Assembly (NCBI RefSeq): GCF_025526975.1
Contig: NW_026515677.1
Coordinates: 1 to 64,000 of the forward strand
DNA length: 64,000 nt
Direction: 5' to 3'
From: Fimicolochytrium jonesii
Lineage: Eukaryota
Part shown: piece by piece, positions 1-64,000 of the stretch
Position numbering within the stretch: position 1 is the stretch's first letter
Layout of the letters: each line of letters opens with the position of its first letter
Notes under the pieces: generated by a model
Told to the model about the DNA's origin: nothing
What the model saw: only the letters and a program-made list of their open reading frames with translations
Database searches by the model: none
Translations under genes and position numbers: made by a program

Positions 1-193
1 AAAAAGTTAGGAAAAAAAAAGGTAGGGTTGCAGAAAAAAACTGAAGAACAGCTCCAGGTTGCCTTTGGCCAGACTTTTATAAAAGGAGAGGGCTGTTCAG
101 ATTCCCTCCCTCCAAAAGCACGCACCACCACCACATTTCAGCACCTACGCCAATACCGACACCAATACCATCGCCAACACCAGGGCCAACACC

Positions 194-1780
194 ATGCCTT
201 TCACCGCATTCACCAACAACACCCTTTCGCCGTCGAGCCTTACCTCATCCATGTCGAACACCAGCCTTCAGGTCGAAATCTCCCAGACCTCATCCAGCAT
301 CGGCAGTTTGGATGTGGAGTTGTCCATTTCTGGTTCAAACGGCTCCAACTTTCATCATCATAGTGATGAGGGGCGTGAGGACATCGAGTTGCCAACTTCT
401 CGCTCAAGCTCTTCACATGAGGAACACCATCGCTCTCCTGCCCTTCAGGATGAGCAGTTTGGGGTCTTCCTCAGTACTGGCTACTTTGATGTGGACTGGA
501 TGGCCTTTACGCTCCCTACCACAAAGCTGACCACCCTCTTTGGTGCCTTCACCTTGGTTGAACTGTCTGGAGTGATGCAGCATATCAAGGACAGTGAAGC
601 TTTCGCCGGTTGGATGCGGATCGCTAGCAGACCTTGTGTCATTAGCATTCCATTCAATCCAGAGTCGAAGGCAAGGATTCTTGAGTTACTTCACAATGAA
701 CATTCGATCATCGTGAGGGAAAGCACGGATCACTCACGATTGATTGCTGGGCGGCAAAATCTGTTGATGTCTGGGTTCCAGGACATCATTGGTGCTGTGT
801 CACCCTCTGTACGCATTGTGCAGTATGGAATGAAGCAACGCATTCAGACTTTGCCAGCCTACTCCTTTGACCAGGAAGTGAGCAACCATCCCGATGCTGC
901 ACTCAACACATGGGACATTGGTCAGACATTCAACACTCGTGGTGTCATTCCTTTGGTTTGCTACAATGGACGTGGAGTTGGAGCCACCTTTCCCATGGTC
1001 ACCATCCTTGGTGAGGGATTTGGGTCCACCAGCTTTGACATTGCGGGTCACGCCAATGTTCGGGTTACTTGCTACCCAAAGCTTGTTCATGCGCTCAAAG
1101 CCTACTCTTCGACTTTGTCTTCGCGAATGCCCCAAACCAAGTCCAGCCTTGGTGATCGCAGTGAGACACTGAGAGGTTTACGTCAATGGCTCAACGGTCA
1201 CCCGCTCCACATTACTGGCATGCGAGTTGAAGTGCGAGTTCAGTGCGCCAGGTTGGAATCAGCGGAACAGATGGTTTTGAATCTCCATTTGGACCAGATC
1301 GAGACCATTTTCCAGCACATGGGCGCAAACTCCTTGAAGCTTGTGCCGGTGGAAGAGTACTACAGTCTCATCAATGGCATCATGGACGCTGCCACCAGAG
1401 TTCTATTCAGAGGAGATCGCAATAGACAGACTACTGTGACAGACTGTCAGCGCTTCCGAGATGTTCTCAACTCTTTTGGTTTCAATCCCGGATGGTTCAA
1501 AGGCATTGCACCCGTCATTGATCCTGCTCGTGCTTGGTGGGGTCATGGGGATGGGGAAGTGCCTGATGCTGCTCCCATTGGCAATATCCGTGAACTCTTC
1601 CATCAGCATCGTGATCAGCTTCAATGTCCCAACTGTGGAGGCTCAGCTTTTCATAGCATTGGCGGTCAGCATCGTTTCCGTCTCCGCTGCACAGGTACCC
1701 TGAGTGCCGTACGACTTTTGGACAGAACCAAGTCCGTGACATGCTTGCGGAAGTCCTTTAGTACTGTTGAATGTCGTTGA
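194..1780 (+). CDS. Intronless hypothetical protein (528 aa) with a C-terminal zinc ribbon; probably carried by a mobile or subtelomeric element
   Basis: Long ORF with TATAAAAG at ~78 and AATAAA at ~1837. The C-terminus reads CPNCGG...RC, and the last Cys pair appears in another frame (..RYPECRTTF), which suggests a 1-nt frameshift near 1692. No family recognised. Confidence 0.6.
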   Translation: MPFTAFTNNTLSPSSLTSSMSNTSLQVEISQTSSSIGSLDVELSISGSNGSNFHHHSDEGREDIELPTSRSSSSHEEHHRSPALQDEQFGVFLSTGYFDVDWMAFTLPTTKLTTLFGAFTLVELSGVMQHIKDSEAFAGWMRIASRPCVISIPFNPESKARILELLHNEHSIIVRESTDHSRLIAGRQNLLMSGFQDIIGAVSPSVRIVQYGMKQRIQTLPAYSFDQEVSNHPDAALNTWDIGQTFNTRGVIPLVCYNGRGVGATFPMVTILGEGFGSTSFDIAGHANVRVTCYPKLVHALKAYSSTLSSRMPQTKSSLGDRSETLRGLRQWLNGHPLHITGMRVEVRVQCARLESAEQMVLNLHLDQIETIFQHMGANSLKLVPVEEYYSLINGIMDAATRVLFRGDRNRQTTVTDCQRFRDVLNSFGFNPGWFKGIAPVIDPARAWWGHGDGEVPDAAPIGNIRELFHQHRDQLQCPNCGGSAFHSIGGQHRFRLRCTGTLSAVRLLDRTKSVTCLRKSFSTVECR

Positions 1781-2797
1781 TAACTTTACACCAAAACCCT
1801 TTTCTGAATGTGCGCTTTTCCAATGTACTCTAAATCAATAAATGCAATACTACTTTCCACCATTTTAAATGTTCCATGACAGAGACAGTTTGGCTGAATT
1901 TAATAAGTGATCTGGGAAATCTCTAACCCCAACCCTCTCACTCTGCATACCCTGCAAGCAAGCCCAGGTCACGTGCTCTAACCTGCATGGACAAACTGTA
2001 GAACACTGCTTTAAACGGAAAATGTTCAACAGTTTTGGTAAATGACATTCCGCAACGGTCCTACAAACAGTCTACGATGCACAGCGGAATCACAAAATGT
2101 TTACTGGAGAACACAGCCAAACCCCTTTGCCTGCACATACGTACTCGTGTCTTTTGTTAGGAGGTCTTGGGGGTCACTACTTGAGAATTGAAAAGGGGCC
2201 CTGTTCTTCAGCCAAAAGCAAGGTTACACAAGATTTGCTACCACATCAGCTATGCAAACCATAGGCTACAATCAACTTTCATTAAGTGCCCTCCACTGGA
2301 TAGTCAGCCAGATGTTGAGATATCACCACATTTTCCAACTTTTTACCCCCCGTCGCGTGAAAATTTCGTTTTTCTAAGTTTCTGAAGCCGTTTCCGCACG
2401 GATTGCCAATCCGAGAGTACTTCAATTAGAGAATATGATATGGGGCCAACTTTTAATTAGGACGCCAACTCCAGATCGGCACTAAAAAAATCCCAATTTG
2501 CACAAGTCCTATAACGTATATATAACATATATTTCCCCTTTATATCAACCCCCCCCCTCCCCTATTGGCACCCCTGCCCCCCCCCGTACCCGCACCACCA
2601 CCCATATGACCCATCACTTGCCCTTGCACACCTAGTCCCCCCTGACTTGCCTAGGTGCGCAACACCCCCCGCCACCACACCCCTCAGAGTCAAGAATTTG
2701 AACTGTAGAACACACCCAAAAGCCAAAAAACCCGAAAATTTCTAAGTCCCTAGGGTTCCAGGCAACCCAAAAATAAAACCCAACCCAGGGGGTCTTG

Positions 2798-2839
2798 TAA
2801 CCCTAACCCTAACCCTAACCCTAACCCTAACCCTAACCC
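2798..2839. repeat. Interstitial telomeric repeat (TAACCC)7
   Basis: Seven perfect TAACCC units read directly from the sequence. Confidence 0.95.
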
Positions 2840-2864
2840 AACACAGTCTGTTCATTACTCGTTA

Positions 2865-3683
2865 TTGAGACTCCCGTCGGCCATTGCTATGAGTTCAATC
2901 AAACTCACCGCCTACCTGATGGACGCCGTGGCTATGCCTACTACTTTCTCCGTGATTGCCGGAATAACTGAGTCTGCTATGGTTACAATCGCAACGTTTT
3001 CGAATATATCTGGTTCAAGTTGGACCACAGATGGGAACACGTTTAATTTCGCCAACACAACTGCCTATACTGTTTGGGGTATCTCATGGGCTTATGCCAA
3101 TCAAACCACAACCGGAGGCTGTGCAATAAGAGCGATACAGTATAATCAAGCCGTTCCCAAAGCGACCCTTGTTAGCGCTTCTGCAAATTCTCTAGACGTC
3201 ACGGGTGCGATAAATACGTACACGGTTACGTGCAATACAACTGCATTAGTGAAGAGCGACTTGACATGTAATACGAACGTATATGCTTCACAAATCATTC
3301 AATCTGCTGTTTGCATCAAAGACGGTGTTGTAGATGCGTTGTTAACTAACGGGAATGGCTACACAGGGGGTTTCGGACCCATTGGATGGAAAGCGGGGAT
3401 GTCTGGGGTCGTGGCCCACGCCAGTTTCATAGGGTACATGAATTCGAACAACAGTCGAGTCACGATAACTGTTCAGATATTGGATCAATCCTCTACCGTT
3501 GTCGCCACTAGAGGAGTGTCATACTACTGTGATATCAATACGTATAATACTAGGTATCCGTTCAGTTTCCAAGTGCCGTTGCTGTTCTCTTCGACGAATA
3601 CTCAATTGAGCGCACGAATTGTCATACCAACATCTATAACGTTGTCTAATTCATACCTCAACTTTTGGACCCAGTGTTATTAG
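2865..3683 (+). CDS. Intronless Thr/Ser/Asn/Val-rich, beta-strand-like protein; possible viral structural or fibre protein
   Basis: 272-aa ORF (first ATG ~2889) in an AT-richer segment with very few charged residues. It begins right after the telomere tract, so it may be 5'-truncated. Confidence 0.5.
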   Translation: MRLPSAIAMSSIKLTAYLMDAVAMPTTFSVIAGITESAMVTIATFSNISGSSWTTDGNTFNFANTTAYTVWGISWAYANQTTTGGCAIRAIQYNQAVPKATLVSASANSLDVTGAINTYTVTCNTTALVKSDLTCNTNVYASQIIQSAVCIKDGVVDALLTNGNGYTGGFGPIGWKAGMSGVVAHASFIGYMNSNNSRVTITVQILDQSSTVVATRGVSYYCDINTYNTRYPFSFQVPLLFSSTNTQLSARIVIPTSITLSNSYLNFWTQCY

Positions 3684-3685
3684 AT

Positions 3686-4021
3686 CTAAATCTCAATATC
3701 GAGAACATTCACTCGTTCATTTTTGTCATTTCCGCATATCATTCGCAACCCTTTCTCAGCGAAAACGATTCCAATGTATCCGGACTTATACACGAACTCC
3801 AGTTTTTCATTGAAATTACGCCGAGTCGCGATTGAATAGATCTGTTTGAAAATATATCGGTTCTGTTTGTTAATCTTGACGTACGCCATATAACCAGGTT
3901 TGTTGCGCATAGATAAGCAGATCCTTTCGAGGCTTTCTAGATCATTTATGGTGAATCGCATAACAAGTGTGTCGTCAATCAACTTGATGTTATCGTTAAG
4001 AGCAAAAACGGATGTTGGCAT
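3686..4021 (-). CDS. Small intronless hypothetical protein (111 aa), virus-like arrangement
   Basis: ATG-started ORF converging on the previous ORF with only a 2-nt gap; AT-rich codons unlike the host genes. Confidence 0.45.
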   Translation of the reverse strand: MPTSVFALNDNIKLIDDTLVMRFTINDLESLERICLSMRNKPGYMAYVKINKQNRYIFKQIYSIATRRNFNEKLEFVYKSGYIGIVFAEKGLRMICGNDKNERVNVLDIEI

Positions 4022-4717
4022 TGGGTTGTTTAGTATTTAAAAGCTTATATATGTTGATAACTGAAACGCTTTACCAGGCGCGCGAGGCGATGATGACCTG
4101 CTAAGGTGAACACATGGATGGAGGATTTTGGAAGTGAGCAGGAAGTGTACCACAGGATCGGGGGTGGATCGGGGGGATGGGAAAGCTAATGGGGAGGATA
4201 ATGGAGAGAATGTGTAGTACAGTATAATATATTTGTTTAGATAATATAAAACGCACACATGCACACTTAGCACACATGGTTTGAAGTTGTATGGATGGGA
4301 AAAAGAGGAGGAGGTCATAGGTGACAGCGACGACATCACCACCTATACCCAATAATCAGCAAAGGCGAATAAACGGACCCCCCCTAGGTGTGCATGTGTT
4401 CCTATGAGGTCGCTGAGTATGGCGAGCGTTTAGGAAAGAAGTGAGCCGCCTATGCGGCGTCTCAGCGGGCCCGATATGGACAAGTCCTATCAATAGGAGA
4501 CGTGCTGTAATAGTTCCTCATATGCGATTCGGCCTTGTGGCGATAAGTTTCGGACTTGTACAAATTCGATACTTCAAAGTGTCCGAGTTTATAAAGACTT
4601 GGATTTAAAGGGCGTCGGATTTTAGTAGGGAAAACGCTGGATATTTACTGTGTATATGTAGGATAGCTATGGAGGCGAGAAGTTGGAAAGTTAGGGGATT
4701 AGAGAATAGACCTGCTT

Positions 4718-4952
4718 GACGATTAATACAGAAAGAAGAGGATATCCAATTATGACGATTAATACAGAAAGGATATCCTAATACACCGATTAATACACAA
4801 AAGCATATGTTTTCTAACGATTAATATACAGTGAGATTAACAGTGGTTCAGTGCATGTGTATTAATCTGAGATTAATACACATGCACTGAACCACTGACA
4901 TTGACATTGACATTGGCGTTTGACATTTGGCGGTTGACATTGGCGGCTGTCA
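4718..4952. repeat. GATTAATACA direct repeats, a perfect 28-bp-arm palindrome (4841-4897) and GACATT repeats
   Basis: GATTAATA(C/T)A occurs at 4721, 4757, 4788, 4819 and 4871. The palindrome is CAGTGGTTCAGTGCATGTGTATTAATCT-G-AGATTAATACACATGCACTGAACCACTG. Confidence 0.9.
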
Positions 4953-6139
4953 GTAGGTAAGCTTATGGTATGGGCGCGTTGTCCATAACACTAGGGTTCC
5001 TGTAGTTCATTTCCTCACGTGGCTCCCCTCCCGCTTACGCCACGCTTCCGCGTGCGGGACTTCACTCTTTTCTTCCCCTTCGGACCTCGTGTCCTCTTTA
5101 CACTTGAAACTTTTCTACACAAGACAATACATACTTCACAGTACAGCATTGCACACTACATAGAGTTTGCTCAGTCATCTGCTTCCTCTGCTGACTACTG
5201 CTAAGTTTCGCAGCGGCCGCTCAACTGACAGCTTTATCTATGGGCTGCCAGTGGGGCTTGCGTGGCTTCAGTGAGGCTTGGCGCCTTATGTAATGTATCA
5301 CCGAGAGCTCGAGTGGCCAGCCCGGGTCTCGGATCAAGTAGAAGTAAAGAGATGTAATATGAAATACAAGTGAATATGAGATATCCCCGACAGCTCTTCT
5401 CGTACATCAATTTCACATTTTCAAGGACAGCCAAGGAGTCCAGCTCCATCAAGGGTAGAGGGTGAAGAGGAAGTCAGCATAAAACCACTGGTGAGGTTGA
5501 AAGTCCAATGTTCGACGTGTACCTGGCAGCCAAAAGTCCGCGTGCAGTTGGGCGAAATGTACAAGGTATTTGGGCATGACGACCGTGGATAGGGCTGGAA
5601 GGTTTGCTGAGCCCTGGTGAGTTGACCTTACAGACGTCCTGACGGTTTGCTATGTTCCAGATATAGACCTTGTAGAAGCAACTGTGAGGAGCGGAATCCA
5701 AAACTCCTCAACGCGCAACAACACCGCTGAGTAAGCAAGGGGCAAGTTAAATTGCACTGTCACGTGGACTCTCGCCGGTTGAATTGGCTGCATTTTTTCT
5801 TCGTTGCCATCCCTCCCTCCGTCGCTCGCGACAAATCCGGAATTGCCGATATCCAGCGGAATTGCGGGAGTTGACCCACTGCACATGGCAAGTGTTCTTT
5901 TATGGCCTTACTGTATCTGGCCGTTTTTCGCCTTGCTCTGCGCCTTGCTTGTTGCACAACTTGTGCACGTCCGTGCCTCGCCCTCCGCCCTTAGCCGGGA
6001 GAGCGACCGCGATCTGGATGTTGCTTGTGCTGACACTCGCTCTCGCTGTGCTGCTCTGTGCAGTAGCTCTGTCGCTCGCTGCCTCATTGCGCGTCATCAA
6101 TTTAAACCCGCGCCATTGCCGCCGCTCAGTTGCGGCATC

Positions 6140-9100
6140 ATGTCGGCAGCCCCACTCTCACCAGCGGTGACGCACTCGCCTCACCTCACGAGAATGGCGG
6201 CGCCGGCCCCGGCGCCCCCTCAGTACGTCGTGCGCGAGTCTCTTAAGGGAGCGCTGCGCGGACCGCACTATCAAGTTCTACTCGCGCAGCACTACATGCT
6301 CGCACGACTCGAGCAGCTGATGACCCCTCGGTTCGGTGTTCGGCTGGAGGTGAACCTCGCCGGCGCGTGGGATGATGTCGTGTTCGATTTCATCGATGCA
6401 GCAGGCGCCATCACCGAGAGGCACTTCATACAGCAGAAGCACCATAATGTCACCGGCAGCATGGATTGGGCGTTCGTCAAGAACAAGACGGGCATGGAAC
6501 TGTACAAATACTTCGATGACTGGTTCCTCCTGCTCTCGCCCTACTCTCCAGCCACGGTGAAGAAAGCTGCGTTGCCATCTGTACAACCGGGTGGACGCTC
6601 ACTCTGCGTGTTCTGCACGAATGATGTCGCCGGTGCCGATCTGCAGGCAGTCTTTGAACCGGTCTCCACCGCGCACAGTTTCGAACCCATTCCGCTGCTG
6701 AATGGTGAGACACTCTCGCCAGTATATCATCGGCTCAATCTAGAATTTCGATTCCCCGGCAGGACGCGACTATCGCCGCTCGAAGTGCTACGGACGAACA
6801 TCAAGAAGCACTCCCTCTTGATGGATCGCAACAGCGCCATAAACGCCGGCGCGCAAGCACGCCAGAATCCCACCGTGCAAGCGGCGTATGAATATTTCAA
6901 CGGAGGCGGGATTGCGCTGACGGATGTCCAGATGAACGGTTACATCGAGGAGTTTCTTCGCGATCATCTCCTCGTCGCGACGAATCAGCCACACGTCGAC
7001 ACGTTCGATGCCGTGCTCTAGGTGCAGCTTCCTCGTGTCTTCCCTTCCGCTGCGCACACTACGTCGCATATGAATCTGTTGCTATCAGAAACATGGGCAT
7101 GGTTTCGGCAGCTGCAGAATGCGAACGTTTGGACGGAAGTCATTCTGCGCCAGTACGTCTCCTCTATCGCGCAGCAAATCACGACGATGCCACAGGAAAT
7201 CGGCGTCACTCGTGCGCGACTCAACCAAGTCATGACTGAGATGGAAGCACACGTCCGTATCGATCGACCAGGGATTCTGCAATCGTTACGGCAACATCAC
7301 ACGCAAGCTGCGCCAGGGCTGAAATCCAACTGGTATGGCGCATCAGGAGTCGGCAAGTCCTCCCTTGCTGCGGTCCTACTCAGCGAGCTTGTGACGGCAG
7401 GCAAATCGCTCTTCTTCGACACACCGCAGACCTTTTGCGCAGCGACGGGCGTTTTCGGTTCGACGACTCTCATCTGCGTCGACCAAGTCGACACAGCCAC
7501 ACAGGCTGATGTAACTCGACATTGGACCAACAATGCTGTCGGAGCGCATCTGCTGTGCATCTCGGTCGAGGAGCTCTGGCCTGCCGAGCCGAAGCTGCTG
7601 ATCCCACCACTGACGACGGCTGAGGTGGACCAGTACTTGCAGTCCCGCCGGTTGTCGGATCACATGCTGATCTTGTCGAAGATCAGCTTCATGTTGCTTC
7701 AGTCCGGCTTGCCACCTCCGCCAGGCACGCCCGATGCTTCCATCACTGGCCTGCAGCAGCTGATGCGCCTCCCGCGTACGCTGTTGAAGGTGTGCGCCCA
7801 TGCGGTGCCATTCGCGCCGCAGCCCGCCGTCACCGCTGCTGGTGCGTATGCTGCAGCGAAGTCCGCTTCGCGCGTAAGAATCATTCCGCTTCGCGTGAAG
7901 CGGCAAGTGCCGACTTACTCATTCGAAAGTCTTTCGACTCATTCCCGATTCATCGGTGCGAAGATCATTTCGACGACGCAGATTGATGCAGCCCTGCTCC
8001 ACGCTCAGCTCCACGCTCGCAGCCAATATGAACGTCAGATCAGCTCACGTAAGCAGCGAGGGGACGAGTCGTCTCCTCTCGGGCATCTCACGTTCGACGT
8101 CGAACAGCTCGGCTTGGACGTTCCGATCGATACCGCTGTGGACCTACGAACGCTGCTGCAACAAAAATTATCCGAAGCCGATTACGAACGCTTGATGGGG
8201 AAATCTCTTTGGATCATTCTCCTCGACCGCAATGGTATCGCAGCTCACTGGTCTGCTGCTAGGATGCTGCAGTTCTCGCAGTTCAACATGCTGACGCTGA
8301 TCACCACAGCAGAAACGACGTCTCCTGTTGACGGTTGTTGCCACTTCCGGGCAAGTAACGGGGTGTCTGCGCCTGGTGACCGCGTGCTGTTCTATCTGGT
8401 CTCCTCCATGGATCGTTTCGAACGCCTGCCGCTCGGTGACTCGTACTGCGTGCCGAAAGCTGATCAAGTGTGGATCGACGTCGCCTTGCCGGTACTGGCG
8501 ACCGCTGGTGTGACACTGCTGACAGCCGAGGCCGGATCTGGCAAGAGCGTCTCGATGAAGATGATTCACTGGGAGTTCCACCAGAATATCGCACAGCAGA
8601 CAGCGTATACCATCTGCATACTCGTTTCCTTTCGTGAGCTGGCTGCAATCATCTCGCGCTCCGCAACAGGATGTTCTTCTCTCGAGCAGCTGGCATTTCT
8701 GCTGCTACAACTGCCACCCGAACTAAAATGCATGGTGAAGGAAGATCTCGCAAAAGGACGAGTACTCTTCCTGTTGGACGCATGGGACGAGGTTCAGTCG
8801 TCGAGCGAGCGGCAGGCGCTGCAGGAGGTGATGCGACTGCTCCGTGCATACGCACATGTGATGTACTCGTCCCGTCCGATGGCAACGCAACCAATGCAGC
8901 CGAGTGTGACATTCGAGCTGCAGCGATTTTCGGATCCAGACACCGAGGAGTTCATCAAGTCATACTTTAGGTCGGTCGAGGATGTTTCCGACTGGAGCGA
9001 GGGCTGCATTGGTGCCCTTCGCGCTCACCGCAGCAGTCTGCACGAGATCGGTCTGCCGTTGCAGTGCTTCCTCGTATGCGAGGCATGGCAGCCTGCATTC

Positions 9101-11539
9101 GAAGACTGGTGTCAGGACCGTACCTGCACGAAGCCGTGGGATGGTGGTGTCAACCTGGATCGATTATACTTATTCCGCATGTTCATCACCGCTCGGTTCT
9201 AACAGATGCTGTCACTCAGTATCCAGGCCACGGCGTTGACGGACGAGTCGGTTGCCATCTACTCGCGACCGTTCCTTGAGCGCCTGCAGGAAGTCGCAGC
9301 GGGGGTGTTACTCAAATCGCACCTGGCTGCGATCGACCACTCTTCCATCATCGGCTCCAGTATCGCACGGTTGAATGTGCTCCAAGACAGTGGTGAGTTC
9401 ATGCACCAGACGTACGCTGAGTATCTTACGGCGCAGTTCCTGGTCCGCACTCTCCTCATTCGGCCGAGCGACGGGTCTCGTTTAGTGAAAAAACATCGCT
9501 TCCACTCCAGCCTGGCTCTCGTCTTCGAGTTTCTAGCCGCGATGCTGAGCACACAGGAGGGCGACCTCTTCGTACCGGCATCGGCGGATGCTCGCATCAG
9601 CGCGATGCGATCCTTCTGGGAGGCGTTGCTGAGTGAACCGCAGAACTCCGCAGGGAGCGCACGAGAAGTCATGCTGCGGCGATGCTTACTTCGTACTCAC
9701 TTGAACGACGCCTCTGCGATATTTGATGATTCGGCCGTTGCGGTGATGAGGTCGCTGCACGATTCCGTTGCGCCAGTTTCCAGCCACGTGTCAAACGAGG
9801 AGAGCAAGGATGAGGATGAGATGGTTGATGTAGCTGCGGCTGCGGTACCGGCCGGCGCTGCTGCTCAAGTCGACTTTCAGGCGCCGAAGCTGCCCCATCC
9901 ATACGCAGTAATATGGCGCTGCAATATCATCGATTCCGTTGATCTCCGTGTGCTCTCGGCTGCCGGCAAAGTCAAAGCGATGGCATGGCTGGTCAACCTC
10001 TTCGAGCATCATTGTGGATCTTACCGCGTCGCTGAAGCCGTGGCAGACAAGCTGGGTAATCTGGGCATGGCAAGCCCGGCGGTTCTCAAACCATTGGTGA
10101 GTGCAATGGTGCGCGAAGGCTATGGCCACAAGGAGTCCTTTTCAGCACTGGTTGGAATGGGCGTGTCGCTCGAGAAGATACAACAACTCGCTGAGGCTCA
10201 CAATTTCCCGTGGAAGAAGCCACCGGTCGAAACGGTGCTCGCTCAAATCTCTCGAGCAAAGTGGCCCATCTCTATGGTTAAGTGGTTCGCGAGACAATCA
10301 GACAGTGTGCGCCAGCCAGATGCTCTGCTGGGAGCTTTGTTTCGAGGCGCGGAGTTTCCAGTTCAGCCGGACGTGGTGCTCTGCGCGATGCAGTTGCACT
10401 CTCCAGACGACAGCTTCGACCGAAAGTTGCTCGATTGTGCTTCTGATGGCACCACTCCGGTTTCCAGCCGCCTGCTCATCTGGCTGCATCTCCCTCAACA
10501 CGGTCGGCAATCAGATGTGCGACTCACGGCGAGTACTAACGCCTCTGGCATCATCACATCCGATTCTCAGACGGTGCTTTCTGAGCTTCTCTCACGATGT
10601 TGCAATGCGGAGGAGGCAGGCAGAGCCTGCTGTGCTCAAATCGAGTCGTTCTTGTCGATGGTTGAGAACGATGGTGCCCGAACAGCGTGGCTTCCAACGC
10701 TGTTACACATGATCGAAGTCGCGATCAAGGAGCGCTCGTGCAAGGCCCTCATCCCCGTGTTGGTGGAGCACGCAGTCCATCTGCATCCGCCGTTCAGCGA
10801 CACGCGTTCGCTCTGGATGACTGTCTTCAGCCACGAGACCAACTCCCGTGGATCGTTTTGGGACTGCAAAGCCGTTGTGCCAAGCTTTGGTTTCTCCTTT
10901 CCGTACTGGAGTGAGGTCTCCGCAGTCTTCATGGTGTACAAGCTCACCGGCACTTTCTGTGATGATCTTTCTCTCGGCTCCTCGTTCGAGGCTTTCGCTA
11001 CCGCTGCTGAGAGCTTCTCCGAGGATCAGCAGCGATGGGCGATCTGGGCGTGTGCACACGTCATTGAGCATCGGATCAAGAACGGTGATGACGAGCATCG
11101 GGTCCTGCCAGCGTTTCGGCAGTTCGGTTTCAGTCCATTCTCCCCGGCGGTGGTGTGCGAGCAGCTGCTCTCCGATAACCTACCTCGATTCATCTTTCCA
11201 CCTGATGGCGCGCTTGACACCTCCAAGCTCGATACGTGGGCCGAGTTCGCATCGCATCCAGTAGCGTCACCTGAGACCCGAGCGAGGGTGCTGCAGATGT
11301 ATCTCGAGCAGTCGTCACGCGTGTTGTCCTTTCCACCGGACGAGGAAGGCACGTTGATCGTACATCTCGATACTCGAGATATGCCCCTGCAAACGACGCC
11401 AGATATGCGAACCATCGTCCGCGCTGCAACGTCCGGCCCGGCGCCGCTGACTCAGCTGCAGTTTCGGAATTCCTCCGCAGTCGGATCATCCAGGCCACCA
11501 GCCATCAGTGTCGCGGATGTCTACACTCCGGCTCTGTAA
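6140..11539 (+). pseudogene. PD-(D/E)XK (Cap4/Mrr-like) nuclease + P-loop NTPase + NACHT + helical-repeat protein (Avs/NLR-like), interrupted by two in-frame stops
   Basis: ORFs 5804-7021, 7022-9202 and 9206-11539 share one frame and are separated only by TAG (7019-21) and TAA (9200-02). Motifs: GPHYQ...WDDVV...FIQQKH; Walker A GASGVGKS (~7337) and AEAGSGKS (~8525); Walker B LFLLDAWDE; winged-helix motif FMHQTYAEYLTA. Start codon uncertain (6140 or 6194). Confidence 0.75.
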
Positions 11540-12010
11540 GTACCGGCTTTGCATCCATCATTGTCACGGACAAGCTTCAGACTGCAAGCTATACTTCTGA
11601 GTTGAGGAACGGCAAGATGTATTTCGAAGAGGGTAGACAGATTAGGCTACGATGATCAAGAATGGCGTTGACCAGGGACCTGCTAGCGAGCAAGTCGGAA
11701 ACACAAGCATGGCTAGCTACATAGGTTGTGTGGAGCGCGTAACAATAGAACACGCTAATAGGACTTGGCAATTCGACGATTCTGCTCTGGCCGTGACAAT
11801 ACGGGACCAATCGCGTGCGAGTATGGCCAAAACAATCGCTTTAGGACCAACAGTTCCGACGAATACAGTGAACGCCTTTGGACTCGATTGGCATATGCAT
11901 TTTTCCTAGAGCGATACTCCTTAGTTTCATTGTACATGGCAGAGCGCTCTGGGCGTGCCTGCACCTCCGTCGCTTTCTGAAGGACAACTGCGCTCCCGAA
12001 ATCTATGTAT

Positions 12011-13573
12011 CTAACGCTCCATGGTCTTGTACGTCACAATAGGTCTTAATCTCGCTACCACGTCTACATACGGGCGCAAGTCCTCAATGACGGCGTCGAT
12101 GTCTTTGTAACACTCTGGCGCTTCCTCCAACAGAAGCGTTTTGTCCATGCAGATGACGGTGCTGCCAAGTTTCGTGGTGGTGAGGTCGGATTTCGGGTTG
12201 ATTTTGTGGTGTGATTGAGTGCGCGCGACGGCTCGGCCGGCTCCATGGGCGAGCGAAAAGCCTGTATATGAAGGAAGTGAGTTATATCTGGCAGCAATCA
12301 AGCAGGTGAGGATTCTTGGCAATCTGGGTTGCGACGTACCGTTTGGAGTATGGTCGAGATCTTTCGGCATGACCACATAACTGTACGCGCCTCGACTGCC
12401 TGGTATCACCACCGGCTGACCTGGGACCGCAGGAGCTGCACCCTTCCGATGCACCCACCCCCTCTCTGCCGCCATCTCCGCGCTCGTAACCGAGTTATGA
12501 AAAATATCCACCAGCTTTTCGACCGTATCGGCAAGACCTAACGGGTCCAACAGTCGCGTTGCAATGAGCTCCCGATTCCGCTGGGCCCATGTACAAGCTT
12601 GATCGTGTTGGCGAATATACTCGTTGAACTGTTGCGGATCGGTGGCGGAATTCAGGACGGGAGGCGCGGCTTCTAGAATAGCTTTCCCGTAGCTTCGCGA
12701 TCCGGAGTGGATTAGGAGGTAGGCTACCGATGAGGATATCTGCATTCGAGTGGCGTGATCGGTGTCAAGGATCTCGTCCACGACGAGAAACTCTGCGAAG
12801 TGGTTGCCTTTGCCAATCGTCCCAAGTGTCTGTGAATGCGCGGCAGAGTCTTCGAACAGATTTGGTGGGTTCTCCATCGGCCCGTCGATGTTGATGAGTT
12901 GTTTTGCGAGTAAGCTGGGCGTTTCTATACGTTTTGAGGTCGATAAGAGAGATGGAAGTTTAAAGAGGCTCATTCCGCAGCCGATGTCAGAGCCGATCAA
13001 TTTGGGGTAGATCGCTTCGGTAGATGTGATGAAGACGCAGCCGACGGGGGAACTGTTGCCTAGATGGAGGTCTGGCATGCCCTAGAATTGAAAGCAAACG
13101 ACATGCCAAAGATTAGCTCGTTGACCCATGCATGTCAGCGAGCAATCGGCCACACGTACCACAGCCATGTTGATATAAGGACATCGTTCCACCGTCAGGT
13201 ACAGCTGCTTGATGGCATCATTCTCCACCGCAGAGTGTTCCGCAATAACGCTCACGTTCGGTCTAGTCCTCTCATCCGTCTCCCCGGCCGTACTCGTCTG
13301 CCCAACAAACTGCTGCCCTTTCCCGCACACAACAATCTCCTTTTCACGCTTATTGTCCGTCCGGAGGTATCCGGCGATTCCGTCCTCGTCAGTCAGTTCC
13401 GCGCCGGTGTGCAGGACAATCAGCCGGTCAGGGTTTTTTATACGCAACTTTGTTTTTGCGCCATGATGGAGCTGTGTTGCCAGCGCCGTGCTACTTCCGC
13501 TAGACTGAAGCAAGAGCACCGTGCGTTTGCGACGGTCAGTGTTGTCGATAATGGTGACTCGAATGGAAGGCAT
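12011..13573 (-). CDS. rtcB: RtcB-family RNA ligase (RtcB2/release-factor-H-coupled type) with an N-terminal extension; 2 introns
   Basis: Motifs MPDLH, GSDIGCG, GTIGKGNHFAE, HSGSR, HN, HRKGA, IPGSRG, SLAHGAGR, EEAPECYKDI and LRPIVTYK. Introns at 13082-13159 (GTACGT..TTCTAG) and ~12263-12339. Confidence 0.9.
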
Positions 13574-14382
13574 AGTGGTGAATTTCTGCGACGTTTTCCG
13601 GACTGGACGACGAGTACCTTATATATGCATAAACTTCTCGGCAATAAACTCTCGGTGGCGGTCGGTTTGCTTACAGGTAACAGGCTATGTTCTTGGTGAT
13701 TGCCGGTGGGCAAGCTGCTTATCCACCACTGGGATATTCGCTCTCGCAGCTTTTACCCCTGCACATCCCCCTACAGTATGCCTTACATATTTCACCTTCG
13801 TCGGCGGCGGACGAGACGTTCGTGCACCGTCGCGTGTGACCGCTTGTCCTGAACATCAATCTCCTTTAGTGGAGTACGTAGCTTCAGTTTTTCCATGATA
13901 CTGTACAGTATGTTCGCCGAAAAAAGGAGGTCCGCGTGAACCCCGATCTGCGTATGCCGACACTGGCTATATATATCTACATAGAGTGACGCTAAGCAGC
14001 GACCCTTACAAGTACTTCTCAGAAGGCCGGTACATAGACAGTTGTCACATGTCACGGTTGCCGCTTTCCCAACGCTTCTCACGATGCTCTCGGAGTTCGG
14101 GGACTGTCACGCCCAATTCTCAGACAGGACGGCTGATCGCGACCCTATCTGCGCAAATCGAGGAAGAGCGCTCGGGAAGAAACAAGACTCATGAGGAAGC
14201 ATCATCGAGGGAGCAAGAAGCGTACGTTCGCTGGGACCGACAGGCTCTGTTGCTCTAGACAACGATTGAAGTGCTATTATGTAGCTATGTACAGTACATA
14301 ATCCGGATCCACAACGTTTCCGGACGTCACCCTTCCTGATTCAATCCCCATATATAAAAGCACATGACAGGGAGTGGGGGGA

Positions 14383-14421
14383 GCCACGTGACTCATCTTA
14401 CAGTGCTTGCCTACGTGGCAA
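14383..14421. promoter_or_regulatory. Candidate bZIP/UPR elements in the rtcB-BiP divergent intergenic region
   Basis: GCCACGTG (14383-90) overlaps TGACTCA; a TTGCC-TACGT-GGCAA near-palindrome lies at 14407-21 and TATATAAAAG at 14351. Confidence 0.35.
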
Positions 14422-14655
14422 AGCATTGGGACATAGGCGTGGCAGTTTCTCTGCGACATCATTGCCGCCAATGAACGTATGCCATCCCATACCCATACCC
14501 ATACCCGTACCATGCGGAAGTGCCCTCGCTCTGATCCCAAAATGTACCGACCATCATCCTGCATAAATACAAAGGGGCAAAGCGTCTGCCTCCCACCCCA
14601 TCATCACCAACACCCAAAAACAAGGAGAGCTAAACAACACTAACAATAACTCGCC

Positions 14656-16714
14656 ATGAGTCAGCGGCGCTCACTGTTTACATCTCCATTGCGTTCGGTA
14701 GCTCTACTAGCCTTCGCAGTAGCGATCACTTTCCTCCTCGCAGGGGCCAGAGCAACCAAGACAGAGAACCCGGGCAGTAACAAATTAGGGCCTATCATCG
14801 GTATTGACTTGGGGACGACATATAGGTAGGGTTCACTTTTTCTGTGTTCTATTTTGACACACAGGCTAACTGCGCTATGCCCCCAGTTGTGTCGGTGTCC
14901 ACAAAAATGGACGGGTTGAAATCATTGCCAACGAACAGGGCAATCGCATAACCCCATCCTACGTCGCATTCACCGATACTGAGCGACTCGTCGGAGATGC
15001 TGCAAAGAACCAAGCGCCAGCCAATCCTTTCAATACAATTTTCGATGCGAAGCGTCTGATCGGTCGCCACTTCAATGACAAGGAGGTCGAGGAGGATGCA
15101 AAACATTGGCCCTTCAAGCTCGTCAACAAAGACCAACGGCCCCGTGTTCAAGTCGAGGTCAAGGGCGAAAAGAAGGTCTTCAGCGCAGAGGAGGTGTCTG
15201 CCATGCTCCTGACCAAGATGAAGACCATAGCGGAAGAGTATCTCGGCCGCAACGTTACACGCGCAGTCGTCACGGTCCCTGCGTACTTCAACGATGCGCA
15301 GCGTCAAGCCACTCAAGATGCGGGTGTCATAGCTGGCCTCGACATCGTCCGGATTGTGAACGAACCGACAGCCGCCGCTCTAGCATACGGGTTGAACAGA
15401 AAGGGTGGCGAACAACATGTCTTAGTTTACGATCTGGGTGGCGGGACCTTTGATGTGTCCTTGTTGGCCATCGACGACGGGATCTTCGAAGTCTTGGCCA
15501 CCAGCGGTGACACGCACTTGGGCGGTGAAGATTTTGACAATCGCCTCATCCGCCACTTCTCGTCCTTATGGAAAGAAAAGACTGGTAAAGACTGCAACAA
15601 AGACGCGAAGGCCATGGGCAAACTGAAGCGCGAGGTGGAGAAAGCTAAGCGTACGTTGTCCACCGCAATGTCCGCCCGTGTCGAAATTGAATCGTTTCAA
15701 GACGGCCGTGACCTTTCGGAGACGCTGACCCGCGCCAAGTTCGAAGAGTTGAATCTGGATCTTTTCAAGAAGACCATGAAGCCCCTCAAGAAGGTTCTCA
15801 AAGATGCTGCGATATCGAAAGCCAAAGTGGACGAGATTGTGCTTGTCGGAGGGTCTACTCGTATCCCCAAGATTCGAGAGCTACTCGAAGATTTTTTTGG
15901 CGGAAAGAAAGCAAGCCAGGGGATCAATCCCGATGAAGCGGTCGCGTACGGAGCCGCCATCCAAGCTGCCATTCTTGATGAACGAGTCGACGATTACGAC
16001 TCGATACTTCTCGTCGATGTCGTACCTCTGAGCTTTGGTATCGAGACCTCTGGCGGAGTCATGACCAAGCTGATTCCTCGTAACACCCCGATTCCTACCA
16101 CGAGGTCTCAAACCTTTTCTACCACCGCTGACAATCAACAATCTGTTCTCATTCAAGTCTACGAGGGGGAGCGTCTGATGACGAAGGATAACAACGTTCT
16201 CGGCAAATTTGATCTTACCGGTATCCCAGGAGCCCCACGCGGTGTCCCCCAGATCGAAGTATCTTTCACAGTGGACGCCAATGGTATCTTGGAGGTCTCA
16301 GCGGTCGAAAAAGGAAGCGGAAAGATGGAGTCAATCACCATCAAGAACGAGCAAGGTCGTCTTTCCGAGGCAGACATTGAACGTATGATTCTGGACGCAG
16401 AGAGATTGGCGGAGGAAGATGCCACGCTGAAGAAACAGATTGAGGCCCGCAACAGGTTCGATTCGTACCTTTACTCAGTGAAGGACCGGGTCAACAAGGA
16501 ATCGGAACTCGACGATGTGGACAAGCAAAAAGTTGTCGTTGCGGTCAGGGAAGCACAAGACTGGTTGGAATCTGAAGGCTCAAACGCAGTCGAGGAGGAT
16601 ATACAGGAACGCGAATCAGAACTCGAAGCAGTGGTTGCCTCTATCATGGCAAGACTTAACACTAGCACCACCTCTAGCGGTCGTGAGCAGTCTTCTTATC
16701 ACGATGAGTTGTAA
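14656..16714 (+). CDS. KAR2: ER-lumenal Hsp70 (BiP/Kar2 family); 1 intron (14826-14886)
   Basis: Signal peptide, [37 protein letters not shown] and C-terminal HDEL. Confidence 0.95.
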
Positions 16715-16744
16715 CAAGAATAGATAGGGTTAGGGTTAGAGATG

Positions 16745-17162
16745 GGTTGCTTGTCCGGGGACGGCCAATCTTTACCTGAATATAGATGAAGTAGTCAAAA
16801 TCACAATACTCCTCATGGTACCCTCCGATGTAGAGCTCTGTGCCTTGAGGCAAGGTGCCGATGCAGGAAGTCTCCACGTCCTGCTCCAGGACGGTCCTAC
16901 TCCTGCCATATCGATGGAAGCTCCACACCGGATGCCGCCAAGTATCCTCGTAGTGTCCGCCTACATGATGTTTTTGCGCATGGTAGCTCTTCCAGCCGTT
17001 CTTGATCACCTCGATATGAAACGGGGTGGTAATATTTTCAGGGCTTTCTTTGATCGCGTTGTGCTTTGCGTAAGCTGTTCGATAGGAGTTCAACAAATTG
17101 ATTATTCTCCAACAACTCTTGAATTCCACGCGCCCGGCGGAGAGCGAGCCTGGCGCGTTCAC
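16745..17162 (-). pseudogene. Fragment of a conserved hypothetical fungal/bacterial protein (IGGxHE..DxDxxIY motif)
   Basis: WSFHRYGR...TLPQGTELYIGGYHEEYCDFDYFIY; appears truncated and abuts the BiP 3' end. Confidence 0.4.
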
Positions 17163-17185
17163 AATTTCCTCGGTCCTCCAAACTA

Positions 17186-17245
17186 TGACGATATTCCCAA
17201 CCGGCTGACAACTTGAGATCCGCCAGCCGGTTGGGAATATCGTCA
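17186..17245. repeat. Perfect inverted repeat with 22-bp arms and a 16-nt spacer
   Basis: TGACGATATTCCCAACCGGCTG (17186-17207) pairs with CAGCCGGTTGGGAATATCGTCA (17224-17245). Confidence 0.9.
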
Positions 17246-17249
17246 GAGA

Positions 17250-18420
17250 CCGAGAGACCGTACTCCATACGGCCCTGCTCGTCTACCGCACGAAGGGCCG
17301 CAATCCATTGATGAAACGTTAGACCGAATACACGCTCAGCAATCTCTCTTATGCGCTCCTTCACGTTAGTGGAGTCCAAATGGAACTGCAATGAGAAGTC
17401 GTCGCTTTGGGCGAATTGAGGCGATTCGTCAGGAGTGTGGAGAACAAATGCCCAGGTAGCCGCATTGGACACTATTCCGACGACAGAAGGGATATTGCGG
17501 TTGTCCACGCGATTCATCATGACAGCGGCTGTAGTGGAGCACAACTTCAATCAGATATACCTTTCCAAATGACGCCGCCGAGGACGAACACTCACCAGAA
17601 CAAGCTGCGCTAAACCCTTCTCGTAATTATCCTGCTTACATTCCACGATTTTCAGCACGATTTCGTCCATGAACTTTACGACAAACTCGACCCGACCTCC
17701 TGAGAGGGTGCCTTCGACTTTGATTTCGACGCTGAAACCAAGGAGACCCAAAAATTCTTTCAATAGCTGTAACACCGGATGAGCGTCCAGTATGGAGAAA
17801 GTATTGCGACAGTAGATGCATTACCTCGAACTCGAAAAATTCCGCTTCGCTTGCTTGCCTTGCCGCATGTCTCCCAACACGAGAAGGGCGGTTTGTAGGT
17901 TATATTCAATGCGGGCAATGACCACGTCGGGGAGTGGCAGTCGTTCGGGACCATAGTGCGGTAACGTCTTTGGCAAGCTAAACGCCTTGCGTACTGTCAG
18001 CCAATTCCAGTCCGAAAAAGACTTGCCCACTTTATCTGGTAGTCGGGTCAAGTCAGTATATACGTCGGAAAGTTTCTGACACGGCTACCGAAAGGTTACC
18101 TTTGAGAGCGTCCGATAGACCGTGGTGGACTTTCGTATACCTTAACACTTCCGCAAAATGGGTCGCCTTTCCCGTCAAAGTCCCTCACGACCTTCACTAA
18201 CGCCTCTTCCTCTTGCGTCAACAGAAGCCGTTTACGCTTCATACCACCTTGTGTACTAACCCGTACGGTTGGGGTAGCAGCGGGACGGGGAATGTTTGAG
18301 GGACGACCAGAGGCGGTGGAGCGAGCCGGGGGAGAGCTGCCTGATGGAGGAGGAATGCTTCCTTCTGGGGGGGAGAGGTCTTGTTTGTCCTCTGAAGTTT
18401 GGCGCAGGATGCAAGTGGAA
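17250..18420 (-). CDS. Intron-containing PD-(D/E)XK-like protein (type common in Crinkler-like fungal families); possibly degenerate
   Basis: Exon-like pieces GRVEFVV...IVECKQDNYEKGLAQL and VVGIVSNAATWAFV. Boundaries approximate. Confidence 0.55.
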
Positions 18421-18626
18421 AAGGATATCACTTTGCAAAACGGGAACGTGACTCGGGAACTTCGGTTGTGGGCCCCTGCATGTGCACCTGCATGCACCCA
18501 CCGCTTCCTCCGCTTCTCGCGCATTAACAGGTTTGGGCCGCTGCGGGTGTCACTTGCCGCTTTCTGTATATGTAGAGTCTCTACGGAGAGGGCGACGAAC
18601 GATTCGAGCAAGGCAACGTTTGAGGA

Positions 18627-18990
18627 ATGGGCATCGACGCAGTGGACGACGCCTTCCTCCTGGACGTCTTGGAAGCATACTCGACCGCCGCTTACGAAAA
18701 CGAACTGCGGCTTGGGAACCTTAGGCTGGTATCTCGCCGCTGGAACGGGCTCGTCCAATGGCTGCAACGTAGCTTCGAGAAACGGTCTCTTGCTGTCGGC
18801 ATTTGCGAAGCCGTGGACTTGGCTGCTATCGCGCAGAAGCAAGGCCGTGTTCCCCCCAACGTTCTTCGAAAGCTCACCATCAACCGCGATTGCGAACACG
18901 AAAAAGGAACATGTTCCGCTTCCGAGCCTGACGTTTACGATAGGGTTCTGCGGCAGGTTCCTAAACTCATCCCGAAGCAATTGCAGACAT
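18627..18990 (+). pseudogene. F-box-like gene fragment running into the Fanzor 5' region
   Basis: ..FLLDVLEAY..LGNLRLVSRRWNGLV resembles an F-box motif. Confidence 0.3.
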
Positions 18991-21592
18991 GGTTAGCGAG
19001 AGCTCCGGCGATGAAGACGGGCGGCACCAGCAGCGAGGGCTTTCACCCGTGGACAGGGGTCTGCAGCGCCCACTGAACCTCCCCGCGCCCATCCCTTTCC
19101 GTTTTCCCAGCACACCGGGTGGATCCCTGGTGTATGAGCCCCCGCCACCACCACCAGTTCAACGACCCCGCCCGCAGACGCATGCCAGCACGAAGGTTTC
19201 CCTTCACCGAATCGATAATCACAATCAAGTTCAAAGGGAGCGCCTGACAACGTTCATCGGCAATGTTCACGTCCTTGCGCGCCACACCACCTTCTTTCTC
19301 AAGTACTACCTTGGTGAGTTTTTGAGGTACACTGTATATTTCCCATAATATTTCCCATAACAATGTCCTGACTACCACGTCTGCCCACCACAGCTGATCA
19401 TCCTCTACACGGTTTCCCGGACATCACCGACAAGCACATCAGTGTGATATTCTGCAATGTCACGGATTCGCCCCCATACGCATGCGATATTGCCAACAGA
19501 CCGCAGCGTACACAGCTCAGAGCATCTTCACCAACCTCAAAGTTAACGTACAAGAGCATTTTATGCAAATGTTTCTGGGCTACGTTAACGAAAGGATTGG
19601 TTTGAAGCGAGTCGTACTGCATCTCCATAGAGCCAGAGCCAACCGAGCGCAGCGGAGACAGTATTATCAGCGGGTCCATCAATTTACAAAATTTGCGACG
19701 TTTGAAGAGTTTCCAACCGAAGAAGAGTTTGCGCGCCTCACACGACTTGAGCGGACTGTCCTCGACGAGCTATGGGCTCTGTTTCCTCCCCAGGATGAGC
19801 CGCTTGCGTACAGCCTTGCGGTGGACGCAATGCCATATTTAGGTGAGTTAGTATATTTCCAGCAACCCCTGCTTCCTCTTTTGTCTAATCATGGTCCGCA
19901 CCTGCCTCGCTTCATCACAGGTGCCTATTGTGAGCTCTCACGCCTCTATGAGCGCCGTGGAATGTGGCTGTTTTCCGCTATCCCGCTGCGCAAATCTCGT
20001 ATCCAGTCATCTGTTCGGATCGACACGCTGATCCTAGCCATTCATATCCTGGGTTTGAGCCAACGTCGCATGGGGAAATTCACCGATGAACGCAAGCGGG
20101 AGCTGTGGGGGCAGTTTCTCAATGTGAATGTAACTTAAGTCTGTATCCTTTTGCGCCTATTTCAATCACCTCGCTGAATGACGGATTGCAGGACAAAGTC
20201 TTCAAGCATCGAAAGAAGCTTGGTCTTAAATTTAATGGATCAATCAGCACAAACGGGTATTCCGCTACCATCCACTTCAAGAAGCCAGGGCTCAAGTATA
20301 GGCATCGGGCCCGGAAGCGCAGAAAGGCCCAAATGCGGGAAGAAGTCAAGCAGCTGTATTTTGAGCATCACATCGCCGAACTACGGGAGGATCCAAACAT
20401 CGTCAGGATTGATCCGGGCAAGAGTGACCTCTTGTTCTGTCGAGACATCAAGAAGGAGCGGCCATTTCGGTACGTTTCAGTTGATTACTACTGCCCCGCT
20501 GTTGCCGCTATCCCCGCTGTCGCCGCTATCCCCGCTATCCCCGCTATCCCCGCTATCCCCGCTATCCCGGCTGTCCCCGCTGTCGCCGCTGTCCCCGCTG
20601 TCCCCGCTGTCGCCGCTGTCCCCGCCCCCGCCATCCCAATCGGCGCCCTCCTCAACCCTGTCCTTGTCCCACCATCCCCCCCCTCCCCGTCCCCACCATC
20701 TGTTGCTGCGTTCTCACAATGCACCACCCCATACCAGATACACATCCAATCAACGGGCGGTCGAGACAAAGTCTCGGTACTTTCAAAGAGACATGACAGA
20801 GCAAAAGATCAATGCCGGCATCGCTGAGATGGAATCGCGTATTCCGTCGTACAAGAGCATGAACATCGAGGAGTTCTCAGCGTTCATTGTGGATTACGAA
20901 CATGCGGGTATGATGTATCATGCATCGTCTTCAAATTTGGTAATACATGGGCTGACATCCATCCATATCCCAGATCCCGCCCTGGACGAGTTTTACCAGG
21001 ATGAGATTCACGTGGCTCGCAGATTCAAGGCGTTCTCACTGCGGCAAAAGTCTGAGAGCAAGCTCATCAAGAACATGCGACGCCTGTATGGAAAGCATTT
21101 TTCGGTCATTTTGGGTGATTGGAGCGACGCTGGAAAAACCATGCGCTTTCAGGAGTCATCAAAGACCAAAGGGTGAGTGACCATCATTGTTTTTTATGTA
21201 TTTTGATATGCTAACTCATCATCATGGAAATCAGATTCCGCACACTCTTTGCAAGAAACAGCATTCCATGCTACTTGCTAGATGAGTATCGAACGTCTTC
21301 CGTGTGCCCAGACTGCCACGGGCGTGTGAAGAAAAACATCCGACGCCGGCTGTCGTCTCGGCTGTGGCAAGCTAGAAAGGGAAGAATGGAATTCGTCCAT
21401 GGATTGGTGGGTTGCCCCAACCCCGAATGTATCAACCAAGACTGGACGCCATTTGAGATTCCTGGGAGACAACCACTACGGATGAAAGTGCACAATCGGG
21501 ACGTCCTAAGCACCAAGACTTTCCTCTCGATTGTGCGCTCGGTGGTGTTTGGCAATGGCCGCCGACCAGACGCATTCTCCCGTAACCGGTAG
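18989..21592 (+). mobile_element. Fanzor1 (eukaryotic TnpB-derived RNA-guided RuvC nuclease) gene with 6 introns; probable frameshift near 19450
   Basis: RuvC-I RIDPG (D at 20411), RYTSNQR, ILGDWS, RuvC-II LLDEYRTSSVCPDC (E at 21284), VHGLVGCPNPEC and RuvC-III NRD (D at 21500). Introns 19314-19393, 19843-19920, 20130-20191, 20470-20737, 20908-20973 and 21173-21234; the last five splice in frame. Confidence 0.88.
20494..20625. repeat. 9-bp minisatellite (CCCGCTATC/CCCGCTGTC) inside Fanzor intron 4
   Basis: About 14 tandem units read directly. Confidence 0.9.
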
Positions 21593-21730
21593 TCTAGATT
21601 TCACCCCATCCCATTTTCCATGGTGGTTATCTGCCATCCACATCATTGTACCTCTGCCTGAGGCGTCGCCGATGATGGGAACTTGTAAATGGGAAGCTTG
21701 GATCTCAGCACAACTTCCAACACTAACTAC
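21593..21730 (+). ncRNA. Candidate Fanzor omegaRNA scaffold (plus possible guide)
   Basis: Nested stems directly after the stop codon: 21596-601/21700-05, TCCCATTT 21609-16/AAATGGGA 21687-94, 21620-26/21631-37 and CATCATTG 21641-48/CGATGATG 21670-77. Confidence 0.45.
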
Positions 21731-21949
21731 ATTTGTCCATTGATACAGCAGACACATATGCTGTCCGATCTCATCACTCCATGTTGTCCGGTACGCCTAT
21801 TGAACATTCACATGCGGTGACTGATTTCGTCGCAGTGCGCCAGCTTTTAGCGGGGGGCTGCATGTTATGTATTACTGTGGAAATGGAACGACAAGAGCGC
21901 CTCGAATCAGCAGCTGAACACGCTTTTACCAGTAAGGCTGAATTGCTCT

Positions 21950-22935
21950 CATATGGGAGCGATACTTACGATCCTCCAAACATGGGGTTGCGCTTGCAAG
22001 TTGACCAGGGGGTAAACTCTGTCCTCTTTCTCATCCCGCTGTTCCTGCTTTTTTCCCTCACTTTCGTCTTCCTCTTCCGCCAAAAGCGATACATACGATC
22101 CCGACCTGATATGCTGAATTTTCCATCCTTTGGTCTTTCCGTGATGTTGGCCGACATGAATGAATCGAAAGGCAATGTCGTCCGGGAAGTAAGCCGCGGC
22201 GTCTAAGCAGTTATCTGTGCATGGTGTTTGTTCGTCGGTTTCCAGTGGGTCTTTTGATCCATCGAAAGCGCGGCGGGGAAGACAGGAATGAACTTTTTTA
22301 CATACATTGAAGGAGAGGAGCTCCTACTGCGCTTCCGTTGTTGTTGTTCAGGTCCGGGGCAATGCATTCACCTGCCATTGGGGGTCACAACGTCAAAGCC
22401 TACAACAGCTTCTGAGCGGCAATCCCCGCTCCACCTCATCTGATTTTGCCCAGATCACCCGGTGATGACTTACAAAGACGTTCGTTGCCCTGCGGACACT
22501 GGGTGTTTCGAATGTGCCAAACACCATCTTTTATGGCTTTGAAGGCCCAACGGTTTCGTTTGTTGCCGCTGCAAGGCGCAAGGACGACCCGCGTGACATT
22601 GCCATTGGGAGTTTCGTAGTCGGGTTGCGGTGTGAGACAGATCTTTTCGTGGTTGCAACCGGCGTCTGGGCAAAACAGATTAGACTTTCAGTTGGAGAAC
22701 CCCTCAGAACAAACCAAGATGATCGTGTCAATGCTGTATGCAGTTTGTCCTCTACAGCTTGCTCCAGAAGAGAAGAAGCCATACCCTCACCTCTCTGCCA
22801 GATACGTCCGTTGCGCGGAACGAGCCTCTTCCCACCGCCGGCCGCGGCGACTGAGACGAGGATGCTGCTAATCAAGACCACCAGGAGAAGCGCAGGCGCT
22901 CCATTGCTTATGCCCTTGTAAATCCCACGTTGCAT
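21950..22935 (-). pseudogene. Possible secreted-protein gene, degenerate
   Basis: Signal-peptide-like ALLLVVLISSILVSVAAA followed by broken frames. Confidence 0.25.
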
Positions 22936-24211
22936 TGCCAGCGTTGACGGCATTTCTTTTAGGCTGGAGGAGAACTGGCACATGGAATGTTGTAGGAAGA
23001 TCGGGATTTCTCTTTCGCGACGGGTCCGTTTGTGGGACCTCGCTCTATATAAGTCATCAACATTCTGTGACACTCAGCCTCTTTTGCCTCTCGTATCCTT
23101 CCTTCATTGCTTCTAGCAAAGTCAGGCGGCGACCACCTTCTTTTCTCCTTTTGTGGTGAGAGGAAAGGAAGGTGGGAAACGCGTCTGCGAGTGTTCTGAA
23201 CTTCCATAGATCTAGTCCCAGATGCGCGGACGGACCAGACCAGGGACCAGACAGACAGACGGCCTCGGCAGATGTCGCCTCCGTCATCTCCAGATCCAGA
23301 TCCCTCTTAACCCCACAAAACACTCCCCTTCAGAGTCATACTGTCACTCCTACTCCCCACTATGACCCTCACAACGGACCCCCTCGACTCGCTCACTACT
23401 GCCTTTTCGCGCTCGCTCTCTCTCATCGCCCCAGACGCCACAAAAGACCTCTCCTTGCCGCTGGTCGGCTGCGATGCTCCGGCCACCGACTTTGGTAAAC
23501 GCTCACCGATGAGGCTCTCGCTCTTTTCCCTACGACAGACCGACCTTTCGCCTCGCTTGCCAATTAGCTAACGCTTCTGCATCCAGCTCGACAGACCATT
23601 ATGGCGGCACCTTTTCGAAACATTGTATTGGCAGATTTCGAAGATATTCTTGGAATATATTGGAATCTACTCACAAACGTCCAGAACATGGTGCACAAGC
23701 ACCAGCTGAAGGTGAAGGGGAAACTTCCCGCAGCTCGCGGACCATTACAGTGGTTCACCCTTTAATGACGCCGCTCTATCCACATGCTGTATATCGTTCA
23801 AAGATTGTCATCTTCTCGGGCTACGTCCTAGATGCCCTCAATCCCATCGCCGCGTTCCTCACCACCGCGAAAGTCCCGTGTGCATATATATAGGGGTCTC
23901 CTGCCTGCACACCTGTAGAAGTACGCACATTGACAGCACCTGGTCATTGACTTTTGGGTTGCACACGGAGGCTGCAACACCAACGCGTTACGTCATAACA
24001 TGCCTATTGCCACGAGCGCAACCCTGCCCGCACCCTTGAGCTGCACCGCCACCATTCGTTGTCCCTTCCTGCAGCTACGTACGTATATAAGAGCCGTCGC
24101 CGGTTCCCCCCTCACCACACCCGCAAACCGCAAAAACACAACCAACACATCTCTTCCAACGTCCTACCCATACACCAAACCTCCAAAACCTTCCTACACG
24201 CAATCGCAAAC

Positions 24212-24415
24212 ATGACATCGAAGCAAAGCGCCATCGAGATCGCCGAAGCCACCACCACCAAACCCGGCGGCAAGCACCCCTCTGCGTCTGCGTCCAAGTC
24301 CACCTCCCGACCGCACAACAAGAGCCTCGATGAGTACCCCGCCAACTCCCACAACCTGCACGCCGGCACTGGGAAGAGCAACACGAGCAAGCCCAACACC
24401 TCTGGACGGGGTTAG
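24212..24415 (+). CDS. Small hydrophilic Ser/Thr/Lys-rich protein (67 aa)
   Basis: TATATAA at ~24084, an AC-rich leader, and ATG followed by host-like C-ending codons. Confidence 0.55.
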   Translation: MTSKQSAIEIAEATTTKPGGKHPSASASKSTSRPHNKSLDEYPANSHNLHAGTGKSNTSKPNTSGRG

Positions 24416-24577
24416 ATTAAGAGTGGGAAAGAACATATCGAGCGGATCGGCTCCCTGAACTGTATGGTGCAGTCGTCGGGTCTTCTCCCCGGTTGACCGG
24501 GGGCGTACTGCCTCCGATTCCATACTCTGAATTGTACCTTTGTCATATAAATACATTTTTGGCTTCCATGTCTGTAT

Positions 24578-24659
24578 GAAATATACTCAAATGCCCTCGA
24601 ACGTGAAATGAATCTCTGAAATATACTCAAATACCCTCGAACGTGAATTGAATTTCTGC
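24578..24659. repeat. Tandem duplication of about 41 bp
   Basis: GAAATATACTCAAAT(G/A)CCCTCGAACGTGAA(A/T)TGAAT(C/T)TCT occurs twice. Confidence 0.85.
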
Positions 24660-25199
24660 GCTGTGTTCGTCCCTTTCTGGCAGCGTTCGCTCCAACGTTG
24701 ACTGCCAAAGGATATTGGTGGACATCCAGCCGAAATACGAGCAAAACTAGATTCGTGAATGGTCGTGACAGGATTGACATCAGGATCTTCTGTTCGCAGG
24801 GTGTCCAGTGCGTTGGTCTTCGGAGCTGCTTCAAGTTGGGCGGTGGGAAAGTGATGCCGATTTCTGGGGAGAATTGCAAGTCAGTGCCCTGTGGTGACAG
24901 TGAAGCTCAAGCTCATCTTCAGCGTCAGTGCCTTGCTCGTCAGCACCCTCAATGTGCTCATCCGAGCCATACAAGGGGCGCTTGCCCGTTTCCTTGCTCT
25001 CCGCGCAAAAGCGGTGTCAAGTCGGACGGCGATTAGGAGTACAAGACAATATCCGAACGCTTGCGGGGACCGTGGGTATTGGCGAACCCGTCGTATCTAC
25101 CCGGACTTTTGGCCACCTACTGTCGACACCATGGGCGCCGCCGAGGCTCTGCACGCGGGCCCTCCGGCTTTCCGAAGTCCTCTGGGCGCCCAGCAACTG

Positions 25200-27050
25200 C
25201 ACATTCGCGACCTGTCGAGAGTCAAGAAGATATCCAGGGAGGCGGTCCACCCCGTTTACGGTCAAGTTGAGCGGACCATCTTGGCTCTCTATGGCATCAT
25301 ACGCAACAAGTCAGCTGGCATAAGAAGGTCACCGACCCGGCCATTGTTGCGAGGTGGAAGGCCGAGCTACGTACGAGCTGCTCTCGGCCCTCGCCAGAAC
25401 ACGGAGGAAGAGGACGCACCGCTTGATGTAACGCTGTGGGAAGGCCGCTTGGCGGAACTTGCCGCAACCGTTAAGGACGAACCCTCTGTCCGCGATGACA
25501 GTCCGACTTCTACCGTTCAAGAGCTTCGAAGATATTTCATCAAGGCCACGCTACGCGAGCAGAGATGAGGGAGCAGGAGCGGAAAGCAGGGCGGAAATTG
25601 ATCTTACTCACATGTTCCTCCTCTGGCTTCTCCAACAGACATTTGGAGGAACAGTACGCCATCAGGCTCTCTCCCGCGGCACGAACCCGGTTGGAAAGGC
25701 TGCTTATCGCCTTTCGCCGTTAGAAGTCCCGAACCCCGGGCAACCGAGAACACACTTACGCGCTACCCGCCTGCGTTTGGCAGCGACCGACAACGACTTG
25801 TTTCCTGTTCACTCCTGCAACTGCTGAAAAAAATTTCTCTGAAAGGCTTTTCAATTACGTTGTCGAAGAATCTAAAGCTGTGGCGGAATACTTCGGACTG
25901 GGGGACATCGTCCCCGCGGCAGTGCAAGGCGTCTACTAAGCCGACAAATGCGGTCATGACGAGTACATGCATCATCAAAAACAGGCGCTGGAATTTGCGG
26001 CCGATTTCGAGAACGTTGGCGACGCGGACAAGGATTGGCATCCCGAAACGAACGAACAAGTTTTGGATCTCGTTCATCCGTCCCTCTACTGCTTGGAAGA
26101 TGGGAAAAGCAAAGCCTTGCGCGCCGAGACGATTCAATCTTTTGCCGATTCTCTACGTTTCATCAATACAGGAGACGTGCTGCCAGTAAAACTTTCGACA
26201 ATCGAGGCCTGTCCGCTGGATGCGAAAATTGGAAGATGATTTTCAATGGCTGCCGACCGATGTCAACATCACCTACAATGCCGACGCCGCAGGTAACCGC
26301 GTGCAGTGCAAGTTCCAATCCTACATCAACAACATCCACCCGGCTCGAACAGCCGCGTACGATGCTCCACATGTTATTTACCTTGGCACCAAGTGGCAAG
26401 TCATCGTCAAAATGGCTAACATCGAGCTCACGCCCGAGAAACCGGGCTATCCCGGGGGATCATTGCATCTCGAAGGCACGGCACGCGAAGACATCGTTGC
26501 AACCGGGATCTACTACTACTCCATCGACAACATCACCACCTCGCGCCTGTCCTTCCAATCTGCATTTGACTCCGAAGAGGGGGTCAATTGGGACTATGAA
26601 CAAGACGACCACGTGGAGATCAACGAGATCCTTGGAGTCCTCAACCACTAACCAGCGGTGCAATTGATGGGCTCCGTTGAAGCCATCGAAGGCCGCTGTA
26701 TTGTGTTTCCGAACACCTACCAGCACAAGGTGGAGTCTTTCTCCCTTGCTGATCCTACTAAACCGGGGCACCGCAAGATCGTGTGCTTTTTCCTGGTCAA
26801 TCCACAAAACCCCGACGTCCTGTCCACCTCAACGGTACCTCCGTAACAGAGCAGCTGGTTTTGGGAGGAGGTATGCGCAATCGTTCCCGCGTTGCGAACC
26901 CTTCCTCCGGAGATCCTGGCAAGTATCGCCAAGTACGTCGATTCGCCACTCAGACTAGACCAGGCGGCTGCGATTCATGCAGGCGCGGAAGGCGAAGGAA
27001 GGGGTCGTGGATGCACACTTCTATGAAGAGGTTCGCTGTATGGGCATTAG
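25200..27050 (+). pseudogene. DUF4246-family pseudogene
   Basis: DWHP..QVLDLVHPSLY, FQWLPTDV, SYINNIHP, QVIVKMANIELTPEKP.YPGG..H.EG, FPNTYQHKVESFSLADPTKPGHRKI; frameshifts and stops at ~26189, 26651 and 26846. Confidence 0.85.
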
Positions 27051-27801
27051 ATAGCTGTGTAGGACGGGACATGAGTTGTCCTTTTCCATGAACTGGATTT
27101 CCGCCGCGTATCCACCGTCATCTTATACTGGGGGAATAGAAATTCCCCGTCCAAGGCCGCATATGTGACGCCGTGACACCATGTGCTTCAACTCCTCAAG
27201 ACACGCTCCGGCGACCTAACGGCGACGTTCGGGCTCGACAATACGGTCGGGACCGGCAGTGCAAATCCTGAACACCAAGTGCATTGCTTTTGATGTACCA
27301 CTGTGGATGGTCCCGACGTCGCTCTCGTCACTTCCGTGGTTCTCCGTCCTAGAAGAAAGAGCATGCGCTGTCGAATTCGATGGATAGTATTGGAGTCTAC
27401 GGGTGTGTATCGCCACGGACACCTCCCGCTTGATCAGAGCGGAGTTTGGTGGTCGCTTACGTAACCCGCAACACTGTCAATCGTCTTTCCATATCTAGCG
27501 GTGAACATGATCCGGTCGTTTGTGCGTCAATACTGTACATGGACATTGTTTCTTGCATCAACATGGGCACTCCGCATGCATGCTTCCATGTGGATATCAG
27601 TATTGTATGGCGTTGCTTCAATGTCCTCCACCTTGCTTGCGGCGGTGGGCATGAGGCTCCTTGAGGCTTCGGACGGAGGCTCTCAGCGACGCAACGACGC
27701 CCAGACACGCAGAGCATCAAGATGGCCTTCCGCCCGGATGCCGATGAAGACCCATCCCGCTTGAAATATAAGCGCAGACACAGACACCCCCTAGCACTCA
27801 C

Positions 27802-29377
27802 TATGTCGACTAGTACTGTTCCTCAGGCCATCGAAGGCGACAAGCATCAGCCAAAATGTCTACCCCGAACCCACCCCCCCCCTACTCGCCCCGCCACATG
27901 CCCTCCACCCACTCCAAGCGGCAAAGGTTTCCGCCTGCTATGGAACTACGACTTGCCAGTCAACCCGACGGATACTTCACGGCCGGTGCTCGTTGGTACC
28001 GAAGTGACCGTTGCAAGTCCTTGTGCTTGGTAAATTCAGCTTGTGCTGGTTGTAAGTCTCTATGTGTCTCACACTTACAATGACTCTTCCCCTGAACAGC
28101 GCTAACTCATGTTCGAGTAAACCACGTTGTGATTATTGGAGCTGGGATGGGCCCACGCAGACTTGCCAGTTGCGCGGGTTAGCTAATGCGGTATGTTTGG
28201 ACACGAGGATATTGACGGAATTGGACCATAGCATCTTAGGAAACGTGCTTATACATCAGGCTCTTATCATTCTGTTTTTTTTTTCTCGCAGATGCCAGAG
28301 AAACAGTACCATACTATCTTCAAAATGGTGCCCAGCAATATTCTCGCCGGCGGTCTTCCGCCATTGCACGCAGACCAAGACATTTGGCATCAGTTCGGCA
28401 CACCCTGGACATCCGACGCATGCATCTCCCTCTGCATGGGCAACTCTACATGCCAGTACGTCGCATGGGCTCCGACAGAGTGCTGGCTGAAGTCGGGCGT
28501 CTATGTTGCGACGGATTTTGCTGTGGGATTGCCCGACCCTGCTGTTGCTTATTCATCGATTGATCCGCCGGTACAGTCCTCATCCGCGCCAACTTCGGGT
28601 CCGACTAATGCTCCTAGCGCCGGAGCGAGCGCTGGAGACAGTAAAAGCAATGTATTGCCTGCGGCCGTAGGTGGTGCGGCAGGAGCAGCCGTCATCGCGA
28701 TTATAGGCGCGTTGTTACTTCTGCATCGGCATCGGAAACGAAACGCCATGCGAACTGCTGATAAGACGACCGGGTATCTACCGGCTTCCGCCCATCCGCC
28801 AGCGGCCGCGACGGCTGATGCATTTGTCCCGCTTGCGTCAGGAGGGACGCCGGCGCGGACGGAAACTATGGCATCCGGCCCCATTCCTAGTATAGTCAAT
28901 CCTCCTTTCCAATCCGCACCACAAGGTTCCCACCATATCGTGAACATGGCCGATACTCAAGCATCGGCGTCCCTTCCACTGAGCAGCGATATGGCGGCTG
29001 CAACGGCAACGGCAACCCCGCCATCCTACGCAGAATCTGAACGCCAAATTTTCGGCCCGAACATTCCCGTCGCGGGCACTGCCACCGGCAAAAACAGATT
29101 CATCCATCCCTACGTACCCCACCACACTGCCGATCACGCCTCCCCAAGCGCCGGGACGCCATCCTCCTCGCCTGGCGAATACCTAGCAATCCAAGGCCAC
29201 ACCCCGGCAAACCCAGAGGAGATGTTGGTGCACAAAGGCGATTGTGTGTTGGTGCAGAGTATCAGGACGGCTCGCGAGGGTGAAGATGCGGGATCTGAGT
29301 GGGCGGTTGATGCGGTGAATATTACGAGGGGCGGGAAAGGGGATGTGCCGATGGGGTGTTTGAGGAAGGAGGGGTGA
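27802..29377 (+). CDS. Single-pass membrane protein: PAN/apple-like Cys domains, TM helix and C-terminal SH3-like domain; 2 introns
   Basis: C..SCSSKPRCDYWSW...C and CISLCMGNSTCQY..W...CWLK; TM segment AAVGGAAGAAVIAIIGALLLLHRHRKR; YLAIQGHTPANPEEMLVHKGD...W...G.VP..CL. Start uncertain. Confidence 0.7.
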
Positions 29378-29842
29378 GGCGGGAAGGCGGCGGGACCACG
29401 AAGTTGTTCCATCCCTCGGTTTCACGGCGTATTTATTAGCGGGGACCCTCTAGAGTGTCTTCTTGAATACAGACGACAGCCTTTTTCTGTTCTGCGGACT
29501 TGGCGTATGTTTGATTCTTCCCACATGTTGCATTCCCCCCCTACTCGCCACTATTTGAAGGGATTGTTAGTCTGTACATCTTTTTGTTCGTTCAGATTCA
29601 TTATATTGAAAACACTCGGCTGCGAGTGTCTTCGCTACCTCTCAACATAATTCCGATTGTATCAGCTCATCAAGTCTGCACCCGAAAAGTTTCAAAGAAT
29701 GGGAAGAAGTGGCTGGGTTATCGTCAAGATTGCATACATATGTATGTAAATACAAGCGTGTATAGAAGAAAATGGGGGAAGAGATATCTACAGGGGAATA
29801 CTATGTATGTACTACGCCACGGACCTGCTCACATTCGACATC

Positions 29843-30508
29843 TCAGTGGGACTTGGGCGCCGCCTGCACCCACTCCATAACCGCCTTCCAGGTGTCCATC
29901 TCCGTGGACCTCTTGAACCAAGCGGCGACATTTGGCCTGGTCTTGATCAAATCCGGCTGCGTGCGATTGATCACATTGAAGTAGGGCAGATGCGCGACAT
30001 CCGCCAACGAAAACTCGTCATTCGCAAAAAAGGTGCGGGTCGCAAAATGGCGCTCGTAGATGTCCAGCGTGGGTTCGAGCAGTGCGCGCGACGCCGCGAG
30101 TTTGGCCTCGTCGGTGGGCAGCTTTGCGACGGGTTTGATGGCCGTTTCGACGATCACGCCTTGGATGTGCGGGTAGAAGTTGAACGAGGATTGGTACGTC
30201 CATTGGTCCACCACCGCGGCTTTCTTGGGGTCGGTGGGCACGAGCTTGGTCCCGATGGTGGGGTACTCCGCATCGAGGTATCGGACGATCGCAAGGGATT
30301 CAAAGATCATGAACCCAGTCTCGTCTTCGAGGACAGGGATCTTGCCGAAAGGGTGGCGGGCGATATGTTCGGGGAGTTTTTGCTCCCGCTTCAGGACGTT
30401 GATGTTGATGAACTCAAAGTTGAGGTTCTTTGCTTTGAGCGCAAAGACGACTTTTTGGGTGCAGGTTGAGACGGACATGCCGTAGAGCTTGTATTGGTGG
30501 GCGACCAT
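29843..30508 (-). CDS. Glutathione S-transferase (Phi-like)
   Basis: HPFGKIPVLED, FESLAIVRYL and FSLADVAHLP; TATAAAG upstream at ~30627 on the minus strand. Confidence 0.93.
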   Translation of the reverse strand: MVAHQYKLYGMSVSTCTQKVVFALKAKNLNFEFININVLKREQKLPEHIARHPFGKIPVLEDETGFMIFESLAIVRYLDAEYPTIGTKLVPTDPKKAAVVDQWTYQSSFNFYPHIQGVIVETAIKPVAKLPTDEAKLAASRALLEPTLDIYERHFATRTFFANDEFSLADVAHLPYFNVINRTQPDLIKTRPNVAAWFKRSTEMDTWKAVMEWVQAAPKSH

Positions 30509-32803
30509 GATTGCGAAGCGAGGTGGTGGGCTGAAGGTTGGATGTGGGGTTGCGAGGACGCGTTGTGGGGTAGGCGATGTGAGTGGGGTAGATTCACCGG
30601 AGTCGGAGGAAGGCCTCCCACTTTATAGAATCTCAACGGTGAGAACGACGCATACTGTACTGCGACAAAGCCCTTCTGGCAAGGGTCGGTATACAAAGAA
30701 AGAAAGGAAATCGTGGACAAGCCTCCGAAAGCATTTGAAATACTGTCGGGGAAAGGAAATGAATAGTACCCGTCGGCGGTCGTGGAACAAAGATCTGGGG
30801 TTCGGAGGAAGCGGAAGCGGTGAGTGATTCGGAATCTCAGCCAGCTTCGCTGCTCACGGTTACGAAACACGGTTGTGTGAACTGCTGACGAACGGCGAGT
30901 GTGGACGGTGGACGTCGATGAACTGTCATTGCTTTGTGGCCATGAAACTGCAAAGTACTGTATGCGGCGTTCGCTCCAACCGTTATTCCTTTCCAGCCTC
31001 AGATCCCGATTCCCGCTGCACACATGCAGTCCTATAATAATATCCCACCTCTTCTTTTCTCACCTCCAAGCGCCACCTCGGGGTGTTCTGTCTGTTGGTG
31101 GACAAGCATCTCAGCCCAGCCGGCGCAAAGTGCAATGGGCGCGACGCGTCTCCGATGGCAACAGTTCCCCTTCCCTTTTTCCTTGGCTTTTTCCTTGCGC
31201 CCCGTCTGCCGTTCAAGTACAATACTGGGATATGGAGGTGGGACCAGTAATGGATCGGGTGCAATGCTGTCTCGCAAACAACTATCGCAACACCGTCGAG
31301 ATCTCTCTGTTTTGACGGTCGCGTACAGTATGTCGCTCACACTGCATTCGCTCGAACGATCCCAGTATTGTACAGCGCTTCTGTATCTTCCGGCACTTTC
31401 ACATGAAACGCTTGATATCGCATCTGTGTACAGTAGATTTCGAAGCTGCTATCACTGATCCCAGGGACTCCAAAACGAATGAACCTGCACTGCCAGTGTG
31501 CCGGAAGGGATCGAAAGCATACTATCTATGTACATATGTACATATGTATGCAGGAAAGCAAAGGCCGAAACGTGGTCCAGGTCTGATGCACATTGCACGC
31601 TGCATTCCATTCCCGCCCCCAGCACATAGCCCACTCTGTCAATTCTCAGGTCACTTACAGCACATCTTAGTCCCGAGTCCGACTTCCACGGGTCACCAGG
31701 CTTACCTCCTTCCCGCCAAAAGCGCCACGTTGTGTTCACTTGCCATGTGCAGTGACCCCCACAAGGAACCGTCACGATGATGTCGGGATGAGACAAGGCT
31801 GGCTTGATGGCTGCCTGTCTGTCCGGAGGCTTCATCTATACTATTACTGTACCAAGCAGTAGAGAGCACCCACGATCGTATGCGATCGTATGATATCCGC
31901 GAGCCGTAAGCCAGAACGACTGCTATGCTTTCGCGGCGGGAAGAGACTGATCCATCCCAAGCTCAGGGCCCGACTTGAGCGGGAAGCCGATTGTTGGCAG
32001 GTCGTCAGGGTCGTCGTTTCGGAAAGTGGCTTTCCACGACACAACGACGTTGTACGGCGACAGCATGCAGGCATCGAGTTGTGAACCATTGGATGCATCA
32101 GTGTGATGAGCCGCCACGCCACGTCTCTGAAAGCCCAACTGCAGGATGGCTTGGGGTCCTGGAGTTTTCGGGCATTAGGGAGGGAAAACCGAAAACATAG
32201 GCTGCGTTCCGTGACTCCCTATCTGGCGGGACGACAGACAACCCGAAGGCGGGCCTTTCCGATGTCCTGCATGCGATGTGCTCGCCCAAGATGCAGCTGG
32301 CCCGCTCAAAACGTCAACATCCATACACACATTCAACACACTCCCGTACGCTTGCTCGGGTCTCCACGCCTCTTGTCCGTTGCCGCCCTTTTCCAAAACG
32401 CACCCGCCCTCTGTTTTGTGCTCGTGCCAGCCCATCCCGATGCAAACGTGCATGCTGAAGGGCACCCTGCTGCCGGGGATGATTAGATGAGATCGGGTGA
32501 GCACCACCGAGCCTGCCGCCTCGCATCGCCCTGGTCCGTTTTCCGTCCGAGGTCAGGGATGGGTATAAAAAGGCAGGGGGGCTGCCTCGAGCCCCTCGGC
32601 TCCCGTATAAGCAGGACGTTTGGTCGTCATCAAGAATCTTTTTCAAACGCTCGTCGTTGATACCCGACCTTGACACCAAAGCAAGACGTTCATCCATTCT
32701 CACATTCCGTTCGCACTACAAACATATCAAGAAATCTGGCATCACATCGCATACTGAGAACAAACATTACAAGAAATCCATTACACATAACCAAGCATCA
32801 AAC

Positions 32804-35800
32804 ATGGACAACAGTAAGAAGATCGCCGTTGTAGGCATGAGTTGGTTAGTACATGAATGTGTCAGATGTCTAAGCGTTGGCCAACTGATCTCTCGCTCTC
32901 GGCTTTCTGCGCTTCTTCCCTTCATAGCCGCTTCGCAGGAGTTGAAGGCGTCGATGAGTTCTGGGAGGCTATCTCCCAAGGCATGGATATGATCACCGAG
33001 GTGAGCTCATCGTGCCAACCTCGATCCGCCACGCCATCGTCGCTTGTTGACCATTTGCCTAACCATCCCACATCCCCAGATTCCTGCCTCCCGCTTCGAC
33101 TACACCCACCACTTCTCCGCCACCCGCACCGACCCCAACACCTTGAGTACTTCCGTTGGCGGTTTCCTCAAGCATGGCGAAGATTTCGACCCCCGTTTCT
33201 TCAAAATGAGCCCTCGCGAGGCCGCCGAGACCGACCCGCAGCAGCGCGTCGTGCTCGAGGTTGCGTATGAGGCTTTGGACAGTGCGGGATATGTGGCGGA
33301 CAAGACGCCGGCGATGATGAGGAAGAGTTTTGGGGCTTATGTTGGTGTTACCAATTGTGATTATGCGGCGGTGAGTTCGGTTTCGTCCTCGGATGTGCAG
33401 GTCGTTGCAAGGCAACGATAATCCAAGTCGTCGCTAATACTTCTTCCACCGCAGAACTCCCACAGCGGCATCGGCCCTTACTACACGACGGGAACCGGCA
33501 AATCCTTCGTGAGCACCCGCATCAGCCACGCATTCGGTTGGTCCGGTCCGAGCATCACTGTTGACACCGCAGGCTCGTCGGGCCTCGTCGCCATCCATCA
33601 AGCTTGTCAAGCCATCATTCATGGGGATTGCAAGGCCGCTGTTGCGGGAGGGGTGAACATGATCACGAGCCCGCACATGTACGTGGGTCTTTCCCGCGCC
33701 TCGATGCTCTCCGCGACTGGAGGGTCCAAGCCGTTTGATGCAGCTGCCGACGGGTACTGTCGCGGCGAGGGATGTGGGATTGTTGTACTTAAACGATTGA
33801 GTGATGCCATCGCCGACCGTGACAATGTAAGTTTCGATGATAGTATGCACCACGAGTGCAACCAACATCACTATTGTGGACCTGCTTACTCATACATCAT
33901 CGCTCCATACCCGACAGATCATCGGCGTCCTCACCGGTAGCGCCGTCAATCAAAGCGGTCCGGCGAGCTCGATCACGTCCCCGCACGCCGAGACGCAAAA
34001 AGATCTTCTCGACACCGTGATGGCCAAAGCGGGCGTGCGCACACAACACGTTACGTACGTTGAGGCTCATGGTGGCGCAACCCAAACCGGCGATGCAGCC
34101 GAGATGGCTGCGCTCCAGCAGGTGTTCGGTGTGAACCGAATGCATGACAATCCGCTCTATGTGGCGTCGGTTAAGCCGAACGTTGGACATGCGGAGTCGG
34201 TAAGTGGATTCCTTTACGCCAAGTGCGTAAGCGCCGGGTTCATGGTTTCTGATATCTCTCATCCGCACATTAGGCCTCGGGACCCGCCTCCTTCATCAAA
34301 GTACTGCTCATGATGCAGCACCGTGCCATTCCTCCGCATATCCATCTACACAACTTGAATCCCGAGATCGACCACTTGAAGACATTCAACATGGTTATCC
34401 CGAAAAAGCTGACTCCGTGGGTTTCTTCCACATCCCGAACTGCCGTCGTCAACAACTACGGTGTTGGCGGATCGAACTGCAGCGTGGTTATCGAGTCTTT
34501 CGACAACACGCAGCAGCGTCAGCAGGACTCTTGTGGGCCGGCCGTCCACGTCCTCACGTTGTCTGCAAAGAGTACAACGTCGCTGCAGAACCTGCGCAGC
34601 CGATACTGCAAGTTCCTGAAGAGCGCTAGGCAGGACATCAGCGATATTGCATACACGGCCTCAGCGAGGAGGAACCACTACGGATATCGCCTGGCGGTGA
34701 CGGGCTCGAGCCCTGATGCGCTTCTGGCGGCGTTGGAAGCTCCTAATTGTGACACTGCGGCCTTTAGGAACCAGGTTCGTGCTTCACGTTTTGTTTGCAT
34801 CGCTCTGTTCTCGAAACTGATCCTTAGTGCCCCAACCCTCTCATATTCAGCCGCGTAAGATCGTATTCGTCTTCCCTGACCAGGAATGCTTCTATCTCAA
34901 CATGTGCAAGGAGCTGTACACAACTTTTTCGACGTTTCGCAACGCGTTCAATGAATGTGACGCCTTGATTCAAAAGGAACAGGGATGCTCGATCCACGAT
35001 GTTGTCTTTGCATGCCACTCTCCGTCGCTTAGCCTGCAGGACACCCAGCTGGCTGTCTTCGCGGTGCAGTATGGTCTCGCTAAGATGTGGTCGAGCATGG
35101 GCGTCCGTCCTGAGGTAAGTTGGAGTGCTGGTATCTGTAATTGGAAAGCGCCGCACCTCCTAAAACTTGGATTCTAGTTTGTACTCGGGCACGGCCTCGG
35201 TGAATATGTCGCAGCTGTCGTAGCGGGCTGTATCACCGTCAAGAGTGCCGTCCATCTTATTATCGCTCGCTGTAGCCTTTTGGAGCGGATGCACTACCAC
35301 AAGCACATGTTGACCATCAGTGATTCAGCTTCGCACGTCAAGACGCTGATCCACTCGGCGTTTCCAAACATCTGTTCCTCCACTGTTCCTGAGATCGCAT
35401 GCCAAAACTCGCCCGAAGATGTCGTCGTCGCGGGCGAAACGGCCCATCTCCGCGTGCTGGAAGAGAAGTGCAAGACAAGGGGCATTGCCACCAAATGGTC
35501 AGATGTCGCCTTTCCGTTCAACTCGCGCTTCGTTGAGCCTATGCTGGATGAGTTCCGATGTGTAGCGGCAAAGATCGAATATCGCGCGCCTACCATTGCA
35601 TTCATGTCGAACGTGACCGGCGGAAGAGTGGCAACCTTGGACGCCGACTACTTCTGCGACCAGATGCGCAAGGTCGTTCGTTTTGAGCAAGCTGTGGATT
35701 CCATCCTGGATGCTAATGCCGAGCAACCCCCTGTCTTTATTGAGATGGGTCCGTCTGGTTTCCTTCCAATGATCAAGAAGATTGCCGCGGCTCGCGGTTC

Positions 35801-38800
35801 GCCCTTCACCGAGCAGCAGGCTCTTGCCACCGTACGCCGCCAAGGTAGCGATTGGGCCCACTTCACTGGCGCCCTCAAGCATTTATACCTGCAGGGCGTC
35901 GACCTCGACTGGGACGCGCTGTACGTCGACCGAGTCCAGCGGAAGGTCGTGAACCTGCCCTCCTATGCGTTCGACCGTGTGAGGTGCTGGATCGATTTCA
36001 AGGACGTGCCGTTCCAGCATTCGGCGTGCCTGCTTTTCGAAAAGGCACAAGCCGGGAAGTTGGCTGCCGAACACGCAAGCATCCAGCTTACAAGAACCAC
36101 TATCCAGCATTTGCCCGATTTATTTGATCTGCTTCATCGTGTGGTCCAAATGCCCGCCCATGCCAATGGTCATGTAGCGATCTTTGACCTCCCGACACTC
36201 GCCATTGCCAAGTACATCGATGGACACCGACTCGAAGATTTCGCAGTGTGCCCGGCCTCAGTGTACTGCGAGCTTGCCATGGCGAGCGCTTGTGCTATCG
36301 ACAAAGCAAACTTCGATACCGCGTTTGCCGTCCGAGACCTGGAGCTGATTCATCCCCTCGTCCGACACAAATACAGTGCGATCACCATTAGGATCGAAAT
36401 GGAGCAAAGAAATGCGGCGTACGCTTTCTGCGTCACATCCTATTCGGATGCCAACCCTTCAGTGTTCGTCAAGCATGCGGAAGGCGTAGTTGAGCTCCAA
36501 GCCGTGGGCATTGTGCGGAAGCAAATCGAGCGAGACGTCAAGGAAAATGATATCCGCGGCCAACTCAATCGCATGCAGATATCGGCGGATGCGGACATCA
36601 TACGCCGCTCGGAGATCTATCGCGTGTTCGATCGCGTTCTCGCCTATACCCCGATGTATCAAGGACTGAAGCGCGTCGAATTGTCCGCGAGCGGGCAGAA
36701 AGGTTCTGCGCGCATTTCGGTGGATTTGCCGCTCTCGGCTGGCAGCGAAAAGTACGTCGTGCACCCGGTTTTGCAGGACACCTTCCTGCAGGGTGCGATC
36801 TTCCTCGCCAATGGACATTCCTCGTGCCCCAAAACCGAGGTGCGCTTCCTGAATGGGATCAAGGAAGTCATGTTCCTGCAAGGCGGCATGGACCCGACCG
36901 CGGAGTACTACGCCTTCTTCATGCTCGAGGATAAATCAGCAAGAGAGAAGGTAGCCAAGATTTACATCTTCGACTTGAACGAAAATCTCGTCGCGGTCAT
37001 GTCTGGCATCTCGTTCAGGTGCTTGCAACGGAGTGTCCTTACAACACTCCTGAGCTCATCCCTCGCAATGCACACGTCAGCAGTGAAGGAGATGCCCAAA
37101 GAAATTCCGAGATCCGTCATGGACAGTCTCCGTTTTCCGTCCCCGCCCGCGACGCCTCAGCTCTCGCCTTCTCCCCTACGCAGCCGCACGGTCTCGATCG
37201 CGAATGACTCCCGGTCTTGGTCGGCTACACAGTCTGCTATGGCTTCTGTTAGTGTAACACCAACTAAAGGACAGTCTCCTGTCAGTAGCCGTCAGAGCGT
37301 TAGTTCGTCGGGCATCAGTCAGCGCTCGACCGTCACCATCTCTCTTCTCAAGACGATTATCGCCGAATCACTTGGAGTTGATTCGACGGAGTTGAAAGAC
37401 GACGATAACCTGGTAGACTGGGGACTGGATCCGTTGATGACAATCGAAATTCAGAGTAAGCTGCGGAAATTGGTCTCCTGCGAACTCGGCACCTCCGCCT
37501 TCACCGACTATCCCACCATCAGCGGCCTCTTGGCACATCTGAATGGTCATGCGAAGACCACCGTGTCGTCTGCGACGGCAAGCACCAGAAGCGTCAAAAC
37601 CGCCGCCCCTATGGCATGTCGGACTTCTTATAGCTCCACCGCGCCCACAGTCAAAAGCATCGTGGCCGACGCGTTGGGAATGAGCGTAGCCCACCTTCTC
37701 CAGCAAGACTGCGCCCTAGCCGAACTCGGCATGGACGCCGTCATGCTGATCGAGATCCGCGAAGCCATCTTGAAACGCTTACATGTAGATATCGGCCTCT
37801 CATTCTTCGTCGACAATCCTACCCTGCACGCGCTTTGCAGACACGTAGACGAGCGCCTGGGCTTTTGCGAGGTGGCAGTCGAAGCCACGCGGAACGTTTT
37901 TCAGACGCATGACCGAAACCACGTCCATCGTATTCCGGCCGCGCGCAAACCAAGGATCAATGCGGCCCCGCACCACCACATCACATCGACCATGGTGTCT
38001 CGCTACATCCCCGACATTCACCACGCGATGGACAAAGTCTCGGCCAAGTTCTCGAAGTTCGCTGAAGAGACTGGATTTGCCGGGTACTGTGACACTGTCG
38101 AAGTCCTGCAGGACCAGCTCTTCATCCGCTACGTTACGGACGCGTTCGCCAAGCTCGGGTGCGACCTCCCGCACATGCGACATGGAGCAAGCGTGGGCCA
38201 CCTGCACAATGTCCTTCCGGAGCATTCGCGTTTGATGGGTCGGCTTTGGTGGGCTCTTGCGGAGGTTGGTGTTGTCAAGTTCGATGAGGATCGCAACGAG
38301 TACGTTCGCAGTCATTTGGACTTGTCCGGCATCCCGCAATCGGACGAGCTGCTTGACACATTGTTGGACCGCTATCCGGAGTATTCGCAAGACACGAGAT
38401 TGATGGCCAAGACCGGCAGCGTTTTTGCAGACTGTCTGACGGGCAAGGTCAACTCACGCGAGATTTTCTTCGATGACTTCGAGACATCGCACCTGATGCA
38501 CTCGCTTTACACCGGGTCTCCGATGTTTGCTACCACCATGAAGCAGCTCAACGACCTGCTGCCGGCGCTATTCCGTGTGTTTGACACGGAAGCGGCGCGT
38601 CGACCGGTGCGTATCCTGGAAGTCGGCGGCGGAGTTGGCGGAGCTGCTCAAATGATGATTCCCACTCTGGCGAAACTTGGACGAAAGGTCGAGTATACGT
38701 TCACCGACGTTTCGCGGTCGTGGTTTGCGAAGGCGCAGAAGACGTTGGACATGTATGATTTCGTTGATTGCAAGGTGTTTGACTGTGATCAAGATCCAGA

Positions 38801-41097
38801 GGAACAGGGCATTGCGATCGAAAGCTTCGACATCGTCATCGCGGTGAACGGCGTCCACGCCGCTCAAAACCTCAACAGAGCAGTAGGGAACATCTCCAAA
38901 CTCCTCACCTGCAACGGGGTTCTCATCCTCTCGGAACTCATCCAAGCGCCGTTCTGGCTGGACCTCGTGTTCGGTTTACAGCGAAAGTGGTGGAACTTTG
39001 ACACCGATGAGCGCAACTACCCCCTGATCTCGACAGACGCATGGCGCGGCGTTTTTGCTTCGTCTGGATTGACCCAGTTTGCGTACACCCGTGGCGTTTC
39101 GGCGGAAAGCAATATTCAGAAATTGCTCTGCGGTCGCAAGACTGCTATTCCTGGGAAAGTGCACACCATCATACACTCCATTGACCCGACCATCAAGGAC
39201 GTGATTGACACCTCCGACGAAGAACTGATGCACGTTCTGCGCCGCGAGATCTCCCTCGTCTTTGGTAGCCTGAGCCTACCGCTCAGTGGTAAACACACGA
39301 TCGCGGAGTTTAGCAGTATCATCGAACAGCACCTTCTCGACGAGGCCGCTCTGGTCCGAAGCGACCATTTCATCACCACCCATCACTGGCATCCCGCAAC
39401 TGACCGCTCTCACGACGTTCCCGCCCGCACCGCTCGCTTTCCACTCCTCAACCTCTGCCAGACATATCTTGACGGCATCCACCTCCCCAAAGGGGCGATT
39501 CGATCCCACACGTACCACGAGAAAATGATCCCGCACCACATCGACGTTTCCAAACTAGAGGACGCCATGAACGCACTGATCGAGCGACACCCGATGCTCA
39601 AGGCCAAGATTTCCGCGGACGGGCAGTACTTTGTTGACCAGTCTGCCGGACCGTATCGCATTCGGAAGCAACATATGCATGGGAAATCGGAATTTGAGGT
39701 TAAGAGGGTGTTGGAGGAGATCCGGGAGGACCGGAAGAGTGCTGGGGGTGGAGAGGATGGGTGGTTGTTCTTCTTGGCTGTGGTTGAGGTGGCGCATAAC
39801 GAGACTATTCTGGTCTTTGATGCTGGTAAATGAGATTTCCAGCACATTGTCATGCTTCGAAAGGACGCTGACAGCTAATATCGTCGCCCATTTTCCTTGT
39901 AGACTCACTATTGATGGATTCACAATCCATGCTCCTACTCTCGCGTCAGCTCGCCATCGGCTACTACGAAGGCCCGTACGCCATCCCTAGCGGACCAGAC
40001 TTCTCCTACGCCGAGTACACCCGCATCATCGCAGCCCGACAGGCAGACTCGGACATCGCCCGAAAGGAAAGAGCATACTGGTTCTCGCGACTCGACACGC
40101 TTCCCGGCCCCTTGAGACTTCCTCACAAGAACGGTGCGACCATGACTGTCCAACATCCCGGATTCCGCAACCAACTCCACCGGATCGACAGCGCTCGATG
40201 GGCAGCAGTTCGCCACCAGATCACCTCACGGGGTCTAGAGCCGTCAACCGTGCTCATGGTGGTATTCGCCGAGATGTTGAGCATGCAGTCCGGCCAAAAC
40301 CATTTCTGCTTCAATGTGAAATTTCAGGACCGCGTTCGTGGCATTCACGATGAGGTTGATGATATCGTTGGCAATTTCGACGCTGCGATGCTTGCGGAGA
40401 TGGACTTTAGGGATGGTGGGGAGATGTTGGTGCAGAGGGCTAGGAGGGTTCAGAAGATGGTGTTGGAGGATCTTGCGCATTCGAGCCTCGTCACTGCGAC
40501 ACAGGGTAGGTGGATGATTCTCGACCGTCGCTGCTGCAAAACTCTAGCTGATCTCAATCGACTTTCCAACACTTCAGTTACGGCCGAACTGAACAAACGA
40601 CGTGATACCCCCCACAAGACTTACTCTCCCGTGACATTCGAGAGCAAGTTCCCCTTGGTGCGCAAGCTGAAGAAAATGGACTCTCAAGACCGCATGTTCC
40701 TGTTTGAGCCTCTCGTCGAGGAGAACGTTACATACCACAATCACGCTACCGCCGGCATGGAGCTGGACCATCAGGTAAGGACGCCCGTCATAATACCAGG
40801 CATATGCCGCGATTGTCACTGACTCGTAGTCTACTTTTACGCCACCAGGTTGCAGAAGACGACGCCGGCAGGCTCGTAATGAACTTTGACTTCATCCGGA
40901 ACGTCTTCCCGCAGGATTCCATCACGGACATGACGGCTTGGTACATCGAAACGATTCGCAGTCTCGGCGACAGCGAGGCCTGGAGCAAGCCTTCGATGGC
41001 GCGGATGAAGTCTAACGTGCCAGCATCGATGTCATGCGAGACGCAAGGGAGAACGACATGCTCGACACGGGCTGGATGCTGGTGCCAAAAGCAATGA
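32804..41097 (+). CDS. PKS-like megasynthase KS-AT-DH/PT-ACP-ACP-cMT-(ACP relic)-heterocyclization (Cy) domain with catalytic residues substituted; 10 introns
   Basis: [65 protein letters not shown] and [32 protein letters not shown] and DHQVAE. The predicted GT-AG introns splice into one open frame. Confidence 0.9.
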
Positions 41098-41722
41098 AGC
41101 GACAAAACGTTTAGCTGCAGGTGCATTGGCGTAAAAGATTGGCATCTTCAGCGGTTACACCTCAAGGACTTTTGCATAGAGTCCTACGATATGCGCGGCG
41201 TACTTGTAGACTTCTCCATTCATGTATTTTCTTACAAACACACATTTGAAGGTTAGGCGTCATTATGCAACGATCTCTCATTACATGGGCCTCTTTCGCC
41301 GACGGCGGAGATGGATCTTAACCAAAACGGAAAGGCCACCTCCATCACTGGCGAGTATGTTCACATTCGCGCTTTTCGATGATATCTTTGCCCATAGCAA
41401 TGCAGAGGGTGCAAAGCAGGTTCAACGGCGCCTCACGGGAATTTTCCCAAGAGTCTCCGGTTCCTCAAAGAACCGCCCTGGTATTCGTATAGAGCCGATC
41501 TTCCGTCTCGTAAGTGGTCACGCCACGCCATACTCGCCGTGGTACTGTAGTAGACCTCAAACACGATAAATGGCCCTACATGTACATATACATATACAGT
41601 GGTGGTGGCCGCGGCGTTGTCTCCTCCGTCTCTGTGCTTGGCGTTGTTGCGGTGGTGGTATGACGATACTCTGAGGAGGTGGAAAAGTTCAACGAACAAA
41701 AAACGGAGAGACAAAACAGGAG

Positions 41723-41794
41723 CTCCCCCACCGGGAGTCGAACCCGGGCCACGTCGGTGAAAGCGACGGATCCTAGCCGTTGGACCATGGAGGA
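41723..41794 (-). tRNA. tRNA-Glu (anticodon TTC)
   Basis: TCCTCCATGGTCCAACGGCTAGGATCCGTCGCTTTCACCGACGTGGCCCGGGTTCGACTCCCGGTGGGGGAG folds as a cloverleaf; a T-run terminator follows. Confidence 0.95.
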
Positions 41795-43117
41795 CTTGAT
41801 GAATTGCCTCTAAAATGCGCGTGTCTGAATGCGACAGTGCTGTGCGGAGAAACCGCGCGGAGAGTTCGAGGGATCTCCACACTTCTGGAAAGGAGAAACC
41901 AGGGAGAACATCCCCAGGCACGATAAGTAGAACATGTACCCGCCCCTGACCCGCCCCCGCGAGTCGATTTGAACTACCACCGAGTGAGGCAACGGCTGAG
42001 CGATATCTGCCATCCCCCCGGCCCCAACGCCCCGCGCACCACACGCCAGGAGAGGCTGGCGGAGCTGGCAGAGGAAGATTTCTACTGGCAAGATCCGCGC
42101 CTTCATTAGCTACAAAAACACGTTCGACGAAACCGGTCTCGAGCAGGTTAAAGGATGGCTCGTTGTCGAGGCGCACATGGCTCGGCTGGGAGAAGCGAGG
42201 GAGGAGGACGCAGACGACGACGACTTTAGAGACGACGACGACGCGCAGAACGTTAAACGCCTGAAGTCCTATGATGTGCGTAAAGTGGTCAATATCGAGA
42301 GAGCAGTTGAAAACGGTTAGTGACCCCTTTCATAGTGGTCGTCGGACGAAGGACCTTGGACGACATACTGGGAAACGTTGATGATTAACGAACGCAGGGT
42401 GAGCCCAAAGGATCGCCGAAGGTTATTTTCGTCCATATTGCACCAAACACTTCCCTGACGGTTAGAACAGCCGAAACTTCGAGAGTGCAGACCTGCACCA
42501 AAATCGGCGTGCCGAAATGCTGCGACGTCCCCGCCCAGAAAGTGGAGTTTCCAAACGCTGTCCGCGAATTGGAGGCAAACAAAGTGCAAGGCCGCCTCTG
42601 AATCATCACCCGGAGCAATATCACCGAGGGCCTTAAGTCTGTTATGGACGACAAGCCTCGTGATTGGCTGAACTGGGTCGAGCGCTCCATCGTCGACAGT
42701 TACGAGCTTACAGTAGAGGAGTTGGACGTCGGGGAGCACACGTCGGCGTTGAGTGCGTTTGTGGAGAAGATCAAGTTGAGGACAGAGAAGCGTCGTTCAG
42801 CGCTCGAGAAAACGACCCTGCTCATCGAGCTCCAGAACGCTAAATTACCCGACCTCCACTGAGAACATATCTGGCGGCAGAGCGAAGACCTCGCCAAGAC
42901 CTCGCCAACTCCTCGCACCTACGGTGACACTAGCCGACGTCTCGCTGGCTGCATGAGCATGACCGACTGCCTGAATCAGTGTTGAAGCTGGAAAACCTTC
43001 TCTTCCTCGACGACGACACGTCGCAGATACCATCTCCTTCGGTCAAGGCCTCAATGTGACCCCTCTGACCTTAAAAACTGTGCTAAAACAAAGGATGAGG
43101 ATCCTGCCGCGTCTCAA

Positions 43118-43152
43118 ACCCACACCCACACCCACACCCACACCCACACCCG
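43118..43152. repeat. (CCCACA)n microsatellite
   Basis: About 5-6 tandem units. Confidence 0.85.
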
Positions 43153-43649
43153 AAGAACCTGCTCATGACCAGCGTGATCAAGACGTATGTTGAAGCCGGG
43201 CGTTCTCATGGAGAGAAGAGTGAATGTGCTTGCTAATCATATCGCCGGTGAAAAAAAGGCTCACAACATCGAATACTCGAACACACAGTACGGTGCACTG
43301 AGGACATACGAGCAAACCTGGTTCCTGTACGGGGATTCTGAAGACTCTTGGACGCTGCCCATCTTATCAACAATCGAGGCCGGAACCATGGGCGCAAATG
43401 CATGGGCTTCCATTCGGAAGGAAGCTGCATTTGTCTCATGGTTCTGTCCTCGATTGTAACGCCGCTAGCGCCGTTCCTATCCCAGAAGATCACCAGACGA
43501 TGACTGTGACATCGGAATATACAAGAATGGTGTAACCCTCCGACGCCGCTTCCGCCGTGGCGTTTGGCAAGGGTTACTTTCTCAGCTACATTAAGTCTGT
43601 CAAGCCCACACTCTCTGACGTCATTGTCGCTCGCATCGCAACTCTTCGT

Positions 43650-44419
43650 TTCTTCGCTGCGCGTGAAGGCTTGGTCAGTCGCTTATTCAGTCAAATACAA
43701 GGAAGCCCGCAGGTTGCCTGAAAATTCCAACATCGATCTTGCCTGCCCATTTTCGCCAAAACGACTACACCACGCTTCAGAAAGAGTTCACCAACATCGC
43801 AGGGGCAGTGGCCTATATGTTCAGAGTTCGCGGGCACCATTGGTTGGAGGATATGCAGGCTCGGTATGAGAATGTCTGGAAGAAATGTTTGAAAGATACT
43901 GTCGACCCCGGCATCCCTCGGAGATACGTTGCTCATGAAGCCTTGCATGCCATTTACCCAATGGTTCTTGATGACTTTTGGAAGCAAGCTTGCGAGAATG
44001 GGAATATTGCCGGAGCCTTGTCCAAGCGTTGGAATAGTGCCCCTGCCGGAGTCGCGGCGTTCAAGGCAGTCTACCAGGGGGCAACAGACCTCGCAATGGC
44101 TATTCCCAACATCAAGATTCCCTTCAATGGCCATTACGAAGAGCTTGAGAAGATCATCACTCATCTCCGGGACAATCGTTGGGATGGTTCCATTAACGCC
44201 CGATACTACAAGGCCGGGAAAATTCCCTATGACGAGGGCAAGTTTGGGGTTCTTGCAGCTGCTACACTCGCTGCTCTTCAAGCATTCGCTCCTGCTAGCC
44301 CTTTGGCTCAAAGCCCCGCTTTAAAGCGTGTTGCTGATAATGCGCCCATCGCCGGTGGTGTTCTTGCTCGTGCGATCTCGACTGTAGCTACTTCTGAGGC
44401 TTGGAGAAGAAGGGTATGA
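43650..44419 (+). other. Probable endogenous viral element: nucleocapsid-like protein of a Qinviridae-like negative-strand RNA virus; 5'-truncated and frameshifted
   Basis: Intronless. VAYMFRVRGHHW...LHAIYP..LDDFW...KRWNSAPAG...SPALKRVADNAPIAG was recognised from memory only. The upstream frame (LRVKAWSVAY..) joins through a 1-nt shift near 43740. Confidence 0.5.
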
Positions 44420-45159
44420 GAGGGTAGTAGCAATGGTCGTGCGACCGTCAGCGAACTCAATGCGACGCCCTTACTGATGATGGAGATGTACGTCTTTGAT
44501 GGAGTGATGCAACGCCTGGAGGATCATATTCGCGACCATATTCGCGACACGAGAGAGGCGGACGCCCTGGCTTCGCTCAAGAAGGAAGGGTTAGGGGGAA
44601 GGGGGGGGAAGGGGGGAAGGGGGTGGTTGTTCTGACCCTGGCAGCTCGTCGCGCTGGTGCTCCGTTGCTTCGCGAGATAATGGAGCAGTGTAATCGGTTG
44701 GAGCAGACAATCATTGTGTTCGAAGGCTGAATCGGCATGGCTGGAGTGGTGATGGGTTGGCGGCGGCTCGGTAAGCTATCATGTATTGCGCTATTGCGAG
44801 GTCGCGTAGGGATGTAAACGGTTTTGGACCAATGGCCTTTTGCTAATCTTTCTTTCCGCTATACCTCTCCTCCCAGGGCTTCGCTGGTCAGAGACAACCG
44901 TTGGGCAAGGAAGAACTGTCGTGCTTTTCGTTTGAGGTCTTTTGAGACGGGTGAGCGTCGCCCTATAATGTATACGCCATCATTCTGAGACCTTTGTGGT
45001 TGGGGTCTTGGATGAAAATGGTCACTCGCTAGACGTGCTGCGACTGAGGGCGCACACAACCTGTCTCAACCTATCTCAACCTATGCTTTCGTGTTTGGTT
45101 TCTTGTTCACTTTCCACGGGCTCACTGCGTTCTTCCTTTCTTCCTACTCACACAGGGAA

Positions 45160-45246
45160 TGAGAAGAAGGAAAAGAAAGAGAAGAAAGAGAAGAAGGAGA
45201 AGAAGGAGAAGAAGGTGAAGAAGGTGAAGACGGAGGAGGAGGAGGT
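45160..45246. repeat. (GAGAAGAAR)n purine-rich low-complexity repeat
   Basis: Tandem 9-mers read directly. Confidence 0.8.
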
Positions 45247-48200
45247 GATCTCGGTGCATTCGCACTCGGTACGCATCATCGTTGGCACCTTTGCGCAAGT
45301 ACCAGACCCTGACTATCATACCTCACCCTTAGTCAAAGGAGGAAGAAGAGGAAGAAGACGACGAACCCGCCGACGACACCGCTCACTCCCCCTCGCCATC
45401 CTCCTCGCCCGGCCCGTCCCCCCCCCCCCCCCCCCCCCCCCCCACCCCAGGCAGCCGCCACCGCCACCAGCACTGTGTAGAGACCCATTGGTAGGGTGCC
45501 TCTTTTGAGGAATTTTGTGGGTTCAAACCCCACCGCACATGCACAGGTTGCGTGTCCCCCGCCCCCCCACGCCCCCCTCCTTACGTAAGACGGCCCCATA
45601 CCTCACCCTTAGGAGAAGGAGGAAGAAGAGGACGAAGCCCTCGCCTTCCTCCTCAAACTCCTCCTCTTCGCCGCCCAAGACATCCCCCACCACCACCAAC
45701 GCTGCGTGAGTCCCGCTGGTTGGGAGACCTCTTCGGAGGAATATTGTGGGATGGAACCCCACCACGCAGTCAAGACGCGGCGCATCTCAAGAACAAGCAA
45801 GTCATATCAAAAAAAAAAACCTGAAAGCAGTGCGAGTCCCGATGGTTGAGAGACCGCTGGTTGGGAGATCAACACCCACCACACAGATGGTCATGGTCCT
45901 CTGCAACAACAACATTGTCGTCTGAGACGACGGCGACGAAAGCACCAACTCTGAATGGGTCCCTTCCGCCTCCGACGGACCTCCCCACCACTCACCACCC
46001 CAAGAAGGCGCTGCCTGCGCCGGTCCCTGTGTGAGAGTGAACGGTTCAGTGCCCCCTACCGGACTCTTGTACCGGCCACTATCTCCTTCCTCGCTTCCCC
46101 CAAAGCCGATCAGAGAGAGCTGCTCTTCTTGATGGATATTGTCAACGAAAATATCGCCGTCAGTGACGCCGATTGGTCTCGGCTCTGAACTTCAGGGAAT
46201 GCACAGAGGAGCACCTTCCCCCCCGACGACGACGGTAAAGACGACGCTATCGAACAGTCCTACATCCGAAGTTGGCCGGTTCCTAGAGGATCTCTGGAAA
46301 ATCCTTTCCGAACGGAGCGCAGAACACTGCGAGCCTCCTCACGCCTGGACATGGTTAGATCTGCTCCTTATGGCGCCGGCGCCCGCAACTGGGATGGAGC
46401 CAGTTCGAGTGCGTCTGCTTCTGCTTCTGCTCCTGCTCCTGCTCTGGCTCTGGCCCTGGCCTGCAAGTCTTGAAGGACGAATACCAGCGGGACCTGGCGT
46501 GCGTGAAACACCGCGACGAATCCATCAGCAGTAGCTTCGGACGCCGTGGCTTCACCTTTCCCTTTCCCTTCGGCGGCGTTGGGGGTTACGGTGGTCGCGA
46601 ATGAATCGGAGGCAAATCGTGGCCAATCCTGCCCTGGATTTGACTGTTTTGGATGACCCACGGGATGGAAGTAACCTATTGTGCACGTCTGATCCCTCTA
46701 GTCCAAAATAGCATTCTTCATCGTCGTAGTCGTCTTCCATTGCACCACGCCAGGCAAAACGTGGATTAATTGGCGGACAACGAGCTGAGGAGCGCTAAAC
46801 ACCTCAACCCCAGGGCTGACCGGGCCCCCGCTGGTGTGGCGCTCAGGAGGCGAGAAGAGGGTGGTGGCTATGGCGGTGGTCGGGGCGCCGGCAACTAAGT
46901 CTACGTCACAAGGATTTGCAAGTGGTGGTGCTCTGATAGTTAAGCTCAGATCTTCAGTCTTTTTAGTGGGGGCGTTTGCGGCGACAAGACGGCTGCGATG
47001 CTTTTGAGGAGGCGGCAGTGCCAACAACGACAACGGATGCCACAATAAAGACGGCAACGGAGGCGAAGGCGACGGTGGGGACTACGGAGGCTACCAGGAC
47101 GATGGAGGCTACCAGGACTATCCGACCCACCTGAAGGGATTTTTCTTGAAACCTGTCACCTGGAAGGCCGTCCTCACTTCCTACCCCCTACACACCCCGA
47201 AAAGTTCTGGGCTGATCCCCATACCATCCTGCGGCGGCGATGGAGCTGTTGAACTGGGCCGGCCAGAACACTTGAATGAAGTGCAAGACACGAGGAAACC
47301 AACACTGAGAGAACAATGAGTGCCTTCCATGTTGCCACAGTCGTGGCCGTTTCTGCCCCGCCCACCATCATGTCAACGAGAACAAGACGAAGCGACCCCG
47401 CAGATAACATTCCACACCATCCCCGGTTGGGACGCGCTCTTGAACCAATCAAAGCCCAGAGATGCCTATGGCGGTCTGGGGATGGTCTGGGCCCGACAGA
47501 GACGATGCAAGCGTCCTTCCAAGGTATGATGCGAACATCAAACTGGCTGACAACTGATACTGATAAATTACATGAACTGTTCAGGTTATGGACACTCGTT
47601 ATCGAGATGCGGGAGGTCCCAGGACCCAGGGCAAGCGGAACAGAGGGGAACGTCCAGGAGCCGATCGACCGGCCCAAGAGGACTTGCATCCTCCTCCAGG
47701 ATGGCCGGCGCGGGCCATATGAACAGTTTATAAGCGTCACCACAGAAACTCATTAACGCCTCGCCCAAATGACCCAGCGTATTGCGAGGGTAACCGTTCT
47801 GCGGGACATCTAAGGCTCGGAATTCGGTTAGCCTGCTTCGATTGTCCCTCCTTCCCCTTCCCCACCTGTCGCTCTCCCGTCGAGCAGCAACCCCATGGCA
47901 CGTACGACGTTCCGAGTGCGTACAGACGGCAAACCATTCAAGTCGGTTGACGCCAGGCTCTTGGCTGCGCACGGCCTCTCCGTCGAAATGGAAACGGTGG
48001 CCGAATACACCATAGTAAAGGTCGAAGGCCCAACAAGCGATGTAAGAAGCGCTGTCGAAGAACTTCGCAGGTAGGTTTTCGCAACAGCTGCAGCTGTAAT
48101 CAAAGCGATGAGCTAGCATACAATGGTAAAGCGTTCTCGTTATAGCTCCTTTTCCGATCTCCATTTCACCTTTGGGGTGATCGAGGAAGCTGCCGGCGAC

Positions 48201-48517
48201 GAGACCATGTTCCGGGCGGCGGTCATAAAGAAGACCGCCAAGCACGGAAGCATCATCCGGCGCGGATCAAGCGGTAAGCTATTCCCTGAAGCAAATTGTG
48301 CAGTAACCCGTAGAACTCACACGGTGTGGCCTTTCTGTAATAGGTGACATGGACAAAGCATATCTGGTGCAGCCTCCGCCGTCCTATGCGGCATCTGTCG
48401 GTCTCCTAGAGCGGATGGCGTCCTGGCCCAGCCACATCAGGAAGAGTGTGCCGGGCGGCCCACAGCGACGGGATCGCAAACTGAAGGAAACCCTCGAGCC
48501 GTGACCCATTACCACTC

Positions 48518-49260
48518 ATGAGTGCCCGAGGAAAAGGTCCTCACGAAGGCTGTGGTAAGATGTTCACATTAGTAGGCAACCATAAATGTCACCTCGAGTC
48601 GGCACATGAGGGCGTGAGATATCCATGCACCCAAAAAGGCTGCGGTAAATCGCTCTCACAAAACGGCAGCCTCCGAACGCACATCAAGTCGGCACATGAT
48701 GGCGTGAGATATCCATGGACCTGGGAGGGTTGTGCGAAAAGTTTCGCCCGAGCGGACAATTAGATTCGGAACTGAATGCTGTAGAGACTGCGCCACGATC
48801 TGATGAGGAAGAGAAGGCGGTGTGATCCCTACATCCCTAACAGCGGTGAGGGATCTCACCAATTCCATGCAAACGGGATATATAGCGGCCGATATCCCCG
48901 CGGCACGGGAGTGATCGCGATCCGTTGTGGCAAGGAGTATCCGACCACCGACAACAAATTTCGGAAATCGCTTCTGGACTCCTTCAAAGCAAGCAAGCGG
49001 CAAATTCCTGCCGACGGCATCAAGACTCAGGCGACAGCGAGCTTGTGGGGCCGACATTTCCATGCAGCTGGGAGGGTCGGGAGAACACGTATGCACAACT
49101 CAGCGCTCTCCGAGTGCAGGTCGGCACATTATAGCGTAGGATTTTCATGCACCCGAGAGGATTGTGAGGAACTGTTGGCCCGAGCGGATTACATCGAATT
49201 GCGCATCAAGGCGGTGCATCTGGGCAGAGGCTTCCATGCACCTGGGAAACTCCACGCAGA
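48518..49260 (+). pseudogene. Decayed C2H2 zinc-finger array
   Basis: GCGKMF..H.ESAHEGVRYPCTQKGCGKSLSQNGSLRTHIKSAH, then lost Cys residues and a stop at 48763; further finger relics at ~49140-49220. Confidence 0.7.
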
Positions 49261-52200
49261 GAACTCTCTCGCGAAACATACTCTCGCGACTGTCGCATCG
49301 AAGTATGCACGACGTCCAACGCTGATGCGCGTACTCAGCGTATGAGGCATTATTTTTTGATTTTCAGTCTGGTTTTTGGTTTACGACGTCGTGGTGTACT
49401 CGAGGGCTCAATGAATAAAAGACAAGCAAGCGGCGACGAGGTGAAGAGAGAGGGGATGAAGAGCTTAATTGGAAAGACCATAAGCCAGGCTCTGATCGTC
49501 TTCTCCACCGACCGCTGGGCCATTCAGTCCGGAGGCGCTAGGCGGAGCGTCGCGTAAGATCAAGAGAGACTAGGCCTTCTTACCACCACAAATCATGCCC
49601 CGCGCCGCGCCCGTGTGAGACTGAACGTTCAGTGCCTCTGCGGAGGAGAATAGTGAGTTCAACTCCCATTTTGCGAGCATTTGGTATCCTTGGACCTCGA
49701 GACGGCGGACGTCCCGCTGTGGTCCGCCGTCCCGCTGTGGCAGGCTGGATGAGCTCACGGAGGAGGTGGCGGACCCCATCTCAGGCTGCTTCGTAAGTAT
49801 GCTCTATGCACGAATCATGGAGTCCTGATATTGACTGTTTTCTGGTTTCATGCATCGTCTAGGGCTCGATGCAGGAGGAGAACGGGCGTTTGAGGCGGGA
49901 GCAGATGGTGAGGGAGGCGAGTGACCGGGCGGAGAGGGAGTTGAGGAGGGTGGAGGGCGAGTTGAGGAGGGTGGAGAGGGAGTTGGAGAGGGAGAATGAG
50001 TTGAGGCGGGGTTTTGAGGAGGAGAGGAGGAGGGAGAGGAGGGCGGGTCGTGAGGACACCCGTCGCCGTGGCGATTGAACTTAGGGGGTGAGTTCCAAAT
50101 TTCCTCGCAAGTGCAAGCCTCGTAACAATGTGCTAATTACTGGATCATTAGGGGGGGTATTTGGGGGAAAGGTGGGGGGGGATTTTTTTTTTTCAATACC
50201 AAAAACGGTGGGGCATTGCCACCATGAAATCCAAACCTTCGGCAGATTGCGGGTTGAGGAGGGTGTCGAGCAGGAACGAATACTTCAAGGGTAGAGCTAG
50301 GGACATCCGTTGCGCTGATGCTACCCTGCGGACCCTACCGTGCTTCCCAGCCATGTCCTCTCTATCGGCGGACTCTGAAGCTGCCGATTCTGACGCAGGA
50401 CGCTCCCGCCGATGCGGAAGAAATGCTCCCTACCGGCCACAGGGGGATTCTGCTGCGTCGGACGCCCAATGTATGGGCTCGCTATGTTTGCGCCCTAGTC
50501 CGTTCGGCATTAGATCCATGACAGCAGGGCTGTGAACCCAGGCGAGCATACGGGACGTAAGCGGACAGCTGTGCACAGATTTCGTGAACTGAGCGGGGTA
50601 GAATGGGTTGGACCATCAACTCGGCGCGCCGTGTCACCCATCCCATTCCCAGTACACCATGTGGCTGAAGAGGGCTCGGCTCGCCGAGGGGGCTTGCGCT
50701 GAAAACACGCGACTCGTTGAGAAAGCGAGACTCGGTCAGGAGGAAAACCGATACTCACTGAGGAGGGAAAACGAGGAGGACGATGGGGACGAGGACTACG
50801 AGCCTGGCGATGGGGAAGGCTTCGAAGACGACGTCTCCCAAGCTGGTGACAAACGGACCCCGGCGGGCGCAAACAAGCATCCTCCAACAGACGATCCAAG
50901 CGGGTCAACCGACCCCAGACAAGCTATCAACAATGATGAGTATCCGCTCGAAATCCCCGCCAGTACAGCTTCAGTATTCGTTTGAAATCTCGCACACGGA
51001 TCCGGATTACCTCACGGAAGGGCCCAGCCCCCTCTTTCTCCATCTTTCCGCTGTCCTTATATTCTACTGAACTGGGTCGAACAGGATCTTAACATGCTAG
51101 CGGCATAGGCGATGATGGCAGCGGCGCTAATGGAGTCAGATGGGAGCTATGTTATATCTGGCACACAAAAAAATCACTATCCGCCGTTGGTGCCAGGCAT
51201 TTGACCTCCGTCCACAATGTTACTGCCACCATCAACATTATGGCGGCGACCCGTAAACAACATCCTGGCGAGGAGGTGTTAGCCCTCATCTTGACGCTCG
51301 CCGCCACTTAGTGGAAGATCTCGATCACTATGTCTCGGACCCTTTTTCGTGCCGGACTGACTTCAATGGGTGTCCCGACGCCGCAAGGGCTCGCGCGCTG
51401 TGGCCGCTCGGTGTTCATTTTGCTTGTTTCGATGAGGGCCAGTCTGCAAGGACTCGATTGATGCGTCATCCGAATACAGACCGGCTTCAGTTACACATCC
51501 GTGTCGCATCGCCTTCGCGCTGCGCAAAGACCGGCTCCATCGACAACAGCCAGCGTGCCCGGAAGTCGCATTGACGCCGGCGGACTTGACACACCACCGA
51601 ATCCGCTTAGCGGGAAAGTCAAACGGGTTCCTGTCCTCGGCACCCTATGACGGTTAGTGTGCAATGGCATTTGCCGTACTTGCACATTCCGACGGCTGTG
51701 GAGACCAGAATACAGCTTGGCAAATGCTGCAGCGGAAGATATTGGCATAGACCCTCACGCTTCCGTTAGCGTGGGAATTGGTTCCACGCCGACGGATCTC
51801 CGGTCTTGAGAAGACCACATCAGCACGAAGACGGTGTTCAGCGTGAAGATCGGTTGTGGCATATTGAGCAAGAAGCTATTAAGGATGTAAATGCATGCAT
51901 CTGCGAGGATGCATTTACTGTGGGTGGCCAAAAGAGCAGTTATGCGCGGGGGTAGCTGGTTATGTGGCACCATGAAAGTCACTGAACTTCTCCCCGGCAA
52001 CTACCACCAGACTACTGACAAGATGAGAAGGAGGGGGCCGACGAGCCTCAGCTCTGAATGAGCTGTTCTTGGGCGCGCGTAACTGCTCTTTTGGCCACCC
52101 ACTGTACATCTGCAAGGCGCTTACGGCTCGCAGCATCCCGTCCTGTCGCTCGAAACTCAAATGGGCGGATCACCATCACGCATTCACGGTATGACGGTTT

Positions 52201-53326
52201 ATCAACGATGTCGCAGCTCTCTGATGCGGGATTTCAAACGCACAGCGGTCGTCGTCTGTCCTCTAAACTACGTAGAATAGCCGTGCGTGCGTTGGCGGGG
52301 GTTGGATGGGCATGAAACCTTGGATGTGCTGTCAAAAGAACGCGTTTCACCATTGGCAGAGTGGCGGCCGGTGACTACTGTCACTTGCGCATGATCGGAG
52401 TATGGGGGGTCATTAGAAGTGAACGACTCCCCCCCCCCCCCCTTTGACCGGGCATTGAACAGCATCCCCCATTGGAATGTCCTTTCATAGTATGAATTCC
52501 GAGAAGGGATACGAGACGGAGGGCACAGGAAGGAGGCCATAGGACGGGGCACACGGGCACAGATGGGATGGGGAATAAGGCGGTCAGAGGGACCCCCTCG
52601 CTGATGAGTCTGGAGAGCGGTGAGTGTGACTCGAGGGTACAGTAAATACAGTAGAGGGTCTGACAGTATGTCTGTCTGTGCTGTGCAAGAGAGTGCAAAT
52701 TTGCGGCCAAAAAACCCTCTCGAGAGTCAAAGGGGGTGGACCAACGAGATCGGAGAAAGCGAAGGACTCCACCCTTGATCTATTTGATCTGCGAAGGAAG
52801 GACCCTCTGTAAAGACACATGGACTACTAATAACTACAGCGATTCTCTGCGTGGCTCGTTCTTGCCACTTGGGCTGCGTGCAAACTTTGCAAACTTTCTC
52901 CATGCTCCTGCCCCCCACGGGATCCCCTCGTTCATGTTCAGTGCGTTGGGCCGTCGTTGGAATGTGATAAGAAGATGATGGATGCTATGAAGGAGGAGTG
53001 TTGTTCTCCGCAGCAGCAGCTTCCGAGAGTCCCTCCGACGCACCTCGCCGCAGAAAACGGCCGCAACTTGCACCGTCCTGCAGTACTGGAACCTTTTCCC
53101 ACACTAATTATACCCCTCCGCCGCAAGCCTCACTTCGCAGCCCATCCCATTGCTGCAGCACTGCTAGTATCTATCACTCGCCACCGACGAAGGGTCACTC
53201 ACTCATACTCTACACACAACAACCCCGCCTTCTCGATCCCGCTGGTGGCGTAATTTCCAGAAGCACATTGACCAGTCGAATACCTGTTCCCCGACGAACT
53301 CAGAGCACCGCTCCCGAGAGATATCC

Positions 53327-54574
53327 ATGTCGGCAGCAACGCACGACTTCCAAGACTCAATGATAGCCCCCTCCTCCTCCCCACCCCTCGATCCCGCCCC
53401 CTACCCGGACTCCATCGTCGTGCCCCCGAAAACAACGCCCCCAACCCCGCCGGCCTCCCTCCACAACCTCCCCACCACCGCCGACCCATCATCACAAACC
53501 CCCTCCCCTACAACCTCTACAACAACAACAACATCGGGACTGCCGACTTCTTATTATGAGCGGTATACGCGAAACTACAACCTGGGTGAACGGCAACGGA
53601 CACTTAGAGAGGCAGAACAGAGGGCTCTGCAGCAGAGACTTGTGAACGCTTCAAAGGGACGGAGTAGCAGAGGGAGGAGAGGGAGTGATCCCGGTGGTGG
53701 GACTGGGAACGGGAAGCAGGCGTATTATGGAGGCGAGAATCCGAGTACGGAGAGTTTGGCTAGTAGTGACCACTTGGAGTCGGCTGTGGAGAATTTATAC
53801 AAAATGGTGAGTTGCCGCGCCAATGCAGTACTTTGCGAGCATCGGCGAGCGTCAGATCTCCCTCCAAAGACGCAAAAACTCCCTCCATCCGCGTTCTTCT
53901 GCTGCACGAAAGCGTTCAAGGCGTTCAACCAGCCATCCACCATCCGCTTTCACATGTGCTCTGACTTTCTGCTAACCTCCATCGTTCCCGAATTCCCAAG
54001 GTCGAACGAAAAGTGGCTCCAACACTCCCACCCTCCCCCCGCCGGCCTACAGTCGACCCCTCCCAGTACCCGGTCCCCCGCAACCCCACCGGCCGGCGGA
54101 GGGCCGACTCCTGGACATCGACCGCCATCCATTCGGAAGTTTCCAAACTTTACCACATGGGCGCCGCAACCGCCGGCAGCGGACCGCGGCAGACGCTGAT
54201 TACGGGACCCAATAATGCGAGTGAGAGAGACCTTGCGGGTGCGACGAGGACGGGGTTGGACTTGGAAAGTGGGAAGAGGGGGGGTGGGGAGGCGAGTGAG
54301 GTTTCGTTGGATTTGCTCTTGCTTATTTATGGTGCGTTTTCGTCATATCCTCTCAGTATTCAGCAGTCGAGTGATCAATGGAAACGATGGCTGACCCTAC
54401 CTCTTTCTCATCCCCATAGGCTTCCTCTTCCCACCCCTCTGGTGGTACGGCGCCTTCCGAGCCCACGAACCGCCCTCCCGCTACCGCAAATACAACCGCA
54501 TCCTCTCCGTCGTGGGGACCATCCTCTACCTCGGCGTGGCCGCGTTCTTGGTGTGGTTTTTCCTGTTTCGGTGA
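53327..54574 (+). CDS. Pro/Thr-rich protein with two C-terminal TM segments (GFLFPPLWWYG motif); 2 introns
   Basis: Introns 53807-54000 and ~54332-54419 give an open frame ending ..YRKYNRILSVVGTILYLGVAAFLVWFFLFR*. Confidence 0.7.
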
Positions 54575-55581
54575 TGTGCCAGAGGTGATGTGCCAGAGTC
54601 GAAGATCTTCCGACATACCCTGGACAGTTCGCCTAGGTGGGGGGAATACTCGCATCCCATCCGCACCGCCAACCCAAATCTCGCGGTAATACCACACGAC
54701 ACAATACGCAGGCGTATGAACACAACGCACACACACACACATGCGCGCCCTAATCATCCAACACACCGCTGCATCATCTTCACCCCACCCTCGCGGCGTA
54801 CCTCCCCAAGCCCATGTAGTTCTCACTACATGCACTCCCCTCCTGCTTCTTTCCCTCTTTCGTATCACCCACCCGGCGTATTTTATCATCCACTCCCCTC
54901 CCCAACCCGGACCTATTTCCCGTATTCCCCCGCTCCGTGGACTGGTATTTGGATTCTCCCCCCCGAAAACGGTTTGGACTCTGTAGCAGTATAGTTTTTG
55001 TTAACCCCCCGCCGTGTTGTTTTTTTTTGTTGTATTCCCGTTTGTGTGCTTTGTCCTTTTTTGTGCTTTATAGACTTAAATATTTAACAAGAAAAAAGCT
55101 TTCTGCAAACAACGAAAAAACCTGAGGGAAATGGGACGCGCGGTCGTGGAGGGGAAGGTCCCCAGGGGGCCTTGTTTCTCGTGGCCTGCGGAAATTCGTA
55201 GTTCGGCTTGAGTGGGGTCGCCTTGAGTGGGTCTTCCGAGATGACCGGTCCGAGGATGTATGGGGGGGTTTGAAAGGATAGCCCCTTCTGCGGGCATCTC
55301 CCGGTGTGTGTGTGCAGGACGGCGCGGCCCTTCCAAACGTGGTCAGCAAGTCGAAAGGCACGCTTGAGAACCCAGTCGGTCAATGCCATGATGTAACGCG
55401 AAGGCAAAAGTATGTGCAATATTATGAAGCCCACAGTTGGGTGGGTTCTACGCACTCATCATGCTGTACAGACTCCTCCTGTCTAAATCCGTCTACGGCT
55501 AACACTCATGTACCGTCTAGAGTCTAGTCTAGACATACACAACAAAAAAAACGGGTTTCAAAATGTTTCTGCCGACAAATT

Positions 55582-57387
55582 TTAGATCAACGCCGCGATG
55601 GCAGCAAGCAGACCCGCGAAGGGGAGGGCGCGGAGGGTGGATGCGCTGCTGTCGATCGGGCCGTCGGTGGGGACCGGCGGGGGGACGGGGACGTCGGTGG
55701 GGTCCGAGGTCGGGACGGGGACGTCGGTGGGGTCCGCGGTGGGTTCCGCGGTGGGGACGTCGGTGGGTTCGGCGGTGGGCTCGACGGTGGGCTCGACGGT
55801 GGGCTCGACGGTGGGCTCGACGGTGGGCTCGACGGTGGGCTCGACAGTAGGCTCGGAGGTGGGCTCCTCGGTGCAGTCCTCGTCGGTGGTGGTGTTTGTG
55901 GGCTCCGCGGTAGGCTCGACGGTAGGCTCGACAGTGGGCTCGGAGGTGGGCTCCTCGGTGCAGTCGTCATCGTCGTCGGTAGTGGTGGGCTCAGCGGTAG
56001 AGGTAGTGACATCAGCGGCGGAGGTGGAGGTGGAGATGTCGATGGAAGTGGAGGTCTCGACAGCGGACGTAGTCGCCGTGGTGGTGCCGTTGCTGGCCGG
56101 CTGTCCCGCAAGGATGGTGTCCAGGTACTTTGCCAAACGGTATCCACCCTTCGCGATCTGCTTCCTGACAATCATGTACGTCTTCTGGTAGTACTCGCCA
56201 GAGAGGTCGTTGGCGGTCCTGGTGCCGGTGCCGGCAAGGAGGTCCTTGTCCCAGACAATGCCGCAGTTGGCGTCGTTGCCGTCGTTGGCCCACTTGAGGG
56301 GGCAGGCGTCGGGGCGGCCGTCGTTGTTGGAGTCACCGGCGACGTCGCAGGTTGCCCATGAGGGGGCTTCGGCGGCCCAGGAGCCGTTTTGGATCTCGTT
56401 GATGATCCAGCCGCGGTAAGCGTCGATGTCGCCTCCGAAGTTGTCTGTTTTGCAGTAAAGAGGAGGAAAAAACTGATCAGCCAAAATCTTCCCGGTCGTT
56501 TGTGATGTGGTATGATTCTTTACTCACCGGTGATGTCCTTGACGGGGATGAAGCTGTCCCAGATAATGTGCAGCTGGACGGGACGGGAGGTACCCATGTA
56601 GACATACGTTGTGGAGTTGGCCCAGGTGGCGAAGAACCCGTTTCCACCAGCGAGCTTTCCGCAGTTGTGGAGGGGCTGGGTGATATCACCCAAAAAGTGG
56701 GACAGGAACTTCAACGCCTCGGACCGGGCATCCCAGCTGTACTTAGTGGCGTCCTTGACCTGCAAGGTGTAGTTTCCGATCGCATCGACGATGTTGATGC
56801 CGCCGGCGCCGTCACGGGCCAGGTCGACCTCGCAGTGCACCTTCTCGGGGGAGTCGACGTCCAGAGGGGTCTCGTCCTCGGCGTCGATGAAGTGGAGGTT
56901 GCCGGCCCAGGCGTAGGGGCGGCCGGGGAGGGACTTGATGTCGTCGGCCCAGGTGGAAGAGAGGGTGAAGTTCCAGCCGGTGGGGAGGAGGTAATCACGC
57001 ACGGCAGCTGTCTCGGGCTTCAGGAGCTTGTCGGCGATGTATCCGATAGAGGAGTGACCTATAAGAGAAGGAAAAATACGGTCAGCTTAAGGAAAGAAAA
57101 AAGGGGAACACTGGGGCAAGCACACCCCCTCAGTCATCGCAAATAGCCATTCCGCCGCAATCACGATTCCGACAACCAGTCCAGCACCACCATGTCCGTC
57201 CAAGCGACCAAGCCTTCCTCCCTGTCCTTTCCACTAGCCAATGTCCATCCACGACCAGTGCGTCGTCCCCACCCCCCTGAAGTGAGAAATCGCGTTCCAT
57301 CCCCATTGCCAACCTACCTTCATTGGTCCAAGCATGCGCGGAACCCGCCAACGCAAGCAGCGCAACAGTAGACACAACAGCGTACAT
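55582..57387 (-). CDS. Secreted S1/P1 nuclease with a Thr/Pro/Glu-rich stalk and GPI-anchor-like C-terminus; 2 introns
   Basis: Signal peptide then W..EGH, TWADDIK, LHFID, LKFLSHFLGDITQPLH and LHIIWDS; EPTV repeats; hydrophobic tail LPFAGLLAAIAALI. Confidence 0.9.
55665..55960. repeat. 12-bp coding tandem repeat (EPTV)n in the nuclease stalk
   Basis: GGTGGGCTCGAC units. Confidence 0.9.
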
Positions 57388-59076
57388 ATCTGCCTTTCTA
57401 TCTATTTCTAATGTCCGGGGGTATGAGGAGGATGCGATGCTGCGTTCTGATCAACAGAATGAAGCGACGTTCGGAGTTGGGGTAGGGGTGGAGAGGACGT
57501 GGGTGCTGCGTCGACCGCTTTTTGTATCCTCTCTCTACAGTACGTAGTAGATATCGTTGGTAGCGGCGCACACCCTATCACTAAGAAATTTCCTTTTTTC
57601 CATCTGATTGACCTTGTGCTAATCAAATTACCAAATGCTACCGCCAACTTCATGATCGTTGAGGGGATCACAGACAGACCATTGAGGTTCATGGGCAATG
57701 CCTTCATAAGTCCAAAGTTCATGTTGCGCAGACCGGGATATGAGGGCCAAATTACATTGTGGATGGGCGGTGTTTTCCGGTTGGGATCCTCGGTGCAGGT
57801 CGTCTGGTCGCCGGAAGTCGATCAGTGCAGTCGGGATATCAATCCCAGCATCCGAGGGGGTCTCAAGAGCTCCAACGGGATGGGTATCGACCGACAATTA
57901 TCGATAGAAGCCGGCGGGCCGGCAGCGCTCTCGGGAATCGGGATAGCGACGGTAGGAGGCATCATATCACTTTGAGGTCCTACACGCTACATCTACCACC
58001 CCTCCGGCGACAACAGCCGTGGTACGATCTATTACTCCCACCGAATCCCAGCTCCGCCCATGCCAACTTGCAATCATCCACCGCGGCCGGGGGTGCACGT
58101 TTCGCCCGTCCGTCCGTCCATCCGGATGGATTTTGAAAAGGAAAGCGCCAAAATTCGATGCGCGCACGAAGGGTGGCTTTATGGATCCTCCCGCCGGGTC
58201 GCCCATTTTTTGCGTGTTCCTTTTGTGCAAAAATGGCTGACGGACCAGGTGAGCACGCCTGAGGCACACCCACGTTTTTGGTGCCAGAGGTCGCTGGCAA
58301 ACCAACCTCGTCAGCAAAGACGGCGGAAAACTCCGCCCTTGGGTTCGCCCGCCGTGGTCGTTCCGTGCAAGCGGGAAAGAAGGGGATGCGACTATCTCAC
58401 AAGAGTCACAACAAGCGAGAGCGGACGGACGGATGTTTAGGGACCTTTCCTGCTCGGTCCCAACTATCTCACTGTTTAACACTATTCGCATCACATGCTT
58501 TCCCTCCATTCCGTCCGAGGGAAGGAACCAGGGCACATCACATTACAATCACATTCACAGCACATCCAGGGAGAAATAAGGGCCCCAGCGCTGCTGTGCG
58601 TTACGGTGAAGGACGTACAAGCCGGCACTTCAAGTCGGTCCGGTGCATGTGCACGATGCGGGATCGCTTTGATGGGTGCGAACCGTTTAGGTGAGGATGT
58701 GCGAGTTCATCGCGAGGAAAGGCGCCAGCGGCGGATGGCTTCAAAATGGTAGGGGAGCAATCCGACTGATAATGGATTGAAAGAATTCTGCTTGAGGTTG
58801 GCCTATCGCGAGAGGTCCCATTTGCTTCATCGCACTCTTCTCATTGCTGTTTTCCACTCTTCTTCCTTACATTAGCCGTAACATGATATTGACAACTCGT
58901 TTTCAAATGTACAAACTACATAACATGACAACGCAACAGACTAACACTACACAGAATCGAAGGCAAAGTGTCCCAAAACCCCTACACGGGGGATTAGGCG
59001 CTAGCCCAACGCTTGAGATCCGGCCATTCTTCACATAGACGCTCTTGTTTATGCCTCATTCCTTGACGCATCCACC

Positions 59077-59855
59077 TCACGCGCCCTCTTCAATCGCCTG
59101 GTATCCCGACGCATGGCGACCAAAGAAGCTGTTCCCAAACAAAACAAAATCATACGAAGCCGTCCGTAAATGCAGGTTCGAAGAGAAGCAAACGAGAACA
59201 GTCTTACAAGTAAATAACGAGTCCCAAAACAGGGAACAAGAAGATGAGCAAGGTCCAGCCGAGTTTTGCGCCGATGCCGCGGGAGGAGTTCACGACTTCG
59301 ACTGTATGAAAATAAATGGATGAGATCATTAACCCATCAACCCATCAACAACCATCAACCATCAACCAGCCATCAGCATACACGCGCAATGTGGTGCTCG
59401 CTTCGCTCGCGAAAGATCTGACGCTCGCTGAGGCTCGCTAAGACCTGCGATGAGGAGAGTTTTGCGCCTTTGGTGCTCGCTCCGCTCCCGCTTCGCTATC
59501 GCTCGGGCACCCATCGCAAACCAGACGGCGTTCGCTCTGATCCACCTATCGGTCTCCAGACACACCCCGCTTCGCTCGTTGCAGACAACCAACCACCATC
59601 GCTCACGCGATTTCACACCTCGCGCAGGATCTCACACCTCCCCATTTCTCACACCTCTCACTTCGAATTCAACATACAAACAGCAACGAGGTCGAGTCCC
59701 AGTACAATAAATCCGAGGATCCCGCCCGAGATATGGAGTCCTAGGGGCCTTGCATCAGCTCCGGTTGGAAGAAGAGTGACGAGGGTAGCGAGAGTGAGGA
59801 GGATAGTTTGGATGGGAGTGAAGGTGAAGGGGCGGGTTGTTGTTGTGGCGGACAT
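59077..59855 (-). CDS. Small membrane protein with a PLDc_N-like hairpin; 2 introns
   Basis: Signal-like N-terminus, then GGILGFIVLGLDLVAV | FEVVNSSRGIGAKLGWTLLIFLFPVLGLVIYL | LFG...GYQAIEEGA*. Confidence 0.7.
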
Positions 59856-60650
59856 GTTGGTCGGTTGTTGGTGGGTGAGTGAGGAACGGTTAAGATGAGC
59901 TGGGAGTGGAGCAGCTGTTTGGTGGTGGGTTCTGCGTTGTTGTCTGAGGGGCTTGATGAGTGATTGAGCAAGAAAAGGCCTTGGCGAAGGAGTCCTCAGT
60001 CAGAAGGGGGGGATGACCTCATAACTCTCTCTCTAATCTCATAACAGGGGCGCGTTAGGGTTCGCGTCGATTGAGGAGGGTAACTAGGGTTAGCCTGCCG
60101 CGCAAGTCGGAGTTCCTCTCTTCGCAAATGAAAGCCACGTTTGCACAAGCAAGGGAGCCCCATATCATTGTGATCTCTCGATGTGATAAAATGGCGCTCC
60201 ATGGCGAGAGTAGATGTACATAGCAGGGCTGCATATTCTACACGCAACATCCCAAGATTCCTCCGTTGACAGCCACCCTCACAGTAGGTAGCCACGGTCT
60301 CGTGGAGCGCTACCTTCCAGGTGTGCTCCACCAGTTCTCTGAACGGGTCACATAGTCAAAGGCTTGCTCCGAACCTGTCAACCGACTATGGATGGATTAG
60401 TGATCAGTTAGAAGACGGTCTTGATACATTCCAAAGTTATGCGATACCAACACTAGAATTTTCTTTTTTTAGCCCGGGATGCGGATCCCCTGGTAGCCGA
60501 TTTCGTGGGCATTTTGAGGGAATCCTTCACACCACATGAGCTCTCGCCGAGTCGGTGCAGAGGTGGGTCCGCTTGTCCTTGCGCAAGTGTGTAGTCGAAG
60601 GATGTTGCTTTATTGGTTGTGGACACCATTGGATTCTGCAAGGAGCAGGT

Positions 60651-61247
60651 TTACTCCTTGTTGATCAGGAGTTCCGTCATGAAAAGCAGATCGAGCTTAC
60701 CTCCCATGCCAAATATGCGTTTAGCTCCACATCTAATCCGCATCTTGGGGGAGCAAGCTCCCGGAGTCGATGGGCAATCTGCACAAGCTTTCTCATTTCC
60801 TTTCGCCAGCTGCAACCTGAGCTGAAACTGCTTCGTGACTTCCTTCGCGACAGCGATATCCACCTCCTTCTGCTTCGTGACGTCCTTCGCGCCAGCGACC
60901 ACCTCCACCTCTCGCCATTTCAGAAACTGGTCCGCAGTGAAACCCGGGGGAGGCACTGCACTTGTAGACGCAATTGGGGGAGTAGCGGCCGACGACGATG
61001 AAGGCACTTCAACGAGGAGTTTGTCAGCAGCGTTTCCCAACGCAGCGCCAACCTTGCCGGCACCTGCCCCCGCTGTCGGATGGTGGTAACCGGCGAACGT
61101 CAGGCAGGCTTCCAGGAGTTTTTCGATGGACCTGGTCCTCCACATGTCCAGCTCTTCCTGTTGATCCCATGGTTGTGTATGGAATGCAAAAGGACTGTTA
61201 GCCGCAGGCTGCAACTGCCATGGCCTCCCAGCCTCCGCTACTGTCAC
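60651..61247 (-). other. Hypothetical ORF or relic with (D/E)VTKQ coiled-coil repeats
   Basis: AKDVTKQKEVDIAVAKEVTKQFQLRLQL; the rest is unrecognised. Confidence 0.25.
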
Positions 61248-64000
61248 TTGCTACTAGTTGCAACACGATTCAGTCATTAGTGCGGGTGGAAATAATTCGT
61301 TGACTGACTCACCTGGAGGTTCAAGATCCATCCCCGTCGTTGCAAGAACCGGCGCAAGAAACGTCGCTATATAAAGATGTTATACAGTATTTGTCAAGGA
61401 ATTGTCGTGTAGCCCTGGGTTTTCTCTGCCCACTCCACAGGGCGAGGTCGCCCTGACATTCTCATCCGGATGCCCGGCCGGGAGTCGTTGGACAATGTGC
61501 ACAAAAGGGATCCCGAGGGAAAGTCTCATCGCATAAGATACCGGAACGCGGTCTTTGTGCCTACGGGGTGAATGATGAGCTGAGATGAACACCGCACCTG
61601 GTCTGAAAGCGAGCGTACTCGAGTAACTTCATGACGAATCCTCCACAGCCTGGTATCAACGTATTCCATGGTGGGCGCTACAGCACGGGACACATCTGTG
61701 TGTCTGCAGTCGGTAACTCGGGATCAACCAAACGTGATGTACCCCTTCGCATCATTCTGAGCGGCTTCATCCTTATCATCCTCCATTGACTCTCATACAT
61801 CCTGAATAGTCGCCGTCCATGTGATCAATAACACGTACGGCCGAGCGAGGAGGACTGACTTTCACCGGACGAAGGATCGTGCCTATTCGGCTGACTTCCG
61901 TCGTCTGATAAGCGGATTCGTGTCAAGATATCGTATGTGAGGCCTTCTTCATGAGGGTACAGCATCGTAGGCGGCCATCCAGCAGGCGAGTCGCCGCCGA
62001 TTTGCTGATTGTTTCTCCCTTGGTAGTCCTCGGTAGACCTTTTTGCCGCTGCAGGGGTCGTGAAGTGCGAATGCCCGCTGCTGGGCTTTTTTCACTACAT
62101 GATGAGCACCCTTTGCAAGTCGGTCGGAAGAAGCGCGGTGGCTTTAATCTGCAAACAGGCTGCGTAGCCGTCTTGTGCAATGCCTTTGACATGCGTCTTT
62201 TGGGGTGTTCGGAACTGCCATGCCCTCTGATAACAACCTCAACTACTCTCCCAAGTGATCGCAAGAGCGTGGTTGTTCATGTATTGCATGGCAATTCTCA
62301 TCGAGCCATTGGAATAGACAGCAGATGAGCAGACGGCATCGTTACCGAAGAAAGCCACAGTTGCCGAAACTCCATCGCAATGTCCCATATCGAACAATGC
62401 TTTATCAAGAAAATGATCTGCTCGCCCAGAGTTTATTTGCGAAGCACTCTCGGGGCTGATGTCGATGGACGCATATCCACCGCGCCCCACGCGCAGGGCA
62501 TGCTTGACAGTAGTTTCCTCAAACCGTGCAGTGCGACATCCGAAGGGGGTGTTTCGAAGCACAAATCAACTCGAGATCCCGGCCTTCCGACAAGACCGTC
62601 ACGTAATGTCGGGCATGACAGGCTGTTCGGATTGCCGGGATCTCTTCGAGCCGTTATGGTTGTCGAGGTCTTCTTTCACGGCGAGCTTCATCAGCGAGCC
62701 TCCAAACCGTGTAGCAACGAATTGCGCTGCAGTGTTGGGCCCCAACTGCCGTTTGGACTTTGCGGGACTCCGCGGTCGCGTCCTCTGTCCATCTGAACCC
62801 AAGCGGGGGATTGTCAGACGCTGGTCGATGGATGTGTAAAAGTCGCCAAGGAATACCAGTGAAGAAAGCGCACGACGTCGTGCGTCTATCGTGAGTTGCT
62901 GCCTCCAGATCCAGTCACCTCGCAAGGATGCACAGCCAACTCTGCTTTCAAAGTTCTCGATCTCGAACGTCAAATCGTGCCCGCTTTCTCGCGAGAAAGG
63001 CCTGAGACGCAATCCCAGCTTCCAAGCCACACAAAGCTGCACTAAGCCACGCTGGGTACGCATGACATCATCACTCCTCACGTGTCCACTACGACTCCAA
63101 CTTGTTCTGTCCGACCCTGTGCGACCCTGTCCCACCAGAATGACTCACCTCAACATGACATCATCCAGCCGCCCCCTGTTCCAGTTCCTTCCAGTCCGTC
63201 TCCAACTCCGACTGGGGGCGCCCTCCAATTGCCAAATCCGCACAGACGCAGGTCAATCGCGATCTGGCAGCTCCGTCCACAAATAATTATTTATCAATTT
63301 CAGACGGGGGCGTTGGAACGAGGCCTGGGAGCCGGGTCAGCTGAAGAACTTTTGGGATGTTCCGGTGGGAATCGATCGGTTGAAACTTGAGAGTGAGACT
63401 TTGCATCGCCCATCGCGAGGGAGAAAGCCACGACTCGCAAACGGGAGAACAGCCGCAAAACGGAACGGAGTGTGATGGAGACGCCCGAGCCAGGATTGTC
63501 CGTCGGTTATGGTTTTGGTTTCGCCGCTGTGCTTGCACATGCATGTCCCAGATCCAGTGTACAGTATGCGATCCTCGCGCCCATATGCGGAAGATGCCTG
63601 CCGATTCCGCCATTTCCAATGCGTTTCGCTCAATTTCAAGATCAACCACCAGCAAACGTGCTATTCAGCGCCAAGTCAAGGCAATGCCATCGTCTCCCAA
63701 ATAATACTTTGGAAAGGGCCGCGCGCGCACAGAAGCGACGCGTTCATCTGCAAATGACCGAGAATGATCATTGCGCACTTTTCGTTTTCGCGGCATGACA
63801 TCACGGAGCTGGCGAGCTGGGGGGACCGCCGGTGGTGGTTGCTCAGCTGCGAACTTGGTGGGTGCTGTTGAAATCCAAATTGCTCTTGTGATTTGTCGCC
63901 ACCGGTCCACTCACTGCAAATGTCCCAGATCGGGCGTTGGAAATCGGGAACGTTGACATGAATTCGAAGGAGTGGTCGTTGATGTGAATTTAACAATACG

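What the first reader, a model, noticed from the sequence alone, without database searches (positions are those of the whole stretch)
18989..21592. Intron-rich Fanzor1 RNA-guided nuclease with an intact RuvC triad
Seen: RuvC D (IDPG), E (DEYRTS) and D (NRD) plus the CxxC...CxxxxC zinc finger are present, along with a basic NLS-like stretch (RHRARKRRK) and six spliceosomal introns. No transposase was recognised nearby. Established: Fanzor1 proteins are eukaryotic TnpB-derived programmable nucleases, characterised from chytrids among others. Inference: this is a member of a Fanzor family in this genome, either non-autonomous or partly domesticated.
Basis: partly seen in the sequence, partly recalled or inferred. 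Interest (0 to 1): 0.75.

Follow-up and report, generated by a model that had tools for sequence, protein, structure and literature searches.

The report
Broken six-intron Fanzor copy in chytrid
This is one of at least 24 copies of a fungal Fanzor1 gene (a known family of RNA-guided DNA cutters): it keeps its three cutting residues and six predicted introns, but it has lost its front end and has a deletion and a frameshift early in the gene, so it is likely a dead transposon copy.

Summary
The gene is a real Fanzor1 close to SpuFz1. Four exon blocks hit PDB 8GKH at E 1e-12 to 1e-30. The D-E-D triad and the zinc finger are present, and the six introns hold up.

The copy is not intact:
- Exon 2 lacks a 25-codon REC block and one more base, so family-type splicing stops after 178 codons (TGA 19603-19605).
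- About 65 N-terminal codons are missing, including the family's PRRKRRKV basic motif.
- Conserved residues have changed (SpuFz1 N612, R387, P569).
- The 'NLS-like' RHRARKRRK is a WED loop; two of its arginines occur only in this copy.

The public 524-aa model of this locus starts after the frameshift. It is one of 24 Fimicolochytrium jonesii models on 16 contigs; one of the 23 checked keeps all eight motifs. A weakly supported omegaRNA-like fold follows the stop codon. I found no left end or transposase. Domestication is not supported.

The family is of modest interest: six intron positions absent from four metagenomic relatives, and an altered TAM-reading loop. This scan already reported the family at three other loci of this genome. 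Verdict: a decayed copy of a new member of a known kind.

The parts
18627..19076 (+). Upstream F-box-like ORF (149 aa). Its last 106 nt (18971-19076) overlap the Fanzor remnant in another frame; there is no in-frame fusion.
   Evidence: Pfam F-box E=0.073, below cut-off; Atlas lead 0.89; no homologs at E<=0.001 among longer proteins
18971..19313 (+). Exon 1 remnant. Family homology begins at 18971 (PEAIADM). ATG 18989 matches Met71 of paralog P0031. It encodes WED-I (THASTK = SpuFz1 H21/T22/K25) and the first REC helix. About 65 family N-terminal codons, with PRRKRRKV, are absent, and there is an in-frame TAA just upstream.
   Evidence: tblastn of paralogs; 9 models carry the longer N-terminus; only proline-rich noise hits elsewhere in the window
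19314..19393 (+). Intron 1 (80 nt, GTGAGT...CACAG, phase 1; after SpuFz1 residue 64)
   Evidence: junction YYL|ADHPLH in 9 of 22 paralog models
19394..19842 (+). Exon 2, broken: 25 codons missing between 19452 and 19453, one base missing at 19460/19461, and a premature TGA at 19603-19605 in the frame carried from exon 1. The public model restarts at ATG 19482.
   Evidence: P0033 identical to the window from 19482
19843..19920 (+). Intron 2 (78 nt, phase 1; after SpuFz1 243)
   Evidence: gap against SpuFz1
19921..20129 (+). Exon 3 (REC/WED)
   Evidence: 8GKH E=1.7e-30 for exons 2-3
20130..20191 (+). Intron 3 (62 nt, GTAACT...TGCAG, phase 0; after SpuFz1 310)
20192..20469 (+). Exon 4: WED-II, the basic loop RHRARKRRK (20300-20326), RuvC-I Asp (20411-20413), and a private R>S at the SpuFz1 R387 position (20423-20425)
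   Evidence: 8GKH E=3.1e-12
20470..20737 (+). Intron 4 (268 nt, phase 2; after SpuFz1 400). It holds a 9-bp tandem repeat (20494-20625, 14.7 copies), and its 3' part is shared with paralog P0010.
   Evidence: P0010 matches 20702-20788 at 90%
20738..20907 (+). Exon 5 (RuvC, bridge-helix region)
   Evidence: 8GKH E=1e-26 for exons 5-6
20908..20973 (+). Intron 5 (66 nt, phase 1; after SpuFz1 457)
   Evidence: 22-aa insertion against SpuFz1
20974..21172 (+). Exon 6 (RuvC with the lid region)
21173..21234 (+). Intron 6 (62 nt, phase 2; after SpuFz1 523)
21235..21592 (+). Exon 7: RuvC-II Glu (21284-21286), CxxC (21305-21316), CxxxxC (21413-21430), RuvC-III Asp (21500-21502), private P>L (SpuFz1 P569) and N>T (N612, 21518-21520), stop TAG 21590-21592
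   Evidence: 8GKH E=1.2e-27, 9CF0 E=5e-8
21613..21687 (+). Candidate omegaRNA scaffold and transposon right end: TTTTCC 21 nt after the stop, stem-loop 1 (about 21621-21638), a long stem 2 (about 21638-21680), and TA at scaffold positions 74-75. The predicted guide would be 21688-21702. Support is weak.
   Evidence: fold z about -1 to -2; 7 of 15 positions named for the SpuFz1 scaffold match in register, as do 5.5% of 1266 TCC anchors; a similar TTTTCC plus hairpin lies 14 nt after the stop in L001

Best explanation
This is a 5'-truncated, frameshifted copy of a six-intron Fanzor1 gene from a many-copy, likely Spu-1-like non-autonomous DNA transposon family of a spizellomycetalean chytrid, and it is likely dead as a nuclease. 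Intact copies would work like SpuFz1 (inferred from homology): a spliced mRNA makes a roughly 760-aa protein with an N-terminal basic NLS-like motif; the protein loads an omegaRNA made from the element's right end plus about 15 nt of flank; it cuts TAM-adjacent DNA at empty donor sites, which helps the element persist; a transposase acting in trans moves the element. This copy then lost its left end and about 65 N-terminal codons (shown), a 25-codon REC block and one base in exon 2 (shown), and gained 15 private substitutions (shown). Family-type splicing would therefore give a 178-aa fragment with no RuvC domain. The copies carry their introns, so they likely spread as DNA rather than through mRNA.
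For: (1) Exon blocks hit SpuFz1 at E 1.2e-27, 1e-26, 1.7e-30 and 3.1e-12. (2) The spliced frame from ATG 19482 is identical to public model P0033. There are 23 other F. jonesii models, with 24 in all on 16 contigs; most are 82-93% identical to P0033. (3) The stop falls after 178 aa when the acceptor used by 9 paralog models is taken. (4) The missing block is present in 13 of 14 spanning paralog models and in 88 of 90 full-length relatives. In SpuFz1 it holds TAM-reading R96 (PMC10432273 section 10, read). (5) The position of N612 is N in 85 of 90 full-length relatives and 15 of 15 close ones, but T here. R387 is R in 15 of 15 close relatives, S here. P569 is P in 14 of 15, L here. (6) Mis-spliced paralog models read into introns that match this copy's: P0010 into intron 4, P0004 and P0009 into intron 5, P0009 into intron 1. 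(7) No transposase in the ORFs scanned; Spu-1 also has none (PMC10432273).
Against: All three catalytic residues, four zinc cysteines and every splice site of introns 2-6 are intact, and 524 codons stay open after Met 19482. An AAG acceptor at 19434 would restore a 648-aa frame, though it drops about 50 conserved REC residues and lies 41 nt from the nearest branch-like site. The private-change rate (2.9%) is within the paralog range (0.3-4.8%), so point changes alone do not single this copy out. The one-base loss could be an assembly error; no reads could be laid to check it. That would not explain the 75-nt deletion or the missing 5' end. Element ends, TSD and TIR were not defined.
Confidence: 0.85

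Rival explanations
1. The protein is dead, but the locus still serves as a guide donor, like a Spu-1 'ghost'. Read-through from the upstream F-box-like promoter would make the right-end omegaRNA, which intact paralogs load in trans.
For: An omegaRNA-like fold and TA lie in register after the stop. Ghost omegaRNAs work with SpuFz1 (PMC10432273 passages). At least one paralog model (P0031) is complete.
Against: Fold z-scores are only about -1 to -2, and the register match is reached by 5.5% of anchors. The base that pairs with C6 in SpuFz1 (G20) is T here. The element's own 5' region, which likely held the promoter, is gone. This explanation is compatible with the best one rather than excluding it.
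Confidence: 0.2
2. The locus expresses the N-terminally shortened 524-aa protein (from Met 19482, as annotated) or the 648-aa cryptic-acceptor form. It would keep RNA-binding RuvC/TNB surfaces but lack the TAM clamp, acting as a decoy or an altered nuclease.
For: The frame is open from 19482 to 21592 with the D-E-D triad, and the public annotation calls this protein.
Against: It would lack WED-I (H21/T22/K25 equivalents) and the first REC helices. It carries N612T, R387S, P569L and R157G, and has no N-terminal basic motif. An upstream ATG at 18989 opens a frame that ends at 19605. The annotation is a prediction.
Confidence: 0.08
3. An intact or domesticated Fanzor host gene, as the first reader left open.
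For: Six well-formed introns and intact catalytic motifs.
Against: Three independent lesions. The introns are shared by the whole multi-copy family, so they do not mark this locus as domesticated. No ortholog outside this species exceeds 55% identity.
Confidence: 0.04

Closest known systems
SpuFz1 / Spu-1 elements of Spizellomyces punctatus (PDB 8GKH, 9CEU-9CEZ; PMC3627910, PMC10432273, PMC11423790)
   Same: 45.5% identity over 525 columns (P0033 vs P0018). Same domain order, D383/E541/D606 equivalents, zinc finger, Q129/Q130/Y345/W570 equivalents. Multi-copy, with many partial copies and no transposase in cis.
   Different: SPu-1 is a single ORF with 30-33-bp TIRs. This family has six introns, DPG instead of DPN (N385), a shorter REC loop without the R96 arginine, A at N133, and a long Pro-rich N-terminal insert. 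This copy is broken, and no TIR pair was found.
Public F. jonesii models P0033 (XP_052925825.1, this locus), P0031 (XP_052925929.1, 761 aa) and 22 further paralogs, all 'uncharacterized protein'
   Same: P0033 is identical to the window's exons from ATG 19482. P0031 is 88.6% identical to it.
   Different: P0031 keeps the N-terminal PRRKRRKV, the WED-I strand, the REC block and R387/P569/N612. None of the models is named as a Fanzor.
Gaertneriomyces sp. JEL0708 HDU85_005947 (P0011)
   Same: Closest relative outside the species, 54.5% identity, full-length 637 aa
   Different: Keeps DPN, has H at N133 and an Arg in the REC loop; its gene structure was not seen.
Intron-containing Fanzors of Jiang et al. 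2023 (PMC10530073), e.g. Chlamydomonas CrFNuc
   Same: Fanzor genes with spliceosomal introns (up to about 9.6 per kb reported) and N-terminal NLSs are already described.
   Different: This family (about 3 introns per kb of coding sequence) is not named in the passages read; its carrier element is unknown.

Membership tests
Fanzor1 | Homology to Fanzor1 over REC, WED, RuvC and TNB | tested here: met
   8GKH hits for four blocks; exon 1 weak, E=0.079; Foldseek top 7 are all Fanzor1 structures, but the model is low-confidence (pLDDT 51, TM about 0.3)
Fanzor1 | RuvC D-E-D triad with the shifted RuvC-II Glu just before the zinc finger | tested here: met
   D/E/D at SpuFz1 383/541/606
Fanzor1 | CxxC...CxxxxC zinc finger (TNB) | tested here: met
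   C548/C551/C586/C591 equivalents
Fanzor1 | Eukaryotic host gene context | tested here: met
   spliceosomal introns; identical to a chytrid model; BiP/HDEL, PKS and GST neighbours
Functional Fanzor1 nuclease (this copy) | One continuous reading frame with complete WED-I and REC lobe | tested here: not met
   stop after 178 aa; 25-codon REC deletion; about 65 N-terminal codons absent
Functional Fanzor1 nuclease (this copy) | TAM-reading REC loop arginine (SpuFz1 R96), conserved in GtFz1, SpuFz1 and PpFz1 | tested here: not met
   loop deleted in this copy; in the paralogs it is short and has no R/K; feature from the PMC11423790 Fig. 3 legend
Functional Fanzor1 nuclease (this copy) | omegaRNA at the right end | tested here: inconclusive
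   candidate 21613-21687; z -1 to -2; register match 7 of 15, background 5.5%; no meaningful Rfam hit
Functional Fanzor1 nuclease (this copy) | RNA-guided, TAM-dependent DNA cleavage | not testable with these tools
   needs an assay
Spu-1-like non-autonomous element | About 30-bp TIRs with TA TSD | tested here: inconclusive
   no upstream inverted partner above chance: best 22 of 30 at 5585, reached or exceeded by 7 of 105 control segments. The left end is expected to be lost.
Spu-1-like non-autonomous element | Many dispersed copies, no transposase in cis | tested here: met
   24 models on 16 contigs; no transposase domain in the window ORFs scanned
Domesticated transposon gene | Single or low copy, intact frame, syntenic orthologs | tested here: not met
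   multi-copy and broken; synteny could not be tested

The most novel reading that the evidence does not exclude
The F. jonesii family is a Fanzor1 transposon that gained six introns of its own and lost the TAM-gripping arginine loop and N133. Its intact copies (such as P0031) may read a different or relaxed TAM, and broken copies like this one may persist as ghost-like donors of guide RNAs that intact copies use in trans.
Probability: 0.15. Interest if true: 0.55.

Novelty: new member of a known kind. Interest (0 to 1): 0.18.

Why it matters
This copy matters little: it is a decayed transposon gene, and it shows that an intact catalytic triad does not make an intact nuclease. The family has modest value. 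It is an unnamed Fanzor1 lineage about 45% identical to the best-studied Fanzor, has a natural complete member to test, and has a changed TAM-reading surface that could give a new targeting range. Its six intron positions are absent from four metagenomic relatives, while SpuFz1 has no introns, so it is a clean case for studying intron gain in a DNA transposon's cargo gene.

Tried and rejected
- Whole genome: none is held for this window, so paralog DNA, element ends, TSD and ghosts could not be examined.
- Sequencing runs: none was listed, so splicing and the one-base loss are unchecked by reads.
- Cryptic AAG acceptor at 19434: it restores a frame, but I judged it unlikely because paralogs use the 19393 junction.
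- Missing N-terminus and missing 25-aa block: searched across the window at very low stringency; only low-complexity noise was found. The middle of that output was cut.
- Candidate TIR partner at 5585-5614 (22 of 30): rejected, as 7 of 105 controls reach it.
- No second copy of the right-end motif in the window. Rfam gave only a chance snoRNA hit, E=0.53.
- A pairwise DNA alignment of the 3' regions of the window and L001 was uninformative.
- The AlphaFold model was poor (pLDDT 51) and was not used for geometry.
- The local Pfam copy names neither P0033, P0031 nor SpuFz1. Homologs carry a precomputed PF26935 whose name was not shown.
- F-box/Fanzor fusion: rejected, the two are in different frames.
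- TET-like partner reported at other copies: no Tet_JBP hit in the flanking ORFs; split exons could be missed.
- The sigma-70 promoter scan is not meaningful for a fungus.
- Literature: 'Fimicolochytrium'+'Fanzor' gave 1 paper, unrelated to this family. 'Fanzor'+'TAM'+'chytrid' from 2024 gave 0. 'Fanzor'+'pseudogene' gave 3 unrelated listings. No 'Fimicolochytrium' in the supplements of PMC10432273 (9 files; 1 picture PDF not searchable) or PMC10530073 (2 files). The latter also lack 'Spizellomyces', so that blank is weak. The Yoon et al. preprint's main text has no occurrence; its supplements were not seen and may list this family.

Full report
1. What is in the sequence. The three-frame translation and splice signals give seven exons between 18989 and 21592 on the + strand. 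The introns are 19314-19393, 19843-19920, 20130-20191, 20470-20737, 20908-20973 and 21173-21234. IDPG, DEYRTS, CPDC...CPNPEC and NRD are present. Exon blocks searched against solved structures hit SpuFz1 (8GKH) at E=1.7e-30 (exons 2-3), 3.1e-12 (exon 4), 1e-26 (exons 5-6) and 1.2e-27 (exon 7). Exon 1 hits weakly (E=0.079). Introns 2 and 5 appear as clean insertions against SpuFz1. The catalytic residues map to D383, E541 and D606. So the Fanzor1 identity and the six predicted introns stand; no RNA reads could be laid.

2. The family. Homolog searches and cluster listing returned 24 'uncharacterized' Fimicolochytrium jonesii models on 16 contigs. They also returned one Gaertneriomyces protein (54.5%), S. 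punctatus Fanzors (about 45%) and a Geranomyces fragment. One model, P0033 (524 aa), is identical to this window's spliced exons from ATG 19482. Of the 23 models checked, only P0031 (761 aa) keeps all eight motifs, and P0032 keeps seven. This is a lower bound on intact copies, since many models are visibly mis-spliced. Those mis-spliced models are informative. P0010 reads into intron 4 (90% over 29 aa to 20702-20788), P0004 and P0009 into intron 5, and P0009 into intron 1. The introns therefore travel with the copies, which points to DNA-level spread (inference).

3. This copy is broken in three places.
(a) The 5' end is missing. Homology starts at 18971. Nine paralog models begin about 65 codons earlier and carry PRRKRRKV, which aligns with the N-terminal PPKKKQKL of SpuFz1. 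Those codons are not elsewhere in the window. Upstream lies an unrelated, weakly F-box-like ORF.
(b) After the intron 1 acceptor at 19393, used by 9 of 22 paralog models, the window reads ...KHISVIF then CNV. Thirteen of the 14 other models spanning this region have a block between these (25 codons in the 12 that span it whole). The equivalent SpuFz1 stretch (85-113) is occupied in 88 of 90 full-length relatives (90 of 147 hits were kept by length, 560-800 aa).
(c) Three codons later one base is missing (19460/19461), so the frame shifts and stops at 19603-19605 after 178 aa. A cryptic AAG at 19434 would give an open 648-aa frame, but it would drop about 50 conserved REC residues.

4. Point changes. 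Fifteen residues of P0033 occur in no aligned paralog (my notebook's '16' was a miscount). The rate, 2.9%, lies in the upper part of the paralog range (0.3-4.8%). Several changes fall on conserved sites: N612 (N in 85 of 90 relatives and 15 of 15 close ones) is T; R387 (R in 15 of 15 close ones but only 32 of 90 overall, with S in 19) is S; P569 (14 of 15) is L; R157 is G, a site that varies among relatives. In SpuFz1, R387 and R157 contact the omegaRNA (PMC10432273 section 10, read). The 'NLS-like' RHRARKRRK sits in the WED loop beside Y345, the DNA-unwinding residue. All 19 aligned paralogs have G and S where this copy has two of its arginines, so its basic look is partly a product of this copy's mutations. 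The better NLS candidate is the lost N-terminal motif (inference; N-terminal Fanzor NLSs are shown in PMC10530073, passages read).

5. Right end. TTTTCC lies 21 nt after the stop, followed by a hairpin and a long second stem. Anchored on U5-C6-C7 of the SpuFz1 scaffold, 7 of 15 other bases named in the paper match, and TA falls at positions 74-75 (21686-21687). However, 5.5% of 1266 TCC anchors in the window do as well, and folding z-scores are about -1 to -2 (-0.38 for the wider 151 nt). Metagenomic relative L001 has TTTTCC plus a hairpin 14 nt after its stop, though only 3 of 15 bases match in register there. This is a plausible but unproven omegaRNA. No left-end partner exceeds chance, and no transposase domain was found.

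6. Family-level features. The complete paralogs have a short REC loop without the arginine that grips the TAM groove in GtFz1, SpuFz1 and PpFz1 (PMC11423790 figure legend). They have A at N133 and G at N385. A changed TAM is likely; its direction is unknown. The six introns follow SpuFz1 residues 64, 243, 310, 400, 457 and 523. Of the 12 metagenomic loci, I examined L001, L003, L004 and L005 (L002 repeats L001; the other seven are distant or fragmentary). Their introns lie elsewhere, near 161-163, 533 and 583, and none falls at these six sites. SPu-1 is a single ORF (PMC3627910 passage; PMC10432273 section 7). Lineage-specific intron gain is the simplest reading (inference). Intron-bearing Fanzors as such are already published (PMC10530073).

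7. Mechanism. Shown: homology, motifs, splice signals, three lesions and copy number. Inferred from SpuFz1: intact copies make an omegaRNA-loaded nuclease that cuts empty donor sites, and the element is moved by a transposase in trans. Inferred: this copy is dead as a protein (0.85). A shortened protein (0.08) or a domesticated gene (0.04) is unlikely.

8. What I saw of each paper. PMC10432273: sections 7 and 10, passages, and a supplement search. PMC3627910, PMC10530073, PMC11423790 and PMC12247965: passages, plus a supplement search for PMC10530073. bioRxiv 2023.08.09.552727: a term search of the main text, no hits. The label 'Crinkler-like' in the side notes is recalled, not from a call.

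9. Verdict. A new member of a known kind, represented here by a decayed copy. The scan has already described the family at three other loci of this genome. Interest 0.18.

Noticed in passing
window 16674-18250, minus strand: A nuclease-like gene in several stop- or frame-separated pieces, head-to-head with the Fanzor remnant. One piece scores 0.96 to unnamed eukaryotic clusters; the nearest named cluster carries PDDEXK_12 (29% of members). Its motifs recall Crinkler-type PD-(D/E)XK domains (recalled). No Pfam hit.
   Followed up: partly
window 17183-17248: A 25-bp inverted repeat, 96% complementary, 16-nt loop, inside that gene
   Followed up: no
window 5783-11539 (+): Three consecutive same-frame ORFs separated by single stops (about 1,900 codons) with a NACHT domain (E=1.5e-11); an NLR-like gene broken or split by introns
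   Followed up: no
window 12011-13618 (-): RtcB tRNA ligase gene (PF01139, E=4e-62). That RtcB is patchy in fungi is recalled, not checked.
   Followed up: no
window 14870-16714 (+): Hsp70 in one 614-codon frame ending in HDEL (BiP-like)
   Followed up: no
window 33422-40822 (+): PKS gene (KS, AT, DH, two ACP, methyltransferase) followed by a condensation domain; a likely PKS-NRPS hybrid
   Followed up: no
window 2798-2839 and 4841-4946: An interstitial (TAACCC)7 repeat, and a near-perfect 57-nt palindrome followed by TGACAT repeats, in a low-GC stretch
   Followed up: no
window 83-1780 (+): A 565-codon open frame without a Pfam hit, with a CxxC motif near the end
   Followed up: no
window 55582-57086 (-): S1/P1 nuclease gene with a PT-repeat tail
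   Followed up: no
protein P0022 (another contig): A public model joins a tyrosine-recombinase-like N-terminus (Phage_integrase E=5.6e-4, below cut-off) to a Fanzor fragment. It is either a nested DIRS/Crypton-type insertion or a lead to the mobilising enzyme.
   Followed up: partly
L001:3114-3188, L003:385-616, L004:716-790, L005:496-555: Four metagenomic SpuFz1-like genes (35-41% identity) share an intron near SpuFz1 residue 161-163 that is absent from this family
   Followed up: partly
window 21609-21616 and 21687-21694: An 8-bp inverted match closes the predicted fold and covers the start of the predicted guide. It may be chance, or it may mean the scaffold is longer than assumed.
   Followed up: partly

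Follow-up and report, generated by a model that had tools for sequence, protein, structure and literature searches.

Which function, if any, can be kept by a polyketide megasynthase that has lost the residues on which chain assembly depends? The question is raised by a gene at 32804..41097 (+ strand) in a 64-kb stretch of Fimicolochytrium jonesii DNA, referred to below as the window. The gene comprises 11 exons and 10 introns, with 7521 nt of coding sequence specifying a protein of 2506 aa and a single terminal TGA; this protein is called the pseudo-PKS here. An uninterrupted frame across 10 canonical introns had been proposed in a first-pass annotation and is confirmed by the present model, which was built on sequence and homology. 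All 10 introns are GT-AG (20/20 splice sites canonical) and 63-91 nt long, and the length of seven of them is not divisible by three.

Gene model and domain architecture

32564..32571, + strand: putative TATA-like box, read from the sequence and followed by an A/C-rich leader, ~240 nt 5' of the ATG
32804-32844, 32928-33000, 33080-33370, 33455-33826, 33918-34199, 34274-34774, + strand: exons 1-6
34851-35114, 35178-39825, 39903-40505, 40578-40774, 40849-41097, + strand: exons 7-11
40987..41097, + strand: 36-aa tail in place of an A-T-TE module, with four Cys and C-terminal CQKQ

Seven domains are arranged in the order KS-AT-PT-ACP-ACP-cMT-Cy. The protein begins right at the KS, with no SAT, and stops after the Cy, with no A-T-TE. 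A separate, split-off SAT or A-T-TE gene in the window was ruled out; no SAT remnant was found anywhere in its 64 kb, and no similarity to A, T or TE domains in the 36-aa tail or in the rest of the window.

Disarmed KS, AT and ACP domains

32813..34498, + strand: KS, disarmed (C175G; HGTGT to HGGAT), with His310 and His350 kept
34851..35903, + strand: AT, disarmed (GQG to DQE, S614G, H723N), with Arg639 kept
37335..37553, + strand: pseudo-ACP1 (PF00550), DSL to DPL (S1360P, CCG at 37431-33), helix II otherwise typical
37641..37859, + strand: pseudo-ACP2, DSL to DAV (S1462A, GCC at 37737-39)

The Cys and Ser residues of KS, AT and ACP domains are needed for condensation, acyl transfer and phosphopantetheinylation. 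All five codon replacements reported by the first-pass annotation (KS, AT Ser, AT His, ACP1 and ACP2) were found in place. The KS motif TACSS reads TAGSS (GGC at 33572-74), and the AT motifs GHSxG and HAFHS read GHGLG (GGC at 35193-95) and FPFNS (AAC at 35520-22). Two further changes, absent from that annotation, affect the HGTGT motif of the KS (34074-79) and the GQG motif of the AT (34878-86). Relative to active iterative NR-PKSs, the KS Cys-His-His triad is broken (Gly175, His310, His350) and the AT Ser-His dyad is lost (Gly614, Asn723), while the phosphopantetheine Ser is absent from both ACPs (Pro1360, Ala1462). With these Cys and Ser residues lost, the pseudo-PKS would therefore perform no condensation or acyl transfer and would not be phosphopantetheinylated.

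Outside its active site, the KS is little altered. Near-invariant columns are kept at 56 of 60 positions (93%), three of the four losses being active-site residues, and conserved columns at 81 of 89, making the KS fold the best preserved part of the protein; there are almost no indels. Erosion of the AT exceeds that of the KS. No third ACP was detected with two ACP profiles, by which a suspected remnant at aa 1945-2000 was likewise undetected and hence ruled out.

Retained PT, MT and Cy domains

36129..37058, + strand: PT-type double-hotdog domain, with His958 (36225) and Asp1142 (36777) kept
37986..39143, + strand: C-methyltransferase (MT) of PksCT type (5mpt_A, E=1e-52), Gly loop kept
39426..40986, + strand: heterocyclization-type condensation (Cy) domain, best PDB matches the Cy domains of EpoB, BmdB and HMWP2

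Retention of the PT His and Asp, the MT glycine loop and the Cy core motif, also noted earlier, holds in the present alignments. The PT scores 149.8 bits against the profile TIGR04532, under its cut-off of 168. The MT keeps Tyr1719, the His1835/Glu1861 dyad and the SAM loop EVGGGVGG. Judged with a published residue list (PMC11579551), seven of the eight pocket positions invariant in 29 homologues are kept. Two pocket changes are non-conservative and polar, namely Leu to Gln1876 (at an otherwise invariant position) and Leu to Arg1702, and the motif GLLEGWW reads GLQRKWW.

The Cy core DxxxxDxxS is present as DSLLMDSQS, and Asn2295, Thr2416, Asp2422 and Gln2424 are also kept. Among the Asp and Thr positions of cyclodehydration, equivalents of PchE T474 and Q482 are retained together with Asp2422 and that of BmdB T1196 is not, all as mapped by alignment and residue spacing. 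With bacterial NRPS Cy domains (EpoB, BmdB, HMWP2, PchE) the pseudo-PKS has in common the core motif and residues equivalent to their Asn, Asp, Thr and Gln; unlike these, it has no adenylation domain or acceptor carrier, and the Thr of PVVFTS (BmdB T1196 equivalent) is replaced by Glu2380. This replacement was ruled out as part of the disarming, since the intact Umbelopsis relative described below also lacks the Thr, having Val. Prediction of the fold of Cy exon 9 with AlphaFold, from a 3-row alignment, reached a pLDDT of 40, too low for use, and in GTDB the scan matched 25 bacterial Cy loci of generic type, at 25-33%.

An intact relative in Umbelopsis

The closest relative of the pseudo-PKS is an intact NR-PKS-NRPS hybrid of Umbelopsis with the organization SAT-KS-AT-PT-ACP3-MT-Cy-A-T-TE, represented by unnamed or hypothetical proteins of 3698-3700 aa in U. 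vinacea (CAO3665375.1) and U. nana (GAB5591667.1). No description of such a hybrid was found in the literature searched. The two proteins are colinear over KS-AT-PT-ACPn-MT-Cy and have the same unusual Cy subtype. Umbelopsis provides the best match for the KS (55%), PT (30%), MT (41-43%) and Cy (37%), though not for the AT, and is sister to the pseudo-PKS in trees of the PT, MT and Cy. In the KS tree it is adjacent and not joined, and the AU test does not reject a joint clade (p=0.27). A metagenome scan recovered at least one Umbelopsis-type locus among the 598 pattern matches listed, and gene structure offers a further point of comparison:

39826..39902, + strand: intron 8, matching in position and phase an intron of the Umbelopsis-type gene (locus L001, DNA level)

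Introns 3 and 5 also appear common to the Umbelopsis-type gene, judging from fragment ends; introns 6, 7 and 9 apparently are not. The Umbelopsis hybrid has a SAT, three ACPs, A-T-TE and all nucleophiles, whereas the pseudo-PKS is without the SAT, one ACP, A-T-TE and the nucleophiles. Of the nucleophile-bearing elements of the hybrid, the KS, AT and two ACPs are substituted and all the others (SAT, the third ACP, A, T and TE) are missing, so that nothing able to load or carry a chain is left.

Selective loss versus neutral decay

The losses are concentrated in the acyl relay, where five of seven catalytic residues have changed, compared with 6 of 86 other near-invariant KS, AT and ACP columns (Fisher p=1.7e-4). 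Catalytic residues of the PT, MT and Cy domains are lost at 0/9 positions (p=0.005), on a list made after seeing the sequence that omits the Thr of Cy PVVFTS, or at 1/10 with that Thr counted. Among 199 retrieved proteins with KS, AT and ACP, 197 carry all three nucleophile types, two lack one and none lacks two or more. In a simple neutral-decay model, the joint probability of at least five of seven catalytic changes and no stop is <=7e-8 at each of 11 divergences. About two stops would be expected in 7521 nt at only 1% neutral divergence; no stop or frameshift is observed, and stops of the cytosine-to-thymine type seen in neighbouring pseudogenes number 0 in 2506 codons. These comparisons, together with the selective keeping of fold-defining residues, bear out the first-pass annotation, which judged neutral decay unlikely: the pattern is not one of neutral decay. 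They show, at the level of sequence, that selection acted on the protein after its disarming, a conclusion that says nothing of present-day function.

The PKS-part domains, MT included, have evolved faster than in Umbelopsis. Lineage-derived sites number 43 in the pseudo-PKS versus 18 in Umbelopsis for the KS, 20 versus 4 for the PT and 37 versus 16 for the MT. The Cy alone is not accelerated (21 versus 35).

Genomic surroundings and orthologue searches

No second PKS occurs in the 64-kb window, and the neighbouring genes do not constitute a biosynthetic cluster. NACHT and DUF4246 genes bear stops and a transposase-like remnant is present; Hsp70, RtcB, GST, S1/P1 nuclease, PAN-TM-SH3 and tRNA-Glu genes appear intact, and the earlier description of the window as full of pseudogenes was overstated. 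A code reading TAA and TAG as Gln, prompted by the stops in nearby pseudogenes, was ruled out; intact neighbours end in TAA, TAG and TGA. The pseudo-PKS itself uses 96 Gln codons, none of them TAR, with 207 Ser and 48 Cys codons.

In an exhaustive HMMER search, the Umbelopsis cluster was the only clear family member among the best 150 of 10574 matches. No paralogue from the same genome appeared among these 150, which is weak evidence because the pseudo-PKS itself gave no 100% match there. Word-indexed protein searches, which are insensitive (one also missed P0117), returned no orthologue, and none sharing the substitutions was found in protein and metagenome searches. No identical protein was matched in collections that contain two of five tested window neighbours; in the ESM Atlas, matches to two window neighbours were all below 0.9.

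Comparison with known systems

The closest functional parallels are TlnC (tricholignan) and UsgM (ustilaginoidin), characterized in secondary published accounts as trans-acting pseudo-ACP-C-methyltransferases (PMC8597850, PMC8694227). According to these accounts, the TlnC pseudo-ACP inhibits KS elongation and thereby allows methylation, and UsgM left the released product unmethylated (PMC8597850, PMC8694227). As so described, both share with the pseudo-PKS a non-pantetheinylatable ACP immediately ahead of a PksCT-type C-MT, and the UsgM pseudo-ACP carries the motif DPL, as does pseudo-ACP1. The same accounts present TlnC and UsgM as two-domain proteins encoded in the cluster of their partner PKS, whereas the pseudo-PKS extends to 2506 aa with two pseudo-ACPs, a dead KS and AT, a PT and a Cy, and has no partner nearby in the window.

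Fungal C-MT NR-PKSs of PksCT type and basidiomycete SAT-KS-AT-PT-ACP-ACP-TE synthases resemble the pseudo-PKS in their PT hotdog, tandem ACPs and PksCT-like MT. Unlike it, they are active, carry a SAT and terminate with a TE, R or hydrolase domain; no Cy was found in such synthases among the matches.

Non-elongating KS0/KSQ and other pseudo-domains are single folded domains, with the catalytic residue replaced, inside working assembly lines; three KSQ were seen in the survey of retrieved KS+AT+ACP proteins. These are lone dead domains, whereas in the pseudo-PKS all acyl-bearing domains are disarmed and the KS carries Gly rather than Gln.

Candidate roles

The preferred reading, given a rough probability of 0.45, is that the pseudo-PKS descends, itself disarmed, from a fungal PKS-NRPS hybrid and acts as a whole-chassis, TlnC-like tailoring partner and brake on an active PKS whose gene lies elsewhere. 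The dead but conserved KS would form a pair with an active NR-PKS or dock on it, the pseudo-ACPs may occupy the partner KS and slow elongation, as published accounts report for TlnC, and one of the kept domains, most likely the MT but otherwise the PT or Cy, would modify the chain carried by the partner ACP. The selective loss of the acyl relay supports this, as does the fact that the missing domains complete the set needed for loading, carriage and release; the well-kept KS, the frame free of stops, the TlnC/UsgM precedent and the kept MT dyad, Tyr and invariant pocket positions (7/8) point the same way. Against it stand the lack of a partner PKS and of a biosynthetic cluster in the window, the failure of the searches to find an orthologue sharing the substitutions, the acceleration of the MT and its two polar pocket changes. 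TlnC works with two domains, and the reading needs an extra, putative role for the 1300 aa of dead KS-AT-PT. In a bolder version, which we consider doubtful, the whole megasynthase would be a pseudoenzyme subunit, comparable among PKSs to a pseudokinase, whose dead KS mediates pairing with an active NR-PKS-NRPS; it would pace elongation with two decoy ACPs and methylate or cyclize in trans, and would in this way reprogram what an undescribed aryl-heterocycle pathway in non-Dikarya fungi produces.

Alternatively, the MT, PT and Cy may be dead or binding-only and the protein a fully non-catalytic scaffold, dominant-negative decoy or ligand sensor. Such a role would fit the faster evolution of all PKS-part domains, MT included, the polar MT pocket with its GLQRKWW motif, a Cy without a downstream carrier to take its product, and preservation of the KS fold above all else. 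It is nevertheless unlikely: catalytic residues are kept in the PT, MT and Cy while those of the KS, AT and ACPs are lost, and both catalytic dyads persist although binding alone would not require them.

The open frame might also record past selection only, in a former pseudoenzyme that is now silent or early in decay. True pseudogenes and mobile-element remnants lie close by, and the searches yielded neither an orthologue nor an identical match. We regard this as distinctly unlikely given a frame without stop or frameshift over a length in which 1% neutral divergence should already have produced about two stops, the full set of canonical splice sites and a promoter-like upstream region.

Were the MT or Cy to work by itself on a small molecule, either free or bound to CoA, the upstream chassis would be an in-frame, folded passenger, in which stops 5' of the needed domain are purged while missense changes pile up; the unaccelerated Cy and an altered MT pocket, which could mean a new substrate, are compatible with this. 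A passenger KS, however, should erode broadly or be deleted like the SAT and A-T-TE, rather than keep 93% of its near-invariant columns, and UsgM reportedly left released product unmethylated, making this account improbable. That an active PKS has been misread, whether through errors of assembly, editing of the RNA or a non-standard code, is very improbable: a single base separates each of the five codons from a canonical one, yet five catalytic codons are not expected from random errors, the changes differ in kind (T>G, A>G, C>A, T>C, T>G) such that no single editing chemistry restores all, Ser and Cys codons and neighbouring stops are used normally, and neither the altered HGTGT and GQG motifs nor the absence of the SAT and A-T-TE would be removed.

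The repurposed protein envisaged by the first-pass annotation is partly supported, by the evidence of selection after disarming, by a precedent for a trans-acting MT/PT/Cy partner (TlnC, UsgM) and by an intact ancestral type in Umbelopsis; tailoring partner, scaffold and regulator are all candidate roles.

Implications

Dead domains are usually located inside working enzymes, and the known fungal trans-acting pseudo-ACP-methyltransferases are, to our knowledge, two-domain proteins. If the preferred reading is true, a full chassis was selected after being stripped of its chain-carrying chemistry, and a catalytically dead partner can set PKS programming; the pseudo-PKS would then be a natural tool for probing how KS domains pair and ACPs compete. 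Because genome-mining software would class it with ordinary PKSs, partners of this kind may go unnoticed. A further outcome of the search is the intact Umbelopsis hybrid, which is directly testable by expression.

Gene structure and active-site residues

Removal of 10 GT-AG introns (63–91 nt) from the pseudo-PKS gene leaves 2506 codons with a single terminal stop, in agreement with the uninterrupted frame across 10 introns described in the first-pass annotation; this predicted splice model was built on sequence and homology.

32804–41097, forward strand: pseudo-PKS gene
40987–41097, forward strand: C-terminal Cys-rich tail of the pseudo-PKS, last residues CQKQ

According to Pfam, NCBIfam and PDB searches, the domains run in the order KS, AT, PT-type hotdog, ACP, ACP, PksCT-type C-methyltransferase (MT) and condensation domain, with Cy domains as the closest solved structures to the last (PDB search). 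The CQKQ terminus presumably resembles non-canonical prenylation signals, and the tail may be incidental read-through.

The five KS, AT and ACP substitutions reported earlier are each present at their codons (KS TAGSS; AT GHGLG and FPFNS; ACP1 DPL; ACP2 DAV). In addition, KS HGTGT reads HGGAT and AT GQG reads DQE, with both KS His residues retained. An identical AT Ser to Gly change occurs in a basidiomycete NR-PKS of Mycena kentingensis (P0036), in which KS and ACPs are intact. All chain activation, covalent binding, carriage and release functions of the pseudo-PKS are predicted to be gone. The PT retains His958 and Asp1142, and the MT retains Tyr1719, His1835 and Glu1861, equivalent to PksCT Tyr1955, His2067 and Glu2093 when mapped by hand from the PDB alignment and the PksCT residue list in PMC11579551. 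The Cy domain retains Asn2295, Thr2416, Asp2422 and Gln2424, matched by alignment and spacing to the BmdB and PchE numbering (PMC8807600); the Thr position of its PVVFTS motif is Glu, and Val in the intact Umbelopsis protein. Catalytic residues are lost at 5/7 positions in KS, AT and ACPs versus 0/9 in PT, MT and Cy (p=0.005), the latter nine being a post hoc list that leaves out the PVVFTS Thr. PT, MT and Cy, all of which act non-covalently on carrier-bound chains, are the domains that still appear catalytic.

Selection after disarming

The first-pass annotation considered neutral decay unlikely, a view sustained by a simple point-mutation model (indels left out) that gives a probability of at most 7e-8 for at least five catalytic hits with zero stops across 11 divergences. 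Relative to retrieved homologues, near-invariant columns are retained at 56/60 positions in KS, 16/20 in AT, 2/3 and 8/10 in the ACPs, 11/12 in PT and 18/22 in MT. When KS, AT and ACPs are pooled, 5/7 catalytic residues are lost against 6/86 other near-invariant columns (Fisher p=1.7e-4). Among retrieved proteins, after exclusion of proteins from the window, fragments from Umbelopsis and cluster duplicates, KS lacks its Cys in 4/501, AT its Ser in 2/263 and ACP-like matches their Ser in 13/744, and none of the 199 proteins carrying KS, AT and ACP lacks two nucleophile types. Together, column retention, the Fisher contrast, the neutral model and the control proteins indicate that the pseudo-PKS was under selection as a protein once disarmed, which does not imply present-day expression.

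Kinship with an Umbelopsis-type hybrid

An exhaustive HMMER search with the PT end, ACPs, MT and Cy start as query gave one outstanding match, P0117 (469 bits versus 340 for the next, among the best 150 of 10574), whose cluster includes full-length proteins of Umbelopsis vinacea and U. nana. These are SAT-KS-AT-PT-ACP-ACP-ACP-MT-Cy-A-T-TE hybrids with every nucleophile intact, and are the top match for the KS, PT, MT and Cy of the pseudo-PKS, AT excepted. The pseudo-PKS is sister to Umbelopsis in FastTree trees of PT (0.75 support), MT (0.998) and Cy (0.993). In the KS tree (IQ-TREE, 21 rows, 'bacterial' label assigned by architecture in 4/5 rows), neither falls within the basidiomycete group or the other NR-PKS groups, which are mostly of ascomycete type; branch lengths are 0.68 for the pseudo-PKS versus 0.36 for Umbelopsis, and a clade joining the two is not recovered, yet not rejected (AU p=0.27). 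Intron 8 matches an intron of the Umbelopsis-type locus L001 in position and phase, introns 3 and 5 coincide with predicted Umbelopsis fragment ends, and introns 6, 7 and 9 are apparently not common to the Umbelopsis type. Because of this kinship and the intron matches, the pseudo-PKS is best read as an old fungal homologue rather than a fresh bacterial import. The style of the introns and the genes present in the window point to a fungal or fungus-like host, perhaps of chytrid type.

Compared with the Umbelopsis type, the pseudo-PKS has no SAT, A, T or TE and one ACP fewer, remnants of which were not found within the 64-kb window, and its KS, AT and both remaining ACPs are point-disarmed; by predicted architecture it is not an intact hybrid of this type. 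On KS, AT, ACP and SAT alike it falls outside active NR-PKSs, and is predicted not to be one.

The two Umbelopsis proteins (CAO3665375.1, GAB5591667.1) are annotated merely as unnamed or hypothetical. Their A-domain motifs presumably resemble those of Cy-linked, Cys-activating bacterial A domains, a likeness that, if true, would suggest a methylated aryl-thiazoline type of product. Protein P0227 (4494 aa; A-T-KS-AT-DH-MT-KR-ACP-ACP-Cy-A-T-TE) carries the Cy closest to the pseudo-PKS/Umbelopsis subtype (33%), and may be a lead to the origin of the Cy-A-T-TE module. Neither a full-length disarmed fungal PKS nor a description of the Umbelopsis hybrid came up in searches of an open-access library.

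Genomic surroundings

The neighbours of the pseudo-PKS, a glutathione S-transferase (GST) head-to-head upstream and tRNA-Glu downstream, form no biosynthetic cluster, and no partner PKS was found in the 64-kb window. Co-regulation of GST and pseudo-PKS is possible. Other features are as follows.

83–1780, forward: intronless frame in lower-GC block, no Pfam match
2754–3683, forward: second intronless frame in this block, no Pfam match; gives the impression of a capsid or fibre-type beta protein
5783–11539, forward: NACHT (NLR-like) frame, ~1900 codons, just two in-frame stops (TAG 7019, TAA 9200)
12011–13618, reverse: RtcB RNA ligase, additional N-terminal region without Pfam match
14655–16714, forward: BiP-type Hsp70, signal-peptide-like exon, C-terminal HDEL, nearly intron-free
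19398–21592, forward: fragmented transposase/TnpB-like element, internal low-complexity repeat, weak Cas12f1-like TNB match (E=0.049)
24855–27050, forward: DUF4246 pseudogene disrupted by stops and frameshifts, its stops resembling Gln codons with a C to T change
28056–29377, forward: PAN/apple-like, transmembrane, SH3-like receptor-type protein (Pfam SH3_2 under cut-off; Atlas leads <=0.81)
29843–30508, reverse: intronless GST, 2.3 kb from the pseudo-PKS in head-to-head orientation
43667–44419, forward: intronless 250-codon frame without a match in Pfam or Atlas, with a broken coding-like stretch ahead of it; possibly a mobile or viral element remnant
55582–57086, reverse: S1/P1 nuclease, long PT-repeat stalk, hydrophobic GPI-like C-terminus

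Possible function

The nearest functional precedent would be the trans-acting pseudo-ACP-C-methyltransferases TlnC and UsgM. According to PMC8694227 and PMC8597850, TlnC methylates the chain on the NR-PKS TlnB, its non-modifiable ACP being required for efficient methylation and inhibiting KS elongation, and the UsgM pseudo-ACP motif is DPL, as in ACP1. Although the pseudo-PKS falls outside this class on architecture and clustering, it likely works in a similar manner. The preferred reading, with a probability of about 0.45, is a larger TlnC-like partner pacing and tailoring an active PKS: the conserved dead KS would pair with, or dock on, the active PKS, the pseudo-ACPs would set its pace, and its chain would be the target of MT, PT or Cy. 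A protein collection containing 2/5 tested window neighbours, on an 814-kb contig, yielded no identical match for the pseudo-PKS, and is therefore uninformative on paralogues.

Two results speak against a live MT. Relative-rate counts (pseudo-PKS:Umbelopsis) are 43:18 in KS, 36:22 in AT, 20:4 in PT and 37:16 in MT, with Cy the sole domain in which the pseudo-PKS trails (21 versus 35). In the MT pocket, 2/17 PksCT positions are non-conservatively changed (Arg1702 and Gln1876), the latter being Leu in 29/29 homologues, and the MT may have an altered substrate or be dead. Less likely than the preferred reading is a protein devoid of catalysis that serves as a scaffold, decoy or sensor. That the gene was once selected and is silent now is improbable, and a stand-alone MT or Cy with the chassis as passenger slightly more so. 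An artefact at the disarmed codons is very hard to credit. The disarmed PKS, known here from a single copy, is a real, statistically strong and testable case.
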